64,000 nt of DNA from Ilumatobacter sp. GTDB taxonomy: Bacteria; Actinomycetota; Acidimicrobiia; Acidimicrobiales; Ilumatobacteraceae. The stretch spans positions 2,436,955-2,500,954 of the forward strand of contig NZ_OZ244049.1 of assembly GCF_965215205.1 (NCBI RefSeq), given 5' to 3'. A model generated the notes under the pieces. The model searched no databases, had not been told where the DNA came from, and saw nothing but the letters and a program-made list of their open reading frames with translations. The translations under genes and the position numbers were made by a program. Below, in pieces: positions 1 to 64,000 of the stretch (the first letter of the stretch is position 1; each line of letters starts with the position of its first letter).

Positions 1-121
1 TCGCTCGCCTCAGGAGGGTCTCGGCGTCGCCGACGTAGTTGCCGTGATCGTCGACCTCGGAGTAGTCGTCGTCGTCGACGACGTCGTCGTAGCCGTCTCC
101 GTCGGTCTGGTCGTAGGTCAT
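1..121 (-). CDS. Partial CDS (N-terminus only; runs off window), acidic N-terminus, probably the conserved gene that follows coaD in actinobacteria
   Basis: ATG at 121 overlaps the coaD TGA (ATGA coupling); open frame MTYDQTDGDGYDDVVDDDDYSEVDDHGNYVGDAETLLRRA to the window edge. Confidence 0.6.
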   Translation of the reverse strand, partial: MTYDQTDGDGYDDVVDDDDYSEVDDHGNYVGDAETLLRRA

Positions 122-621
122 CGGGGTGCTCGGTTCTGCTCGCTGCCGTCGAATCGCTCGGCCAGTGCGTCGGCGACGACACGTGGCACGAGGTGCGCGA
201 CGTCCCCACCGTACTTGGCGATCTCGCGCACGAAGCGGCTGCTGACGAACGCGAGGTCGGGCCGGCACGGCAGGAACACGGTCCGCACCCCCGCCGCCGA
301 GTGGTTCATGTGCGCCATCTGCTGCTCGATCTCGAAGTCGCCCGGGGTCCGCAGGCCCTTCACCACGAAGTCGGACCCGGTCGCCTCGGCGGCCTGCACG
401 GCGAGCCCGGCGTGCTCGCTCACGCTCACCCCGCTCAGGTGGGAGACCGCCGTGCGCGCCATCTCGACGCGCTCGTCGACGTGGAACATCCCCGAGTCCT
501 TCGCGTGGTTGTGCAGCACGGCCACCACCACCTCGCCGAACAGCTCCCGGGCGTGCTCGATCACGTCGAGGTGGCCGAGGTGGAGCGGGTCGAAGCTGCC
601 CGGGTAGAGCACGCGGCTCAC
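118..621 (-). CDS. coaD: Phosphopantetheine adenylyltransferase
   Basis: VLYPGSFDPLHLGHLDVI (HxGH), KGLRTPGDFEIEQQMA, FVSSRFVREIAKYGG; GTG start at 621 overlaps the rsmD stop (GTGA). Confidence 0.96.
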   Translation of the reverse strand: MSRVLYPGSFDPLHLGHLDVIEHARELFGEVVVAVLHNHAKDSGMFHVDERVEMARTAVSHLSGVSVSEHAGLAVQAAEATGSDFVVKGLRTPGDFEIEQQMAHMNHSAAGVRTVFLPCRPDLAFVSSRFVREIAKYGGDVAHLVPRVVADALAERFDGSEQNRAPR

Positions 622-1142
622 GCCGCCACCCCCTCGCGCTCGAGGAAGCTGACCCAGGTGCGGCCGTAGCGCTTGGAGCGCGTCAGCGTCCACCCGGGTC
701 GCTCGTCGACCGACCGGCCGGCCTCGGCCACGACGAAGGGAGCACGGATCGAGGCCATCAACCGGTCCCACGCGTCGAAGTCGTAGGGAGGGTCGGCGAA
801 CACGATGTCGACGTCGATCGCACCCGCCACCGCCATCGCGTCCGATCGCACCACCCGGCTGCGACCGCCGAGGTCGAGGTTGGCGAGGTTGCCGTCGAGG
901 GCGCGCAGCGCGGCGCGGTCGCGCTCGACGAAGGTGCAGTGGGCCGCGCCGCGCGAGATCGCCTCGATCCCCACGGCCCCCGTCCCCGCGTAGAGGTCGG
1001 CCACCACGGCGTCGACGAGGATCCCCGACGACCCGAGGGCGTTGAACACGGCCTCGCGGACCCGGTCGGTGGTCGGTCGGGTCGAGGTCCCGTCCGGGGA
1101 GACGAGCTTGCGACCTCCGAGCTCTCCTGCGATCACGCGCAT
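618..1142 (-). CDS. rsmD: 16S rRNA (guanine966-N2)-methyltransferase RsmD
   Basis: MRVIAGELGGRKL, RPTTDRVREAVFN, DLYAGTGAVGIEAISRGA, FADPPY; TACAGT -10 box 6 nt upstream of the ATG. Confidence 0.95.
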   Translation of the reverse strand: MRVIAGELGGRKLVSPDGTSTRPTTDRVREAVFNALGSSGILVDAVVADLYAGTGAVGIEAISRGAAHCTFVERDRAALRALDGNLANLDLGGRSRVVRSDAMAVAGAIDVDIVFADPPYDFDAWDRLMASIRAPFVVAEAGRSVDERPGWTLTRSKRYGRTWVSFLEREGVAA

Positions 1143-1178
1143 CGTCGCACTGTACGCGGACCGGGCCATGATGGCCCG

Positions 1179-1370
1179 ATGTTCGCCCCTCCCCCGCAGA
1201 TCACGTGCATCGACTGCGGCGGACGGTGCTTCCTGCTGACGGCGCCCGCCGAGGACGGGGCGTGGGAGGAGGGTGACGTGGTCGCGTACCGCTGCGAGGA
1301 CTGCCTCGACCGCTGGGACCTCGTGCTGGAGGAGTCCGACATCGAGTCCGACGGGCGCCCCGACTGGTGA
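1179..1370 (+). CDS. Small acidic Zn-ribbon-like protein (63 aa)
   Basis: MFAPPPQITCIDCGGRC...AYRCEDCLDRWDLV with two CxxC pairs; CATGAT 6 nt upstream of the ATG. Confidence 0.75.
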   Translation: MFAPPPQITCIDCGGRCFLLTAPAEDGAWEEGDVVAYRCEDCLDRWDLVLEESDIESDGRPDW

Positions 1371-1383
1371 GCGACGACCCGGC

Positions 1384-2031
1384 TCAGCGGCCGGACTCGG
1401 CGAGGATCCGCTTCTTCGTGGCGGCCCAGCTGCAGATCGGGCACGTCGACAGGTCGTGACGGCGAGCGGGGCAGTGCTCGCGCCCGAAGTAGATGATCTG
1501 CAGGTGACGTCGGCTCCAGGTCTCCTTCGGGAACACCGCCTTCAGGTCGCGCTCGGTCCGCTCGACGCTCGACCCGTTCGACAACCCCCACCGGGCCGCG
1601 AGGCGGTGGATGTGGGTGTCGACGGCGAACGCGGGCTCGTCGAAGCACCCGCCCATCACGACCGACGCGGTCTTGTGGCCGACCCCGGCGAGCGACTCGA
1701 GGAACTCCCAGTCACCGATCACCTCTCCCCCACGGTCGACGATCTGGTTCGCCATCGTCCACAGGTTCTTCGCCTTCGTCGGCGCGAGGCCGATCTGGCG
1801 GATGTGGCGGAGGATCTCGTCGGGGTCCAGCGCCGCCATCTTCTCCGGGGTGTCCGCCACGGCGAACAGCTCGGGCGTCACCTCGTTCACCTTCTTGTCG
1901 GTGGTCTGCGCCGAGAGGGCGACGGCGACCAGGAGGGTGTACGGGCTCGTGTGGTCGAGCGGGACCGGGGGGTCGGGGTGGAGCTCGTCGAGGATCTCCC
2001 CGATCCGGTCGGCCTTGTCCTGGCGTCGCAC
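1384..2031 (-). CDS. nth: Endonuclease III
   Basis: LLVAVALSAQTTDKKVN, HhH motif LAGVGHKTASVV, AVDTHIHRL, C-terminal Cys cluster (GREHCPARRHDLSTCPIC); TAGCTT 7 nt before the GTG at 2031. Confidence 0.95.
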   Translation of the reverse strand: MRRQDKADRIGEILDELHPDPPVPLDHTSPYTLLVAVALSAQTTDKKVNEVTPELFAVADTPEKMAALDPDEILRHIRQIGLAPTKAKNLWTMANQIVDRGGEVIGDWEFLESLAGVGHKTASVVMGGCFDEPAFAVDTHIHRLAARWGLSNGSSVERTERDLKAVFPKETWSRRHLQIIYFGREHCPARRHDLSTCPICSWAATKKRILAESGR

Positions 2032-2040
2032 CCCGCGCAA

Positions 2041-2082
2041 GCTACCCGGTCCGCGGTGCGAGCTCCCCGGTCCGCGGCGCGA
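2041..2082. repeat. Two tandem 21-bp direct repeats upstream of nth
   Basis: gctacccggtccgcggtgcga / gctccccggtccgcggcgcga (19 of 21 identical). Confidence 0.6.
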
Positions 2083-2116
2083 CGCCGCCGGTCGACGAGC
2101 CGTCCGATCGCCACCG

Positions 2117-4201
2117 TCACCGGTCCATGAGGCGATCGCGCAGGAAGCCGAGGACGAGGGCCTGCATCGTCGCCTGCTGACGGGCGTCGGCCGCACCGCC
2201 GTGGCCGCCCTCGATGTTCTCCCAGTAGGTGACGTCCTTGCCCATCGACTCGAGCAGCGCAGCCATCTTGCGGGCGTGACCGGGGTGCACCCGGTCGTCT
2301 CGGGTGGAGGTCGTCAGCAGGATCGGCGGGTGCTCGACGTCGGGGTCGACCAGGTGGTACGGCGAGTAGCCCCGCAGGTACGACCAGTCGTCGGGCTCGT
2401 CGGGGTCGCCGTACTCGGCCATCCACGACGCTCCCGCCAGCAGCAGGTGGTACCGCGCCATGTCGAGCAGCGGGACCTGGCACACGACCGCCCCGAACAG
2501 CTCCGGGGTCCGCACGTACATGTTGCCGACGAGCAACCCCCCGTTGCTGCCCCCGGAGATCCCCAGCCTCGGCGCTGAGGTGGTCCCGCGATCGACGAGC
2601 GCGCGGGCGACGGCCTCGAAGTCCTCGTAGACGCGCGGGCGTCTCTCACGCAGCCCGGCGCGGTGCCACGCCGGGCCGTACTCGCCTCCGCCACGGATGT
2701 TCGCGACCGCGTAGACCCCGCCGTCGACGATCCACGACCGCCCGATCACCGCGGAGTACGCGGCGAGGCGCGGCACCTCGAACCCCCCGTAGCCGGTCAG
2801 CAGCGTGGGTCGGTCGCCGTCGGACTCGGCGAGGGCGGCGCGCGTCCCGACCACGAAGAAGGGGACGCGCGTCCCGTCCGCGCTGGACGCGAAGTGCTGC
2901 TCGATCTCCACGTCGTCGGCGTCGAAGCGGTGCGGGGACCGGCGCAGCACGGCCGGCCGCGCGTCGGGCTCGGCGACGTCGAGGACGGACAGGGTCTCGG
3001 GCGTGGTGAAGTCGGTGCCGACGATCCACACGTCGTCGCGCTCGGCCGGGTCGACCGCGCTCGCGGACGCCGTCCACACGTCGGGTGCGCCGGCGATCGG
3101 CTGGATCGTCCACGGCCCGCCGTCACCGTCGGGTGGGGTGGCCACCGACAGGACGTCGCGGACGTCGTCGAGGACGTCGAGCACGACGTGGTGGCGGGTG
3201 CAGGCGAACCCCGACAGCGACCGGGTGTCGGTCGGTGCGAACAGCGCGGTGGGCGCGGGCGTCCCGGAGAGGAACGCGTCGAGGTCGGCGACGATCAGCG
3301 ATCCGCCGGGGAAGGTCGAACCGGCGAGCTCCAGATCCGAGCGCGGCGAGACGAAGATCCACCGCTCGTGGACGCTCACCTCGGTGTCGTCGGGGACGTC
3401 GACCTCCACCCACTCGGTGCCGCGCAGGATCGCCGTGCGCGAGGTGAAGAAGTCCGGAGCCCGCTCGACCACGTGGTGCCGGTGGCCGGGGACGTCCGAC
3501 ACCGAGACGCCGACGGCGACGTCGGACTCCTCGCCCTCGTACACGATCTCGGACTCCTCGATCGGGGTCCCCCGCCGCCACCGTCGCACGGCGCGCGGGT
3601 ACCCGGACCGGGTCAGGCTCCCCGGACCGAAGTCGTTGGTCACGTACACGGTGTCGTCGTCGATCCACGTCAGGCCGCCCTTCGCGAGGGGCCGCGTGAA
3701 CCCGCCCTCCGACTCGGGGACGAACCGCTTCTCGACCAGATCGAACTCCCGGGTCACCGACGCGTCGGAGCCGCCGGGCGACAGGTCGACGAGGGCGCGC
3801 CGCCGGTCGGGTCGGCGGGTGCTCGAGCCGTGGAACACCCACGACTCGCCTTCCTCGGCGCACAGGGCGTCGATGTCGAGCACCGTCTCCCAGTCGGGCT
3901 CGCCGGCGCGGTAGTCGTCCCAGCTCGTCCGCCGAACCAGGCCCCGGCGGTGCTCGGAGTCGGTCCAGAAGTTGTGCACCACGTCGCCGTGGCGCGACGG
4001 GTGGGCGATGCGGTCGTCGGCCTCGAGCACGTCGAGGGTGTCGGCGCGGATCCGCTCGAAGTCGTCGGTCCCGAACAGCTCCGCCTCGGCGCGCTCGTTG
4101 CGCTCCCGGACCCAGGCGAGGGCGTCGTCGCCCTCGACGTCCTCGAGCCAGCGCAGCTCGTCGTCGGGCAGGTCGCTCGGGGCGGAGGGGACATCGCTCA
4201 T
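2117..4201 (-). CDS. Prolyl oligopeptidase family (S9A) serine peptidase
   Basis: GGSNGGLL nucleophile motif, TSTRDDRVHP, EGGHGG, ANIRGGGEYGPAWH; TACGGT 7 nt before the ATG. Confidence 0.93.
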   Translation of the reverse strand: MSDVPSAPSDLPDDELRWLEDVEGDDALAWVRERNERAEAELFGTDDFERIRADTLDVLEADDRIAHPSRHGDVVHNFWTDSEHRRGLVRRTSWDDYRAGEPDWETVLDIDALCAEEGESWVFHGSSTRRPDRRRALVDLSPGGSDASVTREFDLVEKRFVPESEGGFTRPLAKGGLTWIDDDTVYVTNDFGPGSLTRSGYPRAVRRWRRGTPIEESEIVYEGEESDVAVGVSVSDVPGHRHHVVERAPDFFTSRTAILRGTEWVEVDVPDDTEVSVHERWIFVSPRSDLELAGSTFPGGSLIVADLDAFLSGTPAPTALFAPTDTRSLSGFACTRHHVVLDVLDDVRDVLSVATPPDGDGGPWTIQPIAGAPDVWTASASAVDPAERDDVWIVGTDFTTPETLSVLDVAEPDARPAVLRRSPHRFDADDVEIEQHFASSADGTRVPFFVVGTRAALAESDGDRPTLLTGYGGFEVPRLAAYSAVIGRSWIVDGGVYAVANIRGGGEYGPAWHRAGLRERRPRVYEDFEAVARALVDRGTTSAPRLGISGGSNGGLLVGNMYVRTPELFGAVVCQVPLLDMARYHLLLAGASWMAEYGDPDEPDDWSYLRGYSPYHLVDPDVEHPPILLTTSTRDDRVHPGHARKMAALLESMGKDVTYWENIEGGHGGAADARQQATMQALVLGFLRDRLMDR

Positions 4202-4217
4202 CGCCGCGACCGTACCG

Positions 4218-6344
4218 TCAGCCCCGGGCGAGGAACTCCTCGTCGCGGTCGCTGAACACCAGATCGAGCTCGTCGGCCAGGAGCGGGTGCCCGGCGAGCT
4301 CGTCGTCGGCGTCGACGAGCTCGAACGCGGCGCGCCGGGCGTCCTCCACCAGCGAGCGGTCCCGCCGCAGCGACGCCAGCTTGAGGTCGCTGCGACCCTT
4401 CTGCGACGTCGACATCAGCGTCCCCCCGCCACGCAGGTCGAGGTCGACCTCGGCGAGCTCGAAGCCGTCCGTCGACGCCACCAGCGCCTCGACCCGCGGG
4501 CTCCCGTCCTCGATGTCGCGGGTCACCAGCCAGCACATCGAGGCGTGCTCACCGCGCCCGACTCGTCCGCGCAGCTGGTGGAGCTGGGCGATGCCGAACC
4601 GGTCGGCGTCGAGGATCACCATCACGGTCGCGTTCGCGACGTCGACGCCGACCTCGATGACCGTGGTCGCGACGAGCACGTCGAGCTCGCCCGAGCGGAA
4701 CGAGTCCATCGTGGCCTCCTTCTCCGCCGACGGCAGTCGGCCGTGGAGGAGCCCGAGCCGCATCCCGGACAGCTCGTCGTGCGCCAGCCGCTCGTGGGTC
4801 TCGAGGGCGGACGCGGCCTCGAGCTTGTCGCTCTCGTCGATCAGCGGGCACACGACGTAGGCCTGCCGACCGGCCGCGACCTGGTCGCGGACGTCGGCCC
4901 AGGCCTCGGCTTCGAGCAGCGGCCCGTTCGCCCAGCGCGTCGCGATCGGGGTCCGGCCGGGGGGCAGCTCGTCGAGCACGCTGACGTCGAGGTCGCCGTA
5001 GACCGTCATCGCCGCGGTGCGCGGGATCGGCGTCGCCGTCATCACCAGCGTGTCGGGGGTCGGACCGGAAGCGGTCCGGTCGCGCAGCGCGGCGCGCTGC
5101 TCGACGCCGAAGCGGTGCTGCTCGTCGACGACGACGACGCCCAACGAGGCGAAGTCCACCTTCTCCTGGATCAGGGCGTGGGTGCCGATCGCGAGGTCGA
5201 CCGTGCCGTCGGCCAGCCCGGCCAGCACGCTCGTGCGCTCCGCCCCGGACACCCGGTTCGTCAGCAGCTCGACGCGCAGCGGGCGGTCGCCGAACAGGTT
5301 CGCCGGGTCGGGCACCACGACGCCGTCGAGCAGGCGCGAGATCCCCACCGCGTGCTGCTCCGCGAGCACCTCGGTGGGCGCCATGAGAGCGGCCTGGTGC
5401 CCGCCCTCCACCGCCCGCAGCATCGCGGCCACCGCGACGACGGTCTTGCCGGCGCCGACGTCGCCCTGCAGCAGGCGGTGCATCGGATGCGGCGCGGCGA
5501 GATCCTCGCCGATCTCCGCGATCACCCGCTCCTGGGCTCCGGTGAGCGGGTACGGCAGCGACGCGCGGAACCGCTGCGCGAGCTCGCCGCCATCGGCGTG
5601 CGCGATCCCGCGAGCGTCGCGCTCCATCCGTCGCTTGCGCGCCACGAGCACGAGCTGCACGCGCAGCAGCTCGTCGAACGCCAGCCGGTGCCGGGCGATC
5701 TCCTTGTCGCGGATCGATTCGGGCAGGTGGATGTCGTGCAGCGCCCGCTCGCGGTCGACGAGGCGGTGCCGCTCGCGCACCGCTGCGGGGACGGGGTCGG
5801 CGATCCCGCGCTCCGCGCACCGCCGCAACGACTCCTCGACCCAGGCGGCGATCTCCCACGTGCTCACCCGGGCCTTCTCGCTCTGGGGGTAGATGGGGAC
5901 GATCCGCCCGGTCCGGTCCCCGATCAGGTCGACGATCGGGTTCGCCATCTGCAGCCCGCCCCGGTAGGTGCCGGCCGTGCCGAAGAGGGCGACCTGGAGG
6001 CCCTCGGTGAGCTGGCGGGATCGCCACGCCTGGTTGAAGAACACGAGGTCGAGGCGACCCGAGTCGTCGCCGACCGTGACGTTCAGCATCGAGCGCCGGT
6101 TGCGCGTCGTGCGTGCGCGAGCCGAGCGGACCGTCGCGATGACCAGCGCCTCCTCACCGGGCACGAGATCCGCGATGCGCGCCTCGCGGCTGCGATCGAC
6201 CCACCGGCGGGGGTAGGTCGTCACGAGGTCGAGCACGTTCTCGATCCCGAGCTGCTCGAGCGCCTCGCGCTTCTTCGGTCCGACGCCGTGCAGCCGCTCG
6301 ATCGGGATCGCCGCCAGCTCGCGCGAGGTGATCGACCCGCTCAT
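4218..6344 (-). CDS. recG: ATP-dependent DNA helicase RecG
   Basis: RLLQGDVGAGKT, VVVDEQHRFG, MTATPIPRT, QLHQLRGRVGRG. Confidence 0.96.
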   Translation of the reverse strand: MSGSITSRELAAIPIERLHGVGPKKREALEQLGIENVLDLVTTYPRRWVDRSREARIADLVPGEEALVIATVRSARARTTRNRRSMLNVTVGDDSGRLDLVFFNQAWRSRQLTEGLQVALFGTAGTYRGGLQMANPIVDLIGDRTGRIVPIYPQSEKARVSTWEIAAWVEESLRRCAERGIADPVPAAVRERHRLVDRERALHDIHLPESIRDKEIARHRLAFDELLRVQLVLVARKRRMERDARGIAHADGGELAQRFRASLPYPLTGAQERVIAEIGEDLAAPHPMHRLLQGDVGAGKTVVAVAAMLRAVEGGHQAALMAPTEVLAEQHAVGISRLLDGVVVPDPANLFGDRPLRVELLTNRVSGAERTSVLAGLADGTVDLAIGTHALIQEKVDFASLGVVVVDEQHRFGVEQRAALRDRTASGPTPDTLVMTATPIPRTAAMTVYGDLDVSVLDELPPGRTPIATRWANGPLLEAEAWADVRDQVAAGRQAYVVCPLIDESDKLEAASALETHERLAHDELSGMRLGLLHGRLPSAEKEATMDSFRSGELDVLVATTVIEVGVDVANATVMVILDADRFGIAQLHQLRGRVGRGEHASMCWLVTRDIEDGSPRVEALVASTDGFELAEVDLDLRGGGTLMSTSQKGRSDLKLASLRRDRSLVEDARRAAFELVDADDELAGHPLLADELDLVFSDRDEEFLARG

Positions 6345-6416
6345 CCTCGCCACGTTAGGCACGACGGGCGCCGGGAGGGACGGCTGCGCTCCGCCTCGCC
6401 CGGGAGCGGCGCCGGG

Positions 6417-8129
6417 CTACTCGACGCCGACGAGGTACGGGTAGAGGGGTTGGCCTCCGTGGTGGACCTCGACCTCGACGGCGGCGTGGTGGTCGGCGAG
6501 CCAGGCCGCGATCCCCTCGGTGGTCGCCGCCTCGGCCTCCGCGCCGGTGATGATCGTGACCAGCTCCGCGTGGTCGTCGACGACCACGTCGAGCAGGGAG
6601 GTGACGGCGCTCGGCAGCGAGGCGTCGCACGCGACGATGCCGTCGCCGCGCACCAGGCCGATCCAGTCGCCCTCGCTGACCGGGCCGACCTCGGCCGTGG
6701 TGTCGCGCACGGCACGGGTGACCTCGCCGGTCGTCACCGATGACGACGCAGCCGCCATCGTCGCACGGTTCTCCTCACCGGTCGCCTCGGGGTCGTACAC
6801 GATCAGCGCCGCGAGCCCCTCGGGCATCGACGTCGTCGGGACGACGACGACGGACTTGTCGGTCAGCGCATCGACCTGCTCGGCCACCGGGACGATGTTC
6901 TTGTTGTTCGGGAGCACGACCACCTGGCGGGCGTTCACGTGCTCGACGGTGTCGAGCAGCTCGGCGGTCGACGGGTTCATCGTCTGACCCCCGGTGACGA
7001 CGCCCTGCACGCCGAGCTGGCCGAACAGCTCGACGAGGCCGTCGCCGGAGCACACCGCGACGACGGCGGTCGTGACCGGCGGCAGGCCGGCGCCGGCACC
7101 GGGTCGGCGGCGGCCGGCCACCTCCCGGGTCGAGGAGCCCATCTGCGCCTCACGCCGTGCGTGCTCCTCGTCGACCTCCTCGAACAGGTCGGTGACGCGG
7201 ATCTGGCGGGGTCGTCCGTCGAGGTCGAGGGCGACCTCGACCGCGGCGCCGACGTCGTTGGTGTGGACGTGGCAGTTGTAGAGGCCGTCGCCGCCGACGA
7301 CGACGATCGAGTCCCCGATCGAGGCCCAGCCCCGGCGGAAGTCCTCGAGCCGGTCGTCGTCGAGGTCGAGGAAGTACATCACCTCGTACCGCAGCTCGCT
7401 CACGTCGAGCTCGCCGCCGACGTCCGACATCGGGCGCGTCGCCGACCGCGTGGCGGCGTCGGGCGTCGGCCCGGCGGAGTCGTCGGGCTCGGGCAGCGGG
7501 ACGCCGTCCACGACGTGGAGCGCGGCGTCGAGCAGGAGCAGGTAGCCCGCTCCCCCGGCGTCGACCACCCCGGCCTCCTTCAGCACCGCGAGCTGCTCGG
7601 GGGTGTTCGCGAGGGCCTCACGACCCGCGGCGTGGGCCGCCTGCACGACCTCGAGCAGGGTGCCGCCGCCGTCGGAGGCGTCGCGAGCCGCCTCGGCGCT
7701 CTTCCGCACGACGGTTAGGATGGTCCCCTCGATCGGCTTCATCACGGCCTGGTCGGCCCCCGTCGACGCCGCCTGCAGCGCGTCGGCGAAGCGTCCACCA
7801 CGATCTCCGCGCGCCTCGTCGTCGCTCCTCATGGTCGCCGCGATGCCGCGCATGATCTGGCTGAGGATGACGCCGCTGTTGCCGCGCGCGCCCATCAGCG
7901 ACCCGTGGCTGATGGCGTCGCAAGTGGCCTCCAGGTCGTCGGGGGCGATGGGGTCCATCTCGTCGACGACGGCCTGCAGGGTCCGCGACATGTTCGTGCC
8001 CGTGTCGCCGTCGGGGACCGGGTACACGTTCAGCCGGTTCAGTGCCGCGGCGTGCGCGACGACTGCGTCGCGGAAGGTCGTGACGAGGTCGCGCAGCGCT
8101 GCGGCGTCGAACCGCTCGAGGGTGGGCAC
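6417..8129 (-). CDS. DAK2-domain protein (fatty acid kinase FakA-like)
   Basis: LNRLNVYPVPDGDTGTNM, GARGNSGVILSQ, VVDAGG, HGGQPLYPYLVGVE; TACACT 8 nt before the GTG at 8129; usual rpmB/recG neighbourhood. Confidence 0.92.
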   Translation of the reverse strand: MPTLERFDAAALRDLVTTFRDAVVAHAAALNRLNVYPVPDGDTGTNMSRTLQAVVDEMDPIAPDDLEATCDAISHGSLMGARGNSGVILSQIMRGIAATMRSDDEARGDRGGRFADALQAASTGADQAVMKPIEGTILTVVRKSAEAARDASDGGGTLLEVVQAAHAAGREALANTPEQLAVLKEAGVVDAGGAGYLLLLDAALHVVDGVPLPEPDDSAGPTPDAATRSATRPMSDVGGELDVSELRYEVMYFLDLDDDRLEDFRRGWASIGDSIVVVGGDGLYNCHVHTNDVGAAVEVALDLDGRPRQIRVTDLFEEVDEEHARREAQMGSSTREVAGRRRPGAGAGLPPVTTAVVAVCSGDGLVELFGQLGVQGVVTGGQTMNPSTAELLDTVEHVNARQVVVLPNNKNIVPVAEQVDALTDKSVVVVPTTSMPEGLAALIVYDPEATGEENRATMAAASSSVTTGEVTRAVRDTTAEVGPVSEGDWIGLVRGDGIVACDASLPSAVTSLLDVVVDDHAELVTIITGAEAEAATTEGIAAWLADHHAAVEVEVHHGGQPLYPYLVGVE

Positions 8130-8162
8130 GGCACGGAAGTGTAGGGCGACGGCTCCATCCGG

Positions 8163-8190
8163 TTGCACGGTGGCGATGCACCGCTAGCCT
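8163..8190 (+). promoter_or_regulatory. Putative sigma70 promoter of rpmB
   Basis: TTGCAC-N16-TAGCCT, then AGGAGA RBS before the ATG. Confidence 0.5.
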
Positions 8191-8228
8191 CAGATGGCTG
8201 TTCGAACCGAATGCACCAGGAGAAGATG

Positions 8229-8420
8229 ATGGCATCCAAGTGTGAAGTGTGTGGCAAGGGCCCGTCGTGGGGCATGTCGGTCTCCCACTCGCACCGCCGG
8301 ACGAAGCGGCGCTGGAACCCCAACATCCAGCGCGTGCGGGCATCGGTCAACGGCGCCACCAAGCGCGTCAACGTCTGCACCGGGTGCATCAAGTCGGGCA
8401 AGATCGCCAAGGCCGGCTGA
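8229..8420 (+). CDS. rpmB: 50S ribosomal protein L28 (Zn-ribbon, C+ form)
   Basis: [37 protein letters not shown]...CTGCIKSGK. Confidence 0.97.
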
Positions 8421-8431
8421 GCCGCCCGATC

Positions 8432-8656
8432 ATGCAGGGCGTCATCAAGGCCTACGATCCCGCCACCGGTGACGGTCTGATCATGACCGACACCGACCTC
8501 GCCGACTACGAGCTGGCTCCCGGCGCGCTCGACGGGTCGATCTTCCGGATGGTCCGCCAGGGCCAGCGGGTGATCTTCGACCTCGACGACGTCGGGCGCG
8601 CGACCCACCTGCGCCTCGGTTCCGAGGTCGACATGGGGACCCCCGGCATCCACTGA
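8432..8656 (+). CDS. Divergent cold-shock-like OB-fold protein
   Basis: [17 protein letters not shown]...[11 protein letters not shown] resembles CSD strands without the canonical aromatic RNP motifs; 11 nt after rpmB. Confidence 0.7.
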
Positions 8657-8717
8657 CCCGTCCGCCTCCGAGCTGCGATCGCTCGAAGCGATCCGCACGC
8701 CGACGGCGATCGGAATC

Positions 8718-8735
8718 TCCGATGGGCCCATCGGA
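8718..8735. promoter_or_regulatory. Perfect 18-bp palindrome upstream of pckG (possible operator or terminator)
   Basis: tccgatgggcccatcgga is self-complementary. Confidence 0.4.
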
Positions 8736-8850
8736 ACGGCGGATGGAAGCGATTACAGCCCGGCCCAGCGGGTCGGGTTCGTGTCGCGTTGCCTACGCTG
8801 TGGCGTTCACGAGCGCGCAGGGTGCGCTGCGAGGTGAACGAGGAGCGACG

Positions 8851-10641
8851 ATGAGCGGTACGACGAGCAACCAGCGGCTGAAGGACTGGGTCAAGGAGTG
8901 GGCCAGCGTCATGCAGCCGGCCGACATCTACTGGTGCGACGGGAGCGCCGAGGAGTACGAGCGCCTGGCGCAGGAGCTGGTCGACGCCGGCACGTTCACC
9001 AAGTTGGACGAGGCGAAGCGCCCGAACAGCTACTGGGCGCACTCCGATCCCGGTGACGTGGCCCGGGTCGAGGACCGCACCTTCATCTGCTCGACGGAGG
9101 AGTCCGACGCCGGACCGAACAACAACTGGCGCGACCCCTCGGAGATGCGCGCCGAGATGCGCCGCTTGTACAGCGGTTCGATGAAGGGCCGCACGATGTA
9201 CGTCGTCCCGTTCTCGATGGGACCGCTCGGCTCCGACATCGCGCACATCGGCGTGCAGCTGACGGACTCGGCCTACGTCGCGACGAACATGCGGATCATG
9301 ACCCGGATGGGCCAGGGCGCCCTCGACGTGCTCGGCGACGACGGCGAGTGGGTGCCCTGCCTGCACTCCGTCGGCGCCCCGCTCGACGAGGGAGACACCG
9401 ACGTGCCGTGGCCCTGCGACGCCGACAACAAGTACATCGTCCACTTCCCCGAGACGCGCGAGATCATGTCCTACGGGTCCGGCTACGGCGGCAACGCCCT
9501 GCTCGGCAAGAAGTGCTTCGCGCTGCGCATCGCCTCGGTGATGGCCCGCGACGACGGGTGGCTGGCCGAGCACATGCTCATCTTGAAGCTGACGAACCCC
9601 GACGGCGAATCGAAGTACATCGCCGGCGCGTTCCCCTCGGCGTGCGGCAAGACGAACCTCGCGATGCTCGTGCCGACCATCCCCGGCTGGACCGCCGAGA
9701 CCATCGGCGACGACATCTGCTGGATGAAGTTCGGCGAGGACGGCCAGCTGCGGGCGATCAACCCCGAGGCCGGCTTCTTCGGTGTCGCTCCCGGCACGAG
9801 CCACGAGACGAACCACAACGCGATGGAAACGCTCTGGGGCAACTGCATCTTCACCAACACCGCGCTCACCGACGACGGCGACGTGTGGTGGGAGGAGATG
9901 ACCGAGGACCCGCCGGCACGCGCGACCGACTGGAAGGGGAACCCCTGGAACCCCGAGCACGACACCCCCGCAGCGCACCCCAACGCCCGCTTCACCGCCC
10001 CGGCCGACCAGTGCCCCTCGGCGGCCGACGAGTGGGAGGACCCACGGGGCGTGCCGATCTCGGCGATCCTCTTCGGTGGTCGTCGTCGCACGACCGTGCC
10101 GCTGGTCACCGAGGCCGACGACTGGGAGCACGGCGTGTTCCTCGGCTCGATCATGGCGTCGGAGAAGACCGCGGCGGCCGAGGGGGTCCAGGGCGAGCTG
10201 CGCTTCGACCCGATGGCGATGCTGCCGTTCTGCGGCTACAACTACGGCGACTACTTCGCCCACTGGCTCTCGATGACGGATCGCACCGAGGAGGCCAAGC
10301 TCCCGAAGATCTTCTTCGTCAACTGGTTCCGGCGTGACGACGAAGGCCGCTTCCTGTGGCCGGGGTTCGGCGAGAACAGCCGGGTGCTCAAGTGGGTGTT
10401 CGAGCGCTGCGACGGCACCGCCGAGGCCGTCGACACCCCGATCGGCAAGCTGCCGAAGGACGGCGCCCTCGACCTCGACGGCCTCGACATCGACGCCGAC
10501 GACCTCGACGCCATCCTGTCGGTCGATACCGAGGGATGGAAGCAGGCGGTCCCCCAGATCCGCGACCACTTCGCCCGGTTCGGGGATCGCCTCCCCGACC
10601 AGCTCAACCGCAACCTCGACGAGCTCAAAGCCGCTCTCTGA
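8851..10641 (+). CDS. pckG: Phosphoenolpyruvate carboxykinase (GTP)
   Basis: [65 protein letters not shown]; GAGGAG RBS. Confidence 0.97.
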
Positions 10642-10654
10642 CGCGCCGTCGGGA

Positions 10655-10690
10655 CGCATCGCCCCGGGGACGAGCCCCGGCGGCGATGCG
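10655..10690. terminator. GC-rich hairpin between convergent pckG and rpmA
   Basis: gcatcgcc-ccgggg-acgag-ccccgg-c-ggcgatgc. Confidence 0.55.
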
Positions 10691-10746
10691 CCCCGGCGAG
10701 GTGCGAGCCGAGGCGGGTGCGACCCGCTCGCCCGCCCTCACGACGA

Positions 10747-10778
10747 CGAACGCCCCGACCGTTCGGTCGGGGCGTTCG
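10747..10778. terminator. Perfect 14-bp hairpin between convergent pckG and rpmA
   Basis: cgaacgccccgacc-gttc-ggtcggggcgttcg. Confidence 0.65.
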
Positions 10779-10818
10779 CAGATCGTGGGAGCCGGCCCGG
10801 ACGGGGGCGGCGGGTGCG

Positions 10819-11082
10819 TCAGGCGTCGACGTCGGCCGTCAGGATGTCGACGACCTTGCGGCCCTTGCGGGAGCCGAACTTGACCGCGCCGTTCGCCGTG
10901 GCGAACAGGGTGTCGTCCTTGCCGATCTTGACGTTGTGGCCCGGGTGGAACCGGGTGCCGCGCTGGCGGACGATGATCGATCCGGCGTGGATCTGCTCAC
11001 CGTCGAAGGCCTTCACGCCGAGGCGCTGGGCGTTGGAGTCGCGGCCGTTGCGGGTGGAACCGCCGCCCTTGGTCTTGGACAT
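10819..11082 (-). CDS. rpmA: 50S ribosomal protein L27
   Basis: [37 protein letters not shown]. Confidence 0.98.
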
Positions 11083-11097
11083 GTCGTGCCTCCTGGC

Positions 11098-11409
11098 TCA
11101 GCTCGTCGCGATCGAGGTGATCTCGACCATGTGGTACTTCTGGCGATGGCCGTACCGACGGCTCTCGTTGCGTGAGTTCTTGTAGGTGAACCCGTTGATC
11201 TTCGGGCCCGTGGTGCGACCGACGATGCGGCCCGTCACCGAGGCTCCGGACAGCTCGTCGGGAGTGGACAGCACCGTGTCGCCGTCGACGACCATCACGG
11301 GGCGCAGCGACACGTCGCTGCCCTCGTCGCCGTCGAGCAGCTCGACACGGACCTGTTCTCCCTCGGCGACCTTTTCCTGCTTGCCGCCCGAAGCGATGAT
11401 TGCGTACAT
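11098..11409 (-). CDS. rplU: 50S ribosomal protein L21
   Basis: MYAIIASGGKQEKV...RRYGHRQKYHMVEITSI; directly upstream of rpmA. Confidence 0.97.
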   Translation of the reverse strand: MYAIIASGGKQEKVAEGEQVRVELLDGDEGSDVSLRPVMVVDGDTVLSTPDELSGASVTGRIVGRTTGPKINGFTYKNSRNESRRYGHRQKYHMVEITSIATS

Positions 11410-11423
11410 AGCGACTCGCGATG

Positions 11424-11726
11424 CTAGCGGCAGCACTCGTCGGCCCCACCGACCGGTGAGAACTCGACCTTCAGCTTCTTGGACAGCCGCCCGGACGCGA
11501 CGATCCGCATCGCCTCGGCCATCCCCACGAGCTGGGGCGCGACCAGGATCCGGAAGCGCTCGTGGCGGAGCGTGCGGTACGGGGCGAGGTTCTTCCCGCT
11601 GACGTTGGTGTCGACCGACACCTCGGCGACCTTGCCTCAACCGGTGGGACGGATGAAGTCGATCGACATCGTGCCACCCCGCCGCTCGAGCAGGGCGGCG
11701 GCGTCGGGTGTCAGCTCCAGGCGCAT
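11424..11726 (-). CDS. Candidate HesB/IscA-like selenoprotein (100 aa, in-frame TGA at codon 30)
   Basis: MRLELTPDAAALLERRGGTMSIDFIRPTG-TGA-GKVAEVSVDT...RFRILVAPQL...DECCR; the frame continues 70 codons past the TGA (11637-11639); SECIS-like hairpin downstream; TAGGAT 7 nt before the ATG. Confidence 0.72.
11607..11622 (-). promoter_or_regulatory. Candidate bacterial SECIS apical hairpin
   Basis: GGTGTC-GGTC-GACACC: 6-bp perfect stem, 4-nt loop starting with G, loop begins 21 nt after the TGA. Confidence 0.6.
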
Positions 11727-11989
11727 GCCACGGATCCTAGGACCGCCGCACCGCCGCGCCCTGTCGCGGACGGGGTCGGCGCCCCGGAGCTCGCAGCGGG
11801 CCGCGCTGCCACGGGCCGCGGATGGCGACCGAGCAGCCCGACGACGACCGCACGTCGGCGAACAGGGTGTCGCCGTCGTGGCTGGAGGTCGCGCCGGCGA
11901 ACCCCCTGGCTGACCCGGCTCGGATCGGCGAAGCGCGGAGCGGGTCTCGACCGGGTCCGCGACGGCTCAGCTCGGCGCGTCGGCGCGGG

Positions 11990-13903
11990 TCACTCGAGCA
12001 TCCCGTAGTCGACGATCACCCCGCGCCCGTCGCAGTCGGGGCAGATCTCGCTGTACTCGGTCAGCAGGCCCTCGCCGATGCGCTTGCGCGTCATCTCGAC
12101 GAGACCGAGCTCGCCGATGTCGAACACCTGGGACCGGGTCTTGTCCCGGGCGAGCGCGTCGCGCAGCACGGCGACGACCTTGGCGCGGTTGTCCTTGATC
12201 TCCATGTCGATGAAGTCGATGACGATGATCCCGCCGATGTCGCGCAGCCGGAGCTGCTTCGCGACCTCCTCCGCGGCTTCCATGTTGTTGTGGAACACCG
12301 TCTCCTCGAGGTTCGACTTGCCGACGTTCTTGCCCGTGTTGACGTCGATGACGGTCAGCGCCTCGGTGTGCTCGATGATCAGCGACCCTCCCGACGGAAG
12401 CCAGACCTTGCGGTCGAGGGCCTTGTGCACCTGCTCGTGGACGTGGAAGCGCTCGAACACCGAGAGGCCCTCGGCGTCGGTGTCGTAGCGCTCGATGCGG
12501 TCGGCGAGCTCGGGGTTGAACGCCTGCACGTAGTCACGGACCTCGGCGTGGAGCTCGGCGTCGTCGATCATCACCCCGCGGTAGTCCGCGCTGAACTCCT
12601 CGCGGATCACGCGCACGGCCAGCTCGGGCTCGCGCGACAGCAGGGTCGGGCGCTGCGCCTTCGCGGCCTTGCGCTCCACGTCGGCCCACTGCGCGAGGAG
12701 GACCCTCATGTCGGCGACGAGCTCGTCCTCGGTCGCGTGCTCGGCGGCGGTGCGCACGATCAGGCCGTGCTCGGCGGGCTTGACCCGGTCGAGGATGCCG
12801 CGCAGGCGCTTGCGGACGTCGTCGGGCAGGCGCTTGGAGATGCCGTACGTCTTGGAGTTCGGGATGAGCACGACGAAGCGGCCGGGCAGCGAGATCTCCT
12901 GGGTGAGGCGAGCGCCCTTGTGCGCGATCGGGTTCTTGGTGACCTGGCAGAGGATCATCTGCTTGTTCTTCAAGATGTCCTCGATGCGCGGGTTCTTGCC
13001 CTTCACCTCGATGTCGCCCGGGTCGTACTGGACGTCGCTGCGGTAGAGCACGGCGTTCTTCGGGGTGGTGATGTCGACGAAGGCCGCCTCCATGCCGGGC
13101 AGCACGTTCTGCACCTTGCCGAGGTAGATGTTCCCGTGGATCTGCGCGACGTCGTCGGCCGGTCGGCTGACGTAGTGCTCGATCAGGTTGCGTCCCTCCA
13201 GCACCGCCACCTGAGCCATCCCCGGTCGGACCTGGACGCACATGAAGTAGCGCCCGATCGGCTTGCCGTTGCGCTCGCGGCCCTTGCGCTGCTCGATCAG
13301 GTCGTCGTCGCGGATGTCGCGCTCACGTCCCTTGCCGCGCCCCCGTCGGCGGCCGTCGCCCTCGCCGCGGCGACCCGAGCCGCGCCCCTTCGAGCGCGCG
13401 CCGGTCGGTTCCGTCGCCGAGCCGGCGGACCCCTTCGATCCCTTCGACGCGGTCCGCGCCGCGTCGCCGGCCGCCTCGCCGCCGTCGTCGACCCCGCGGC
13501 CGCCGCCTCGCTTGCCCTTGCCCCCACGTCGGCGACGCTTCCCGCCTCCGCCGCCGCCGTCGTCACGGTCGTCGGCCTCGTCGCCTCGCGGTCTCGCCGG
13601 CCCGGGAGGCGGCGACGACGGCATCGGCATCGTGTCGCCGATGCGCGGCTTGCGCACGAGCGCCTTCTCGGCGGCGGCAGCCGACGGGCGGCCCTCGGAG
13701 ATCTTCTCGGGGAGCTCGACGTCGTTGCGGTCGTCGCCGCCGACGGGCCCCTCCGAGCCGCTGCGCGATCGGCGAGCCTCAGCCGTGCCGCTCCCGCCCT
13801 CTCGCCGCGGGGGTGCCGAGCGCGACCCGCCCGACGAGGACGAGCCCCCCGGATCGGAGTCGGATCGCGTCGCCACCTCGGAGGCGGGTTGGTCGTCGTT
13901 CAT
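11990..13903 (-). CDS. rne: Rne/Rng family ribonuclease with long disordered N-terminus
   Basis: GNIYLGKVQNVLPGMEAAFVDI, TEALTVIDVNTG, QLRLRDIGGIIVIDFIDM, CPDCDGRG. Confidence 0.93.
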   Translation of the reverse strand: MNDDQPASEVATRSDSDPGGSSSSGGSRSAPPRREGGSGTAEARRSRSGSEGPVGGDDRNDVELPEKISEGRPSAAAAEKALVRKPRIGDTMPMPSSPPPGPARPRGDEADDRDDGGGGGGKRRRRGGKGKRGGGRGVDDGGEAAGDAARTASKGSKGSAGSATEPTGARSKGRGSGRRGEGDGRRRGRGKGRERDIRDDDLIEQRKGRERNGKPIGRYFMCVQVRPGMAQVAVLEGRNLIEHYVSRPADDVAQIHGNIYLGKVQNVLPGMEAAFVDITTPKNAVLYRSDVQYDPGDIEVKGKNPRIEDILKNKQMILCQVTKNPIAHKGARLTQEISLPGRFVVLIPNSKTYGISKRLPDDVRKRLRGILDRVKPAEHGLIVRTAAEHATEDELVADMRVLLAQWADVERKAAKAQRPTLLSREPELAVRVIREEFSADYRGVMIDDAELHAEVRDYVQAFNPELADRIERYDTDAEGLSVFERFHVHEQVHKALDRKVWLPSGGSLIIEHTEALTVIDVNTGKNVGKSNLEETVFHNNMEAAEEVAKQLRLRDIGGIIVIDFIDMEIKDNRAKVVAVLRDALARDKTRSQVFDIGELGLVEMTRKRIGEGLLTEYSEICPDCDGRGVIVDYGMLE

Positions 13904-14156
13904 GTCGGATGGGTCCCTTCTCGCGGAGGCGCGGGCAGGCGCGGCGCTCCGGCGGCGTCGCCGGGTCGGCGGACGACCGGGTGACGACTGACGTGTGAGG
14001 ACCGCCGCATCGGGTGATGGGGCGGATCGAACGTGTGGACAGCGGTGACCGACTCGGCGTCGAGAGATCAGGGAGTCGGGGTGTCGCGCTCACGTGAGCA
14101 CCGAGTGTACGGGCCGTCCGACGGGGCGTGACGGACCGGCCCCGGGCGGGGGCGGC

Positions 14157-15317
14157 TCACCGCATCCGACGCATGTGCACCGACTGCACCAGACCGAACA
14201 TCGCGAAGTAGACGATCAAGCCCGACCCCCCGTAGCTGATGAACGGCAGCGGGAGCCCGGTGACCGGCATGATCTTCAGCGTCATCCCCACGTTCTGGAA
14301 CGTCTGCCACAGCAGCATCACGAACACCCCCGCGCACACGTAGGTGCCGAGCAGGTCGCGCGACAGGTGCGCGATGCGCCAGATCCGCACCAGGCACACC
14401 CCCACGAGAGCCAGCACCAGAGCGCACCCGACGAGACCGAACTGCTCCCCCACCCCGGCGAACGGGAAGTCCGCGAACATCACCGGGATGTTCCCGTCGT
14501 TCGTCAGCGGTCCCTGCAACCACCCCTTGCCCCAGATCCCGCCCGTGCCGAGCGCGCGCATCGCGTTGTCCGCCTGGTAGGTGTCGTCCGGGCTCGCCGC
14601 TCCCGGGTCGATCAGCACCCTGATCCGGGTGATCTGGTACGTGTTCACGAGGCGCCCGAAGAACGCGGCGGCGATCGTGGCGACCGACAGGAACGAGATC
14701 GCCAGGATGTAGCGCGCCTTCGCGCCGGCGACGAGCAGCACCCCCATCGCGATCGACACGATGACCGAACCGGATCCGAGGTCGGGCTGCACGATGATCA
14801 GCACCCCCGGCACGCCGACGATCATCAACCCGCCGAGGAAGCGCGCGTACGACACCTCGTCGCTGCGCTCCTCGGCGAGGAACGCCGCGAGCATCAGCAG
14901 GGTCGTGAACTTGGCCAGCTCGGCCGGTTGCACGTTGATCGGGCCGAGGTCGAAGAACAGGTCGTTGCCCCCGCCGAGGCGCGCGAACAGCAGCAGCACG
15001 ACCAGGGAGGCGATCGTCAGGGTGTAGAGCGAGCGGGCGCGGTCCTTCCAGAACTCGTAGTCCGCGCTCATCACGACGATCATCACGACCGCCGCGACGA
15101 TCGCGAAGATCACCTGGCGGTTGACGTAGAAGAACTCGTCGGAGAACCGGTCGATCGCCGGCGTGCGCGAGGTCGAGAACACGACGAAGAACCCGATGAC
15201 GGTGAGCATCAGCTGGGCCGACATCAGCACCCAGTCGATGTTGCGGGTCGGGTCGGCCGGACTCGCCTTGATGTTGCCCAGACCCGAGTCCGGCTTGCGC
15301 GAGAGGAAGCTCGTCAC
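14157..15317 (-). CDS. rodA: Rod shape-determining SEDS protein RodA
   Basis: VQPAELAK, QPDLGS, GWLQG, DFPFAGVGEQFG, MPVTGLPLPFISYGGS. Confidence 0.94.
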   Translation of the reverse strand: MTSFLSRKPDSGLGNIKASPADPTRNIDWVLMSAQLMLTVIGFFVVFSTSRTPAIDRFSDEFFYVNRQVIFAIVAAVVMIVVMSADYEFWKDRARSLYTLTIASLVVLLLFARLGGGNDLFFDLGPINVQPAELAKFTTLLMLAAFLAEERSDEVSYARFLGGLMIVGVPGVLIIVQPDLGSGSVIVSIAMGVLLVAGAKARYILAISFLSVATIAAAFFGRLVNTYQITRIRVLIDPGAASPDDTYQADNAMRALGTGGIWGKGWLQGPLTNDGNIPVMFADFPFAGVGEQFGLVGCALVLALVGVCLVRIWRIAHLSRDLLGTYVCAGVFVMLLWQTFQNVGMTLKIMPVTGLPLPFISYGGSGLIVYFAMFGLVQSVHMRRMR

Positions 15318-15323
15318 GCCGCC

Positions 15324-17525
15324 TCAGTCCAGCGGGTCGAGGGACGGGGCGAACTCGCCCTCGTAGCACGACGTGTCGTCGAGGCGGTTCTCCGGTGCGG
15401 GCACGAGGTTCGTCGTGTCGAGCGGATCCGACAGCTCGACCGGGTCGGCCGGGGTGATGCCCGACAGCTGGAGGAACACGCACTTCACGACCGGCCCCGC
15501 CGCGGAGGCCCCGTAGCCGCTCTTCTCCAGGTACGCGGCGACGGTGAACGGTCGCTCGGGGTCCTTGCTGTACGCGGCGAACGCGGACGAGTCGTTCCAC
15601 GGGTAGTTCTCGAAACCCTGGGCGGTGCCCGTCTTGCCGGCGACCGGGATCGCCTCAGGGGGGTACCGACGGAACAGCTTCTCCCCGGTCGTCGAGTGGT
15701 ACTGGTCGCTGAACGTGCCCGGGCCGGTGACGACGCGCCGGAGGCCGTCGTCGATCTCGGTGTGGATCTCGCTCGACATCGGCACCTGGCGCACGACCTC
15801 GCCGGCCACGTTGGGCTCCTCGGCGAAGCGTGCCCGGGCGATGTCGGCGTACCCCGGCTCCACGGCGTCGGGGACCCCCGGCTCGTAGACGGCCCGGATG
15901 ATCTCCGGGCGGTACACGGTGCCCCGGTTCGCGATCGCGGCGTACCCGGTCGCGAGGTGGAGCGGGGACGCCGACAGCAGACCCTGGCCGATCGCGAGCT
16001 GGACGTTGTCGCCGGTGTAGTAGTCACGCCCCTCGTCCTCGGTGATCACCCCGAGCTGCGCGTAGCGCGCCTTGAGCTCACGATCGGGCACGGTCCCGTC
16101 GAACTCGAAGGGGAGATCGATGCCCGTGTCGGCGCCGAAGCCGAACAGGCGGACCTGGTCCTGCAGGACCGGACGGTTGTCGTTGCGGGTCATCAGCAGC
16201 TCGCCGATGCGGTAGAAGAAGGCGTCGCTCGAGACGGCGAGCGCGAGGGTCACGTCGACGGGGCCGTACACGCAGGGCTCCCCGAGGCGCGGGCACGTCG
16301 CGTTCTTGAACACGCAGCGCACCTGCTGGCACAGGTCGTCGGTGATCGACTCCATCCGGTAGGTGCCGGTGTCGTCGTAGGTCGACCCGGTGTCGAGCAG
16401 CCCGGTGCTCAGCGCGGCGTACGCGGTGAACGGCTTGAAGGTCGAGCCGAGGTTGTACCGACCCTGGATCGCGCGGTTGACCAGGATCGAGCGGTCGGGG
16501 TCGATCGGGGTGCCGTCGGGGTTCACGGACGGGAAGAGCTGCTCGAACCGACCGTCGCCGAGATCGGACTCGAACCACCGGTTGTCGAAGGTCGGGTAGC
16601 TCGCGAGAGCGACGATGTGGCCGTTGTCGTGGTTCTCGATCACGACCGCCCCGGCCGGCGCCTTGAACGGCACCTCGGGGCCCTGGGTCGGGTCGACACG
16701 CTGGTTCGACTCGGAATCGACCGGGTTCGGCGCGAGCTCGGTGCGCCGCAGCTCGAGCTGGGTCTCGAGCGCCTGCTCGGCGAACTGCTGCTGGTCGAGG
16801 TCGATGGTGAGCTGGATGTCGTTGCCGTTCACCGCCGGGATCCGCTCGACCTCGCGCACGATGCGGCCCGACTTGTCGACCTCGAACACGACGCGACCGG
16901 GGCGACCGTGCAGCTGGTCCTCCATCGACAGCTCGACGCCGAACTTGCCGACCCGCTCGATCAGCTCGTAGCCGCGGTCGAGGTACTCGTCCTTGGTCTC
17001 GGCGGTGATCCGACCCATGTAGCCCACGACGTGGCTCGCGAGCGGCGCGTACGGGTAGACCCGGCGGGCCTGCTCGATGATCTGCACCCCCGGGAGGTCC
17101 TCGACCCGCTCGAGGATCGCGGCCGCCGTCGGCTCGTCGACGTCCTCGGCGACCGGCATCGGCAGGAGGCGCTCGAACTCGCCGCTCCGGTAGCGCTCCT
17201 CCATCTCCTCGACGGGCACCCCGACCCACCCGGACACCCGCCGGAAGATCTCCGCCCGATCGTCGGAGGGGCGGATCAGCTCCCAGTCGATGGCGACCGT
17301 GAGCACCCGCTCGTTGTCGGCGAGGATGCGGCCGTCGGCGTCGAAGATCCGGCCACGCTCGGGGAGCAGCGGCACCGTCTGGCGCTTGATCTGCTCGACC
17401 TCCTCCTGGAGGGCCTCCTGCTCGATCGTCTGGATGAACCACAGCCGGGTCCCCACGAGGCCGAACAACATGGTCGCGACGAGGGCGAGGACGCCCAGGC
17501 GCGTGGCACGTTTGTCGAGAGCCAT
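15324..17525 (-). CDS. mrdA: Penicillin-binding protein 2 (class B transpeptidase)
   Basis: N-terminal TM helix, ERGRIFD, GSTFK (SxxK), SSD (SxN variant), AGKTGTAQ. Confidence 0.93.
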   Translation of the reverse strand: MALDKRATRLGVLALVATMLFGLVGTRLWFIQTIEQEALQEEVEQIKRQTVPLLPERGRIFDADGRILADNERVLTVAIDWELIRPSDDRAEIFRRVSGWVGVPVEEMEERYRSGEFERLLPMPVAEDVDEPTAAAILERVEDLPGVQIIEQARRVYPYAPLASHVVGYMGRITAETKDEYLDRGYELIERVGKFGVELSMEDQLHGRPGRVVFEVDKSGRIVREVERIPAVNGNDIQLTIDLDQQQFAEQALETQLELRRTELAPNPVDSESNQRVDPTQGPEVPFKAPAGAVVIENHDNGHIVALASYPTFDNRWFESDLGDGRFEQLFPSVNPDGTPIDPDRSILVNRAIQGRYNLGSTFKPFTAYAALSTGLLDTGSTYDDTGTYRMESITDDLCQQVRCVFKNATCPRLGEPCVYGPVDVTLALAVSSDAFFYRIGELLMTRNDNRPVLQDQVRLFGFGADTGIDLPFEFDGTVPDRELKARYAQLGVITEDEGRDYYTGDNVQLAIGQGLLSASPLHLATGYAAIANRGTVYRPEIIRAVYEPGVPDAVEPGYADIARARFAEEPNVAGEVVRQVPMSSEIHTEIDDGLRRVVTGPGTFSDQYHSTTGEKLFRRYPPEAIPVAGKTGTAQGFENYPWNDSSAFAAYSKDPERPFTVAAYLEKSGYGASAAGPVVKCVFLQLSGITPADPVELSDPLDTTNLVPAPENRLDDTSCYEGEFAPSLDPLD

Positions 17526-17585
17526 GAGGACCAGTGTGCCTGCGAACGCCGGGTCATCTGGTGCGCGGCGCGCAGAAGTCGGCGC

Positions 17586-18125
17586 TCAGCCCGGCTCCTC
17601 GGCCGCGGGCGCCGTCCAGGCCGGTCCCCGGATCTTGAGGCACCACCGGCTCACGGGCAGCAGGACCGGGCTCATCACGGCCGCCGCCGCCGCGACGACG
17701 ACGACGATGCGGACCATGTCGCTCGGCCACGGGTCGTCCTCGCCGATGAACAGCCGGACGGTGGGCAGCATCGCCTCGCCCGCGGCCGAGCCGAGCGCGA
17801 CGAACAGCGCCCTCAGCCACCACTGCGGGTCCGCGGCGATCAGGGCGAGCAGCCCCGACACGACACCGGCGACGGTGAACGCGATGGCCGTCGAACCGAG
17901 CGGGGTCCCCTCGACCAGGTCGAACATCGACCCGAGGACGAACCCGGCGACCGCGCCACGCTCGGAACCCCCGCTCGCGCCGGCGGCGGCGACGAGGGCC
18001 AGCACCACCTGGACGATCACCCCGCCGAGTCGGATCTCGGCGAACACGGTCCGCTGGAGGGCGAGCACGACCATCCCGACGGGGATCAACCGGACGAGCG
18101 AGCTCTGCAGGAACGCGGCGATCAT
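17586..18125 (-). CDS. mreD: Rod shape-determining protein MreD
   Basis: Multi-TM protein with GAVAGFVLGSMFDLV; lies between mreC and mrdA. Confidence 0.85.
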   Translation of the reverse strand: MIAAFLQSSLVRLIPVGMVVLALQRTVFAEIRLGGVIVQVVLALVAAAGASGGSERGAVAGFVLGSMFDLVEGTPLGSTAIAFTVAGVVSGLLALIAADPQWWLRALFVALGSAAGEAMLPTVRLFIGEDDPWPSDMVRIVVVVAAAAAVMSPVLLPVSRWCLKIRGPAWTAPAAEEPG

Positions 18126-18144
18126 CGCGTCGCGCGCCGGGCGC

Positions 18145-19353
18145 TCAACGCTCGGCGACTTCCGACAGCGGCCGGTACAGGACGACCCGGACGATGTTCA
18201 GCGTGTCGAGGTTCGCGTTCAGCTGGACCTCGAGGAGCGGTCCCGCCACCCCGGGTCGGTCGGCCCGGTTGATCACCCGACCGACCGGGATGTTCGGAGG
18301 TGCCAGGCTCTCCGACCCACCGGCGGTCTCGACGAGGTCACCCTCCTCGAGCACGGCGAGCGACGGCGAGTCCTGCATGAAGCGGATCTGCGACGGGCGA
18401 CCCGCGCCGCGGCCCTCGAGCACGCCGAACTCCTTCTCCAGCGCGACGGGCTCGGGGACCACCGCGATCGTCGTCGTCGTGGTCGTCGACGTAGTGGTGT
18501 CGGCTCCGTCGGCCCCGGCACCGGTGGCGTCGGAGCCGACCGGCTCGTCGCCGGCGACCGTCGTCGTGGTGTTCGCCGGGTCGTCGGGGTCGCCGGACTG
18601 CGGCAGGCGGGGCTGGTCGCCGAACACGTCGAGCGGGGTGGTGCCCGTCGGTGGCGCCTCGGCTCCGGGGAGCGTCGTCGGGGAGGTGCTGGTGGTCGAC
18701 GTCGACCGCTCGATCACAGCGTCGACCTCCTCCGGGGTCAACCCGGACGGGACCGTCCCGTCGCCGGGGGTGGTCGCGGGGTCGTCGTCGCCGGTCCCCG
18801 CCAGGATCTCGACCGCCACCGAGTAGCGGGGGTCGGTGACCAGCATCACCTTCGCCGTCGTCGCGTTGACCTGGGTGATCTTGCCGATCAGGCCGGCCCC
18901 GTTGACGACCGGCATCCCAACCCGGATGCCCTGGTCGCTCCCCTTGTTGATCTCGACGATCTGGTCGAGGTTGTTCGTCGCCCCACCGATCACCTGGGTC
19001 TTGACGCTCTCGATGCCCGCGAGCGAGGGGAGCTCGTCGAGGTCGAGCAGCGCCAGGTAGTCGATGATCGCCGCCTCGGCCGCCGCCTCCGCGCCGAGCT
19101 GGCGGTCGATCTTCTCGCGCAGGATCCGGTTCTCGCGCTCGAGGTCGTCGTAGTTCGTGTAGGAGTTCCACGCCCGCTGGACCGGGTTGGTGACCACCCC
19201 GGTGGCGGTCTCGACCGGTGCCATGGCACGCGAGAACCCGTCGCGGATCGTGTCGAGCACGGGGTTGCCGCGCACGTCGAGCGTCAGCAGCAGCGCGGCG
19301 CTGAGCAGCAGCGCGATGACGACGCGACGACGGCCGACGGTGTAGATGGCCAT
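18145..19353 (-). CDS. mreC: Rod shape-determining protein MreC with Thr/Asp/Pro-rich insertion
   Basis: LERENRILRE, INKGSDQGIRVGMPVVNGAGLIGKI, PPNIPVGRV. Confidence 0.9.
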   Translation of the reverse strand: MAIYTVGRRRVVIALLLSAALLLTLDVRGNPVLDTIRDGFSRAMAPVETATGVVTNPVQRAWNSYTNYDDLERENRILREKIDRQLGAEAAAEAAIIDYLALLDLDELPSLAGIESVKTQVIGGATNNLDQIVEINKGSDQGIRVGMPVVNGAGLIGKITQVNATTAKVMLVTDPRYSVAVEILAGTGDDDPATTPGDGTVPSGLTPEEVDAVIERSTSTTSTSPTTLPGAEAPPTGTTPLDVFGDQPRLPQSGDPDDPANTTTTVAGDEPVGSDATGAGADGADTTTSTTTTTTIAVVPEPVALEKEFGVLEGRGAGRPSQIRFMQDSPSLAVLEEGDLVETAGGSESLAPPNIPVGRVINRADRPGVAGPLLEVQLNANLDTLNIVRVVLYRPLSEVAER

Positions 19354-19384
19354 GGTGTCGAGCGGATCCCGGAGCGCGGACCGC

Positions 19385-20419
19385 TCAGTCTTCGCCGCCC
19401 ATCGACATCAGCCCGCGCATCGCGTCGATGTTCTCGAGCGCACGGCCCGAGCCGATCACGACGCTGTAGAGCGGTTCGTTGTCGACCCGGATCGGCATCC
19501 CCGTCTCGTGCTTCAGCCGCTCGTCGAGGCCACCGATGAGGGCGCCGCCGCCGGTGATCGTGATGCCGTCCTCCATGATGTCGGCGGCGAGCTCCGGCGG
19601 GGTCTTGTCGAGCGTCGTCTTCACGGCGTCCACGATGGCAGAGATCGGCTCCGCGAGGGCTTCGCGCACGTGCTCGGTGGTGAGCTGGATCGTGCGCGGC
19701 AGTCCGGAGATCAGGTCGCGGCCGCGGATGTCGGCGGTGAGCTCCTCCTCCATCGGCCACGCGGAGCCCATCTGGATCTTGATCTCCTCGGCGGTGCGGT
19801 CGCCGATCGCGAGGGAGAACTCCTTCTTGACGTACTGCAGCACGGCGTCGTCGAGCTCGTCGCCGGCGACGCGCACGGACTGGGCGGTGACGATCCCCCC
19901 GAGCGAGATCACCGCGACCTCGGTGGTGCCTCCGCCGATGTCGACGATCATGTTGCCCGACGGCTCGTGGACGGGGAGGTCGGCACCGATCGCGGCGGCC
20001 ATCGGCTCCTCGATGATGTGCACCGGCTTGCGTGCGCCGGCGTACTCGGCGGCGTCCTGGACGGCACGCTGCTCGACGCCGGTGATCCCCGACGGGACGC
20101 AGATGACCATGCGCGGCTTCGACCACTTCGAGGCGTGCACCTTCTGGATGAAGTAGCGCAGCATCTTCTCGCACACCTCGAAGTCGGCGATGACGCCGTC
20201 CTTGAGGGGGCGGATCGCCTTGATGTGGTTGGGGGTGCGGCCCATCATCCGCTTCGCCTCGAGGCCGACGGCGACCGGTCGACCGTCGTTCACGTTGATC
20301 GCGACGACCGACGGCTCGTCGAGCACCACTCCCTGGCCCCGGACGTAGATGAGGGTGTTCGCGGTCCCGAGGTCGATGGCGAGGTCTCGCCCCAGGCTCA
20401 GTGGGTTGTTTCGGGCCAC
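19385..20419 (-). CDS. mreB: Rod shape-determining actin MreB
   Basis: DLAIDLGTANT, EEPMAAAIGA, VDIGGGTTEVAVISLGG, TGGGAL. Confidence 0.97.
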   Translation of the reverse strand: MARNNPLSLGRDLAIDLGTANTLIYVRGQGVVLDEPSVVAINVNDGRPVAVGLEAKRMMGRTPNHIKAIRPLKDGVIADFEVCEKMLRYFIQKVHASKWSKPRMVICVPSGITGVEQRAVQDAAEYAGARKPVHIIEEPMAAAIGADLPVHEPSGNMIVDIGGGTTEVAVISLGGIVTAQSVRVAGDELDDAVLQYVKKEFSLAIGDRTAEEIKIQMGSAWPMEEELTADIRGRDLISGLPRTIQLTTEHVREALAEPISAIVDAVKTTLDKTPPELAADIMEDGITITGGGALIGGLDERLKHETGMPIRVDNEPLYSVVIGSGRALENIDAMRGLMSMGGED

Positions 20420-20542
20420 GCTCCGGCCCTCCCTTCGAGAACTGCTTCGTTCGTGCGGGTCGGACACACCCGGGGTGCCTCGATCCGGCGGGGATCTGGA
20501 TGGACGGCGCGGCTCGGTGGTGCGCCGGCCGGCTGCCCGATG

Positions 20543-20953
20543 CTACAGATCCGGGAAGAAGATGCCGATCTCGCGCTGCGCGGACTCCGACGAGTCGCTG
20601 CCGTGGACGAGGTTCTCGGTGAACAGGATGCCGAGGTCTCCACGGATCGTCCCGGGCGCCGCGTCGCGGGGGTTCGTGGCGCCCATCATCGTGCGCACGA
20701 CCTGCCAGGTGTCCTCCGGTCCCTCGACGACCAAGGCCACCACCGGCCCGCGGCTCATGAACTCGACCAGCTCGTCGTAGAAGCCCTTGCCGACGTGCTC
20801 GGCGTAGTGCTCGGCGAGGGTGTCGGTGTCGAGCGTCCGCAGGTCCATCGCGACGACGTCGAGGTTCTTGGCCTCGAACCGACCGACGATCTCGCCGACG
20901 AGCTTGCGCTCCACGGCATCGGGCTTGAGCAGGACCAACGTGCGATCGGGCAT
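20543..20953 (-). CDS. ndk: Nucleoside diphosphate kinase
   Basis: [27 protein letters not shown]; TAGCTT 7 nt before the ATG. Confidence 0.97.
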
Positions 20954-21107
20954 GGGCTCGAAGCTACCGGTGCCGCTCGTTCGAACCTTCGTGCCCGGTG
21001 CCGTCCGTCCGGGGACCGCCGTCGGCGACGAGGCGCGCCCGCCCTCGCGGGCGACCACGTCGGGCGGGATCCTCCCCCTCCCCCGACCGGACCCGACGAC
21101 GTCGGTG

Positions 21108-22397
21108 TCAGTCGGAGCGCTCGGCGAGCACGGGGCGGGCGGCGCCGGCGGTGTACAGGCTGCCGGTGACGAGGACGGCGTCGTCGCCGTCGGCGTACTC
21201 GAGCGCCCGGCGGCACGCGGCCTCGACCGTGTCGAACGCGACCACGTGGTCGCAGTCCAGCTCGGCGGCCGCCTTCGCCATCTCGGCGGCGGGGACCCCG
21301 CGCGGCGTGGGCGCGGTCGCGACCAGCACGAGGTCGAACTCGTCCGCGCGCAGAGCCGAGAGCATCTGCAGCGGGTCGCGCAGCGTGGCGACCACGAGGA
21401 TCCGCCGACCGTCGGGGTGGAAGTCGTCGAAGAACACCTGCGAGCACACGTCGGCCCCGGCCGGGTTGTGCGCGCCGTCGACGATGACGAGGGGTTGGCG
21501 ACCCATGATCTCGAACCGGCCCGGGACCACGACCTCGCCGAACCCCTCGCCCACGACCTCCTCGGAGAGCGGCGAGGCGAAGAACGTCTCGACCGCCGCC
21601 AGCGCGAGCGCGGCGTTGTCGCCCTGGTGCGCGCCGTTGAGCGGGAGGAAGACGTCGGTGTAGATCGTGGTCGGCGTCCGCAGGTCGAGCAGCCGACCGT
21701 TCACGGCGAGAGCGTTGCTCGTCACGGCGAAGTCGTCCCCGCGCACCAACGTGGCCGCTCCCCCGGCGTCGCGGAAGATCCGGACCAGCTCGGGATCGGT
21801 CTCTCCGACGATCACCGCGGAGCCCGGCTTGACGATGCCGGCCTTCTCGCGGGCCACGTCGGCGAGGGTGGGCCCGGCGAACTCGTTGTGGTCCATGCCG
21901 ATGTTGGTCACCACCGCCACCTGCGCGTCGACCACGTTGGTCGCGTCCCAGCGACCGAGCAGACCGACCTCGACGACCATGACGTCGACGGCGACGTCGG
22001 CGAACCACCGGAAGGCGGCCGCGGTCAGGATCTCGAAGTACCCGGGGTCCTGGCCCACCAGCGGCGCGACCTCGGCCACCGCGCTGATCTGCTCGGCGAG
22101 CTCCTCCTCCGAGATCGCCTCCCCGTCACGCCGGAACCGCTCCGTCACCCGCTCCAGGTGGGGGCTGGTGTAGGTGCCGACCGTGAGCCCCTGGGCCATC
22201 AGCAGCCGCGAGATCATCTGGACCGTCGACCCCTTGCCGTTGGTCCCCGTGACGTGGACGACGGGGGCGGTGCGCTGGGGGTCGCCGAGCGCAGCGCAGA
22301 TCGCCGTGATCGGCTCGACGGACGGCGAGTCGATCCGGCCCGTCTTCTGGTACGACATGTGCTCGTCGAGGTACGCGAGCGCGTCGGCGAAGTCCAT
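21108..22397 (-). CDS. folC: Folylpolyglutamate synthase / dihydrofolate synthase
   Basis: [42 protein letters not shown]. Confidence 0.95.
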
Positions 22398-22453
22398 CGG
22401 GTCGATCCTCGGGGTGGTGCGGGTGGTGCGGGACGGTGCGGTCGCGCCGACGC

Positions 22454-23734
<1,281 letters not shown>

Positions 23735-23839
23735 TGTCGATTCCCCTCACTTCCGTCTGTCGTACGTCGTCGGCGCGCCGCGCCACGAGGTCCCACATCA
23801 TGGTCCACGGCCTCCCCCTCGTCGGGGACCGGGGACCGA

Positions 23840-24472
23840 TCAGCGGATGGGACCGGCGCGGTCCACTGCCTCTCGGGTCGAGATCACCTGATCGATGATG
23901 CCATATTCCAGCGCCTCCTGCGCCTCCATCACGAAGTCGCGATCGGTGTCCTTGTTGATCCGCTCGATCGGCTGGCCGGTGTGCTCGGCGAGGATGCCGT
24001 CGAGGATCTCGCGCATGCGCATGATCTCCTTCGCGGCGAGCTCGAGATCGGTGACCTGCCCGTAGCCGACCTGGCCGGACGGCTGGTGGAGGAGGACACG
24101 GGCGTGGGGAAGGGCGAGGCGCTTGCCCTTGGTGCCCGCGGCGAGCAGCACGGCGGCGGCCGACGCGGCCTGCCCGAGGCAGATCGTCGCGATGTCGTTC
24201 TTGATGAACTGCATCGTGTCGTAGATCGCGAACAGCGCCGTGATGTCCCCCCCGGGGCTGTTGATGTAGATGTTGATGTCCTTGTCGGGGTTCTCCGACT
24301 CGAGGAAGATCATCTGCGCCGAGATCAGGCTCGCCACGGTGTCGTCGACCGGGGTCTGCAGGAAGATGATGTTCTCCTTGAGCAGCCGGCTGTAGAGGTC
24401 GTAGGCCCGCTCGCCGCGGCTCGTCTGTTCGACGACGTTGGGGACCATGTAGTTCTGCGCGTCGAGTTCCAT
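23840..24472 (-). CDS. clpP: ATP-dependent Clp protease proteolytic subunit
   Basis: [35 protein letters not shown]; start overlaps the tig stop (TGATG). Confidence 0.97.
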
Positions 24473-25977
24473 CAGGCGTCGTCCTTGCTCTCGGTGTCGG
24501 TCGTGTCGGTGTCGGTGGTGCCGGTCGCGTCGGCGTCGGTCGCGTCGGCGTCGGTCGCATCGGCGTCGGTCGCATCGGCGGTGTCGGTCGGCTGGTCCGT
24601 GGCATCGCTCGGCGTGCCGGCCGGCTCGGATCCGTCGGAGTCGGGGTCGTGGTCGTGGTCGTGGTCGTCGCCGATCAACAGGTCGCGGTCGATCTCGGCG
24701 CCGTCGGGATCGACGTAGGAGGCGTGGTGCACCAGGTGGTCGAAGGCCCTCGCCTTGCGGATCTGCGACACGAGCTCGGGCACCGCGTCGTTCTCCTCGT
24801 AGGCACGACGCACGTCGCGCGCCTTGTGCCCATGCTGCATCGCCATGCGTGCGTACTCCGCCTCGAGCTCGTCGTCGCCGACCTCGATGCTCTCGGCGAC
24901 GGCGATCGCCCGCAGCGCGAGATCGACCTTGACCGCGATCTCGGACTGGCCGCGCATCGACTCGACGAACGACTCCGGATCCTGACCGGTGGCCTGCATC
25001 CACTGCTCGAAGTCGATCCCCTGCGCCTGGAACTGCTCGATGGTCCCCTGGACGCGCTGGTTGAGGTCGGACACGACGAGCGCCTCGGGGACCTCGATGT
25101 CGACCAGCGCGGCGAGCGCCTCGTTGATCCGCATCCCCGCCTGCTGCCGGGCCTCGCCGAGGCGCCGCTCGCGCAGCGACTCGCCCAGGAACTCGCTCCA
25201 CCCGTCGACGGTGTCGTGGTCGCCGATGTTCGCGTCCACCCACTCGTCGGTCAGCTCGGGCAGGTGGCGCTCCTGCACCATCTGGACCTCGACGGTGAAG
25301 TCGGCGGGGGCGTCGGTCTCCTTCGGGGTCGCCTCGAACTCGAGGACGTCGCCGGCGGAGGCACCGACGAGGCGCTCGTCGAAGTCGTCGGTGATCCACC
25401 CCTGGCCGATCTCGTACGACCAGTCCTCGGCGTTCAGCCCGACGACGTCCTCGCCGTCGCGCGTGGCGGACAGGTCGATCACCACGAAGTCACCAGAGGC
25501 CGCCGGGCGCTCGACGGGCTCGAGGGTCGCGTCGCGCACCAGCGCCGCCTGGCGCGCCTGCTCGACGTCGTCGTCGTCGACGGCCACCGCCGGGAGCTCG
25601 ACGCGCAGCTCGTCGTATCCCTCCACCGTGATCACGGGGCGGACCTGGCAGGTGGCGTCGAACTCGACGGGACCCGACTCCTCGCCGTCGGTGATCTCCA
25701 CCTCGGGCCGTGCGATCAGGTCGACGTCGTGCTCCTTCACGGCACGGGCGAGGTACTCGGGCACCGCGTCGCGCAGCGCCTGCTCGCGCGCGGGGCCGAT
25801 GCCGACGCGCGCCTCGAGGACCCGACGCGGCACCTTGCCGGCACGGAAGCCCGGGAGGTTGACCTCCTTCGCGATGGCCTTGAAGGCCCGGTCGATGTCC
25901 TTGTCGAACTCGGCCTCCTCGACCTCGACGTAGACCTTCACCTTGTTGTCCTCGAGGACTTCGACCGAACTCTTCAC
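24472..25977 (-). CDS. tig: Trigger factor with acidic repetitive C-terminal tail
   Basis: [14 protein letters not shown] signature, FKBP-like middle domain; TAGCGT 8 nt before the GTG. Confidence 0.95.
24523..24580. repeat. 15-bp tandem repeat (about 3.9 copies) encoding (DATDA)n in the tig tail
   Basis: ggtcgc(g/a)tcggcgtc repeated in tandem. Confidence 0.85.
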
Positions 25978-26083
25978 GGCCGAGCACGCTACCTGTTCCG
26001 ACGCGACGGCCCTCGGCCGCCGCGTCGACCGATCCGGCGCACGGATGTGCCCGCGCGCCGTGCGGATCGGGCAGACTCGGCGG

Positions 26084-26356
26084 ATGGAGTTCTGGAAGCC
26101 GCACAAGCTGGCGTCGCCGCACGAGGGTCAGATCTCGCTGAAGATGAACGACCGGGTGCGCAGCACGGCCGAGATCCACGGGGTGCCGGTGGGCACCGAG
26201 GGCAAGGTCATCCTGGCCAACGGCTTCAACTGGCAGAGGTACCGGGTGCTGTTCGACAACGGCGCCGAGGTCGGCGACTGCGACCACCGCAACATCGAGC
26301 CGATCGGTCGGACCGCGAAGCGGATCGCGAAGGCGGAGGCCAAAGCCAACCGCTGA
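26084..26356 (+). CDS. Small hypothetical protein, SH3-like beta barrel predicted
   Basis: MEFWKPHK...NDRVRSTAEIHGVPVGTEGKVILANGFNWQRYRVLFDNG; host-like codon usage. Confidence 0.75.
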   Translation: MEFWKPHKLASPHEGQISLKMNDRVRSTAEIHGVPVGTEGKVILANGFNWQRYRVLFDNGAEVGDCDHRNIEPIGRTAKRIAKAEAKANR

Positions 26357-26651
26357 CCGGCGACCCGGGAGGCCCGACGTGGGCGCGAGACGGCAGGGCT
26401 CGCATCACCTCGCGTCGCCGACGTCGCCGTCCCCACGTCACGTCGCCCACGTCACGGAGCGACGTGGTGCGGGCTTCGTGCTGTCGAGCTGGATGACACA
26501 TCACGCTCCGAGGGCTCGTCACCACTCTGCGGATTGATTAGTGTCTCGTGCGGTCGCCGTCGCCTCCGTCCCCCGCCGGGGCGGTCGCCGGCCGCGTGCG
26601 GCCGATCGATGCGCCGATGACGAGCTCCGCCCCCACCCCCCTGCCGCAGCC

Positions 26652-29339
26652 GTGAGCGAGCCGGCCGAATCGCTCGACGCGACCGACCCGTTCCGGGAGT
26701 CGGTCCCCCACGTGGTGGTCGTCGACGCCGAGATCGTCGAGGTCAGCGCCTCCGTCGCCGTCGAGATCGGCTGCGACCCGACGCCGCTCCTCGGTCCGCT
26801 CGCCGACATCGGCACGCGACTCGACGGCGCGAGCTACGGGGACCTGTGCGACGGCATCGCGCAGGTGCGGGTGCGGCTGAGCGGCGAGATGGACGATCGA
26901 CCGGTGCGCCTGCGCTCGCTCGACCGCGCCGACTCGACCTGCTGGATCGAGATCCGCTCGCTGGGGGACGTGTTCCGGCTCGAGTCGCTGCTGCGCCGCA
27001 GCGGGCTCGGCCACGCGCTCCTCTCCCCGAGCGGCGAGCTCGAGTGGTCGATGACCTCCGACGCGCTCGCCGAGGTGCTGCCCGGGGACGATCCGATGTC
27101 GTGGGTGGCGCTGATGGACCCCGACGACATGAGGGCGCTGCGCACCGCGATCCGCGAGGTCGGCGCCGACCCGACGGCCCGTCGCAGCGTCACCCACCGC
27201 CTCGAGGCGGATCGCACCCGCGTCGTCGTCGACGAGATCGAGTCCGCCGTCCACGATCCCGATCTGCGCGCGGTGGTCGTCCGCAGCCGTCTCGGCGACC
27301 CCACCGACCCCCCGACGGCGCGCAGCGGCGCGTCCGGCCGCCTCACCGTCTCGGACCACATGCCGATCGGGGTCGTCGTCGCGAGCGACACCGGGATCGT
27401 CCTGCACCGCAACGCCGTCGCCGCAGAGCTCGTGGGCACGGGGGTCGGCCAGCGGGTCGTCCCCGACGTCGCGGGAGGCCCGTGGCTCCTCTCCCGACTC
27501 GACTCGGCCGACACCGAGCGGTACCTCTCGGTCTTCGAGACCGCGACTCGGGGTCGACGCGCCCACTGCACGATCGCATCGCCCGTCGCCGACCATCGCT
27601 GGCTGCGGGTGTCGATCTCGCCGGCGGTCTCCTCGACGGTGGTGATCACGATCGAGGACACCACCGAGCTCGCCGAGGCGGAGCGCGCGCTGCGCGCGTC
27701 GAACCGGCTCCTCGAGGCGCTCGATTCGCGGTCCGAGGACCTCGTCGTCGTGTTCGACTCCCTCGGTCGGAGCCGGTACACGAGCTCGTCGGCGCGTGCG
27801 GGCGCGGACGACGGCTCCCGGGTCGACCACGTCGCCGACCTGACCTCGATGGCGCACCCCGACGACCGCGACGAGGTGACCGAGGTGATCGCGGACGTGC
27901 GGGCTCGTCCGTCGAGCACCGCCGAGGTGGCGTTCCGCGTGGTGCGCGGCGGCGACGACGCCGGGCGGTGGCACGCGGCGACGATCACCAACCACCTCGC
28001 CGACCCCGACGTGCGCGGCGTCGTGCTGATCGCCCGCGACGTCCACGAGCAGCGCCTCGCCGAGCTCGACCTGGTCTTCCGCGCGACCCACGACCCCTTG
28101 ACGACGCTGCCCGACCGCGCCGCCCTCCAGCGGCGCCTGGACGACGTCCTGGTCGAGGCCGAGCGGCACGGCTCCCGCACGGCGCTGATGTTCCTCGACG
28201 TCGACGACTTCAAGACGATCAACGACAGCGCAGGGCACGGGGTGGGCGACGCGGTGCTGCGCGAGGTCGCGGAGCGGCTGCGCTCGTGCCTGCGCGACTC
28301 CGACGTGGTCGGGCGCTTCGGCGGCGACGAGTTCGTGCTCGTCGCTCCCGGCGTCAGCGACGACACCCACGCCCTCGACCTCGCCGAGCGGGTGCTCGCC
28401 ACCGTCACGGGCTCGGTGCGCGCCGACGGCATCGAGATCGCCTTCGGGATCAGCCTCGGGGTCGCGGTGACGGGCGAGGGGTGCACGACCGCCGCCCAGC
28501 TCCTGCACCGGGCGGACGCGGCGATGTACCGGTCGAAGCTCGCCGGTCGCGGCCGGGTCACCCTCCACCGGCCCGAGCACGACGTCACCCACGTCGACAT
28601 CTCCCTGCGCTCCGACCTGGGTCGCGCCATCGACGCAGGAGCGCTGGACGTCCACTACCAGCCGATCGTGCCGCTGCGCGACGGCCTGGTCGGCGGGTTC
28701 GAGAGCCTCGCGCGCTGGGAGCACGCCGAGTACGGCCAGATCGACACCGAGCGGTTCCTCGCCGTGGCCGAGGTGGCCGGGCTGTCCCCCGAGCTCGGTG
28801 ACGAGATGGTCCGCCTCGTGTGCGTCGACGACCGGTCGTGGATGCTCGACGGGGAGTTCGTGTCGATCAACCTGTCGGTCTCCCAGGTGGGACGTGACGA
28901 CACCGCCGGCCGCCTGCTGGAGCGGCTCCGGGCCAGCGGCATCGACCCCTCCGAGGTGGTGGTCGAGCTGACCGAGGCCTCGTTCGGGCAGGGTCGGGTG
29001 GTGCGCGACGGTCTCGAGCGGTTCCGCGCCGCCGGCGTGCGGATCTTCCTCGACGACTTCGGGACCGGCTACTCCTCGCTGCGCCAGCTGCACCGGTTCC
29101 CGGTCGACGGCATCAAGATCGACGCGTCGGTCGTCGCGCCGTCGGTCGACGAGAGCCTGGTGCGCCTGATCGTCGGGGTGGCCACCACCCTCGACATCCG
29201 CACGATCGCCGAGGGGGTCGAGACCGAGCGGCAGCTGGAGACGGTCCGCCGGCTCGGGGTCGACTACGCGCAGGGGTACCTCCTCGGCCGCCCCCGGCGG
29301 GCTCCGCGGCGAGCGGACCCGCAGCAGCGGGGACCGTGA
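26652..29339 (+). CDS. PAS-GGDEF-EAL diguanylate cyclase/phosphodiesterase
   Basis: PAS (AHPDDR), HDPLTTLPDR, DVDDFKTINDSAGH, RFGGDEF, FESLARW, LDDFGTGYSS, IAEGVET; start uncertain (26541 or 26652). Confidence 0.9.
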   Translation: MSEPAESLDATDPFRESVPHVVVVDAEIVEVSASVAVEIGCDPTPLLGPLADIGTRLDGASYGDLCDGIAQVRVRLSGEMDDRPVRLRSLDRADSTCWIEIRSLGDVFRLESLLRRSGLGHALLSPSGELEWSMTSDALAEVLPGDDPMSWVALMDPDDMRALRTAIREVGADPTARRSVTHRLEADRTRVVVDEIESAVHDPDLRAVVVRSRLGDPTDPPTARSGASGRLTVSDHMPIGVVVASDTGIVLHRNAVAAELVGTGVGQRVVPDVAGGPWLLSRLDSADTERYLSVFETATRGRRAHCTIASPVADHRWLRVSISPAVSSTVVITIEDTTELAEAERALRASNRLLEALDSRSEDLVVVFDSLGRSRYTSSSARAGADDGSRVDHVADLTSMAHPDDRDEVTEVIADVRARPSSTAEVAFRVVRGGDDAGRWHAATITNHLADPDVRGVVLIARDVHEQRLAELDLVFRATHDPLTTLPDRAALQRRLDDVLVEAERHGSRTALMFLDVDDFKTINDSAGHGVGDAVLREVAERLRSCLRDSDVVGRFGGDEFVLVAPGVSDDTHALDLAERVLATVTGSVRADGIEIAFGISLGVAVTGEGCTTAAQLLHRADAAMYRSKLAGRGRVTLHRPEHDVTHVDISLRSDLGRAIDAGALDVHYQPIVPLRDGLVGGFESLARWEHAEYGQIDTERFLAVAEVAGLSPELGDEMVRLVCVDDRSWMLDGEFVSINLSVSQVGRDDTAGRLLERLRASGIDPSEVVVELTEASFGQGRVVRDGLERFRAAGVRIFLDDFGTGYSSLRQLHRFPVDGIKIDASVVAPSVDESLVRLIVGVATTLDIRTIAEGVETERQLETVRRLGVDYAQGYLLGRPRRAPRRADPQQRGP

Positions 29340-29396
29340 CGGAGCGCCCCACCGCCGAGTCGCTCGCGACCGTCGACCTCGACGCGCCGCGCCACG

Positions 29397-29590
29397 TCAG
29401 CGACCCGCCGCCGCCTCGCCGAGCGCGCGGCGCACCATCCGCTCGAGGTGGCCACGGCCGGTGACCGCGAGCAGGCGGGCGGCCAGATCGGCGTGCGACC
29501 TGGGTGATCCACGGGTCGCGGACCATCGGGTCCTCGATCGCGACGATCGGCTCGACCGTCTCCTCGTCGATCGGGAGCCATCCGGGTGCC
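29397..29590 (-). pseudogene. Frameshifted gene remnant
   Basis: DEETVEPIVAIEDPMVRDPWITQ, then one extra G, then SHADLAARLLAVTG in the next frame; no clear start or full-length ORF. Confidence 0.35.
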
Positions 29591-29815
29591 CGCGGCCGCT
29601 CGCCGCCCCGCTCGGCTCGGGGCGGACCGGGTGGGCGCCGGCCGACGGCGCCGCCCGGCACCGAGAGGTCGCGTCGGCGCGTCGTTTCGTCGACCGTCCG
29701 CCGGGTACGTCCGGCACCGACGACGACCCCAGGAGGATCACGTGACGTTCCACGACACCGCCGAGCACCGCACCGCGGGGTGCGGCCACCCGCGACCGAG
29801 CACGCCGGTCGCGTC

Positions 29816-30496
29816 GTGATCGTCTCGATCGTCGGCGCTCACGGCCAGATCGCCCGTCTGCTCACCGCGAAGCTCGCGGCACGCGGCCACTCGGTGCGCG
29901 GCCTCGTCCGCTCGGAGGACCAGTTCGACGACCTGCGATCCGATGGCGCCGAGCCGGTCCTGTGCGACGTCGAGGCCGCCGGTCAGGACGCGGACGACGG
30001 GCCCGACGAGATCGACCGAGCCCTCGACGGGAGCGACATCGTCGTCTTCGCGGCCGGTTCCGGACCGGGGAGCGGGGCCGAGCGCAAGCAGACGATGGAT
30101 CGCGACGGTGCGATCGCCTCGCTGCGCTCCGCGGTGCGCGTCGGCGCCGACCGCTTCGTGATGATCAGCGCGATGGGTGCCGACGACCCGCCGCTCGGCG
30201 TGCGCGGCGACGACGACGACGTCTTCGACGTGTACCTGCGGGCGAAGGCGGCCGCCGACGACGCCGTCCGGGAGGCGGAGATCGCGGAGACGATCGTGCG
30301 GCCGGGACGGCTGACCGACGACGAACCCGCCGGGTCGGTCGAGCTCGGGACGTCGGTCGGGCGAGGCGAGATCCCGCGCGCCGACGTCGCCGAGGTCGTC
30401 GCCCAGCTCGTCGAGACGGGTCGCGGTCGCGGAGCGACCTTCGAGCTCGTCGGCGGCGCGCTGCCGATCGTCGACGCGATCCTCACCCTCGAGTAG
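29816..30496 (+). CDS. NAD(P)-binding atypical SDR family oxidoreductase
   Basis: IVGAHGQIAR, VFAAGSG, RFVMISAMGA, YLRAK, IVRPGRLTD, IPRADVA. Confidence 0.88.
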   Translation: MIVSIVGAHGQIARLLTAKLAARGHSVRGLVRSEDQFDDLRSDGAEPVLCDVEAAGQDADDGPDEIDRALDGSDIVVFAAGSGPGSGAERKQTMDRDGAIASLRSAVRVGADRFVMISAMGADDPPLGVRGDDDDVFDVYLRAKAAADDAVREAEIAETIVRPGRLTDDEPAGSVELGTSVGRGEIPRADVAEVVAQLVETGRGRGATFELVGGALPIVDAILTLE

Positions 30497-30640
30497 CCCG
30501 CCGGCGGACGCTCCGCACGACCGTCCGCTGACGACGCGCACCGACGCACCCGGCTCGTCGGGGGTGACCCCGGCGGGGCAGGATCTCCCCATCCGGTCCA
30601 CGGCCACGGGCCGTCGGTCCACGGCAGGGAGGTCAGCGAG

Positions 30641-31030
30641 ATGGAGAAGGTCAGCGACATGGTCGCCGCCGCCAACGAGGTCGTCGACCACGCCCCGGCG
30701 AGCGAGCTCGTCGGGCTGCACGGCAGCGAGGGGGTGACCTTCGTCGACCTGCGCGATCCGCGCGAGCTCGAGCGCGAGGGGAGGATCCCCGGCGCGTTCC
30801 ACTGCACCCGGGGGATGCTCGAGTTCTGGATCGACCCGGAGAGCCCGTACGCGAAGGAGCGGTTCGCGAGTGGCGACCGCTTCGTCTTCTACTGCGCTTC
30901 GGGGTGGCGGTCGGCGCTCGCCGCGCGCACGGCGCACGAGATGGGCCTGGGCGGCGTCACCCACATCGAGGACGGCTTCGCGGGGTGGAAGGAGGCGGGC
31001 GGCCCCGTCGAGGAGTCGACCCGCCGGTGA
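30641..31030 (+). CDS. Rhodanese-like domain protein
   Basis: VDLRDPRE, GRIPGA, FYCASGWRS, GGF-like DGFAGW; GGGAGG RBS. Confidence 0.88.
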   Translation: MEKVSDMVAAANEVVDHAPASELVGLHGSEGVTFVDLRDPRELEREGRIPGAFHCTRGMLEFWIDPESPYAKERFASGDRFVFYCASGWRSALAARTAHEMGLGGVTHIEDGFAGWKEAGGPVEESTRR

Positions 31031-31113
31031 GGAGCACCTCGCGGCGCTCGATCCGGCACGCCGGCCGGTGCCGGGCACCGCACGGCGCCGAGGCGACGGC
31101 GTAGGTTCGGGTC

Positions 31114-31416
31114 GTGCACGATCCGCTGTGGAAGAGGGCGTTCGACGCCGTGGAGACCCGGGCCGCTCCGGTCCTGACGAAGGTGTTCGCGAACGAGGAC
31201 GTGATCGAGGCGATGCGCGTGGCCGCCGCGGTCCGCAAGCGCACGATGGACGATCTCGGCGACCTCATCCGGCGCAACCTGCACACGGTCAACCTCCCCT
31301 CGGGCACCGACGTGCGGAAGGTCTCGAACCAGGTCGCGTCGCTCGAGCGGCAGATCCGGGTCCTCGACCGACGGATCGACGAGCTCCGGGCCGAGGGCTC
31401 CGCCGACGACTCCTGA
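31114..31416 (+). CDS. Small coiled-coil protein, PhaE-like partner of PHA synthase
   Basis: NLPSGTDVRKVSNQVASLERQIRVLDRRIDEL resembles the PhaE C-terminus; directly upstream of phaC; TAGGTT 6 nt before the GTG. Confidence 0.6.
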   Translation: MHDPLWKRAFDAVETRAAPVLTKVFANEDVIEAMRVAAAVRKRTMDDLGDLIRRNLHTVNLPSGTDVRKVSNQVASLERQIRVLDRRIDELRAEGSADDS

Positions 31417-31567
31417 GCGACCCGCGGCCACGACGCGGGCGACGCCCGCCCCATCGACGAGGGCGATCGCCTCGTCGTGCTCGTGTCGTGCGACGTGTGA
31501 GGCCACGGCGCCCCCCGGGGCGCTCACCGGCTCGTCACGACGTCGTGCGAGCGAGCAGGATCGGACC

Positions 31568-32647
31568 ATGACCGACGCCGAGCTCACCCGGGTCCTCGAC
31601 CGCCTCGTCGACGACGTCCGGACCCGTGCGGACCGCGGCGTGCGGTCGCTGCGCAACGGGGTGCGGATGTACGCCCGACTCGACCGACCCCCGATCGGCA
31701 GCACCCCGAAGGACACGGTGTGGCAGCGCGACGGCGTCGAGCTGTGGCGGTACCGCAGCGAGCGGCGCCGCGGCGGGCCACCCCTCGTCATCGTCCACAG
31801 CCTCGTCAACCGCAGCTACATCTTCGACCTCGTCCCGGGGAACTCGATGGTCGAGGTGCTCCTCGATCGCGGCCTCGACGTCTACCTGATCGATTGGGGG
31901 GTGCCCGACGCCGCGGACGCCGAGAACAGCCTCGAGACGTACTGCGACGACCACCTCCCCGAGATCGTCCGCGCCGCGATCCGCACGAGCGGCGCCGAGA
32001 CCGCGAACGTCCTCGGCTACTGCTTCGGCGGGGTGCTCGCGCTGCTCTACGCGGCCGGCCACACCGATGACCCGATCGGCAGCCTGATCGCGCTCGCGAC
32101 CCCGGTGGACACGACCCACATGGCCCCGCAGATGCGCTTCGGGGAGAACGGCTTCGACCCCGACCTGGTCATCGACGAGACCGGGAACGTGCCCGGTTCG
32201 GTGATCGGCGAGGCGATCAGATCGCTCGCCCCGACGGCCGAGCTCGCGAGCTACGTGAACCTCGCCGCGAAGCTGTGGGACGACGAGTACGTGGCGGCGC
32301 ACACCGCGATGGACACCTGGAGCCGCGACGAGATCCCCTTCGCCGGGGCCGCGTTCCGGCAGTCGGCCGACCTGCTCGGTGAGCGCAACGCGTTCGTCGA
32401 CGACACGGTCGACCTCGGCGGTCGGCACCGCTCGCTGTCGGACATCTCGGTCCCGTTCCTCAACGTCTGGGGAGCGAAGGACCACATCGTCCCCGCCGGC
32501 GCCACCCGCCCGCTGAGCGAGCTGATCGGCTCCGACGACGTCACCGACCTCGAGCTCGACGCCGGCCACGTCGGGTTGTTCATCGGTCGGCGCGCCCACC
32601 GCCACGGGGTGCCGGCGATGGCCGACTGGATCGACGCGCGCAGCTGA
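31568..32647 (+). CDS. phaC: Class III-like poly(3-hydroxyalkanoate) synthase
   Basis: STPKDTVW, SLVNRSYIFDL, YLIDWG, GYCFGG (catalytic Cys), GAKDHIVP (Asp), AGHVG (His). Confidence 0.8.
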   Translation: MTDAELTRVLDRLVDDVRTRADRGVRSLRNGVRMYARLDRPPIGSTPKDTVWQRDGVELWRYRSERRRGGPPLVIVHSLVNRSYIFDLVPGNSMVEVLLDRGLDVYLIDWGVPDAADAENSLETYCDDHLPEIVRAAIRTSGAETANVLGYCFGGVLALLYAAGHTDDPIGSLIALATPVDTTHMAPQMRFGENGFDPDLVIDETGNVPGSVIGEAIRSLAPTAELASYVNLAAKLWDDEYVAAHTAMDTWSRDEIPFAGAAFRQSADLLGERNAFVDDTVDLGGRHRSLSDISVPFLNVWGAKDHIVPAGATRPLSELIGSDDVTDLELDAGHVGLFIGRRAHRHGVPAMADWIDARS

Positions 32648-32705
32648 GGGCCACCGGCTCGTCCGCTGAGCGACGACGTCGGCGGCGTCCCTAGGGTCGG
32701 GCGGC

Positions 32706-34088
32706 GTGGAGCGTCGACCGAACATCGTCCTGATCAACTGCGACGACCTCGGCTACGGCGACCTCGGTTGCTACGGCTCGGAGCTGAACGCCACCCCCGC
32801 CCTCGACCGCCTCGCGGCGCAGGGCGCCCGCCTCACCGACTTCATGATGGCGTCGCCGGTGTGCTCGCCGTCGCGCGGCGCGCTGCTGACGGGGTGCTAC
32901 CCGCCCCGCATCGGGTTCGGGTCGTTCGACGGCCTCCCGGTGCTGTTCCCGGGCCAGGCCGTGGGGCTCGACCCCGGTGAGGTGAGCATCGGGCGGCTGC
33001 TGTCCGACGCCGGCTACGCGACGCTGATGGTCGGCAAGTGGCACTGCGGCGACCAGTCGGAGTTCCTCCCGACGAACCACGGCTTCGACCGCTACTTCGG
33101 CCTGCCGTACAGCAACGACATGGGCCGCCAGAGCGGGACGCCGACCACCGACACCGGCGAGCAGCGCGGCTACCCGCCGCTCCCCCTCCTCGACGACGAC
33201 GAGGTGATCGAGCAGCAGCCCGACCAGACGTCGCTGACCGGTCGCTACGTGACCGAGGTGCTGCGCTTCGTGCGCGAGCACCGCGACCGACCGTTCTTCG
33301 TCTACCTCGCCCACCTCTACGTGCACCTGCCGATCTACGTCCAGGAGCGGTTCGCCCGGCAGGCGCGCAACGGCCGCTACGGCGCGGCGGTGGAGTCGAT
33401 CGACTGGGCCGCCGAGGTGATCTTCGCCGAGCTGGAGCGCCTCGGGCTCGCCGACGACACCCTCGTGGTGTTCACGAGTGACAACGGCGCGCTCGATCGC
33501 GCCGACGGCGGCTCCAACCGCCCGCTGCGCGGCTCGAAGGGATCCACGTGGGAGGGCGGCATGCGGGTGCCGTGCATCGCCCGGTGGCCCGGGCGCATCG
33601 AGGCCGGACGGGTCGTCGACGAGCTGGCGACGTCGATGGACCTGTTCGCGACCTTCGCGGCGCTGGCCGGAGCCGAGGTGCCGCCCGATCGCGAGATCGA
33701 CGGCCGCGACCTGTCCGCGATGCTGCTCGACGACGGGGCCAGCCCGCACGAGTCGTTCGCGTACTGGTGGATGGACGACCTGTGCGCGGTCCGCTCGGGA
33801 CGATGGAAGCTGCACCTCGCCCGCCACGGCGAGCAGCACGAGGAGCTCTACGACCTCGTCGACGACCTCGGCGAGTCGCACGACGTCGCCGCTGCGCATC
33901 CCGAGGTCGTCCAGCGCCTCCGGGACGTGGCCGAGGGGTGGCGGCGCCGGCTGGGCGATGCGCGACTCGGGGTCGAGGGGGCCGAGGTGCGCCGCCTCGG
34001 ACGGGTCGCCGAACCCCGCACGCTGACGACCTACGACCCCGACCACCCCTACTACGCCGCGGAGTACGACCTCCCCGACCGCGGCTGA
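32706..34088 (+). CDS. Formylglycine-dependent sulfatase (arylsulfatase A-like)
   Basis: PNIVLINCDDLGYGDLG, CSPSRGALLTG, GKWH, FTSDNG, KGSTWEGGMRVP; TAGGGT 8 nt before the GTG. Confidence 0.93.
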   Translation: MERRPNIVLINCDDLGYGDLGCYGSELNATPALDRLAAQGARLTDFMMASPVCSPSRGALLTGCYPPRIGFGSFDGLPVLFPGQAVGLDPGEVSIGRLLSDAGYATLMVGKWHCGDQSEFLPTNHGFDRYFGLPYSNDMGRQSGTPTTDTGEQRGYPPLPLLDDDEVIEQQPDQTSLTGRYVTEVLRFVREHRDRPFFVYLAHLYVHLPIYVQERFARQARNGRYGAAVESIDWAAEVIFAELERLGLADDTLVVFTSDNGALDRADGGSNRPLRGSKGSTWEGGMRVPCIARWPGRIEAGRVVDELATSMDLFATFAALAGAEVPPDREIDGRDLSAMLLDDGASPHESFAYWWMDDLCAVRSGRWKLHLARHGEQHEELYDLVDDLGESHDVAAAHPEVVQRLRDVAEGWRRRLGDARLGVEGAEVRRLGRVAEPRTLTTYDPDHPYYAAEYDLPDRG

Positions 34089-34134
34089 CACGTCGCGTCC
34101 GCCACGTCGGCACCTCGCCGTCGTCGATCGACCA

Positions 34135-34668
34135 TCAGCCGGTCGCGGCGGGGTCGCCCTCCTTCGCCCACGCGTGGTGCATCCGACCGTGCCCGGCGTT
34201 GGCGGCCATGATCCCGCCGACCGTCCCGTCCGCCCACGGGGCTCCCGGGATCTCCGAGGCGAGGTCGTCGTCGGACAGCTCGGCGAGCAGCGCCAGGGTG
34301 TCGGCGCGCACCGCCAGACCGATGCGCACGAGCTCGGCGAACTCGGTGCCGCTGTGCTCGGTCTTCCACTCCTCCGTCCAGGCGTGGATGGAGGCCATGA
34401 TCTCGTCCATCGACTGCGCGGTGCCGTCGTCACGCAGGCGCGCGGGGAGGCCACGGTCGCCGGCGAGGTGGCGACGGAACATCGCGTTCCAGTTCTGCTC
34501 GATGAGGGTGGTGTGGATGAAGTGGTCGGCGTACGACCAGCGGCTGTCGGGGTCGTGCTCGCTCACCGTGCGCGCAGCGGTGAGCTCCTCGGTGGACATC
34601 GACCCCAGCCGCTCGAGGAGCCACGTGCGGTCGCGGTTCAGCTCGATCTCGATCTCGATCCGGTCCAT
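34135..34668 (-). CDS. DinB-family four-helix protein
   Basis: WSYADHFIH...HGRMH metal-site pattern; TACGGT 6 nt before the ATG at 34668. Confidence 0.7.
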   Translation of the reverse strand: MDRIEIEIELNRDRTWLLERLGSMSTEELTAARTVSEHDPDSRWSYADHFIHTTLIEQNWNAMFRRHLAGDRGLPARLRDDGTAQSMDEIMASIHAWTEEWKTEHSGTEFAELVRIGLAVRADTLALLAELSDDDLASEIPGAPWADGTVGGIMAANAGHGRMHHAWAKEGDPAATG

Positions 34669-34739
34669 GCGAGGACCGTAGCGATCCGACGGAGCACGGA
34701 TCCGGTTCAGTTCCGGGGTCTCCGTGCCGAAGGACCGAC

Positions 34740-35894
34740 GTGCACCTGCTCGCTCGACGATCCGAGCGGCCCGACCGATCGGGCCGGAGCGCGCGTGCGG
34801 CGCGTCCCGCGTCGGAGGGTCGGCGCTCACCGTGGCGGACGTTCCGCCGTAGCTTCCACCACGTCGCGCTGGTGCGCCTGGTCGGGGCGGGAGGCGCCGC
34901 GGTCGCGATCACCACGGTGCCCTCCGGTGACGCGCTGCTCGGGCGCGCCGTCGCGCTCGCCCTGATCGCGGTGTCGACGACCGTCGCGACCGTGACGGCG
35001 CTCACCGACGTGGTGGGGTCGCGCTCGCCCTCGTCGGTGATCGGCGGTCACGTGGCGTGCGACCTGACCAACATGCTGGTCACCATCGCGGTGATCGATC
35101 CGACGTGCTCGACCGGGGCGTGGACCCTCGTCCTCGTGCCGATCGGAGAAGCTGCGCTGCTCGCCTTCGACCGCCGCGTGGCCGTCGGCGCCGTGGTCGC
35201 CGCGATCGGTGGCCTGTTCGTCCTGATCATGTCGGCGTCGGGTCCGAGCTGGAGCAGCGCCGGGTCCTGGGCGCTGGTCGTCTTCCTGGCCGGTGGACCC
35301 ATGTCGGTCTTCCTCGTCCAGGCGGTGCGCGTGCAGGAAGCCCTGTTCCAGTCCCGGGCCGCACGACGCTCGCTGCACGAGATGGCGACGCACGACGAGC
35401 TCACGGGGCTGCTCAACCGGCGGGGGCTGCTCGAGCACGCCGCGGCCTCGTCGATGCCGGCTGCCGTGCTGTTCGTCGACCTCGACCGGTTCAAGACGGT
35501 CAACGACACCCTCGGCCACGATGCCGGCGACATCGTCCTGCGCACCGTCGCGTCGCGCATGGCCGACGTCGCCGGCGACGACGCCGTGGTGGCGCGGCTG
35601 GGCGGCGACGAGTTCGCGGTCGTCGTGAGCGATGCGGACGCCGTCGCGACCCTGCCCGCGCTGATCGTGTCGGCGTGCGCGGAGGCGATCGTCGTCAGGG
35701 GGGTCGACGCCCGCATCGGTGCCAGCGTCGGCTCGGCGGTGGCCGGCACCGACGGCGACGACCTGCTCTCGCTCATCGACCACGCCGACTCGGAGATGTA
35801 CGCCCGCAAGGCGCGGACCCGGCCGTCGGCCGACGCGCCGATCGAGCGCCGCGCCGCCCGGCCGGTCGACGACGTCGTCGCCGCTCGCTCCTGA
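34740..35894 (+). CDS. Membrane-anchored GGDEF diguanylate cyclase
   Basis: Several hydrophobic helices, then HDELTGLLNRR, DLDRFKTVNDTLGH, RLGGDEF; start uncertain. Confidence 0.88.
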   Translation: MHLLARRSERPDRSGRSARAARPASEGRRSPWRTFRRSFHHVALVRLVGAGGAAVAITTVPSGDALLGRAVALALIAVSTTVATVTALTDVVGSRSPSSVIGGHVACDLTNMLVTIAVIDPTCSTGAWTLVLVPIGEAALLAFDRRVAVGAVVAAIGGLFVLIMSASGPSWSSAGSWALVVFLAGGPMSVFLVQAVRVQEALFQSRAARRSLHEMATHDELTGLLNRRGLLEHAAASSMPAAVLFVDLDRFKTVNDTLGHDAGDIVLRTVASRMADVAGDDAVVARLGGDEFAVVVSDADAVATLPALIVSACAEAIVVRGVDARIGASVGSAVAGTDGDDLLSLIDHADSEMYARKARTRPSADAPIERRAARPVDDVVAARS

Positions 35895-36009
35895 CCGGTC
35901 GTCGCCCGTGCGTGGCGTCGCGCCACGAGGCGGTCGGGATGCTCGACGACGTGGACGAGGTGGCGGATCGTGACGTGCGCGATCCACGGGCGGCTCGACT
36001 CGGTCCACC

Positions 36010-37236
36010 TCACCCCGGCGCGCCGCCCAGGCCGGCGATCCGGTCCTCGCTCCACCCGAGATCGGACATCACCTCGGCGGTGTGCTGGCCGAGACGGGGG
36101 GCGTGGATCCGCACCGTCTCCTCGGAGCCGTCGCGACTGGCGAAGCGGATCGGGTCGCGGGTGACGCGGTAGGGGCCCTCGGTGGGATGGGTCTCGTGGG
36201 CGAGCAGGTCGACGGCGGCGAAGTGCGGGTCGTCGTCGACGTGCTCCAGGCGCAGGACCGCCGACGCGGGGATCGAGTGCTCGACGCAGAAGTCGATCAG
36301 CTCCGCGGTGGTGACGTCGGCGACGAACTCGTCGAGCATCGAGTACAGCTCGTCGGAGTGCGCGATCCGCGCACGTTGGGAGGCGAAGCGCTCGTCGTCG
36401 ACGAGGTCCGCTCGGCCGACCCACCCGAAGAAGTCGGCCCAGTTGACGTCGGTGTAGGGCATCACCACGACCCACCCGTCCGCGCTCCGGCGGGGCCGTC
36501 GGTGCGGTGTGGTGATCCGGGCGTAGCTGAACGGGCCCTCGGGCGGTTCGAAGGTCTTGCCGCCGAGGTGCTCGACGAGGTTGAACGCCGCCATCACCTC
36601 GGCCATCGGCACCTCGATGGCATCGCCCTCGCCGGTCATCGCACGCCGGTAGAGGGCGGCGGTGATCGCCGGCACGATGTGCAGCCCGACGACCTTGTCG
36701 CAGATGATCGACGGGACGAGCTGCGGGTCGCCACCTGCGTAGGTGAACAGATCCGCGACACCCGACGCCGCCTGGATGACGTCGTCGTAGGCGGCGCGAT
36801 CCGCCGACGGGCCGTCGCTGCCGAAGCCGTTGGCGACGCAGTGGACGATGTCGGCTCGGACGGCTCGCACGCTCGTCGCGTCGAGGCCGAGCCGTTCGAG
36901 CGCGGATCGTCGCATCGTGGTGACGAACACGTCGGCGGACGCGATCAGGTCGCCGATCGCGGCCCGCCCCTCATCTGACTTGAGGTCGAGCACGACGCTG
37001 CGCTTGTTGCGGTTCAGGTTCACGCTGAACGCGCTCATCGCCGGGCTCCGCATCGGTTCGTAGTGCCGGATGATGTCGCCGCCGGGAGCTTCGACGCGGA
37101 TCACGTCGGCTCCGAGGTCGGCGAGCATCCGGGTGGCCAGCGGCCCCATCACCACCGACGTGAGGTCGACGACGCGCACCCCGTCGAGCGGTCCGACGCT
37201 CCTGGCGGAGCCGTCGGGATCAGCGGAGGCGGGCAC
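36010..37236 (-). CDS. CaiB/BaiF family (class III) CoA-transferase
   Basis: PLDGVRVVDLTSVVMGP, LADLGADVIRVE, NRNKRSVVLDLK, YDDVIQAASG, PRLGQHT; start approximate. Confidence 0.9.
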   Translation of the reverse strand: MPASADPDGSARSVGPLDGVRVVDLTSVVMGPLATRMLADLGADVIRVEAPGGDIIRHYEPMRSPAMSAFSVNLNRNKRSVVLDLKSDEGRAAIGDLIASADVFVTTMRRSALERLGLDATSVRAVRADIVHCVANGFGSDGPSADRAAYDDVIQAASGVADLFTYAGGDPQLVPSIICDKVVGLHIVPAITAALYRRAMTGEGDAIEVPMAEVMAAFNLVEHLGGKTFEPPEGPFSYARITTPHRRPRRSADGWVVVMPYTDVNWADFFGWVGRADLVDDERFASQRARIAHSDELYSMLDEFVADVTTAELIDFCVEHSIPASAVLRLEHVDDDPHFAAVDLLAHETHPTEGPYRVTRDPIRFASRDGSEETVRIHAPRLGQHTAEVMSDLGWSEDRIAGLGGAPG

Positions 37237-37244
37237 CGAGCCAG

Positions 37245-37913
37245 TCAACCACCCGAGGTCGTCGGGACCGTGGCGTCGCGTCGGACCGACGGGCGCCGAG
37301 GTCGGTCGGCGACTCGGTCGCGTGCGACGATCTCGGCGCTCGCGGGGTCGGTGACCTCGTGGTGGACGTGAGCGCGCTGGCCGTCGCGATCGAAGATCAT
37401 GATCAGCTCCGCCGGGGCGTCGATCGCCCTGATCGCGTGGGGCAGCATCGTCGCGAACTCGGCGGCCTCGCCGGTCTCGACGACGATCTCGCGGTCCGCG
37501 AGCAGGAGGAGCGCGCGCCCCTCGACGACGAAGAACCAGTCGTGACCGGGGTGGACCTGCTGCACCGGGGGATCCGTGGTCGGCTCGAGGCGCATCTTGA
37601 TCGCGATCGTCCGACCCGTCGGCCGATTCAGGTTCCACGTCGTGCTCGCACCGGAGCGGCTCGGTGTCGGTCGGATCACCACGTCGTCGTCGCTGCGCAC
37701 GTCGAGGAGCGCGTCGAGACCGATCTCGAGGGCGTCGGCCAGCGGGACGAGCACGTCGAGGCTGATCGAGCGCTTCCCGGTCTCCATCCGGCTGATGGTC
37801 GACGCGCTGATCGCCGTTCGCTCGGCGAGCTCGTCGAGCGAGAGCCCGAGGGTCGTTCGGATGCTGCGCAGGCGCGTCCTCACGACCTGCTCGACGCCCA
37901 CGCTCGCGCTCAT
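37245..37913 (-). CDS. XRE-family HTH + cupin transcriptional regulator
   Basis: LRSIRTTLGLSLDELAERTAISASTISRMETG, HPGHDWFFVVEG; divergent from the oxidoreductase. Confidence 0.88.
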   Translation of the reverse strand: MSASVGVEQVVRTRLRSIRTTLGLSLDELAERTAISASTISRMETGKRSISLDVLVPLADALEIGLDALLDVRSDDDVVIRPTPSRSGASTTWNLNRPTGRTIAIKMRLEPTTDPPVQQVHPGHDWFFVVEGRALLLLADREIVVETGEAAEFATMLPHAIRAIDAPAELIMIFDRDGQRAHVHHEVTDPASAEIVARDRVADRPRRPSVRRDATVPTTSGG

Positions 37914-37985
37914 CGAGCCCGCTCCGGTCTTGCGAATGCTGCAAGGTCTGTTGCGCTCATCGGAGGCGACCCTACCGTTCGGTCC

Positions 37986-39575
37986 ATGACCGAGCACCCC
38001 CACCGCACCATCGAGCGCCGTTGCGACGTCGTGGTCGTCGGCGGCTCGGCCGCCGGGCTGGCGGCCGCGCTGCAACTCCTGCGCCAGCGACGGTCGGTGA
38101 TCGTCGTCGACGCCGGCGAACCCCGCAACGCCCCGGCCGCTCACCTGCACGGGTTCCTGACCCGGGATGGTTCCGCACCGTCGGAGCTGACGGCGATCGG
38201 GCGCTCCGAGGTGCGCGGCTACGGCGGCGAGGTCCTCGACGGGCGCGTCCTCGACGTCGCCGCCGTCGACGACGGCCGCTTCCGTGCCGACCTCGTCGGC
38301 GGTCACTCGATCGTCGCCCGGCGCGTCGTCGTCGCGACCGGGTTGGTCGACGAGCTCCCCGACGTCGACGGGCTCGGGGAGCACTGGGGTCGCGGCGTGA
38401 TCCACTGCCCGTTCTGCCACGGCTTCGAGGTGCGTGACCGCCGGATCGTCCAGCTCCTCACCCACCCGCTCGGGTTGCACCAGGCGGCGCTGTTCCGCCA
38501 GTCGACGTCCGAGCTGACCGTCGTGGTCCACGGCGAGGTGGACGTGGAGGGCGCCGAGCTCGACGCCCTCGAAGCCGGCGGGGTGCGGATCGTCCGCTCG
38601 CAGGCCCGTCGCGTCGTGACGGGCGAGGACGGGCAGATCGCAGCGGTCGAGCTGCTCGACGGCGAGCGGATCGATGCCGAGGCGGTCGTGGTCGGACCAC
38701 GCTTCACGCCACGGCTCGAACCGTTCGCCACGCTCGGTCTGCGGGCGGTCGCCCACCCGAACGGACACGGCGAGCACGTCGAGGCGGACGTCGGCGGAGC
38801 GACGTCGGTGGCCGGCGTCCACGTCGCCGGCAACGTGACCGGACCGAGCCAGCAGGTCCTCCACGCAGCGGCCGACGGCAGCTGGACCGGCGCGACGGTC
38901 GCCGCCGGACTCGCCGCCGAGGACCTCGCCGACGCGTCGCGCCCGACTGCGCACGCCGCCGACTGGGACCTGCGCTACGCCGGCGAGCAGGTGTGGAGCG
39001 GGAACCCGAACGGCAGCCTGGTCCGCGAGGTCGAGCACATGGCGCCCGGCCGAGCCCTCGACGTCGGCGCCGGCGAGGGCGGCGACGCGATCTGGCTCGC
39101 GGAACGTGGGTGGTCCGTGACCGCGAACGACATCTCGAGGGGCGCGCTGGACCGCATCGCGGCCGAAGCGCGCCGACGGGAGCGGGACGTGGAGCTCCTC
39201 CACGCGGACGCGAACGACCGGGCGCCGTTCGAACGGTCGGGGTTCGATCTGGTCTCGGCCTGCTACGCGTCGATCCCACGCACACCGGACGGGCGCGGTG
39301 TCGCCAACCTCATCGGCGCCGTCGCTCCGGGCGGCACCCTGCTCGTCGTCTCCCACGACCTCGCGCCGATGCGTGCTCCGATCGACACCGCCGTGTCGAG
39401 CCGAGCGTTCGATCCCGACGCGCACGTGCGCGTGGACGACGTCGTCGCGGCGCTCCGGGCGACCCCCGGTTGGACGATCGACGTCGCCGAGGCGCGACCA
39501 CGCCCCGCCGGTGCGGCGTCCGCCGGGCACCACGTCGACGACGTCGTGCTCCGAGCGCACCGCTCGTCCGGCTGA
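37986..39575 (+). CDS. Fusion of TrxB/GliT-like FAD oxidoreductase and class I SAM methyltransferase
   Basis: DVVVVGGSAAGL, ATG, HCPFCHGFE, AGN; C-terminal ALDVGAGEGGDAIWLAERGW; TACCGT 7 nt before the ATG. Confidence 0.88.
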   Translation: MTEHPHRTIERRCDVVVVGGSAAGLAAALQLLRQRRSVIVVDAGEPRNAPAAHLHGFLTRDGSAPSELTAIGRSEVRGYGGEVLDGRVLDVAAVDDGRFRADLVGGHSIVARRVVVATGLVDELPDVDGLGEHWGRGVIHCPFCHGFEVRDRRIVQLLTHPLGLHQAALFRQSTSELTVVVHGEVDVEGAELDALEAGGVRIVRSQARRVVTGEDGQIAAVELLDGERIDAEAVVVGPRFTPRLEPFATLGLRAVAHPNGHGEHVEADVGGATSVAGVHVAGNVTGPSQQVLHAAADGSWTGATVAAGLAAEDLADASRPTAHAADWDLRYAGEQVWSGNPNGSLVREVEHMAPGRALDVGAGEGGDAIWLAERGWSVTANDISRGALDRIAAEARRRERDVELLHADANDRAPFERSGFDLVSACYASIPRTPDGRGVANLIGAVAPGGTLLVVSHDLAPMRAPIDTAVSSRAFDPDAHVRVDDVVAALRATPGWTIDVAEARPRPAGAASAGHHVDDVVLRAHRSSG

Positions 39576-39654
39576 CGTCGTCGGCGCCGGACCGGCGAGC
39601 GGGCACCCGGGCGAGCGGCGTGGAGGAACCACCGTTCGGGCGACCCCGTCGCGG

Positions 39655-42033
39655 TCACCGTCGTTCGTCTCCCCGCTCGACCCGGTCGGTGACGCGACCG
39701 ACGAGCACCACGGCGGCGCCCGCCAGCGACGCGGCGATCGCGACGATCAGCCAGGCGGTGGCGTCGCTCGTCAGGTCGAGCTCGAAGAAGCGGCGTGCGA
39801 GGGGGATCGCCAGCATCGCGGCGTAGCCGAGCCCCATCGCGGCGACGAGCGCCACCTTCCACGCGCTCAGCGGGCGGCTGACGACGGCGAGGACGACGAG
39901 GCCGACCGCGAGGAGGGTGAGGGTGGCGAGGGTGCGCGCCTCGTCCAGATCCACGCCGGACCGGTCGCGGACGAGCTCGTAGGTGGCGAACGTCGCGGCG
40001 CCGGCCGCCGTCCCGGCCGGGAGCGAGAAGCGCAGCACGCGACGCAGGAAGCCGGTGCGCACCCGGTCCTCCTCGGGCGCGAGCGCCAGGAAGAAGCCGG
40101 GGATCCCGATGCTGAACGTCCCGATCAACGTGAGCTGGCGGGGCAGGAACGGGAACGGGGTCCCGATCGCGCCGATGGCGAGGGTGAGCAGGACCGCGTA
40201 CGTCGCCTTCGTCACGAAGAGGTTCGCGACGCGCTCGACGTTGTTGATCACCTTGCGACCCTCGGTGACGACGGTCGGCAGGCTGGCGAACGAGTCGTCG
40301 GTCAGCACCAGGTCCGCGACGGCCCGCGTCGCCTCGCTCCCCGATCCCATCGAGATCCCGAGGTCGGCCTCCTTCAGCGCCAGCACGTCGTTCACCCCGT
40401 CGCCGGTCATCGCGACCACGCGCCCCCGCGACCGCAGCGCCCGGACCATCTCCTGCTTCTGGCGCGGAGCGACGCGCCCGAAGACCGAGCCGGCCTCGAG
40501 GGCGTCGGCGAGCTCGTCGGCGTCCTCGGGCAGGGTGCGGGCGTCGACCCCCTCGATCGGCCGGTCGCCGCTCGCGACGAGCCCGGCGCGCCGGGCGATC
40601 GCCGCCACCGACTCGTGGTTGTCGCCGGAGATGACCTTGACGGTCACCCCCTGCCCGGCGAAGTACTCCAGGATCTCGGGGGCATCGGGTCGGATCTCGT
40701 CCTCGAGCTCGACGATCGCGGCGGGTGCGCTGCCGGCGGGCGCCTCGTCGCCGTCGGGACCCTCGTCGCTGGTCACGAGAGCGAGCAGTCGACGACCGGC
40801 GTCGCCGAGGTCCCCCACGACCTCGCGGGCGGGGTCGTCGTCGGCGAGGAGGAAGTCCGGAGCGCCGACGTAGTACCAGCCGCGGCCGGCGAACGACACC
40901 GCCGACCACTTGCGGGCGCTCGAGAACGGTTCGATCTCCTCCACCGACCACCCCGGGTCCTCGTCGTCGGCGAGCGCGTCGACGATCGCCGCCATCGTCG
41001 GGTTCGGGGTGTCGTCAGCCGCCCCGATCGCGGCGAGCGCGGCCCGGGCCTCGTCGGCCGTGGTCTCGCCGAGGGGGTGGACGTCGACGTAGCGGATCTC
41101 ACCGGTCGTGATGGTGCCGGTCTTGTCGAGGCACAGCACGTCGACGCGGGCGAGCACCTCGACGGTCGTGAGCTGCTTCGCCAGGGCGTTCCGCCGGGTG
41201 AGCTCGAGCATCCCGGCGACGAACGCGAGGCTCGTCAGGAGCACCAGCCCGTCGGGGACCATCGCGACGGCGGCCGCCACCGTGCCCTGCAGCGCCGCCT
41301 GCCAGGTGTCCTCGGCTCGCAGCAGCGACACGAGCAGCAGCGAGCCGGCGACGGGGATGATCACGGTCAACCACCGCAGGATCCGGTCGACGGCGCCACG
41401 CAGCTCGGATTCGGCCTCGTCGAACCGCTTCGCCTCGCCCGCCAGGCCCGCCGCGTAGCTGTCCGCGCCGACGGCCGTGGTCACCGCACGTGCGCTGCCG
41501 GCGACGACGAAGCTGCCCGACATCACGGTGTCACCGGGCTCCTTGCCGACGGGGTCCGACTCCCCGGTCAGCATCGACTCGTCCATCCGCAGTCCGGTGG
41601 CCGTGACGACCTCGCCGTCGACCGACGCCTGCTCGCCCGTCGAGAGCTCGACGAAGTCGCCGTGGACGATGTCGGCGGTGTCGATCTCGACCTTCTCGCC
41701 GGCCCGCACGACCGTGGCCCGGGCGGCGGTGACGACCTCGAGCCGGGCGAGCTCGCGACGGGCCCGCACCTCCTGCACCACCCCGACCACCGAGTTCGAC
41801 ACGACGACGCCCACGAACAACCCGTCGCGCCACTCCCCCGCGACGAGCACGAGCACGAAGAGCACGAGCATGATCGCGTTGACCGGGGTGAGCACGTTGG
41901 CGCTCACGATGGCCGCGAACGACCTCCCGGGCGGCTCGGGGGTGACGTTGACCCGCCCGGCGGCCACCCGCTCGGCGACCTCGTCGTCGTCGAGTCCCTC
42001 GGCTCCGGTGCGAGGGGCGTCGAGCGCGGTCAC
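39655..42033 (-). CDS. P-type cation-transporting ATPase (CtpE-like)
   Basis: LTGES, MVPDGL, DKTGT, VISGDN, MTGDGVNDVLALK. Confidence 0.92.
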   Translation of the reverse strand: MTALDAPRTGAEGLDDDEVAERVAAGRVNVTPEPPGRSFAAIVSANVLTPVNAIMLVLFVLVLVAGEWRDGLFVGVVVSNSVVGVVQEVRARRELARLEVVTAARATVVRAGEKVEIDTADIVHGDFVELSTGEQASVDGEVVTATGLRMDESMLTGESDPVGKEPGDTVMSGSFVVAGSARAVTTAVGADSYAAGLAGEAKRFDEAESELRGAVDRILRWLTVIIPVAGSLLLVSLLRAEDTWQAALQGTVAAAVAMVPDGLVLLTSLAFVAGMLELTRRNALAKQLTTVEVLARVDVLCLDKTGTITTGEIRYVDVHPLGETTADEARAALAAIGAADDTPNPTMAAIVDALADDEDPGWSVEEIEPFSSARKWSAVSFAGRGWYYVGAPDFLLADDDPAREVVGDLGDAGRRLLALVTSDEGPDGDEAPAGSAPAAIVELEDEIRPDAPEILEYFAGQGVTVKVISGDNHESVAAIARRAGLVASGDRPIEGVDARTLPEDADELADALEAGSVFGRVAPRQKQEMVRALRSRGRVVAMTGDGVNDVLALKEADLGISMGSGSEATRAVADLVLTDDSFASLPTVVTEGRKVINNVERVANLFVTKATYAVLLTLAIGAIGTPFPFLPRQLTLIGTFSIGIPGFFLALAPEEDRVRTGFLRRVLRFSLPAGTAAGAATFATYELVRDRSGVDLDEARTLATLTLLAVGLVVLAVVSRPLSAWKVALVAAMGLGYAAMLAIPLARRFFELDLTSDATAWLIVAIAASLAGAAVVLVGRVTDRVERGDERR

Positions 42034-42130
42034 CCGGCCAGTGAACAGGGGGGTCGACGCGTCCGTGGCGTGACGGGCGCGACCGTGCGGGCTCGAACCC
42101 CTGCGCGCACCCGTCTGCCGGCGGTGGGGG

Positions 42131-42979
42131 TCACTCGCCGGTGAAGGTGGGTGATCGCTTCTCGACGAACGTCGCGGCCGCCTCGCGGTGGTCGGCCGTC
42201 GACATGGTGAGGACCATGTTCTCGGCCTCGGCGTCGAGCGCCTCGGCCAGATCGCTCGTGATCGCCCGGTTCAGGTTCTCCTTCATCTTCGCGATCGCGA
42301 TCGGGGCGCGCTCGGCGAGACCGCGGCACCAGTCCAGCGCCGCCTCGCCGAAGGCGTCGTCGGGCAGCACCTGGTTGACGATCCCGAGCTGGGCGGCCTC
42401 GGCCGCCGTGAGGCGCGGCGAGGTGAAGTAGAGCTCCTTGGCCTTGGCGGACCCGACGAGGTGGGTGAGGAACCACGATCCGCCGAAGTCGCCGGACGCG
42501 CCGACGTTCGCGAAGGCGGTCACGATCACCGCGCGCTCCGCGGCGATCCGCAGGTCGGCGGCGAGCGCGATCGACAGCCCGGCACCGGCGGCCGCTCCCG
42601 GGAGCGCGGCCACGACCGGCTTCGCGAACCGGTGGATCGCGAGCGACGTCTGGTCGTGGAGGCCGCGCAGCTGCTCGACGGCGGTGGATCGATCGTCGGA
42701 TCGGCCCGCGCGGGGACGCCCCGACGTGTGCGACTCGTTCATCCCCTTGACGTCACCACCGGCGCAGAACGCCCCTTCGGCGCCGGTGATCATGACGACG
42801 CGCACCTCGTCGTCCGACTCGAACGCCGTCAGGGCGGCGCCGATCCCTGCGTACATCGCGTTCGACAGTGCGTTGCGACGCTCGGGCCGGTTGAAGGTGA
42901 TGACACCGACCCGCCCGTCGACGTGGGCGAGCAGGTCGTCGGTGCCGGTGTCGATGCGCTCGTGCGCGGTGTCGGTCAT
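42131..42979 (-). CDS. Enoyl-CoA hydratase/isomerase family protein
   Basis: ITFNRPERRNAL, AFCAGGDV, GAAAGAG, GDFGGSW, DHREAAATFVEKRSP. Confidence 0.9.
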   Translation of the reverse strand: MTDTAHERIDTGTDDLLAHVDGRVGVITFNRPERRNALSNAMYAGIGAALTAFESDDEVRVVMITGAEGAFCAGGDVKGMNESHTSGRPRAGRSDDRSTAVEQLRGLHDQTSLAIHRFAKPVVAALPGAAAGAGLSIALAADLRIAAERAVIVTAFANVGASGDFGGSWFLTHLVGSAKAKELYFTSPRLTAAEAAQLGIVNQVLPDDAFGEAALDWCRGLAERAPIAIAKMKENLNRAITSDLAEALDAEAENMVLTMSTADHREAAATFVEKRSPTFTGE

Positions 42980-43129
42980 CGGCTCATCGTGGCAGTCGAC
43001 CGGGGGCCCGATCGAAGCGTCGGCGTGCGGGCCTGCCGGCCCCGCCGGGTCGGGGCGGCACGACGGAGGTGACACGTGCCGTTCGGGTCGACCCGAGGCG
43101 GGGCGCCGGGTGTGGCTACCGTCGCCGCC

Positions 43130-44938
43130 ATGACGGTCCAGGAACTCGGATTCGACCCCGACGAGCTGCGCGAGCGCTACCGCGCCGAGCGCGACAAGCG
43201 GGTCCGGCGCGACGGGAACGAGCAGTACATCGAGGTGGTCGGCGACTACTCCTCCTTCGTCGACGACCCGTACCTCGACGAGGTCATCGAGCGCGAGCCG
43301 CTGACCGACGAGACCGACGTGATCGTGGTGGGCGGCGGTTTCGGCGGGCTCCTCGCCGGCGCCCACCTGCGCCGGCACGGCGTCGGCGACGTCCGGATCA
43401 TCGAGAAGGGCGGCGACTTCGGCGGCACGTGGTACTGGAACCGCTACCCGGGCGCGATGTGCGACGTCGAGTCGTACGTCTACCTCCCGCTGCTCGAGGA
43501 GCTCGACTACGTGCCGAGCGAGAAGTACGTCCGCGCGGCGGAGATCCTCGCCCACAGCCGGGCGATCGGCGAGCACTTCGACCTGTACGAGAACGCCTGC
43601 TTCCAGACCGAGGTCACGGGCATCGCGTGGGACGCCGACTCGTCGCGGTGGATCGTGTCGACGTCGCGGGGCGACGCGATGCGTGCGCGCTTCGTCGTGA
43701 TGGCGAACGGGCCGCTCCACCGACCGAAGCTGCCGGGGATCCCGGGGATCAACGAGTTCACGGGCCACACCTTCCACACCAGTCGCTGGGACTACGACTA
43801 CACCGGCGGCGGCCCGCAGGGCGGCCTGACCGGCCTGGCCGGCAAGCGGGTCGGCATCATCGGCACCGGAGCGACGGCGGTGCAGTGCGTCCCCCACCTC
43901 GCCGAGGGCGCCGAGAGCCTGGTCGTGTTCCAGCGCACCCCGTCGTCGATCGACGTGCGGAACAACCGCCCGACCGACCCGGAGTGGGCGGCGTCGCTCG
44001 AGCCCGGCTGGCAGACCGAGCGGATGGAGAACTTCAACGCGCTCGTGACGGGGCAGCCCCAGCCGGTCGACCTGGTCGACGACGGCTGGACCGACATCAT
44101 CGGCAAGCTGCTCGTCCGGCTGCAGAAGCAGGGCGACGACGCGGACGTGTCGGCGGACGGGATCGGCCGCTCGATGGAGCTCGCCGACTTCGAGAAGATG
44201 GAGGAGGTCCGGCGACGGGCCCAGGAGATCGTCGACGATCCGGACACGGCGGAGTCGCTCAAGCCGTGGTACCGCCAGTTCTGCAAGCGGCCCTGCTTCC
44301 ACGACGAGTACCTCGACGCCTACAACCGGCCGAACGTGACGCTCGTCGACACCGATGGGCAGGGCGTCGAGCGGGTGACCGAGCGCGGCATCGTCGCGAA
44401 CGGGGTCGAGCACGAGCTCGACTGCGTCGTCTTCGCCACCGGCTTCGAGGTCGGGACCGACTACTCGCGGCGCGCCGGCTACGACGTGACGGGCCGCTCC
44501 GGCACCACGCTGTCGGAGAGGTGGGCCGACGGGATGACGAGCCTGCACGGCATGTTCGTGCACGAGTTCCCGAACCTGGCGGTGATGAGCCCGGGCCAGG
44601 CCGGCTTCACCGTGAGCTTCCCCCACCTGCTCGCCGAGCAGGCCGCCCACATCGCCCACGTCGTCGACCACCTCCTCGATCTCCCCGACGAGACGGCCAC
44701 CGTCGAGGTCACCGCCGAGGCCGAGCAGGAGTGGGTCGACACCGTGATCGACAAGGCGCGCATCTCGTTGCCGTTCCTCGAGTCGTGCACCCCCGGCTAC
44801 TACAACAACGAGGGCCAGCCCGAGAAGCGCGCGGCGCAGAACACCTCGTACGGCGGCGGCTCGATCGAGTACTTCGGCATCCTCGCCGACTGGCGTGACG
44901 ACGGGGGCTTCCCCGGTCTCGAGTTCGCCGATCGCTGA
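43130..44938 (+). CDS. Baeyer-Villiger monooxygenase (type I flavin monooxygenase)
   Basis: [35 protein letters not shown] fingerprint, [13 protein letters not shown]; TACCGT 7 nt before the ATG. Confidence 0.93.
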
Positions 44939-45017
44939 CGTCCGCCGTCGCTGCGCCCCTCGGGCTCGAGCCGGCCTCCGCCGATGTCATCTCGTCGCGA
45001 ACCGGGACGTCGCCCGC

Positions 45018-45374
45018 TCAGATCGGGGTGCCGTCGACCGTGATCTCGGCACGGTCGGCGAAGAAGGCGACGTGGCCCTCGATCTCCTCGGCACCTTCCT
45101 TCGGCTGCTCGTAGCTCCACGCGATCGCGTCGTGGGTCCGGCCGCCCGCGTCGATGGTCCAGTACGAGGCATCGCCCTTGAACGGGCAGTGCGTGCTCAG
45201 CTCGATCGGGCGGGCCTCCGCGACGAGATCGGACTTCGGGAGGTAGTAGGCGGTCGGGAGACCGGTCTCCTCGAGCAGGATCGGCCGCTCGGACTCGGCG
45301 ACCACGTCACCGTCGAGGCGGACCTCGACGGTGACGTTCTCGGCGTGCGTGCTGATCGTGTGTCCCTGGGTCAT
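45018..45374 (-). CDS. DUF427 (nucleotidyltransferase-like) protein
   Basis: LEETGLPTAYYLP, HCPFKGDASYW, AWSYEQP, GHVAFF. Confidence 0.85.
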   Translation of the reverse strand: MTQGHTISTHAENVTVEVRLDGDVVAESERPILLEETGLPTAYYLPKSDLVAEARPIELSTHCPFKGDASYWTIDAGGRTHDAIAWSYEQPKEGAEEIEGHVAFFADRAEITVDGTPI

Positions 45375-45629
45375 GTCCGGTGCAACGCCGAGCGCGTCGT
45401 CTGCATTCCATCTCGGCGTCTGAACTCCTCTCGGCGTGGCGGTCCACGACGGGCCGCGCGCGTTCGCGCCGGTGTCGACGACTGTCACCGTGACGTCGCG
45501 GATCATCCCAGCCGCTCGGATCGACGCGGTCGCGAACGTGGTTGTGCGACCGACACGATCACGCCCGGGCCGTCGCCGTGGAGCCCGATGGCGCCGACCA
45601 CCACCACCGGACGGCCACGACGGCGGCGC

Positions 45630-45765
45630 CGACGACCGCTCCCCGCACCACCGTCGCCCCGTCCTGGCGCACGACGAGCAGCTCGCCGGCGCCCTGGTAG
45701 AGCGTGCGGACGTGGATGGAGGACTCGGAGCCGAGCGCCTCGACCACGGCCACCTCACCGGGACA
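45630..45765 (-). pseudogene. Orphan fragment resembling the C-terminal TOBE/OB domain of a sugar ABC ATPase
   Basis: PGEVAVVEALGSESSIHVRT...LLVVRQDG; no ATPase domain upstream; abuts the att repeat. Confidence 0.4.
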
Positions 45766-45802
45766 CCACCCGGCCTCGGACCGACGGATCGATCGCGTGC
45801 AC

Positions 45803-45849
45803 CGTGGTCGGGGTGGGGAGATTCGAACTCCCGGCCTCCTGCTCCCAAA
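45803..45849 (-). repeat. att-site direct repeat (47 bp copy of the tRNA-Pro 3' part)
   Basis: cgtggtcggggtggggagattcgaactcccggcctcctgctcccaaa is identical to 52617-52663. Confidence 0.95.
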
Positions 45850-46036
45850 TCTGGAAATGGAGGTGCTTCAGGTAACGCCGTTTAGTGCCGAATCTCGTCG
45901 ATTTCTGGCGAGCTAGCTGGGGTGATGCGCGAACTGGTTGAGAATCGCCGGACAAGGCGTCACGTGCCAGTGCACGCCGGATTAATACATCAGCGTTACC
46001 GACGGGCGCCGACGGTGCGGCAGAACCAAGCGATGG

Positions 46037-46527
46037 TCAAAAGGGTTCCTCGTCACTATATGCCGGGTCTGGCGCCTTCTTCTGAGGAATGAGGTACACG
46101 GTCTCGGAGAAGTCGTCATACGCGTAACGGGACGTCCGAGCGAAACGCTGACCCACACTCACATCGCTACTTAGCACGCCGTCGAACACAGCCATCCGCT
46201 GGCCAACCGGCAACGCAACGAACGCTGACCATTCGTCAGCGAGTCGGCGAAATCGCGTGATGCTCATCTGCCCAAGCCGCAGCTCGTCGGCGGTTCGGAG
46301 AAGTACGCGGGTCATCTGTTGCGACCCCTCGTCGGCGGGAGTCTCGTGGACCTCCTCGACACCCGCTCGCTCTAGGAGTTCGTCCCATGCGATGGCCTGC
46401 TCAACGGCTCCTCTGAGGTCGCTAGCGTTCAGACTCCTTAGGACCTCAAGTAGCAATCGAAACTGTATAACGGACCGAGCAACATCCCGCGATGTTGTAT
46501 CGCCCATTGACGAGAGGATGGCAACCT
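46037..46527 (-). pseudogene. 3' part of the DUF4062 gene, cut off by ISL3
   Basis: Reading KVAILSSMGDTTSR...YSDEEPF-stop joins in frame with the 5' part once the IS and one TSD copy are removed. Confidence 0.85.
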
Positions 46528-46535
46528 TCAAATCC

Positions 46536-47948
46536 GGCTCTACGCGGCTGAGCGTGGTGGGTGGCTTCGCAGTCGTGCGGTGGGGTGAGTGTGCCAGTCG
46601 ACGCCTGCGTGGAGCAAGAGGCGGAGTCGGTAGTTGTCGAAGCTGGCGAAGCCGTGGCCGACTCGTTTGATCTTCTTGATCAGCAAGTTGATGCCCTCGG
46701 TCGGCCCGTTGGAGAGTCCGCCGGTGGTGTGGAACGCGAGGATCTCGGTCTCCCACGAACTGATTGTCTTGGCGAGGCGGACGAGTTCGCCGACCTCGGC
46801 GTCAGCCACGAACGTGTAGAAGACGTGGAGTCGTTGGCGGGCCTCAGCGAGGGTGCCGGCGGTGTAGATCTCCCGAACGAGTTCCTTGCCCAGCCAGGCT
46901 GCTCCGACCTCGCCGTAGCGGTCACCGACCAGTCCCGCCTCGACGCGTTCGAGCTGGCGTTCGGTGAGGCGTTCGTAGCCGCGTAGCAACAGTCGGCGAA
47001 TGCCGTAGAGCGGATCACCGGTGCGGCCTCGGTGCCCGAGGGTGTCTTGTTGCACCCGTCTGCGCACGTCGTCAACAGCGCGGTTGGCGAGCCCGACAGC
47101 ATGGAACCGGTCGACAACGACGACCACGTCGGGCAAGGTCGCGGTGAGCCCGTTGGCGTAACCGCGGTGCGGATCGAGAGCGACCTGGTCGATCCCGGCC
47201 AGCCAACCAGCGGGTTGTTGTGCGAGCCAGGAATCAACAGCAGCACCGGTCCGGTCCAACACGACGTCGAGGAGTCGCGGTCGGGCGAGGTCGACGAAAC
47301 CAGTGATGTAGCTCGTGTGACCGCGATGCTTCGATGGCCGCTGGAACGCTGTCTCGTCCAGGCCGAGCTTGGTGACATGGCCGATTCGATCGGGGTCGTT
47401 GACGAGGCGTCGGCCGTGCACGTTGACGGCGTTCATCGCGCACGCCCAGCCGACACCGAAGTCGCGGCCGACCGCCGCGACCGAGTCGCCGTCCTCGCCG
47501 ACCCGGCGACAGATCTCGAACCCGGCCCGCTCGGTCAGCGACGCCCGAGACGCGATCGCGTCGAGGGTCTCGGTCCACGTCACCGTCGCACACAGCGGCT
47601 CGCGGCAGCGCCAGATCCGCTTCACCCAAACGAGCACCGTCGCTCGTCCCCACGTCGCCAGATCGCGCACCCTGACACGCCGACGGCCGTGCGCTTTCGC
47701 GATCACTCCGCACGAGCGGCACCCGACCCGGTCGTTGGTTGTCTCGATCGTGATCGTCACCTCGACGCCGACCTCGACAGCGCAGATCCGCACACCAATC
47801 AGCCCGAGCAGCGCGTCCGCGTTGCTACCTTCAATCATCCCGTGGTCTCCTCGTCTCGCAGTTGTGGAAGACCGCAAGACTTGCGAGGCCACGGGACCTC
47901 AACAGTGGATGCTCAAGAAACCACCACCACGCTCAAGCGCGAAGAGCC
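46536..47948 (-). mobile_element. ISL3-family insertion sequence, apparently intact
   Basis: Imperfect terminal IRs (ggctctacgcggctgagcgtggtgg / ggctcttcgcgcttgagcgtggtgg); 8-bp TSD tcaaatcc at 46528-46535 and 47949-47956. Confidence 0.93.
46540..47838 (-). CDS. ISL3 family transposase
   Basis: CRSC Zn finger, LGLDETAF, VALDPHRGY, VDRFHAV, SNGPTEGINLLIKKIKRVGHGFASFDNYRLRLLL. Confidence 0.93.
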   Translation of the reverse strand: MIEGSNADALLGLIGVRICAVEVGVEVTITIETTNDRVGCRSCGVIAKAHGRRRVRVRDLATWGRATVLVWVKRIWRCREPLCATVTWTETLDAIASRASLTERAGFEICRRVGEDGDSVAAVGRDFGVGWACAMNAVNVHGRRLVNDPDRIGHVTKLGLDETAFQRPSKHRGHTSYITGFVDLARPRLLDVVLDRTGAAVDSWLAQQPAGWLAGIDQVALDPHRGYANGLTATLPDVVVVVDRFHAVGLANRAVDDVRRRVQQDTLGHRGRTGDPLYGIRRLLLRGYERLTERQLERVEAGLVGDRYGEVGAAWLGKELVREIYTAGTLAEARQRLHVFYTFVADAEVGELVRLAKTISSWETEILAFHTTGGLSNGPTEGINLLIKKIKRVGHGFASFDNYRLRLLLHAGVDWHTHPTARLRSHPPRSAA

Positions 47949-48630
47949 TCAAATCCTCGAGCTGCTCCGACAGAGTGTCAACCCGGTGCGTCCGCTGGGA
48001 AGACTGCCGAGACTCGGCGAGCAATCGTTTAAACAATGAAGCCCATTGCCGCTTGAGTGTCGCTTCAATCTCCTCGATCCGAGAGAAGGGGAAGATTGCG
48101 TTATTAACGACGCGAGCATTCAGGAAGTCCAGAAACGTAAAGATATACCGGGCGAACTCAGGTTGCGATATCGATGCGAAATCAATGTCATCTGCAAACG
48201 ATTTATCACGGTTGGCAATGTAGGTTGCATGATCGTGGAGCACACGCTCCTCAACGAACGAGAAGACCGGCAACCCGTCTTGCACGGCCTTTAGCAGCTC
48301 AATCTGAGTGATGGAGACTTGAGATCCACCGATCGCATCGATTGCTCCGCCTCCTTCGAATCTTTCAAGTAGATCGTCGTCGATTTGCGCAAGGGCTGAC
48401 GGATTGGCCACGCTGCCAAATCGCGAACCAACGATCAGAACCATCGCGTCACATGAGGCAAGCTCTTTCAGGCAGCTTGATTGTGCGTTGTCCCGAGGAT
48501 CGTAAAGAATGTCGGCGTACTCGCTTAGGACTGGTTCGTACGATAGTGAGAGTATGGCCGACCTCAACTGTCCGCGAGCATGTCCGAGGTCATACGCGGT
48601 CGAAGAAACGAAGACTCGGGGCGCCGCCAT
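47949..48630 (-). pseudogene. 5' part of a DUF4062 (TIR-like) domain gene interrupted by ISL3
   Basis: PRVFVSSTAYDL, CLKELASCDAMVLIVGSRFGS, SITQIELLKAVQDGLPVF; native frame ends at ...EQLEDL at the TSD. Confidence 0.85.
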
Positions 48631-48744
48631 CGGTTCAACGATAGCCCTGAAGAGTTCTTCTTGTGCATCAGAACACTGGTTGTCTGCTGCCGGACGACGT
48701 CAGCGACATCAACCCACTACATCCACCCCTGTGCGTAGCAAACG

Positions 48745-50023
48745 ACACCCGCCGATTCGAAGTGGACACTTGATTCTGGGGATGACCCCTCAGAGGAAGG
48801 AGGCCCGGATGGGTCGTCCAGCGAAGTATCCAGCAGAGTTCCGATGCGAAGCGTTGGCGCTCGTGAAGTCATCAGGCCGACCAATCGCGGAGGTCGCGAG
48901 ATCTCTGTCGATCGCGGAGGGCACCTTGTGGAATTGGGTGAGAGCCGATCGAGACAGTCCGAGCGTGATGCCGACCCCGACGCATTGTCTGAGTCCGAAC
49001 GCGCCGAGCTGAAGCGGCTCCGCAAGGAGAACGTGCAGCTCGCGACTGACATGGAGATCCTGCGCAAGGCTGCAGCGCCTTTCGCGAGGAGACGAACAGG
49101 TGACCGGCTTCCGGTTCGTCGACGATCACCAAGCCGGCCACCGCACCGTCGACCTGTGCCGCATCGCTGGTGTCGCGAGGTCGAGCTACTACGCGTGGCG
49201 CACCCGAACACCGTGCGCCCGCCAGCGAGCCAACGCCGAGTTACTGATCGAGATTCGCGAGAACCACGAACAATCGCGACGCACGTATGGGGCGCCCCGG
49301 GTCACGGGCCAGTTGCGGCGACGAGGCCATCGTGTCGGCCACAACCGCGTGGCTCGGCTGATGGCCGACAACCACCTGGTCGGAGCGCACGCACGCCAAA
49401 AGTTTCGGCGCGGCCGGCACCCCAAGATCGTGCCGGCCCCCGATCTGTTGCAACGCGACTTCACCGCGGAGCGGCCCGACACTCGATGGGTTGCGGACGT
49501 CTCGGAGTTCACGTGCTGGGACGGAAAGCTCTATCTCGCCGGGATCCGTGACCTCCACGACCACACCCTCGTCGGCTGGTCGATGGACGAACGCCAGACC
49601 ACCGACCTCGTCATCGCTGCGTTGGTGATGGCGCTCGGACGCCACAACACCGGCCGCGATCTCGTTCACCACGCCGACCACGGGACCCACGGCGGATTCC
49701 ACTACACGTCGCTCAAGTTCACCAACCGACGCCACGACTGGGGCCTTATCGGCAGCTACGGATCGGTCGGTGACTGCTACGACAACTCCGCCATCGAGGG
49801 CTACTGGGCGACGATGAAGACCGAGATCCGCCACATCTGGGGACCTTTCGGTGAGCGCACCCGATCCGAGGTACGCACGATCCTGTTCGACTACATCGAG
49901 ACGTTCTACAACCGCACCCGACACAACAAGCCCTCGGCCACCGCGCCCCCGCCGAGGTCTACGCTCACGCCCAGACCGGCTGATCAGCCGGGACCCCGTG
50001 TCCATCAGAACGGGTCAACTCCA
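48745..50023 (+). mobile_element. Degenerate IS3-family element (orfA and orfB frameshifted)
   Basis: orfA from 48809 (MGRPAKYPAEFR...LWNWVR / ERAELKRLRKEN, split across frames); orfB from 49100 (RTYGAPRV, WVADVSEF, DHG, GDCYDNSAIEG, YIETFYNRTRH, then frameshift); right end gtgtccatcagaacgggtcaactcca; left IR only partial. Confidence 0.85.
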
Positions 50024-50137
50024 CGAACCCCGAACTCCCACTCCCGCAGCTGCTCGGTCTACCTTCAGGCGGTTGAGACCACAACAGTCGGTATTCGACG
50101 GAGACGCGGGTGGGCGCAGCTGAGCCTCTCGGCGGCG

Positions 50138-51388
50138 TCAGCGCGCCCGGTTGGCGACATCAAGGTGGCAGCGCTTGAACTTCTCACCCGATCCACAGGG
50201 GCATGGTTCGTTGCGGCCGACCGACGTCGGCGACACCATCCGTCCACGTTCCCGATCGAACATCCCATGCTCGCAGAGAATCGCCCAGCGAATCTCCGAG
50301 GGAACTGTGCTGCGATGGCCCGTGACGAGCACGCTGCTCTGGAGAACACTTCCATCCTCGGCCTGGACTCTCGCGATTCCCAGTGTCGGCCCCGGGACTG
50401 CAAAATGAAGCGCCAGTTCGTCGTGACGAACCGCGGTGAGCGCTGCCAGCCACGCCGCCACGTCCGACTCCGCATCGTCATAGTTCGTTGCCTGATCGGT
50501 GAGGAACACGATCGAGCCAACACCCGGCTCGACCCTCATCATGCCGCTCTTCCTCAACCCGGACTCTAGTGACTTCGACGCGACATCGATCAACTTCGCA
50601 CCAAACTCTACGCGGTGCAGCGGCGGGAGCGCATCCAGCACCTCGATGGCTAGGCGCTGATCGTCCGGGTCGCTCCAAGGGCCCTCGCCTGGCGCTTGAC
50701 CGCCGATTACTTCGATCCGCTCGTCAACAACGAGCGCGTGAATCAGGTCGCGATCACGGAGCGGCTCACCGGGCAACATCGGAAGGCTGGTCTTCGACCC
50801 AGGCGCTCCCGAATCGGCGTCTGCGAACCGGAAGTAGCGCTCGGACTCGTTGTCCAGGGTGACGTGGGTATTGGAACCAAGCACCCGCTCGACGTAGCTG
50901 ATGACTGCCGACGTCGATAGCAGCATGGAGTGCAATGCCTCCCAGTCTCGGCGAGAGATCACCAGAGTGTTGCTGTCCTCGGACTCTGGCCAGAACATCT
51001 CCGGCATCACGGGCATGTCGACGATGATCACCCCAGGCCACTCGCTCCCTCTTCCAGCCAGGGACTTCTCGTGGCCGCGCATCGACCTCACCACAACATC
51101 GCCATTTGAAGCCAGGGTCCGGCGCGTGCCAAAAACCTGTCGCTCCGCAGCTGCTATCTCCTTTGCAGCCCAACGAGCCGCGCGCTCCGGAGAGTCCTCG
51201 GCCGACGGCTGACGGGCCTTCGACTGCAAGATCAACCCTCGGTCGCCGGCGATCAACAAACCGTCGCTGACTTCGCGGGTCGCGCCGCCCTTCCCCACGA
51301 GTACGGGCTCGAACACGAAGTCAGGAACGCCAAGGCTGGCCGCCACTCGACGCACCGCTCTCTCAGACTGGATGCCCCAATCCGACAC
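50138..51388 (-). CDS. Putative NERD/PD-(D/E)xK-like nuclease domain + C-terminal SEC-C motif protein
   Basis: REVSDGLLIAGDRGLILQSK near the N-terminus; VGRNEPCPCGSGEKFKRCH at the C-terminus; GTG 7 nt after the integrase stop. Confidence 0.75.
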   Translation of the reverse strand: MSDWGIQSERAVRRVAASLGVPDFVFEPVLVGKGGATREVSDGLLIAGDRGLILQSKARQPSAEDSPERAARWAAKEIAAAERQVFGTRRTLASNGDVVVRSMRGHEKSLAGRGSEWPGVIIVDMPVMPEMFWPESEDSNTLVISRRDWEALHSMLLSTSAVISYVERVLGSNTHVTLDNESERYFRFADADSGAPGSKTSLPMLPGEPLRDRDLIHALVVDERIEVIGGQAPGEGPWSDPDDQRLAIEVLDALPPLHRVEFGAKLIDVASKSLESGLRKSGMMRVEPGVGSIVFLTDQATNYDDAESDVAAWLAALTAVRHDELALHFAVPGPTLGIARVQAEDGSVLQSSVLVTGHRSTVPSEIRWAILCEHGMFDRERGRMVSPTSVGRNEPCPCGSGEKFKRCHLDVANRAR

Positions 51389-51395
51389 GTCTAGG

Positions 51396-52520
51396 TCACC
51401 GTCGACCAATCCGCTCAACCACCGCCAGCTGACTGGTCGGGAGGGCATGCGCGTAGGTGTTCATGAGCATCTCGGGGCTGTGACCGAGGATGTCGGCGAT
51501 GGCTCGAAGCTCGCCCAGGTCCTTCGACTGCTGGACCATGTGCGTCGCCGCCGTGTGGCGCAGACCGTGTGAGGTCAGCCTCGGTAGCCCGGCTCGCTGG
51601 ACGAATCGTTCGAGCGCCCGGTCATACGACCTCGGCAACACGAGACCGCCCTGGCGGGTGGCGATGATCAGATCGTTGTCCACCCACTCGGCCCCGGCAG
51701 CCAACCGCTCAGCCGCCTGCTCGGCTCGACGGCGGGTCATTACTCGCAGCGTCTCGTCGACGAGCGGGATCGTCCGGCGTGACCGCTCGTTCTCTGCGTT
51801 GCTCCACGACGCACCGAAGCGGACGGCGACGAGGCTCTCGTGGATGCGGAGCGTGCCGGCCTCGTCGTCGAAGCCGTCCCACTTCAACGCCAGCAGCTCA
51901 CTTCGTCGCAGTCCGTAGAGAACGTTCAGCCTGAAGGCGATCGCCCAGCGATGCCACGACGTCGCTTCGAGGAACGCTTCGACCTCGTCGACGGTCCACG
52001 TCTCGGTCTCCTTCTCACGAACCGGCTTCGCCACCGTCCGGGGCAAGCCGACCCGAGCCGCTGGGCTTCGAGGGATCAATCCCTCGTCGACGGCCTCGGT
52101 CAACGCAGCGCGCAGAACCGTCCGGCAGATCTGGACCGATCGTCTAGACAGCTTGCCGCCGTTCGCCAGCGCCTCGATCCAACCGGCTACGTCATCACGG
52201 TCGAGCATCGACAGCTCGATCGCACCGAGTCCAGCCTCGATGTGCGGGATCGCCCAGGCGTACTGCTCTTGCGCCTTCGGGGTGATGCCGGTCCGGCCGG
52301 CGACGTAGCGCCGCACGAGCCAGCTCACCGTCCCCGTCGCGACGGCCACGTCCTCGGCGCGCATCTGCCGAGCGGCCGCGTTCGCCGACCGCTGGGACTG
52401 GAACGTGCCGAGCCGTTTTGGTTTGTGCTTGCCCGTGACGGTGTCGATCCCGCCGACGCGCACGACGTACTTCCCGCGCTGCTTGCGGACCGTCGGTCGA
52501 CCGGTTGCCTTCCACGCCAT
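51396..52520 (-). CDS. Tyrosine recombinase/integrase
   Basis: YGLRRSELLALKW, HGLRHT, LGHS, TYAH; catalytic R-H-R-H-Y set present; adjacent to the tRNA att site. Confidence 0.94.
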   Translation of the reverse strand: MAWKATGRPTVRKQRGKYVVRVGGIDTVTGKHKPKRLGTFQSQRSANAAARQMRAEDVAVATGTVSWLVRRYVAGRTGITPKAQEQYAWAIPHIEAGLGAIELSMLDRDDVAGWIEALANGGKLSRRSVQICRTVLRAALTEAVDEGLIPRSPAARVGLPRTVAKPVREKETETWTVDEVEAFLEATSWHRWAIAFRLNVLYGLRRSELLALKWDGFDDEAGTLRIHESLVAVRFGASWSNAENERSRRTIPLVDETLRVMTRRRAEQAAERLAAGAEWVDNDLIIATRQGGLVLPRSYDRALERFVQRAGLPRLTSHGLRHTAATHMVQQSKDLGELRAIADILGHSPEMLMNTYAHALPTSQLAVVERIGRR

Positions 52521-52618
52521 CGGCGCTCTCCTCGATGCTCAGCCGCCCCCGGACTGATACATCGGTGATGCAACAGCGTGTCAACCCGGTCGCCGAGCTG
52601 GAAAACACCAACTCAACG

Positions 52619-52696
52619 TGGTCGGGGTGGGGAGATTCGAACTCCCGGCCTCCTGCTCCCAAAGCAGGCGCGCTAACCAAGCTGCGCTACACCCCG
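52619..52696 (-). tRNA. tRNA-Pro(TGG)
   Basis: CGGGGTGTAGCGCAGCTTGGTTAGCGCGCCTGCTT-TGG-GAGCAGGAGGCCGGGAGTTCGAATCTCCCCACCCCGACCA; cloverleaf with encoded CCA. Confidence 0.97.
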
Positions 52697-52750
52697 TGCG
52701 CGCTCAACCTACCGGCGACGACGTCATGGGATGGGGAGCGGGCGAACGCT

Positions 52751-52779
52751 CGCGACATCGCACGTCGTGCGATGTCGCG
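52751..52779. terminator. Perfect 13-bp hairpin after the secreted hydrolase gene
   Basis: cgcgacatcgcac-gtc-gtgcgatgtcgcg. Confidence 0.65.
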
Positions 52780-52799
52780 GGCGCTCGAGTCGGTGTCGA

Positions 52800-54176
52800 T
52801 CAGGGCGTGGGGCAGGGCTCCAGGAACCGGCGCAAGCCGCTCCCGCCCGTGCCGGTGGTGAAGTCGCACCCGAGCGTCGGCGACGAGATGTCACCGATCA
52901 GGTCCTCCCCGTCGGGGCGCTCACCGGTCTCGACCCAGGTGAACAGGTCGGTGTACGACTCGATCCACTCCTCACCGGTGAACGAGCAGTGCCCGATGTC
53001 GCGGATCGCCCGGGTGACGAGCAGGTCCTCGAGACCGTTGTCGCGCACCTCCCGGGTGTAGATCTGCGCCATCTCGATCGGCACGAACAGGTCGCCCGTC
53101 GTGTGGATCACGAGCACCGGGACCGACGGGGTGCCGTCGATGATCGGCGCCGGCTTCAGACCGTTGGACTTGCGGATGCGGTTCGAGCCGTCGATCCGCT
53201 TGACGACGTCGTCGATCGCGAAGCCGTACTCGGCGGCGTAGCTGGTGTCGGTGTTCTGCGACGCGATCCCGGGACGGTTGGCGATCGTGCCGTCACCCTC
53301 GCCGAGGGCGAAGAAGAAGTCACCGGTCGGGCTGGCGAGGCCGTGCCAGAAGTTCCAGGCGACGTCGTAGGTCACGCGGTCGCCTCCGGACCCCTCCTCG
53401 ACGAAGTCCTTGAACTCCTGACCGTCGGCCGTCAGCGGGGACGGAGCGCCGAGGATCTGCGGGAACCCACCCGCCCACGCCCCACCCGGGACGGTCGACA
53501 GCTCGGCCTTGATCTCGGGCACGGTGGTCGCCAGCCAGTCCTCGTCGGGGTACTCGTAGTCGGGGGCGAGGCCTGCGATCGCCGCGGAGCCGACGTTGTA
53601 GTCGAGGAAGTAGTCGAACAGCTCGACGTCGCCGAGCACGCCGCAGGCCGGCAGGGCGCCGTCCCACAGGTTCGGGTACTTCTCGATCGCGGCCGCCGTG
53701 ACGTGGCCACCCATCGACACCCCCGCGAGGTAGGTCTCGTCGAGCTCGCCCTCGCTGCGCAGGGTGCGCTCCATGAACCTGGTGAGGTTCTTCGTGTCGA
53801 GCACGCCGATCCCCGGGTCGTAGCTGTTGCGCCGGTAGCTCGAGGCCGCCCACGCGTAACCCTCCTCGGACAGGAACTCGTACTGCGGCGGCGCGTCGAC
53901 CGTGAGCTCGGGGCCCTCGCCGCGGTACCCGTGCGCCCAGATCAGCAGATCGCCGTTCCAGTCGTCGGGGACGTGGGCGATGTAGGCGGCACCGGCGATC
54001 TCACCGGAGAACGTGTCGCCGTCGGTGGCGGCCTCGACCTCGGCGACCTCGTCGGCCACCTGCTCGGCGTCGATCTCGTAGGTCGGGCCCTTCTTCGCCG
54101 ACGCCGTGAGCGGGGCGATCCCGAGCGCGAGCGATGCGGCGCCGAGAGCGCAGATGTACGGGGTGCGTCGGAGCAT
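52800..54176 (-). CDS. Secreted alpha/beta hydrolase (tannase/esterase-like)
   Basis: Signal peptide MLRRTPYICALGAASLALGIAPLTASA; LLIWAHGY, GVSMGG nucleophile elbow, TGDLFVP, GHC. Confidence 0.75.
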   Translation of the reverse strand: MLRRTPYICALGAASLALGIAPLTASAKKGPTYEIDAEQVADEVAEVEAATDGDTFSGEIAGAAYIAHVPDDWNGDLLIWAHGYRGEGPELTVDAPPQYEFLSEEGYAWAASSYRRNSYDPGIGVLDTKNLTRFMERTLRSEGELDETYLAGVSMGGHVTAAAIEKYPNLWDGALPACGVLGDVELFDYFLDYNVGSAAIAGLAPDYEYPDEDWLATTVPEIKAELSTVPGGAWAGGFPQILGAPSPLTADGQEFKDFVEEGSGGDRVTYDVAWNFWHGLASPTGDFFFALGEGDGTIANRPGIASQNTDTSYAAEYGFAIDDVVKRIDGSNRIRKSNGLKPAPIIDGTPSVPVLVIHTTGDLFVPIEMAQIYTREVRDNGLEDLLVTRAIRDIGHCSFTGEEWIESYTDLFTWVETGERPDGEDLIGDISSPTLGCDFTTGTGGSGLRRFLEPCPTP

Positions 54177-54292
54177 GTGTGTCCTCTCGTCAGCCGGCCT
54201 CGTCGCCGGTCCGGTGGTCGAAGCTAGACGTGTCGTACGACACACGCCAATCGGGCCCCGCTCGTCGCGGAGGTTCCGAGCGGTCCGCGCGC

Positions 54293-54787
54293 TCAGAGCG
54301 CGATCGGACCGCCGGTGGTGGGTGGTTCGGTCCAGCGACGGGTCGCGACGGGGAGCTCGGCGGCCGCGTAGGCGTGCATGAGCTGGACGACGTGGAGATC
54401 GCCTCGCCCGTCGACGCGATCCCGGTCGGTGATCGCCGCGATCACGTCGAGGTGGGCGCGCCGGAACACGGCATCGTGGCCGTGCGCGACCCCGGCGAGC
54501 GCGTGGGCGAGCTCGTGGGCGGCGGTCGCCAGCGTCGCTTGCGGACCGGCGATGCGGATCTCGCTGGCGTCTCCGACGATCCCGGTGCACCGGGTCACCG
54601 AGGATCGAGCGTCCCGGCGCGCGGCGGCGACCGAGACCGCCGGGCGCGGCCACCACGACGAGGCGACGACCTCACCGATCGCCGCCGCCACGGATTCGAC
54701 GCCGACGACCTCCTCGAGGTCGGTCCCGTCGAAGGCCGCGAGCTCGGCGGCGTAGACCTGCGCCCGGTCGGCGTCGACCGCCGTCAC
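54293..54787 (-). CDS. HExxH metallohydrolase (TIGR04338-like)
   Basis: AQVYAAE, HELAHAL, HDAVF; GTG overlaps the upstream stop (GTGA). Confidence 0.7.
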   Translation of the reverse strand: MTAVDADRAQVYAAELAAFDGTDLEEVVGVESVAAAIGEVVASSWWPRPAVSVAAARRDARSSVTRCTGIVGDASEIRIAGPQATLATAAHELAHALAGVAHGHDAVFRRAHLDVIAAITDRDRVDGRGDLHVVQLMHAYAAAELPVATRRWTEPPTTGGPIAL

Positions 54788-55539
54788 TCCCCCGCCCCCA
54801 GCTCGCGGTGCCCACGCAGCCGGCGTCGGCCGACGTCGGCCCGATCGGCTGCGCTCTTGCCGCGCCGGTAGCCGTCGGCGGTGACGGCGGTCGGGCGAGA
54901 CGCGGCGCGCACGCGCCCCCACTCGCGCTCGGCGAACTCGTCGACGCGCGCACGCCGCTCGCGCAGCGCGACGGTCGTCGGCGACTCGTCGTCGCCGTGG
55001 CGGCCCCGGCGCGCGTGCGGCGCCGCCGCGGAGTCCTCGATCGTGGTCCGCGCATCGCGCAGCAGCTCGCCGATCCGGTCGGCGAAGCCGAACAGGAAGG
55101 CCCGCCGGTCGCGCTGGGTCGCGGCACCGGTCGAGCGCTTGATCTCGGCCATCTGGCCGGCCACCTGCGCGTGGAGGGATGCGTACATGACCTCGACCAC
55201 GTCGAGATCGTCGCGGTGGCCGGCGAGCATCGCGACCGCGCCGACCGGGGTCGAGCGGAACACGGTGCGCACGTCGTGGGCGTCGGCGACGTCGTGCAGC
55301 AGGGCGAGGCGGCCGCGGACGTAGGCGCCACGACCGACCTCGATCTCGATGAGCTCGAGCTCACCGAATCGGCGAGCGGTGAGGCGATCGGGGTCGATGC
55401 GGTGGCGGGCGACGAGCTCGGCGGCCTTGCGTGCGAACACGTCGGCCTCGTGCTGGTTGTCGGTCCGCGCCGACTTGTCGAGGAGCTTGCGCACCCGCTC
55501 GACCAGCGAGCTGTCGGCATCTGGCAGTGGTGGAGTCAA
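54784..55539 (-). CDS. DUF2786-domain protein
   Basis: LVERVRKLLDKSARTDNQHEADVFARKAAELVARHRID; RRAFLFGFADRI; start approximate (TTG 55539). Confidence 0.75.
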   Translation of the reverse strand: MTPPLPDADSSLVERVRKLLDKSARTDNQHEADVFARKAAELVARHRIDPDRLTARRFGELELIEIEVGRGAYVRGRLALLHDVADAHDVRTVFRSTPVGAVAMLAGHRDDLDVVEVMYASLHAQVAGQMAEIKRSTGAATQRDRRAFLFGFADRIGELLRDARTTIEDSAAAPHARRGRHGDDESPTTVALRERRARVDEFAEREWGRVRAASRPTAVTADGYRRGKSAADRADVGRRRLRGHRELGAGE

Positions 55540-55605
55540 TGGGTGGAGCTGGCGAGCGTGGTGGTGGGGGGTCGGTAGCGTACGAGCCAGCGAGGAAGGA
55601 CCACC

Positions 55606-56277
55606 ATGGCGGATTCGGTGTCGGGGGACGATGTGACGAGCGGAGACGTCGCGACGGCGATGACCGGCGACGAGACCGGCGCGCCGAGCGTCGAGGAGAC
55701 GTCCGACGGGCGCACGATGCGCCGCCGACGCAACCGCGACGCGGTCATCGCGGCGTTGATCGACCTGATCATCGAGGGCGATCTCAACCCGACGGTGGCG
55801 GCGATCGCCGATCGCGCCGAGGTGTCGCACCGGTCGATCTTCCGCTACTTCGACGACCTCGACGATCTCGCCGTGACGGCGATCCAGACGGCGTTCCGCA
55901 ACTTCGCCCCGTCGCTGGCGATGGAGGACCCCGGGGAGGGGACGCTCGACGAGCGCATCGACCGCTTCGTCGTCAACCAGCTCGCGACGGTGCAGCGGAC
56001 CCGATCGCTGGGGCGCGTCGCCCGGGCCCGCTCGCTCACGATCCCCGAGATCGACCGGGCGCTGTCGCTGGTGTGCGACTTCCGTCGTGATCAGGTGCGC
56101 AGCCACTTCGCTCCCGAGTTCGACCAGATGACCGACGACGTCGCCGAGGCCACGGCGTGCTCGATCGTGGTGCTGATGGGTTTCGACGGCTACGACATGA
56201 CCCGTCGCCACCTCGGTCACTCCGACGACGAGGTCACGGCGATCTGGACGACCACGCTGCGGTCGCTGCTCAGCTGA
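55606..56277 (+). CDS. TetR-family transcriptional regulator
   Basis: PTVAAIADRAEVSHRSIFRYFDD HTH; AGGA RBS. Confidence 0.88.
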   Translation: MADSVSGDDVTSGDVATAMTGDETGAPSVEETSDGRTMRRRRNRDAVIAALIDLIIEGDLNPTVAAIADRAEVSHRSIFRYFDDLDDLAVTAIQTAFRNFAPSLAMEDPGEGTLDERIDRFVVNQLATVQRTRSLGRVARARSLTIPEIDRALSLVCDFRRDQVRSHFAPEFDQMTDDVAEATACSIVVLMGFDGYDMTRRHLGHSDDEVTAIWTTTLRSLLS

Positions 56278-56322
56278 TCCGGGTCGGTCCGAGCCCGGGC
56301 CCCGCTAGCCTCGCCCCAACTG

Positions 56323-56397
<75 letters not shown>

Positions 56398-56638
56398 CGC
56401 TCCGAACGAGCGAACCACTGGTCAGACCGCTTCTCTCGCCCGCTCGACCGTGCCATCGCTCGACCGCTCGTGACCGGCGTCTCCAGTACCTCGTCGCACG
56501 GATGTCGCACGAAGCAGGCGACGGCACGGCCATCGTCGACACCGGCGACCGTGCTGGTCGTGGCTCGTCGCGACGGTACCGTCCACAGCCCGTGACCGTG
56601 CAGCGGCGCTCGGCCTCGATCGAGCAGCCCGTCGGTCC

Positions 56639-56667
56639 TTGACCCACCCGGTCTCAAGCTCTACTTT
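56639..56667 (+). promoter_or_regulatory. Sigma70-type promoter upstream of the M23 peptidase
   Basis: TTGACC-N17-TACTTT. Confidence 0.6.
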
Positions 56668-56721
56668 AGGTCGAGCGGCCCGAGCAGCTCGAGCCGATGG
56701 TCACGATGGCGGAGACGACCC

Positions 56722-57858
56722 ATGAGAACGACACCGACGACCACACCCGTGAGCCGGACGATCGGCCGGTCTCCCCTTCGTGCATCCGTCCGACGGCGGG
56801 CGGCCGTCGTCCTCGCTGCCGTTGCGATCGTCGCGACGACGCAGGCGGCGCCGACCGTCGCGGCCCCCGCCACGCCACGCACATCGCAGTTCGCAGCCGA
56901 CGACCTCGCGGAGGGCTCGATCGGTCCGCGGGTGGTGCAGCTGCAACAGGCCTTGATCGAGGGCGGCGCCTACCTGCCCGGCGGCGCCGACGGGGTGTTC
57001 GGTCCGGCGACGACGAGCGCGATCGAGAGCTTCCAGACGTGGAACGCCCTGCCACGGACCGGCTCGCTCGATGCGACGACGGTCCGTCGCCTCGGGCTCT
57101 CGTCGAACGACACGAGCTCGACGTCGCGATCCCCGTACGCCGAGCTGGCACCGGGGTCACGGGGTCGACTGGTGGTCGACGTGCAGCACGCCCTTCTCGC
57201 CACCGGCCTCGTCATCCACGGAGGCGCCGACGGGGTGTTCGGGCCGGCGACGCGACGGGCGCTGAAGGCGTTCCAGCGCGTGAACGGGATGTCGGAGACC
57301 GGGGAGATGTCCGAGCGCGCCGCCCGGCTGCTCGACCCCGCCGCCGCGACGGGATCGCCGGACCGCGATCAGCGGGCGTCGTCACGGTCGACGAACGCTC
57401 CGACGTGGACCCACCTCGAGCGGTTCCCCGTGCAGGGGACCTGCGCGTACGGCGACACCTGGCACGCGCCCCGATCGGACGGGCGCGTCCACGAGGGGAT
57501 CGACTTCATCGCGGCGACCGGCAACCTGCTCTACGCCGTCTCCGACGGCACGATCACCACCCAGTACCTCGACGGCGTCCACCAGCTGTCCGGCAACGGC
57601 CTCATCCTGACGGCCGATGACGGCACCTACTTCGTGTACCTGCACCTGTCGGCGTTCGCGCCGGGCGTCACGCTGGGCTCGGAGGTCGAGACCGGCGACG
57701 TGATCGGCTACGTCGGCGACACCGGCAGCAGCGCCACCCCGCACCTGCACTTCGAGATCCACCCCGGTGGCGGCGCGGCGATCAACCCCTACCCGTACGT
57801 GCGGGCGATCGACGCCTGCGACGACACGCGGGCCCGGCACCCGTCGCCGTCCGGCTGA
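56722..57858 (+). CDS. Secreted M23 peptidase with two peptidoglycan-binding domains
   Basis: Signal peptide; two PG_binding_1-like repeats (LQQAL...DGVFGPAT); HEGIDF, YLHL, TGSSATPHLHFEI; start uncertain. Confidence 0.88.
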   Translation: MRTTPTTTPVSRTIGRSPLRASVRRRAAVVLAAVAIVATTQAAPTVAAPATPRTSQFAADDLAEGSIGPRVVQLQQALIEGGAYLPGGADGVFGPATTSAIESFQTWNALPRTGSLDATTVRRLGLSSNDTSSTSRSPYAELAPGSRGRLVVDVQHALLATGLVIHGGADGVFGPATRRALKAFQRVNGMSETGEMSERAARLLDPAAATGSPDRDQRASSRSTNAPTWTHLERFPVQGTCAYGDTWHAPRSDGRVHEGIDFIAATGNLLYAVSDGTITTQYLDGVHQLSGNGLILTADDGTYFVYLHLSAFAPGVTLGSEVETGDVIGYVGDTGSSATPHLHFEIHPGGGAAINPYPYVRAIDACDDTRARHPSPSG

Positions 57859-57974
57859 CACGACGTCGAGGGATCGGCGGTCGAGGCCACGCCTCGCCGG
57901 TTCGGCTCCGCCGTCGTCGGAGGGTAGCGAGCGAGGCCGTCTCGCCGTCCAGAAGACCCGTCTGGCCCGTGCCG

Positions 57975-58766
57975 TCACACGATGTTGAGCGCGTCGAGGA
58001 AGGTCGCCGCCATCGCCTCGTCGCCGGTCACGGTGCACGACTCGCGCCAGGGGGTGCGGACGGTGCCCCACAGGACGAAGTCGTGCGCGCTCGACGTCAC
58101 GGTCGCGTCAGCGTCGCCGTCCGGCGCCTCGACCACGATGTCGTCACCGCCGCGCACCAGATCCCAGGCGCCGCCTCCCGGGCCGGTGAGCTCGAGTCGC
58201 AGACGGCCGCTGAGCTGATCCACGAGCCCGGGCTGCATCTGCGGCAGCCCCGTGAGCATCCACCCGACCGCGGGTCCGAGCTGGTCGTCGTCCGTCGGCG
58301 GGAGCTCGCGGCGGATCGGACCGTCCGGCGCGAGCAGGTCGATCCGGAGGTGGCAGTAGTGATCGAACGCGTACGCGTCCGCCAGCTGGTTCATCGGGTA
58401 CGAACCGAGGTCGGCGAGCGCGATGACGGTCGACGCCGCCGGCTCCTCCTGCAGCGCGCCCATCGCGGCGAGCGCACCGTCGCAGTACTCGAGGTACTCG
58501 TCGCGGACCTGCTCGTTCGTCCAGTCGGTGCGAGGCGCGACGAGCAGGTCCATCATCCGCTCGGCCGGGAGGTCGACGGGCTCGGCCGGTGGGTCCGACG
58601 GCTCGACGACCTCCTTGTAGTTCGAGCTCATGTGCGCGACGAGGTCCTTCACGGTCCATCCGTCGCACCCGCTCCGCATCGCCCACTCCTCGGGCGTGAG
58701 CGAGGTGATGACCTGCTTGACCTCGTCGACGCTGCGGGTCAACGACTCGAGTGCTGGGCGTGACAT
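57975..58766 (-). CDS. Maleylpyruvate isomerase-family mycothiol-dependent enzyme (TIGR03083-like)
   Basis: RSGCDGWTVKDLVAHM, FDHYCHLRID, SCP2-like C-terminus. Confidence 0.8.
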   Translation of the reverse strand: MSRPALESLTRSVDEVKQVITSLTPEEWAMRSGCDGWTVKDLVAHMSSNYKEVVEPSDPPAEPVDLPAERMMDLLVAPRTDWTNEQVRDEYLEYCDGALAAMGALQEEPAASTVIALADLGSYPMNQLADAYAFDHYCHLRIDLLAPDGPIRRELPPTDDDQLGPAVGWMLTGLPQMQPGLVDQLSGRLRLELTGPGGGAWDLVRGGDDIVVEAPDGDADATVTSSAHDFVLWGTVRTPWRESCTVTGDEAMAATFLDALNIV

Positions 58767-58959
58767 GGGCACCTCTTCCTCGATCGGCACGTGGCGGCCG
58801 ACGGATCGCGCCGGCGACCCACCGGCCCCGACGGTACGCGCGACGACCGCTGCGATCCCGGGTCGGACGGTCCTCGCGCAGGACGGACCTCGCGGCTCGC
58901 GTGCTCGTTCGTCGACGGCCCGGCCCGGCCCGATCGTCCGCGCCGACGCCGGATCCGCC

Positions 58960-59928
58960 TCAGTCGAGCCGGAGCGGGAAGCCGAAGCGGGGGAAGCACT
59001 CCGCGGTGTCGAGGAAGAAGTGCAGCGCTGCGACCCGGTCGTCGCGGAACTCCACGACCTGCAACGCCCACGGTGAGAACCCGCCGGCGGGGTCCGGCTT
59101 GTACTGGGCGAACGCCGGGCAGCCGTTGGCACGACCCGCCACGAGGCGCGACCCGGCGCACCCGGCGCCGGGGCCGAGGTAGAACGTGCGCAGGTCGTCC
59201 ACGCCGCTCAGCCACATCGCGTAGGGCGGCATCGTCTGGATGACGTCGTCGTGGAGCACGGCGGTGAGCGCGTCCATGTCGTAGCGCTCGAAGGCGTCCA
59301 CGTAGCGAGCGAGGAGCGCCGGGTCCGGCTCCCGGCGCGGCCCCGCGGCCGGCGACGGCGCCTCGGCCAACGTCGCCCGCGCCCGCTGCAGCGCGCTGTT
59401 GACCGACGCGACGGTGGTGTCGAGCAGCTCAGCGGTCTCGGCCGCCGGCCACGCGAGCACGTCGCACAGGACGAGCGCGGCGCGCTGGCGGGCGGGGAGG
59501 CGCTGCAACGACGTCACGAACGCGAGCCGAACCGACTCGCGCGCTTCGGCGACCGCAGCCGGATCGGCGGCCGGGGCAAGGACGCGGTCGTCGGCGACCG
59601 GTGACACCCACCGGTCCTCGGGGAGGACGTCGGCGAGGTTGGCGGGGTCGGGCGTGCGTGCCGGTCCGAGGTCGACCGACATCGCCCGGCGCTGGGGGCT
59701 GCGGTGCATGTCGATGCACACGTTGTGGGCGATCCGGTACAGCCAGTTCTTGATGCTGGCCCGTCCCTCGAAGCGGTCGGCCGCCTGCCAGGCGCGGATG
59801 AAGGTCTCCTGCACCGCGTCCTCGGCCTCCGAGCCGGAGCCCAGCATCCGGTAGCAGTACCCGGTGAGACCGCGGCGGTGGGTCTCGAGCTCGTCGGCGA
59901 CCGAGGTGGTTGCGGGCACGGTCGTCAT
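58960..59928 (-). CDS. ECF sigma-70 factor with C-terminal SnoaL-like extension (SigG-like)
   Basis: HRRGLTGYCYRMLGSGSEAEDAVQETF, WLYRIAHNVCID, LPARQRAALVL, SVNSALQRARATL, MPPYAMW. Confidence 0.9.
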   Translation of the reverse strand: MTTVPATTSVADELETHRRGLTGYCYRMLGSGSEAEDAVQETFIRAWQAADRFEGRASIKNWLYRIAHNVCIDMHRSPQRRAMSVDLGPARTPDPANLADVLPEDRWVSPVADDRVLAPAADPAAVAEARESVRLAFVTSLQRLPARQRAALVLCDVLAWPAAETAELLDTTVASVNSALQRARATLAEAPSPAAGPRREPDPALLARYVDAFERYDMDALTAVLHDDVIQTMPPYAMWLSGVDDLRTFYLGPGAGCAGSRLVAGRANGCPAFAQYKPDPAGGFSPWALQVVEFRDDRVAALHFFLDTAECFPRFGFPLRLD

Positions 59929-60158
59929 CGTAGGTTCCTGTTCGCAGCGTCGAGGGTCGGTGCCGGGTGGGGCGGGTCGAGGGTCGGTGCCGGGTCGGGT
60001 GGGTCGCGATCCGGGCCGATGTCGAACACGTCGGCGGCGCCGGTCAGTCGGAGCAGGTCCAGCAGTGCCGGGTCGGGGTCGACGAGGGCGACTCGGCACC
60101 CGAGTCGCCGGGCGGCCAACGCCGCCCGGCACAGCTCGTCCACCGCGTCGAGGTCCAT
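59925..60158 (-). CDS. STAS-like domain protein (possibly frameshifted at its 5' end)
   Basis: DLDAVDELCRAALAARRLGCRVALVDPDPALLDLLRLTG; stop overlaps the sigma start (ATGA). Confidence 0.6.
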   Translation of the reverse strand: MDLDAVDELCRAALAARRLGCRVALVDPDPALLDLLRLTGAADVFDIGPDRDPPDPAPTLDPPHPAPTLDAANRNLR

Positions 60159-60299
60159 CGGCGCCGTGTCAGTCGGAGTCGTCGGCGGCGGGTCGCGACG
60201 CGGCGACGTCGATGCGCACCACCTGGACCGACGTGCAGGACGCCGCAGCGGCCCCGGCGTCGGAGCGGAGGTCGGGGACGGTCGGGGGCGACGCGTCCG

Positions 60300-60728
60300 T
60301 CACGACGCCTCCTCGGCGGCGGGCTCGACGTTGACCATCCACGAGACGCCGAAGCGGTCCCAGCACGACCCGAACAGCGGCGCCCAGAAGGTCGGCTCGA
60401 GCGGCATCTGGACCTCGCCGCCATCGGCGAGCTCGGCGAAGACCCGCCGGGCCTCGTCCTGGTCGGTGAGCGTCAGGTTCACGGCGAAGCCGGACATGCG
60501 ACCGCCGTCGCCGGTCGGGTCGTCGGACGCCATGATCAGATCGCCGTCGCCGAACATCAGCGCCGCGTGCATGACGGCGCCGTCGGGCACGTCGAAGGGC
60601 GGGGCCTCCTCGTCGGCGGGGAGGTCGTCGAAGCCGAGGATGTTCAGCTCGCCTCCGAGGATCTCGTGGTAGCGGGTCATGGCCTCGCGGGTGGTGCCGG
60701 TGAGCACCAGGTACGGGTGGACGGACAT
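60300..60728 (-). CDS. VOC/PhnB (glyoxalase-like) protein
   Basis: VHPYLVLTG, VMHAAL, IMASDD, TFWAPLFGSCWDRFGVSWMVN. Confidence 0.9.
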   Translation of the reverse strand: MSVHPYLVLTGTTREAMTRYHEILGGELNILGFDDLPADEEAPPFDVPDGAVMHAALMFGDGDLIMASDDPTGDGGRMSGFAVNLTLTDQDEARRVFAELADGGEVQMPLEPTFWAPLFGSCWDRFGVSWMVNVEPAAEEAS

Positions 60729-60850
60729 CGTTCGGTTCCTCTCGTGGTTCGGGATGGTCACCCGTGCAGACGGAGCGGCCCACCGGATCTCATCGGCCGC
60801 CGGGGATCCACCGGTGGAGAGCCCGATCGGGTCGGCGCGGGACCGACGGA

Positions 60851-62575
60851 TCAGATCACCTCGCGGGCGACGACGAACCGGAAGACGGCGCGCAGGTCCT
60901 GGTCGACGAGCCGCTCCGGGTCGATCGCGTCACCCACGAGCGGGCGCAGGTCGTCGAGCAGGGTCCGGCGGAAACGGCGCGTCCGCAGCGCTCCCGAACG
61001 AGCGAGGTCGCGGACCTTCTCCGTCGCGCGCTCGTGCACCGTCCAGTCGCGGCGCGGGTCGACGGCCACCAGCCCGCCATCGTCGGCGGCTCGGAACGGC
61101 CTCGTCCCGGAGAAGACCGGGATCGACAGCACCTCGGGGTCGAGGGCCCGGATCAGAGCGAGCTGGAACCGGTCCCCGCGCCTCCACTCGGGCGGCACCG
61201 ACAGCACCCGCAGCAGCAGGTCGCTCGTCATGTGCGGAGCGAGCGCGAACGCCCACTCGTTGAACGCGACGGTGTTGAACGCGTCCTTGCTCACGTAGGC
61301 GAACCCGAACACGACCATCGCATCCGCCACGCCGAAGCGCCCGTCGTGGCGCGCCACGCCGAGCTGGTCGGCGAGCGACTCCAGGTCTCCCGCCATCCGC
61401 TCGAGGTACCGGTGTCGGTCGGTCGCCGATCGGAGCACACCGAGGTACGGCGCGGCCCAGCGGCGCGCGAACTCGACGGCATCCACCGCCTCGGTCCACT
61501 CCCAGACCTTCTTGTTGGTGAACCCCGGGCTGTACCCGCCGAGCTGCAGCGGAGGGATCGTGGCGGCGGGCCCCGCCGCGGCCATCTCCGCCATCACCCC
61601 GGCCGTCGCTCCGTAGGGCAGCGAGAACCCGAACCGGTCGCGCAGCGCGGCGCGCTCGACCGCCGTCCACGGCCGATCCTGGCGCCAGTCCAGGATCGTG
61701 AGCGGCACGTCGAGGTGCGCCGACAGCGATCGCGCCGCGGTGAGGTCCTGGCGCCGGGTGTTGGTCATCGCGCTGTTCCCCGCGCCGTACAGCAAGCGCG
61801 AGGGGCTGCCGAAGCGGTGCGCGGCGGCGGCCACCAGCCGCGAATCGAGCCCTCCGGTGACGTTGACCCCGTAGTCCGGCCCGGTCGCGAGGGCCGCGAC
61901 GAGGCGCTCGGTCGCTGCGGTGTACTCCTCGACCGCCGCCGCCTCGCTCGACGGTGCCGGGCGCAGCGCCACCGGTGGGCCGTCGACGAGGCGCGACGTC
62001 CACCCCGCCGGCGTCTCGCGCAGGTCGACGAACTGATGTCCCCGGATCGCGGCGACGCCGTGGACCGCGCTGCGACCGGCGATCCCCCGGTGACCGTGGA
62101 ACGCGGCGAGCAGCGCGCCGTCGACATCGATCGGCTCGTCGATCCAGTCGACGACGGACACGTCACCGAGCGCCGTCGCGACGACGAAGTCGCCGTCGCG
62201 CTCGGTGAGGAACAGCTCGGCGCTGCAGACCTCGTCGCACATCACCGCCACCCGGTCGTCGCGCCGCACCGCGAGGGCGTAGTGGCCCAACACCTCGTCG
62301 CGCACCCGAGACGGGTCATCGCGGTCGAACCGCGAGGCGACCACGTCGAGCGCGGCGTCCTCCCACCGTCCGTCCCACGTCGCGTAGGTGCCGGTCCCGA
62401 CGACCCACGACCGCTCGTCGGCGACGGAGGTGTTGCGGTGGACGATGCGACGCTTGCGGGCGGCGGCGACGAACAGCGTTCCGGGGATCCGCGTCCACTC
62501 GAGGCCGCTGGCACGCCAGCGGTCGACGACCCGATCGAAGACGTCGCCGCGGTTCGTGATGACGAGGCGTGCCAT
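60851..62575 (-). CDS. Asparagine-synthase-like ATP-dependent amidoligase (degenerate Ntn domain)
   Basis: LGHYALAV region, VNVTGGLDSRLV PP-loop, FALAPHM; no N-terminal Cys. Confidence 0.65.
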   Translation of the reverse strand: MARLVITNRGDVFDRVVDRWRASGLEWTRIPGTLFVAAARKRRIVHRNTSVADERSWVVGTGTYATWDGRWEDAALDVVASRFDRDDPSRVRDEVLGHYALAVRRDDRVAVMCDEVCSAELFLTERDGDFVVATALGDVSVVDWIDEPIDVDGALLAAFHGHRGIAGRSAVHGVAAIRGHQFVDLRETPAGWTSRLVDGPPVALRPAPSSEAAAVEEYTAATERLVAALATGPDYGVNVTGGLDSRLVAAAAHRFGSPSRLLYGAGNSAMTNTRRQDLTAARSLSAHLDVPLTILDWRQDRPWTAVERAALRDRFGFSLPYGATAGVMAEMAAAGPAATIPPLQLGGYSPGFTNKKVWEWTEAVDAVEFARRWAAPYLGVLRSATDRHRYLERMAGDLESLADQLGVARHDGRFGVADAMVVFGFAYVSKDAFNTVAFNEWAFALAPHMTSDLLLRVLSVPPEWRRGDRFQLALIRALDPEVLSIPVFSGTRPFRAADDGGLVAVDPRRDWTVHERATEKVRDLARSGALRTRRFRRTLLDDLRPLVGDAIDPERLVDQDLRAVFRFVVAREVI

Positions 62576-62584
62576 CCGGCAGGT

Positions 62585-63442
62585 CTAGGTGGCGGCGGTT
62601 CGCTCGAGCAGGTAGCACGACGCCTCGCGGGCGACGACGTCGAACCCGAGCTCGCGCAGCCTCCGGCGAACGGAGCGCACCCCCGTGAGGCCGATGATGA
62701 ACGGGTGGAGCTCGACGAGCACCAGCCGCACCCGGCTCAGGTCGGCGAAGTCGAAGAACTCGACCTCACCGCCCTGGATGTCGACGACGAGCACCGTGGC
62801 GCCGGTCGCGGCGAGGTGCTCGTCGGCCGGCTCGACCGGCACCTCGACGGGCCGCGTCGTGTCGCCGGCGAGCTGCGCGGACGAGTGCGAGAAGCGCTCG
62901 GCGAGGTGGAACGTGCGCGTGCCACGGCGCTCGCCGAGCATGACCATGTTCAACGTCGGTGAGACCCCGTTGAGCTCGTAGTTGTCGCGGATCAGCGACT
63001 CGAGCTCGGGGTTCGCCTCGTAGGCGTGGACGGCCGCCGACCCGATCGCCATCGCGCACGCGGTCGAGACCATCCCGATCCCGCTCCCCAGCTCCATCAC
63101 GACGTCGTCGGGGCGCAGGCGATCGACGACGAGGGCGCGCTCGTGGATCGTGTGCCGACCGGCCATCAGCTTGCGGATGTTGAACTCCGACATCCGCTCG
63201 TCGATGCGCATCGTGATCCCGTCGACCTCGATCGTCTCGCCGTACGCCGGCAGCGGCCCCTGCGCCGTGTGCGGGTGCGGGGTCGGGCCGACGACCTTCT
63301 CGCGCAGCTCGAAGTAGCGGCGCCGAGCGACGGTGCGGAGGTGGTCGGCGGTGACGCGTGCGTCCGCCGTCCACGACTCGAGCCGGGATCCGGGCCCGTC
63401 GTCGCTCGGTGCGGTGTCGTCGGTCGTCGTGTCGAGGTCCAT
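62585..63442 (-). CDS. FkbM-family methyltransferase
   Basis: VMELGSGIG, AYEANPEL, LVVDIQGGE, VLVELHP. Confidence 0.85.
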   Translation of the reverse strand: MDLDTTTDDTAPSDDGPGSRLESWTADARVTADHLRTVARRRYFELREKVVGPTPHPHTAQGPLPAYGETIEVDGITMRIDERMSEFNIRKLMAGRHTIHERALVVDRLRPDDVVMELGSGIGMVSTACAMAIGSAAVHAYEANPELESLIRDNYELNGVSPTLNMVMLGERRGTRTFHLAERFSHSSAQLAGDTTRPVEVPVEPADEHLAATGATVLVVDIQGGEVEFFDFADLSRVRLVLVELHPFIIGLTGVRSVRRRLRELGFDVVAREASCYLLERTAAT

Positions 63443-63631
63443 GAGCGGGTTCCGGGTCCGGGTGGGCGATCGTGGCGATCGCGCCCGGTGGCGAACCTCG
63501 ACGCTACCGGCGCTTCGGCGACCGGCGGCCGGGACCGTGAACCGTCGCCGCGTCGCGGACGTCGACGGACCCGCGCCGATCGCGCACGCCCGGGCCTTCC
63601 CGGGCCGCACGGCGACGCCCGTCCGATCCGG

Positions 63632-64000
63632 TCAGCGACCGGCGCGCATCTCGGCGATCACCTCGTCGACGTCGCCCCCGGCGTTGTACGGGAGCCGAGC
63701 GAGCACGGCGCCCAGCGCGCAGGTGTCGCTCAGCGCCGAGAACGTGAGCCCGGTGGCCACGGCGCCGGACAGCCACTTGGCGCGCGGCACGAAGATCGAC
63801 CCGACGATCCCGACCAGCGAGATCGAACCGGCGACGAGCCGGATCTGGCGGTCCATCGCCCACGTCGTCGACCGGCCACGGGTGACCTCGCCGCCCGAGG
63901 AGATCCACCCGTCGACCCCGCCGACGAGGACGCGCAGCCGGGTGGCGCCCGCGGCGGTGAGCGTCGCGCGCGCCCGCTCGGCACGCTCACCCGAGCGGCA
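63632..64000 (-). CDS. Rhodanese + DUF2892 membrane protein (5' end outside the window)
   Basis: CRSGERA, VGGVDGW, MDRQIRLVAGS, GLTFSALSDTCALG. Confidence 0.85.
   Translation of the reverse strand, partial: CRSGERAERARATLTAAGATRLRVLVGGVDGWISSGGEVTRGRSTTWAMDRQIRLVAGSISLVGIVGSIFVPRAKWLSGAVATGLTFSALSDTCALGAVLARLPYNAGGDVDEVIAEMRAGR

What the first reader, a model, noticed from the sequence alone, without database searches (positions are those of the whole stretch)
45803..52663. Minimal tRNA-Pro integrative islet carrying an integrase plus two putative defence genes
Seen: identical 47-bp repeats at 45803-45849 and 52617-52663 (tRNA-Pro 3' part) bound a lower-GC segment. Removing the two IS elements leaves about 4 kb with three co-oriented genes: tyrosine integrase (catalytic residues present), nuclease-like/SEC-C, and DUF4062. 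No excisionase, replication, conjugation or phage genes are visible. Known: tRNA-targeting integrative elements are hotspots for anti-phage cargo. Inference: this is a stripped-down defence islet, and the SEC-C nuclease + TIR-like DUF4062 pair may be an undescribed two-gene system.
Basis: partly seen in the sequence, partly recalled or inferred. Interest (0 to 1): 0.7.

Follow-up and report, generated by a model that had tools for sequence, protein, structure and literature searches.

The report
tRNA-Pro islet with two unrelated cargo genes
A small mobile island inserted at a proline tRNA gene carries an integrase, a transposon-broken copy of a recently described anti-phage NAD-destroying enzyme, and an unrelated uncharacterised nuclease-like protein; the two cargo genes are independent passengers, not a new two-gene defence system.

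Summary
Observation confirmed. Exact 47-nt direct repeats (45803-45849; 52617-52663, the 3' part of tRNA-Pro(TGG)) bound a 6.8-kb segment. Without its two IS elements it is 4.08 kb at 62% GC, against 71% in the flanks. It holds three minus-strand genes. The first is a tyrosine integrase. The second is a 416-aa SEC-C-motif protein that starts 7 nt after the integrase stop. The third is a DUF4062 gene split by an ISL3 element with an 8-bp target duplication; read across the insertion it gives an uninterrupted 390-aa protein.

The DUF4062 protein belongs to a widespread family of about 390 aa (DUF4062+DUF8285). It has a TIR-like fold, a conserved catalytic Glu, a helical stalk and a C-terminal sensor. 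Single-gene DUF4062 NADase abortive-infection systems were described in 2026 (Swarozyc, Evangelion), so this is a known kind. Here it is knocked out by a recent IS insertion, and its sensor is not like that of KpSwz.

The two cargo genes are not a system. They never co-occur elsewhere (0 of 6 other genomes with either gene, and none of the other contexts read) and share no conserved neighbour. The SEC-C protein belongs to an uncharacterised family carried on mobile elements (at least 321 clusters). Its model is confident and largely novel, with a weakly PD-(D/E)xK-like N-domain. Its function is open. In relatives the same integrase/att module carries a relaxase-helicase instead.

The parts
45803..45849 (.). 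Distal att repeat (displaced 3' part of tRNA-Pro), left boundary of the islet
   Evidence: Exact 47-nt match to 52617-52663.
46037..46535 (-). DUF4062 gene, 3' fragment: end of the stalk plus the AUX/DUF8285 sensor, residues about 226-390, with the stop codon
   Evidence: Reads in frame with the 5' fragment once ISL3 and one duplication copy are skipped. Matches profile positions 223-371 of the family at E 5e-30.
46536..47948 (-). ISL3-family insertion sequence (transposase 46540-47892), a recent insertion
   Evidence: DDE_Tnp_ISL3 at E 1e-53. Terminal inverted repeats of 25 nt (I5). TSD TCAAATCC at 46528-46535 and 47949-47956. Nine other copies in the genome at 99.9-100% identity.
47949..48630 (-). 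DUF4062 gene, 5' fragment: TIR-like NADase domain and first half of the stalk, residues 1-227. The open frame runs on into the IS to 47899 (243 aa).
   Evidence: PF13271 at 61 bits. Invariant S106, T108 and E111, and Q195-W196. Matches profile positions 1-228 at E 1e-102.
48762..50023 (+). IS3-family element, an older and decayed copy, inserted in the spacer between the SEC-C and DUF4062 genes
   Evidence: HTH_Tnp_1, HTH_21 and rve domains. 88-91% identical to other genome copies. One-nt differences from those copies at 48953, 49087 and 49923. Possible 4-bp duplication CGAA if the element starts at 48762.
50138..51388 (-). SEC-C-motif protein, 416 aa from GTG 51388: PD-(D/E)xK-like N-domain, novel middle and C-terminal domains, C-terminal Zn knuckle
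   Evidence: SEC-C at E 1e-9. Homologues begin at this point. The GTG lies 7 nt after the integrase TGA. Model pLDDT 91. Weak nuclease-fold matches.
51396..52520 (-). Tyrosine integrase, 374 aa, with an arm-binding N-terminus
   Evidence: PF00589 at 72.9 bits and Arm-DNA-bind_4. Orthologues of 82-92% identity lie next to tRNA-Pro in same-genus genomes.
52619..52696 (-). tRNA-Pro(TGG). Its 3' 45 nt lie within the proximal att repeat (52617-52663).
   Evidence: ARAGORN; repeat.

Best explanation
This is a small genomic islet of 4.08 kb (6.8 kb with two IS elements). A tyrosine integrase inserted it into the 3' end of tRNA-Pro(TGG), duplicating 47 nt of the tRNA as att repeats.

The integrase/att module belongs to a family of integrative elements that uses this tRNA repeatedly in the genus. 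In relatives that module is followed by a relaxase-helicase. Here that part is absent, and the integrase is followed by two unrelated, individually mobile single-gene passengers.

Passenger 1 is a DUF4062+DUF8285 protein of 390 aa. It has a TIR-like NAD-hydrolase domain with catalytic Glu111, a long helical stalk, and a helical/winged-helix sensor domain. By analogy with Swarozyc and Evangelion, I infer that it stays auto-inhibited until its C-terminal sensor binds a phage component. It would then deplete NAD+ and abort the infection. In this genome a recent ISL3 insertion in the stalk (after residue 227) separates the enzyme from its sensor, so the gene is inactive for defence.

Passenger 2 is a 416-aa protein, probably translationally coupled to the integrase. 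It has a PD-(D/E)xK-like N-domain (E29, D62, Q75-x-K77), two domains without known relatives, and a SEC-C zinc knuckle. It is a stand-alone gene found on plasmids, conjugative elements and islands. Most likely it is a metal-dependent nuclease used in conflicts between mobile elements, phages and hosts, but its role has not been shown.

Shown here: the anatomy, the family memberships, the fold predictions, and the lack of co-occurrence. Inferred: NADase activity, the defence role, and nuclease activity.
For: Islet:
- Exact att repeats, the tRNA and the GC drop.
- Integrase orthologues of 82-92% identity sit beside tRNA-Pro in G001 and G003, and tandem att copies sit at tRNA-Pro in G016 and G001.
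- A relaxase/helicase follows the orthologous integrase in G001 and G028.

DUF4062 gene:
- The TSD and the in-frame 390-aa read-through.
- 164 homologues, nearly all about 380-400 aa with PF13271+PF26934; the best is 83% identical.
- Invariant SxTQxE and QW motifs.
- The model of the 83% homologue has pLDDT 84 and shows a beta/alpha domain, a 50-residue helix and a helical/beta C-domain.
- Foldseek hits are TIR-STING, RPS4/RUN1/SARM1 TIR domains, NDT and DNPH1, with probabilities up to 1.00.
- DUF4062 has been shown to be a TIR-like NADase giving single-gene abortive defence that needs its AUX domain.
- Homologues lie in defence neighbourhoods: an E. coli hotspot with reverse transcriptases and a P4-like satellite, and G109 next to a type I MTase and a PD-T7-4-like gene.

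Independence of the two genes.

SEC-C protein:
- Model pLDDT 91 and pTM 0.90.
- The only structural matches are PD-(D/E)xK folds: Can2 nuclease domain, Cas4 SSO0001, tRNA-splicing endonuclease, RecE and UL24.
- Invariant R58, E59 and D62; Q75 and K77 conserved in at least 90% of sequences.
- Contexts include a conjugative element next to TrwC, an integrase-bearing contig, Streptomyces and Mycobacterium plasmids, and one record of the phage collection.
Against: - I could not establish that the DUF4062+DUF8285 lineage itself has been tested. The solved KpSwz chain matches the family profile only at E 0.54, over core residues 4-75, and shows no AUX similarity. The trigger and even the activity are therefore extrapolated.
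- PADLOC 2023 has no model for either protein.
- The SEC-C nuclease assignment rests on weak Foldseek scores (E about 0.01-0.05, TM about 0.18) and a motif. No Pfam nuclease family matches any of the 36 members scanned.
- Only 2-3 of 10 immediate neighbours of SEC-C homologues hit defence models.
- No clean empty site was found in relatives, because flank synteny is not kept.
- Excision could not be assessed, because only assembled contigs were available.
- The expected beta-hairpin Lys of the integrase is not obvious by eye.
Confidence: 0.75

Rival explanations
1. One reading: the SEC-C nuclease and the DUF4062 protein form one two-gene defence system, with one acting as sensor or effector partner of the other.
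For: They are adjacent and co-oriented on the same islet, about 240 bp apart once IS3 is removed. Both plausibly have effector-type domains.
Against: They do not co-occur. In 400 genomes of the phylum the SEC-C family is in 5 and the DUF4062-AUX family in 1, with no genome holding both. No DUF4062 gene lies in the eight other SEC-C contexts compared, and no SEC-C gene lies in the DUF4062-AUX contexts read. Published DUF4062 systems work as single genes. The spacer of about 240 bp argues against an operon.
Confidence: 0.04
2. The SEC-C protein is not cargo but part of the element's own machinery. It could be an integration/excision accessory factor, or an establishment or anti-defence factor of relaxase-bearing integrative elements.
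For: Its start lies 7 nt after the integrase stop, which suggests translational coupling. In a conjugative element a homologue sits 45 nt upstream of the TrwC relaxase, downstream of SSB and ParA-like genes. Integrase orthologues in relatives are followed by relaxase-helicases.
Against: At E<1e-8 neither an integrase nor a relaxase is shared across the nine contexts compared, the window included. Several copies lie in chromosomal variable regions or on plasmids with no integrase nearby. In 400 genomes of the phylum the family is in 5, and the closely related integrases seen beside tRNA genes in relatives are followed by other genes.
Confidence: 0.15
3. The SEC-C protein has no nuclease activity. 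The N-domain is a degenerate restriction-endonuclease-like fold used for binding, and the protein acts as a sensor, a regulator or a ribosome/Zn-dependent factor.
For: Q stands at the second acidic position (Q75). The structural scores are low and there is no Pfam nuclease hit. SEC-C knuckles in SecA, YchJ and YecA are binding modules.
Against: E59 and D62 are invariant and K77 is conserved in at least 90% of 36 diverse sequences. From my own knowledge, untested here, D...QxK active sites exist in working enzymes such as Tn7 TnsA.
Confidence: 0.25

Closest known systems
Swarozyc (KpSwz), the single-gene DUF4062 NADase defence (bioRxiv 10.64898/2026.05.01.722283)
   Same: N-terminal DUF4062 TIR-like domain with a catalytic Glu. 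A helical stalk follows, then a C-terminal helical/winged-helix auxiliary domain. It is a stand-alone gene found on islands. The predicted mode of action is sensor-released NAD+ hydrolysis leading to abortive infection.
   Different: The auxiliary domain shows no detectable sequence similarity to KpSwz: the profile scores E 0.54 against PDB chain 10wc_A and aligns only core residues 4-75. This family has roughly 25-30 extra residues between the GSRFG loop and the SxTQxE motif and is about 390 aa long, against the 326-aa solved KpSwz chain. The trigger is therefore unknown. The copy here is split by ISL3.
Evangelion (Eva01-04), DUF4062 core plus diversified AUX on mobile elements (bioRxiv 10.64898/2026.06.25.731849)
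   Same: A single gene with a conserved N-terminal aromatic residue (F7 here), a catalytic Glu and a Q/W motif (Q195-W196 here). AUX truncation abolishes defence. It is carried by plasmids, satellites and integrative elements.
   Different: Which Evangelion lineage, if any, contains the DUF8285-type proteins could not be determined from the text. Eva01 appears shorter and has a different AUX.
tRNA-targeting genomic islands and integrative mobilisable elements of Actinobacteria
   Same: The integrase lies next to the intact tRNA. The direct repeat equals the tRNA 3' part. GC is deviant and the cargo is variable. The same att site is reused in relatives.
   Different: There is no excisionase, relaxase or replication gene. 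It is only 4 kb, so it is probably a reduced derivative.
Rugutis, a lactococcal plasmid single-gene antiphage protein with a SEC-C motif (PMC11381338)
   Same: It is a stand-alone, plasmid-borne protein of about 360-420 aa. A SEC-C knuckle is the only recognisable motif, and the AlphaFold model is confident but has no PDB relative. A subfamily of the present family also carries the knuckle at the N-terminus.
   Different: Homology was not tested because the Rugutis sequence was not at hand. tblastn of two family members against the plasmid collection listed no Lactococcus record among the rows shown or the top organism counts.
PD-(D/E)xK nucleases (Can2/Card1 nuclease domain, Cas4, tRNA-splicing endonuclease, RecE)
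   Same: The predicted N-domain has an alpha-beta-beta-beta-beta-alpha core with conserved E...D...QxK residues. These folds are the only structural matches found.
   Different: The similarity is very weak (E at least 0.009, TM about 0.18). No sequence-profile membership was found. Q replaces the usual acidic residue.

Membership tests
tRNA-integrated genomic island (tyrosine-integrase type) | Direct repeats, one of which is the 3' part of a tRNA gene | tested here: met
   47-nt exact repeat; the right copy lies inside tRNA-Pro(TGG).
tRNA-integrated genomic island (tyrosine-integrase type) | Integrase gene adjacent to the intact tRNA, inside the repeats | tested here: met
   The integrase (51396-52520) lies 98 nt from the tRNA 3' end and scores 72.9 bits against PF00589.
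tRNA-integrated genomic island (tyrosine-integrase type) | Absent from related genomes (empty site), or same site used with other cargo | tested here: inconclusive
   No syntenic empty site was found because the flanks are not adjacent in relatives. However, tRNA-Pro carries tandem att copies with other cargo in G016 and G001. Integrase orthologues of 82-92% identity sit by tRNA-Pro with different cargo. Among 30 relatives the DUF4062-AUX family is absent and the SEC-C family appears in 1-2.
tRNA-integrated genomic island (tyrosine-integrase type) | Excision to a circle with attP, and restoration of attB | not testable with these tools
   Only assembled contigs of the source run were available, and they show no joined form.
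DUF4062 single-gene NADase defence (Swarozyc/Evangelion superfamily) | N-terminal DUF4062 domain above the Pfam threshold | tested here: met
   PF13271 at 61.1 bits against a cut-off of 24.7.
DUF4062 single-gene NADase defence (Swarozyc/Evangelion superfamily) | Catalytic Glu and the Q/W motif conserved | tested here: met
   S106, T108, E111, Q195 and W196 are invariant across 14 sequences. The equivalent T, Q, E, Q and W columns are invariant across 69.
DUF4062 single-gene NADase defence (Swarozyc/Evangelion superfamily) | TIR-like / nucleoside-deoxyribosyltransferase-like fold | tested here: met
   The model of the 83%-identical homologue matches TIR and NDT/DNPH1 structures with probability up to 1.00, at E 0.002-0.1.
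DUF4062 single-gene NADase defence (Swarozyc/Evangelion superfamily) | C-terminal auxiliary domain on the same polypeptide; stand-alone gene | tested here: met
   The 390-aa read-through aligns end to end with full-length homologues carrying PF26934. No partner gene is conserved across the contexts read.
DUF4062 single-gene NADase defence (Swarozyc/Evangelion superfamily) | Intact, functional gene | tested here: not met
   ISL3 lies inside the stalk after residue 227. Published AUX truncations are inactive.
DUF4062 single-gene NADase defence (Swarozyc/Evangelion superfamily) | NAD+ hydrolysis and phage protection | not testable with these tools
   This needs an experiment.
Swarozyc in the narrow sense (KpSwz-like) | Auxiliary (portal-sensing) domain homologous to KpSwz AUX | tested here: not met
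   The family profile scores E 0.54 against the KpSwz chain 10wc_A, and only core positions 4-75 align. phmmer with the protein itself finds nothing at E up to 1.
PD-(D/E)xK nuclease superfamily (SEC-C protein N-domain) | Restriction-endonuclease-like core fold | tested here: inconclusive
   The best Foldseek matches are PD-(D/E)xK proteins, but only at E 0.009-0.05 and TM about 0.18.
PD-(D/E)xK nuclease superfamily (SEC-C protein N-domain) | Conserved D ... (D/E/Q)-x-K catalytic pattern | tested here: met
   D62 is invariant. Q75 and K77 are conserved in at least 90% of sequences, and E29 and E59 are conserved. This is a pattern only.
PD-(D/E)xK nuclease superfamily (SEC-C protein N-domain) | Match to a curated nuclease sequence family | tested here: not met
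   None of the 36 members hits a Pfam nuclease family, even at E up to 1. NCBIfam hits only the SEC-C motif.
   None of 5 SEC-C genomes carries a DUF4062-AUX gene, and the one other DUF4062-AUX genome carries no SEC-C gene. No shared neighbours were found.
Rugutis | Sequence or structural homology to pUCCL633_059 | not tested
Only the descriptive resemblance could be noted.

The most novel reading that the evidence does not exclude
The SEC-C/PD-(D/E)xK-like protein would represent an undescribed, widespread family of stand-alone proteins carried on mobile elements. The family has at least 321 clusters at 50% identity. Some members have an N-terminal instead of a C-terminal Zn knuckle, and some are fused to an unknown 350-aa domain. 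The protein would act as a single-gene nuclease in defence against phages or rival mobile DNA, and it may be a distant relative of the lactococcal Rugutis system.
Probability: 0.3. Interest if true: 0.6.

Novelty: new member of a known kind. Interest (0 to 1): 0.33.

Why it matters
The islet is an ordinary example of how tRNA-targeting integrases move defence genes, and of how an IS burst can silence an abortive-infection gene. Two points have some value.

First, the islet places a distinct DUF4062+DUF8285 lineage in high-GC Actinobacteria. Its sensor is not like that of KpSwz. It has close intact relatives in marine metagenomes and a 41%-identical homologue in an E. coli defence hotspot. That gives a ready set of proteins for asking what this second sensor type recognises.

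Second, the islet flags an uncharacterised SEC-C family with a confident, largely novel fold. The family rides on plasmids, conjugative elements and islands, and it is a reasonable candidate for functional screening.

The specific claim of a new two-gene system can be dropped.

Tried and rejected
- PADLOC-DB 2023 on all cargo proteins and homologues hit only the SEC-C knuckle (E2, PDC-S12 C-termini). That is uninformative.
- Empty-site search with the joined flanks in 30 relatives failed. The flank genes are not syntenic with tRNA-Pro there, so no clean attB was found.
- I looked for excision in public reads. The only holder is the source sample, kept as contigs. Those confirm the junctions but cannot show rare circles.
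- P0002 and P0104 share a contig length of 6150, which hinted at co-location. The contig read holds no DUF4062 gene.
- tblastn of the read-through DUF4062 protein against plasmids gave one weak Agrobacterium hit.
- I tried to place the protein in Swarozyc by sequence. The KpSwz chain in the PDB shares only the generic core.
- The third DUF4062 preprint (NIR, 10.64898/2026.09.04.749371) could not be opened.
- I tried to link the SEC-C family to Rugutis. The Rugutis sequence was not retrievable, and no Lactococcus record appeared among the listed plasmid hits.
- Pfam and PADLOC on the 700-770-aa fusion relatives found nothing in their N-terminal halves.
- The promoter and terminator scans were no better than shuffles.

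Full report
**1. Observation**

The two 47-nt repeats are exactly identical, at 45803-45849 and 52617-52663. The bases on either side differ.

ARAGORN places tRNA-Pro(TGG) at 52619-52696 on the minus strand. The right repeat is therefore the 3' 45 nt of the tRNA plus two bases. The left repeat is the displaced copy that a tRNA-targeting integrase leaves behind.

GC falls from about 0.70-0.72 in the flanks to 0.50-0.67 inside. The flanks are 70.7%, the island without IS elements is 61.8%, and the genome is 71.5%.

Short-read unitigs of a public run reproduce each junction at 100% identity and at single-copy depth. These junctions are flank/att, att/island, island/ISL3, ISL3/DUF4062, IS3/SEC-C and int/tRNA. 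That run is probably the sample the genome came from, so it is not independent support.

**2. Anatomy**

All three genes are on the minus strand, downstream of the tRNA.

*Integrase, 52520..51396.* It is 374 aa, scores 72.9 bits against PF00589, and has a weak arm-binding domain match. By eye it contains the motifs LRRSE, HGLRHT, LGHS and NTYAH. I could not see the hairpin Lys.

*SEC-C protein.* The longest ORF starts at 51448. All homologues begin about 20 residues later, and a GTG at 51388 lies 7 nt after the integrase TGA. I therefore take 51388..50138 (416 aa) as the gene, probably translationally coupled to the integrase. The deposited gene call (P0001, 314 aa) cuts off the conserved N-domain.

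*IS3-family element, about 48762-50023.*
- It lies in the spacer between the SEC-C and DUF4062 genes.
- It is only 88-91% identical to the other genome copies.
- It differs from them by single-base deletions.
- It is therefore an old, decaying insertion.

*DUF4062 gene.*
- It starts at 48630 and is interrupted at 47948/46536 by a 1413-bp ISL3 element.
- The element has 25-nt inverted repeats and the 8-bp duplication TCAAATCC.
- Nine other copies in the genome are 99.9-100% identical, so this is a recent insertion.
- Skipping the IS and one duplication copy gives an uninterrupted 390-aa frame.

Without the two IS elements the islet is 4080 bp. Nothing resembling an excisionase, replication, transfer or phage gene fits in the remaining space.

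**3. The DUF4062 gene**

The 390-aa read-through finds 164 homologues. Nearly all are 380-400 aa and are annotated PF13271 (DUF4062) plus PF26934 (DUF8285). The best is 83% identical and comes from marine metagenomes. Others are from Aeromonas, Serratia, Vibrio, Acinetobacter and Paenibacillus.

Conserved residues include F7, S9-S10-T11, D14, R19, G68/R70/G72, S106/T108/E111 and Q195-W196.

A model of the 83% homologue has pLDDT 84. It shows three parts:
- a beta/alpha domain (residues 18-195);
- a 50-residue helix (198-247);
- a helical/beta C-terminal domain (251-387).

Foldseek matches the first part to TIR domains (TIR-STING, RPS4, RUN1, SARM1, SPARTA) and to nucleoside deoxyribosyltransferase and DNPH1, with probabilities up to 1.00.

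Three 2026 preprints deal with this domain. I could read two.
- Osinski et al. show that DUF4062 is a TIR-like NADase and that single DUF4062+AUX proteins ('Swarozyc') give abortive-infection defence. KpSwz is auto-inhibited, and its AUX domain binds the phage portal. Both the catalytic Glu and the AUX domain are required.
- Ibarra-Chavez et al. describe 'Evangelion'. It has the same architecture and sits on plasmids and other mobile elements. It has conserved F, E and Q/W motifs, and an AUX truncation is inactive.

The window's protein has all of these sequence features. It is not a close KpSwz relative, however. The solved KpSwz chain (10wc_A, 326 aa) matches the family profile only at E 0.54, over core positions 4-75, and the AUX regions show no similarity. 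This family also has a longer loop before the catalytic motif. I therefore file it in the DUF4062 defence superfamily but not in Swarozyc in the narrow sense.

The neighbourhoods of homologues fit a defence role.
- A 393-aa E. coli homologue is 41% identical over 359 residues, including the AUX region.
- That homologue lies among reverse-transcriptase genes, recombinases and a P4-like satellite.
- The only other homologue found in 400 genomes of the phylum lies next to a type I methyltransferase and a PD-T7-4-like gene.

In the window the ISL3 sits after residue 227, inside the stalk helix. The remaining ORF (243 aa) keeps the enzyme domain but loses the sensor. By analogy with the published truncations it should be inactive.

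**4. The SEC-C protein**

Pfam, NCBIfam and PADLOC recognise only the C-terminal Zn knuckle.

A word-seeded search gave 43 relatives. A full profile search gave 321 clusters at E<1e-30 and 588 at E<1e-10. These include:
- a subfamily with the knuckle at the N-terminus;
- many proteins of 700-770 aa with an unrecognised N-terminal half.

The model is very confident (pLDDT 91, pTM 0.90). Foldseek against the PDB and BFVD gives nothing below E 0.009. The top matches are consistently PD-(D/E)xK folds aligned over roughly 100-240 columns: the Can2 nuclease domain, Cas4 SSO0001, tRNA-splicing endonuclease, RecE, UL24 and phage 'PD-(D/E)XK nuclease' proteins.

In the alignment, R58, E59 and D62 are invariant, and E29, D43, Q75 and K77 are nearly so. 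In the model, D62 precedes one strand and Q75-x-K77 lie in the next, which is the usual geometry of this fold. 'Nuclease-like' is therefore reasonable but unproven.

The genomic contexts are varied:
- beside an integrase on a 6-kb contig;
- 45 nt upstream of a TrwC relaxase in a conjugative element;
- beside a deaminase-domain gene and a trypsin-like gene;
- in variable regions with transposases;
- on linear Streptomyces plasmids, next to a DUF262/GmrSD-like gene or a HEPN-like TIGR02391 gene;
- on one record of the phage collection, from a human faecal sample.

An all-against-all comparison of ORFs from the window and eight other contexts finds no shared neighbour.

**5. Are the two genes a system?**

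No.
- In 400 genomes sampled across the phylum, the SEC-C family is in 5 and the DUF4062-AUX family in 1. None has both.
- In 30 close relatives, the SEC-C family is in 1-2 and the DUF4062-AUX family in none.
- No context of either family that I read contains the other.

**6. The element**

Orthologues of the integrase (82-92% identity) lie beside tRNA-Pro in same-genus genomes G001 and G003. tRNA-Pro in G016 and G001 is followed by two to five att copies, which bracket other cargo. That cargo includes a LysR regulator with transport and metabolic genes, a subtilase, HTH plus DUF6036 nucleotidyltransferase pairs, and a GH65 hydrolase.

In G001 the integrase is followed by an AAA_30/TraI-type helicase. 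In G028 a 64% orthologue lies at tRNA-Ala and is followed by a TrwC relaxase. The module therefore belongs to a family of integrative, probably mobilisable, elements. The islet here looks like a reduced derivative whose transfer genes have been replaced by two passengers.

**7. Verdict**

The description is accurate and the 'defence islet' reading is half right. One cargo gene is a member, now broken, of a newly described single-gene defence kind. The other is an uncharacterised protein carried on mobile elements. The proposed two-gene system is not supported. The most novel reading left open is that the SEC-C family is itself a new single-gene nuclease system.

Noticed in passing
window 46536-47948 and nine other places in the genome (C1: 439906, 2087458, 2108272, 3176946, 3242144, 3439757, 3459495, 3857917, 3882819): The ISL3 element is present in ten copies of 99.9-100% identity. 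That points to a recent transposition burst, and at least this copy inactivated a gene.
   Followed up: partly
window 48762-50023: The islet's IS3-family copy is 88-91% identical to the other genome copies. It lacks single bases at 48953, 49087 and 49923 relative to them. Its orfA is split between two frames, and its orfB frame runs past the element's end.
   Followed up: partly
window 50138-51448: The deposited gene call for the SEC-C protein (P0001, 314 aa) starts at an internal Met and omits the conserved N-terminal domain. The homologues support a GTG start at 51388.
   Followed up: yes
L023 (G001:C45:10500-26500) and L022 (G016:C1:1954500-1971500): tRNA-Pro in same-genus genomes is followed by tandem arrays of three to five att-like copies. 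In G001 these include a twice-repeated HTH_3 + DUF6036 nucleotidyltransferase pair, which may be a toxin-antitoxin-like module.
   Followed up: partly
proteins P0200, P0212, P0225, P0231, P0299 and others: Dozens of clusters are 700-770-aa proteins in which the SEC-C-family body is the C-terminal half. It is fused to a conserved N-terminal region of about 350 aa with no Pfam or PADLOC match.
   Followed up: partly
L044 (E. coli NZ_CP029242.1 3751472-3770166): The E. coli DUF4062+AUX homologue (WP_000908078.1) sits between two reverse-transcriptase genes, recombinases and a P4-like satellite (psu, ogr/delta, Icd-like). This is a typical defence hotspot. It is present in 17 of 5426 complete E. 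coli genomes.
   Followed up: partly
L008 (JGI metagenome contig, 21679-38908): A SEC-C family member lies directly upstream of a TrwC relaxase in a conjugative element that also carries PLDc_2 + DUF87, SSB, a ParA-like gene and a CHAT protease gene.
   Followed up: no
L002-L004 (marine metagenome contigs with P0044): The 83%-identical intact DUF4062 homologue lies beside a serine recombinase and two unannotated genes (157 and 361 aa) that recur on all three contigs. It is thus carried by a different kind of mobile element.
   Followed up: no
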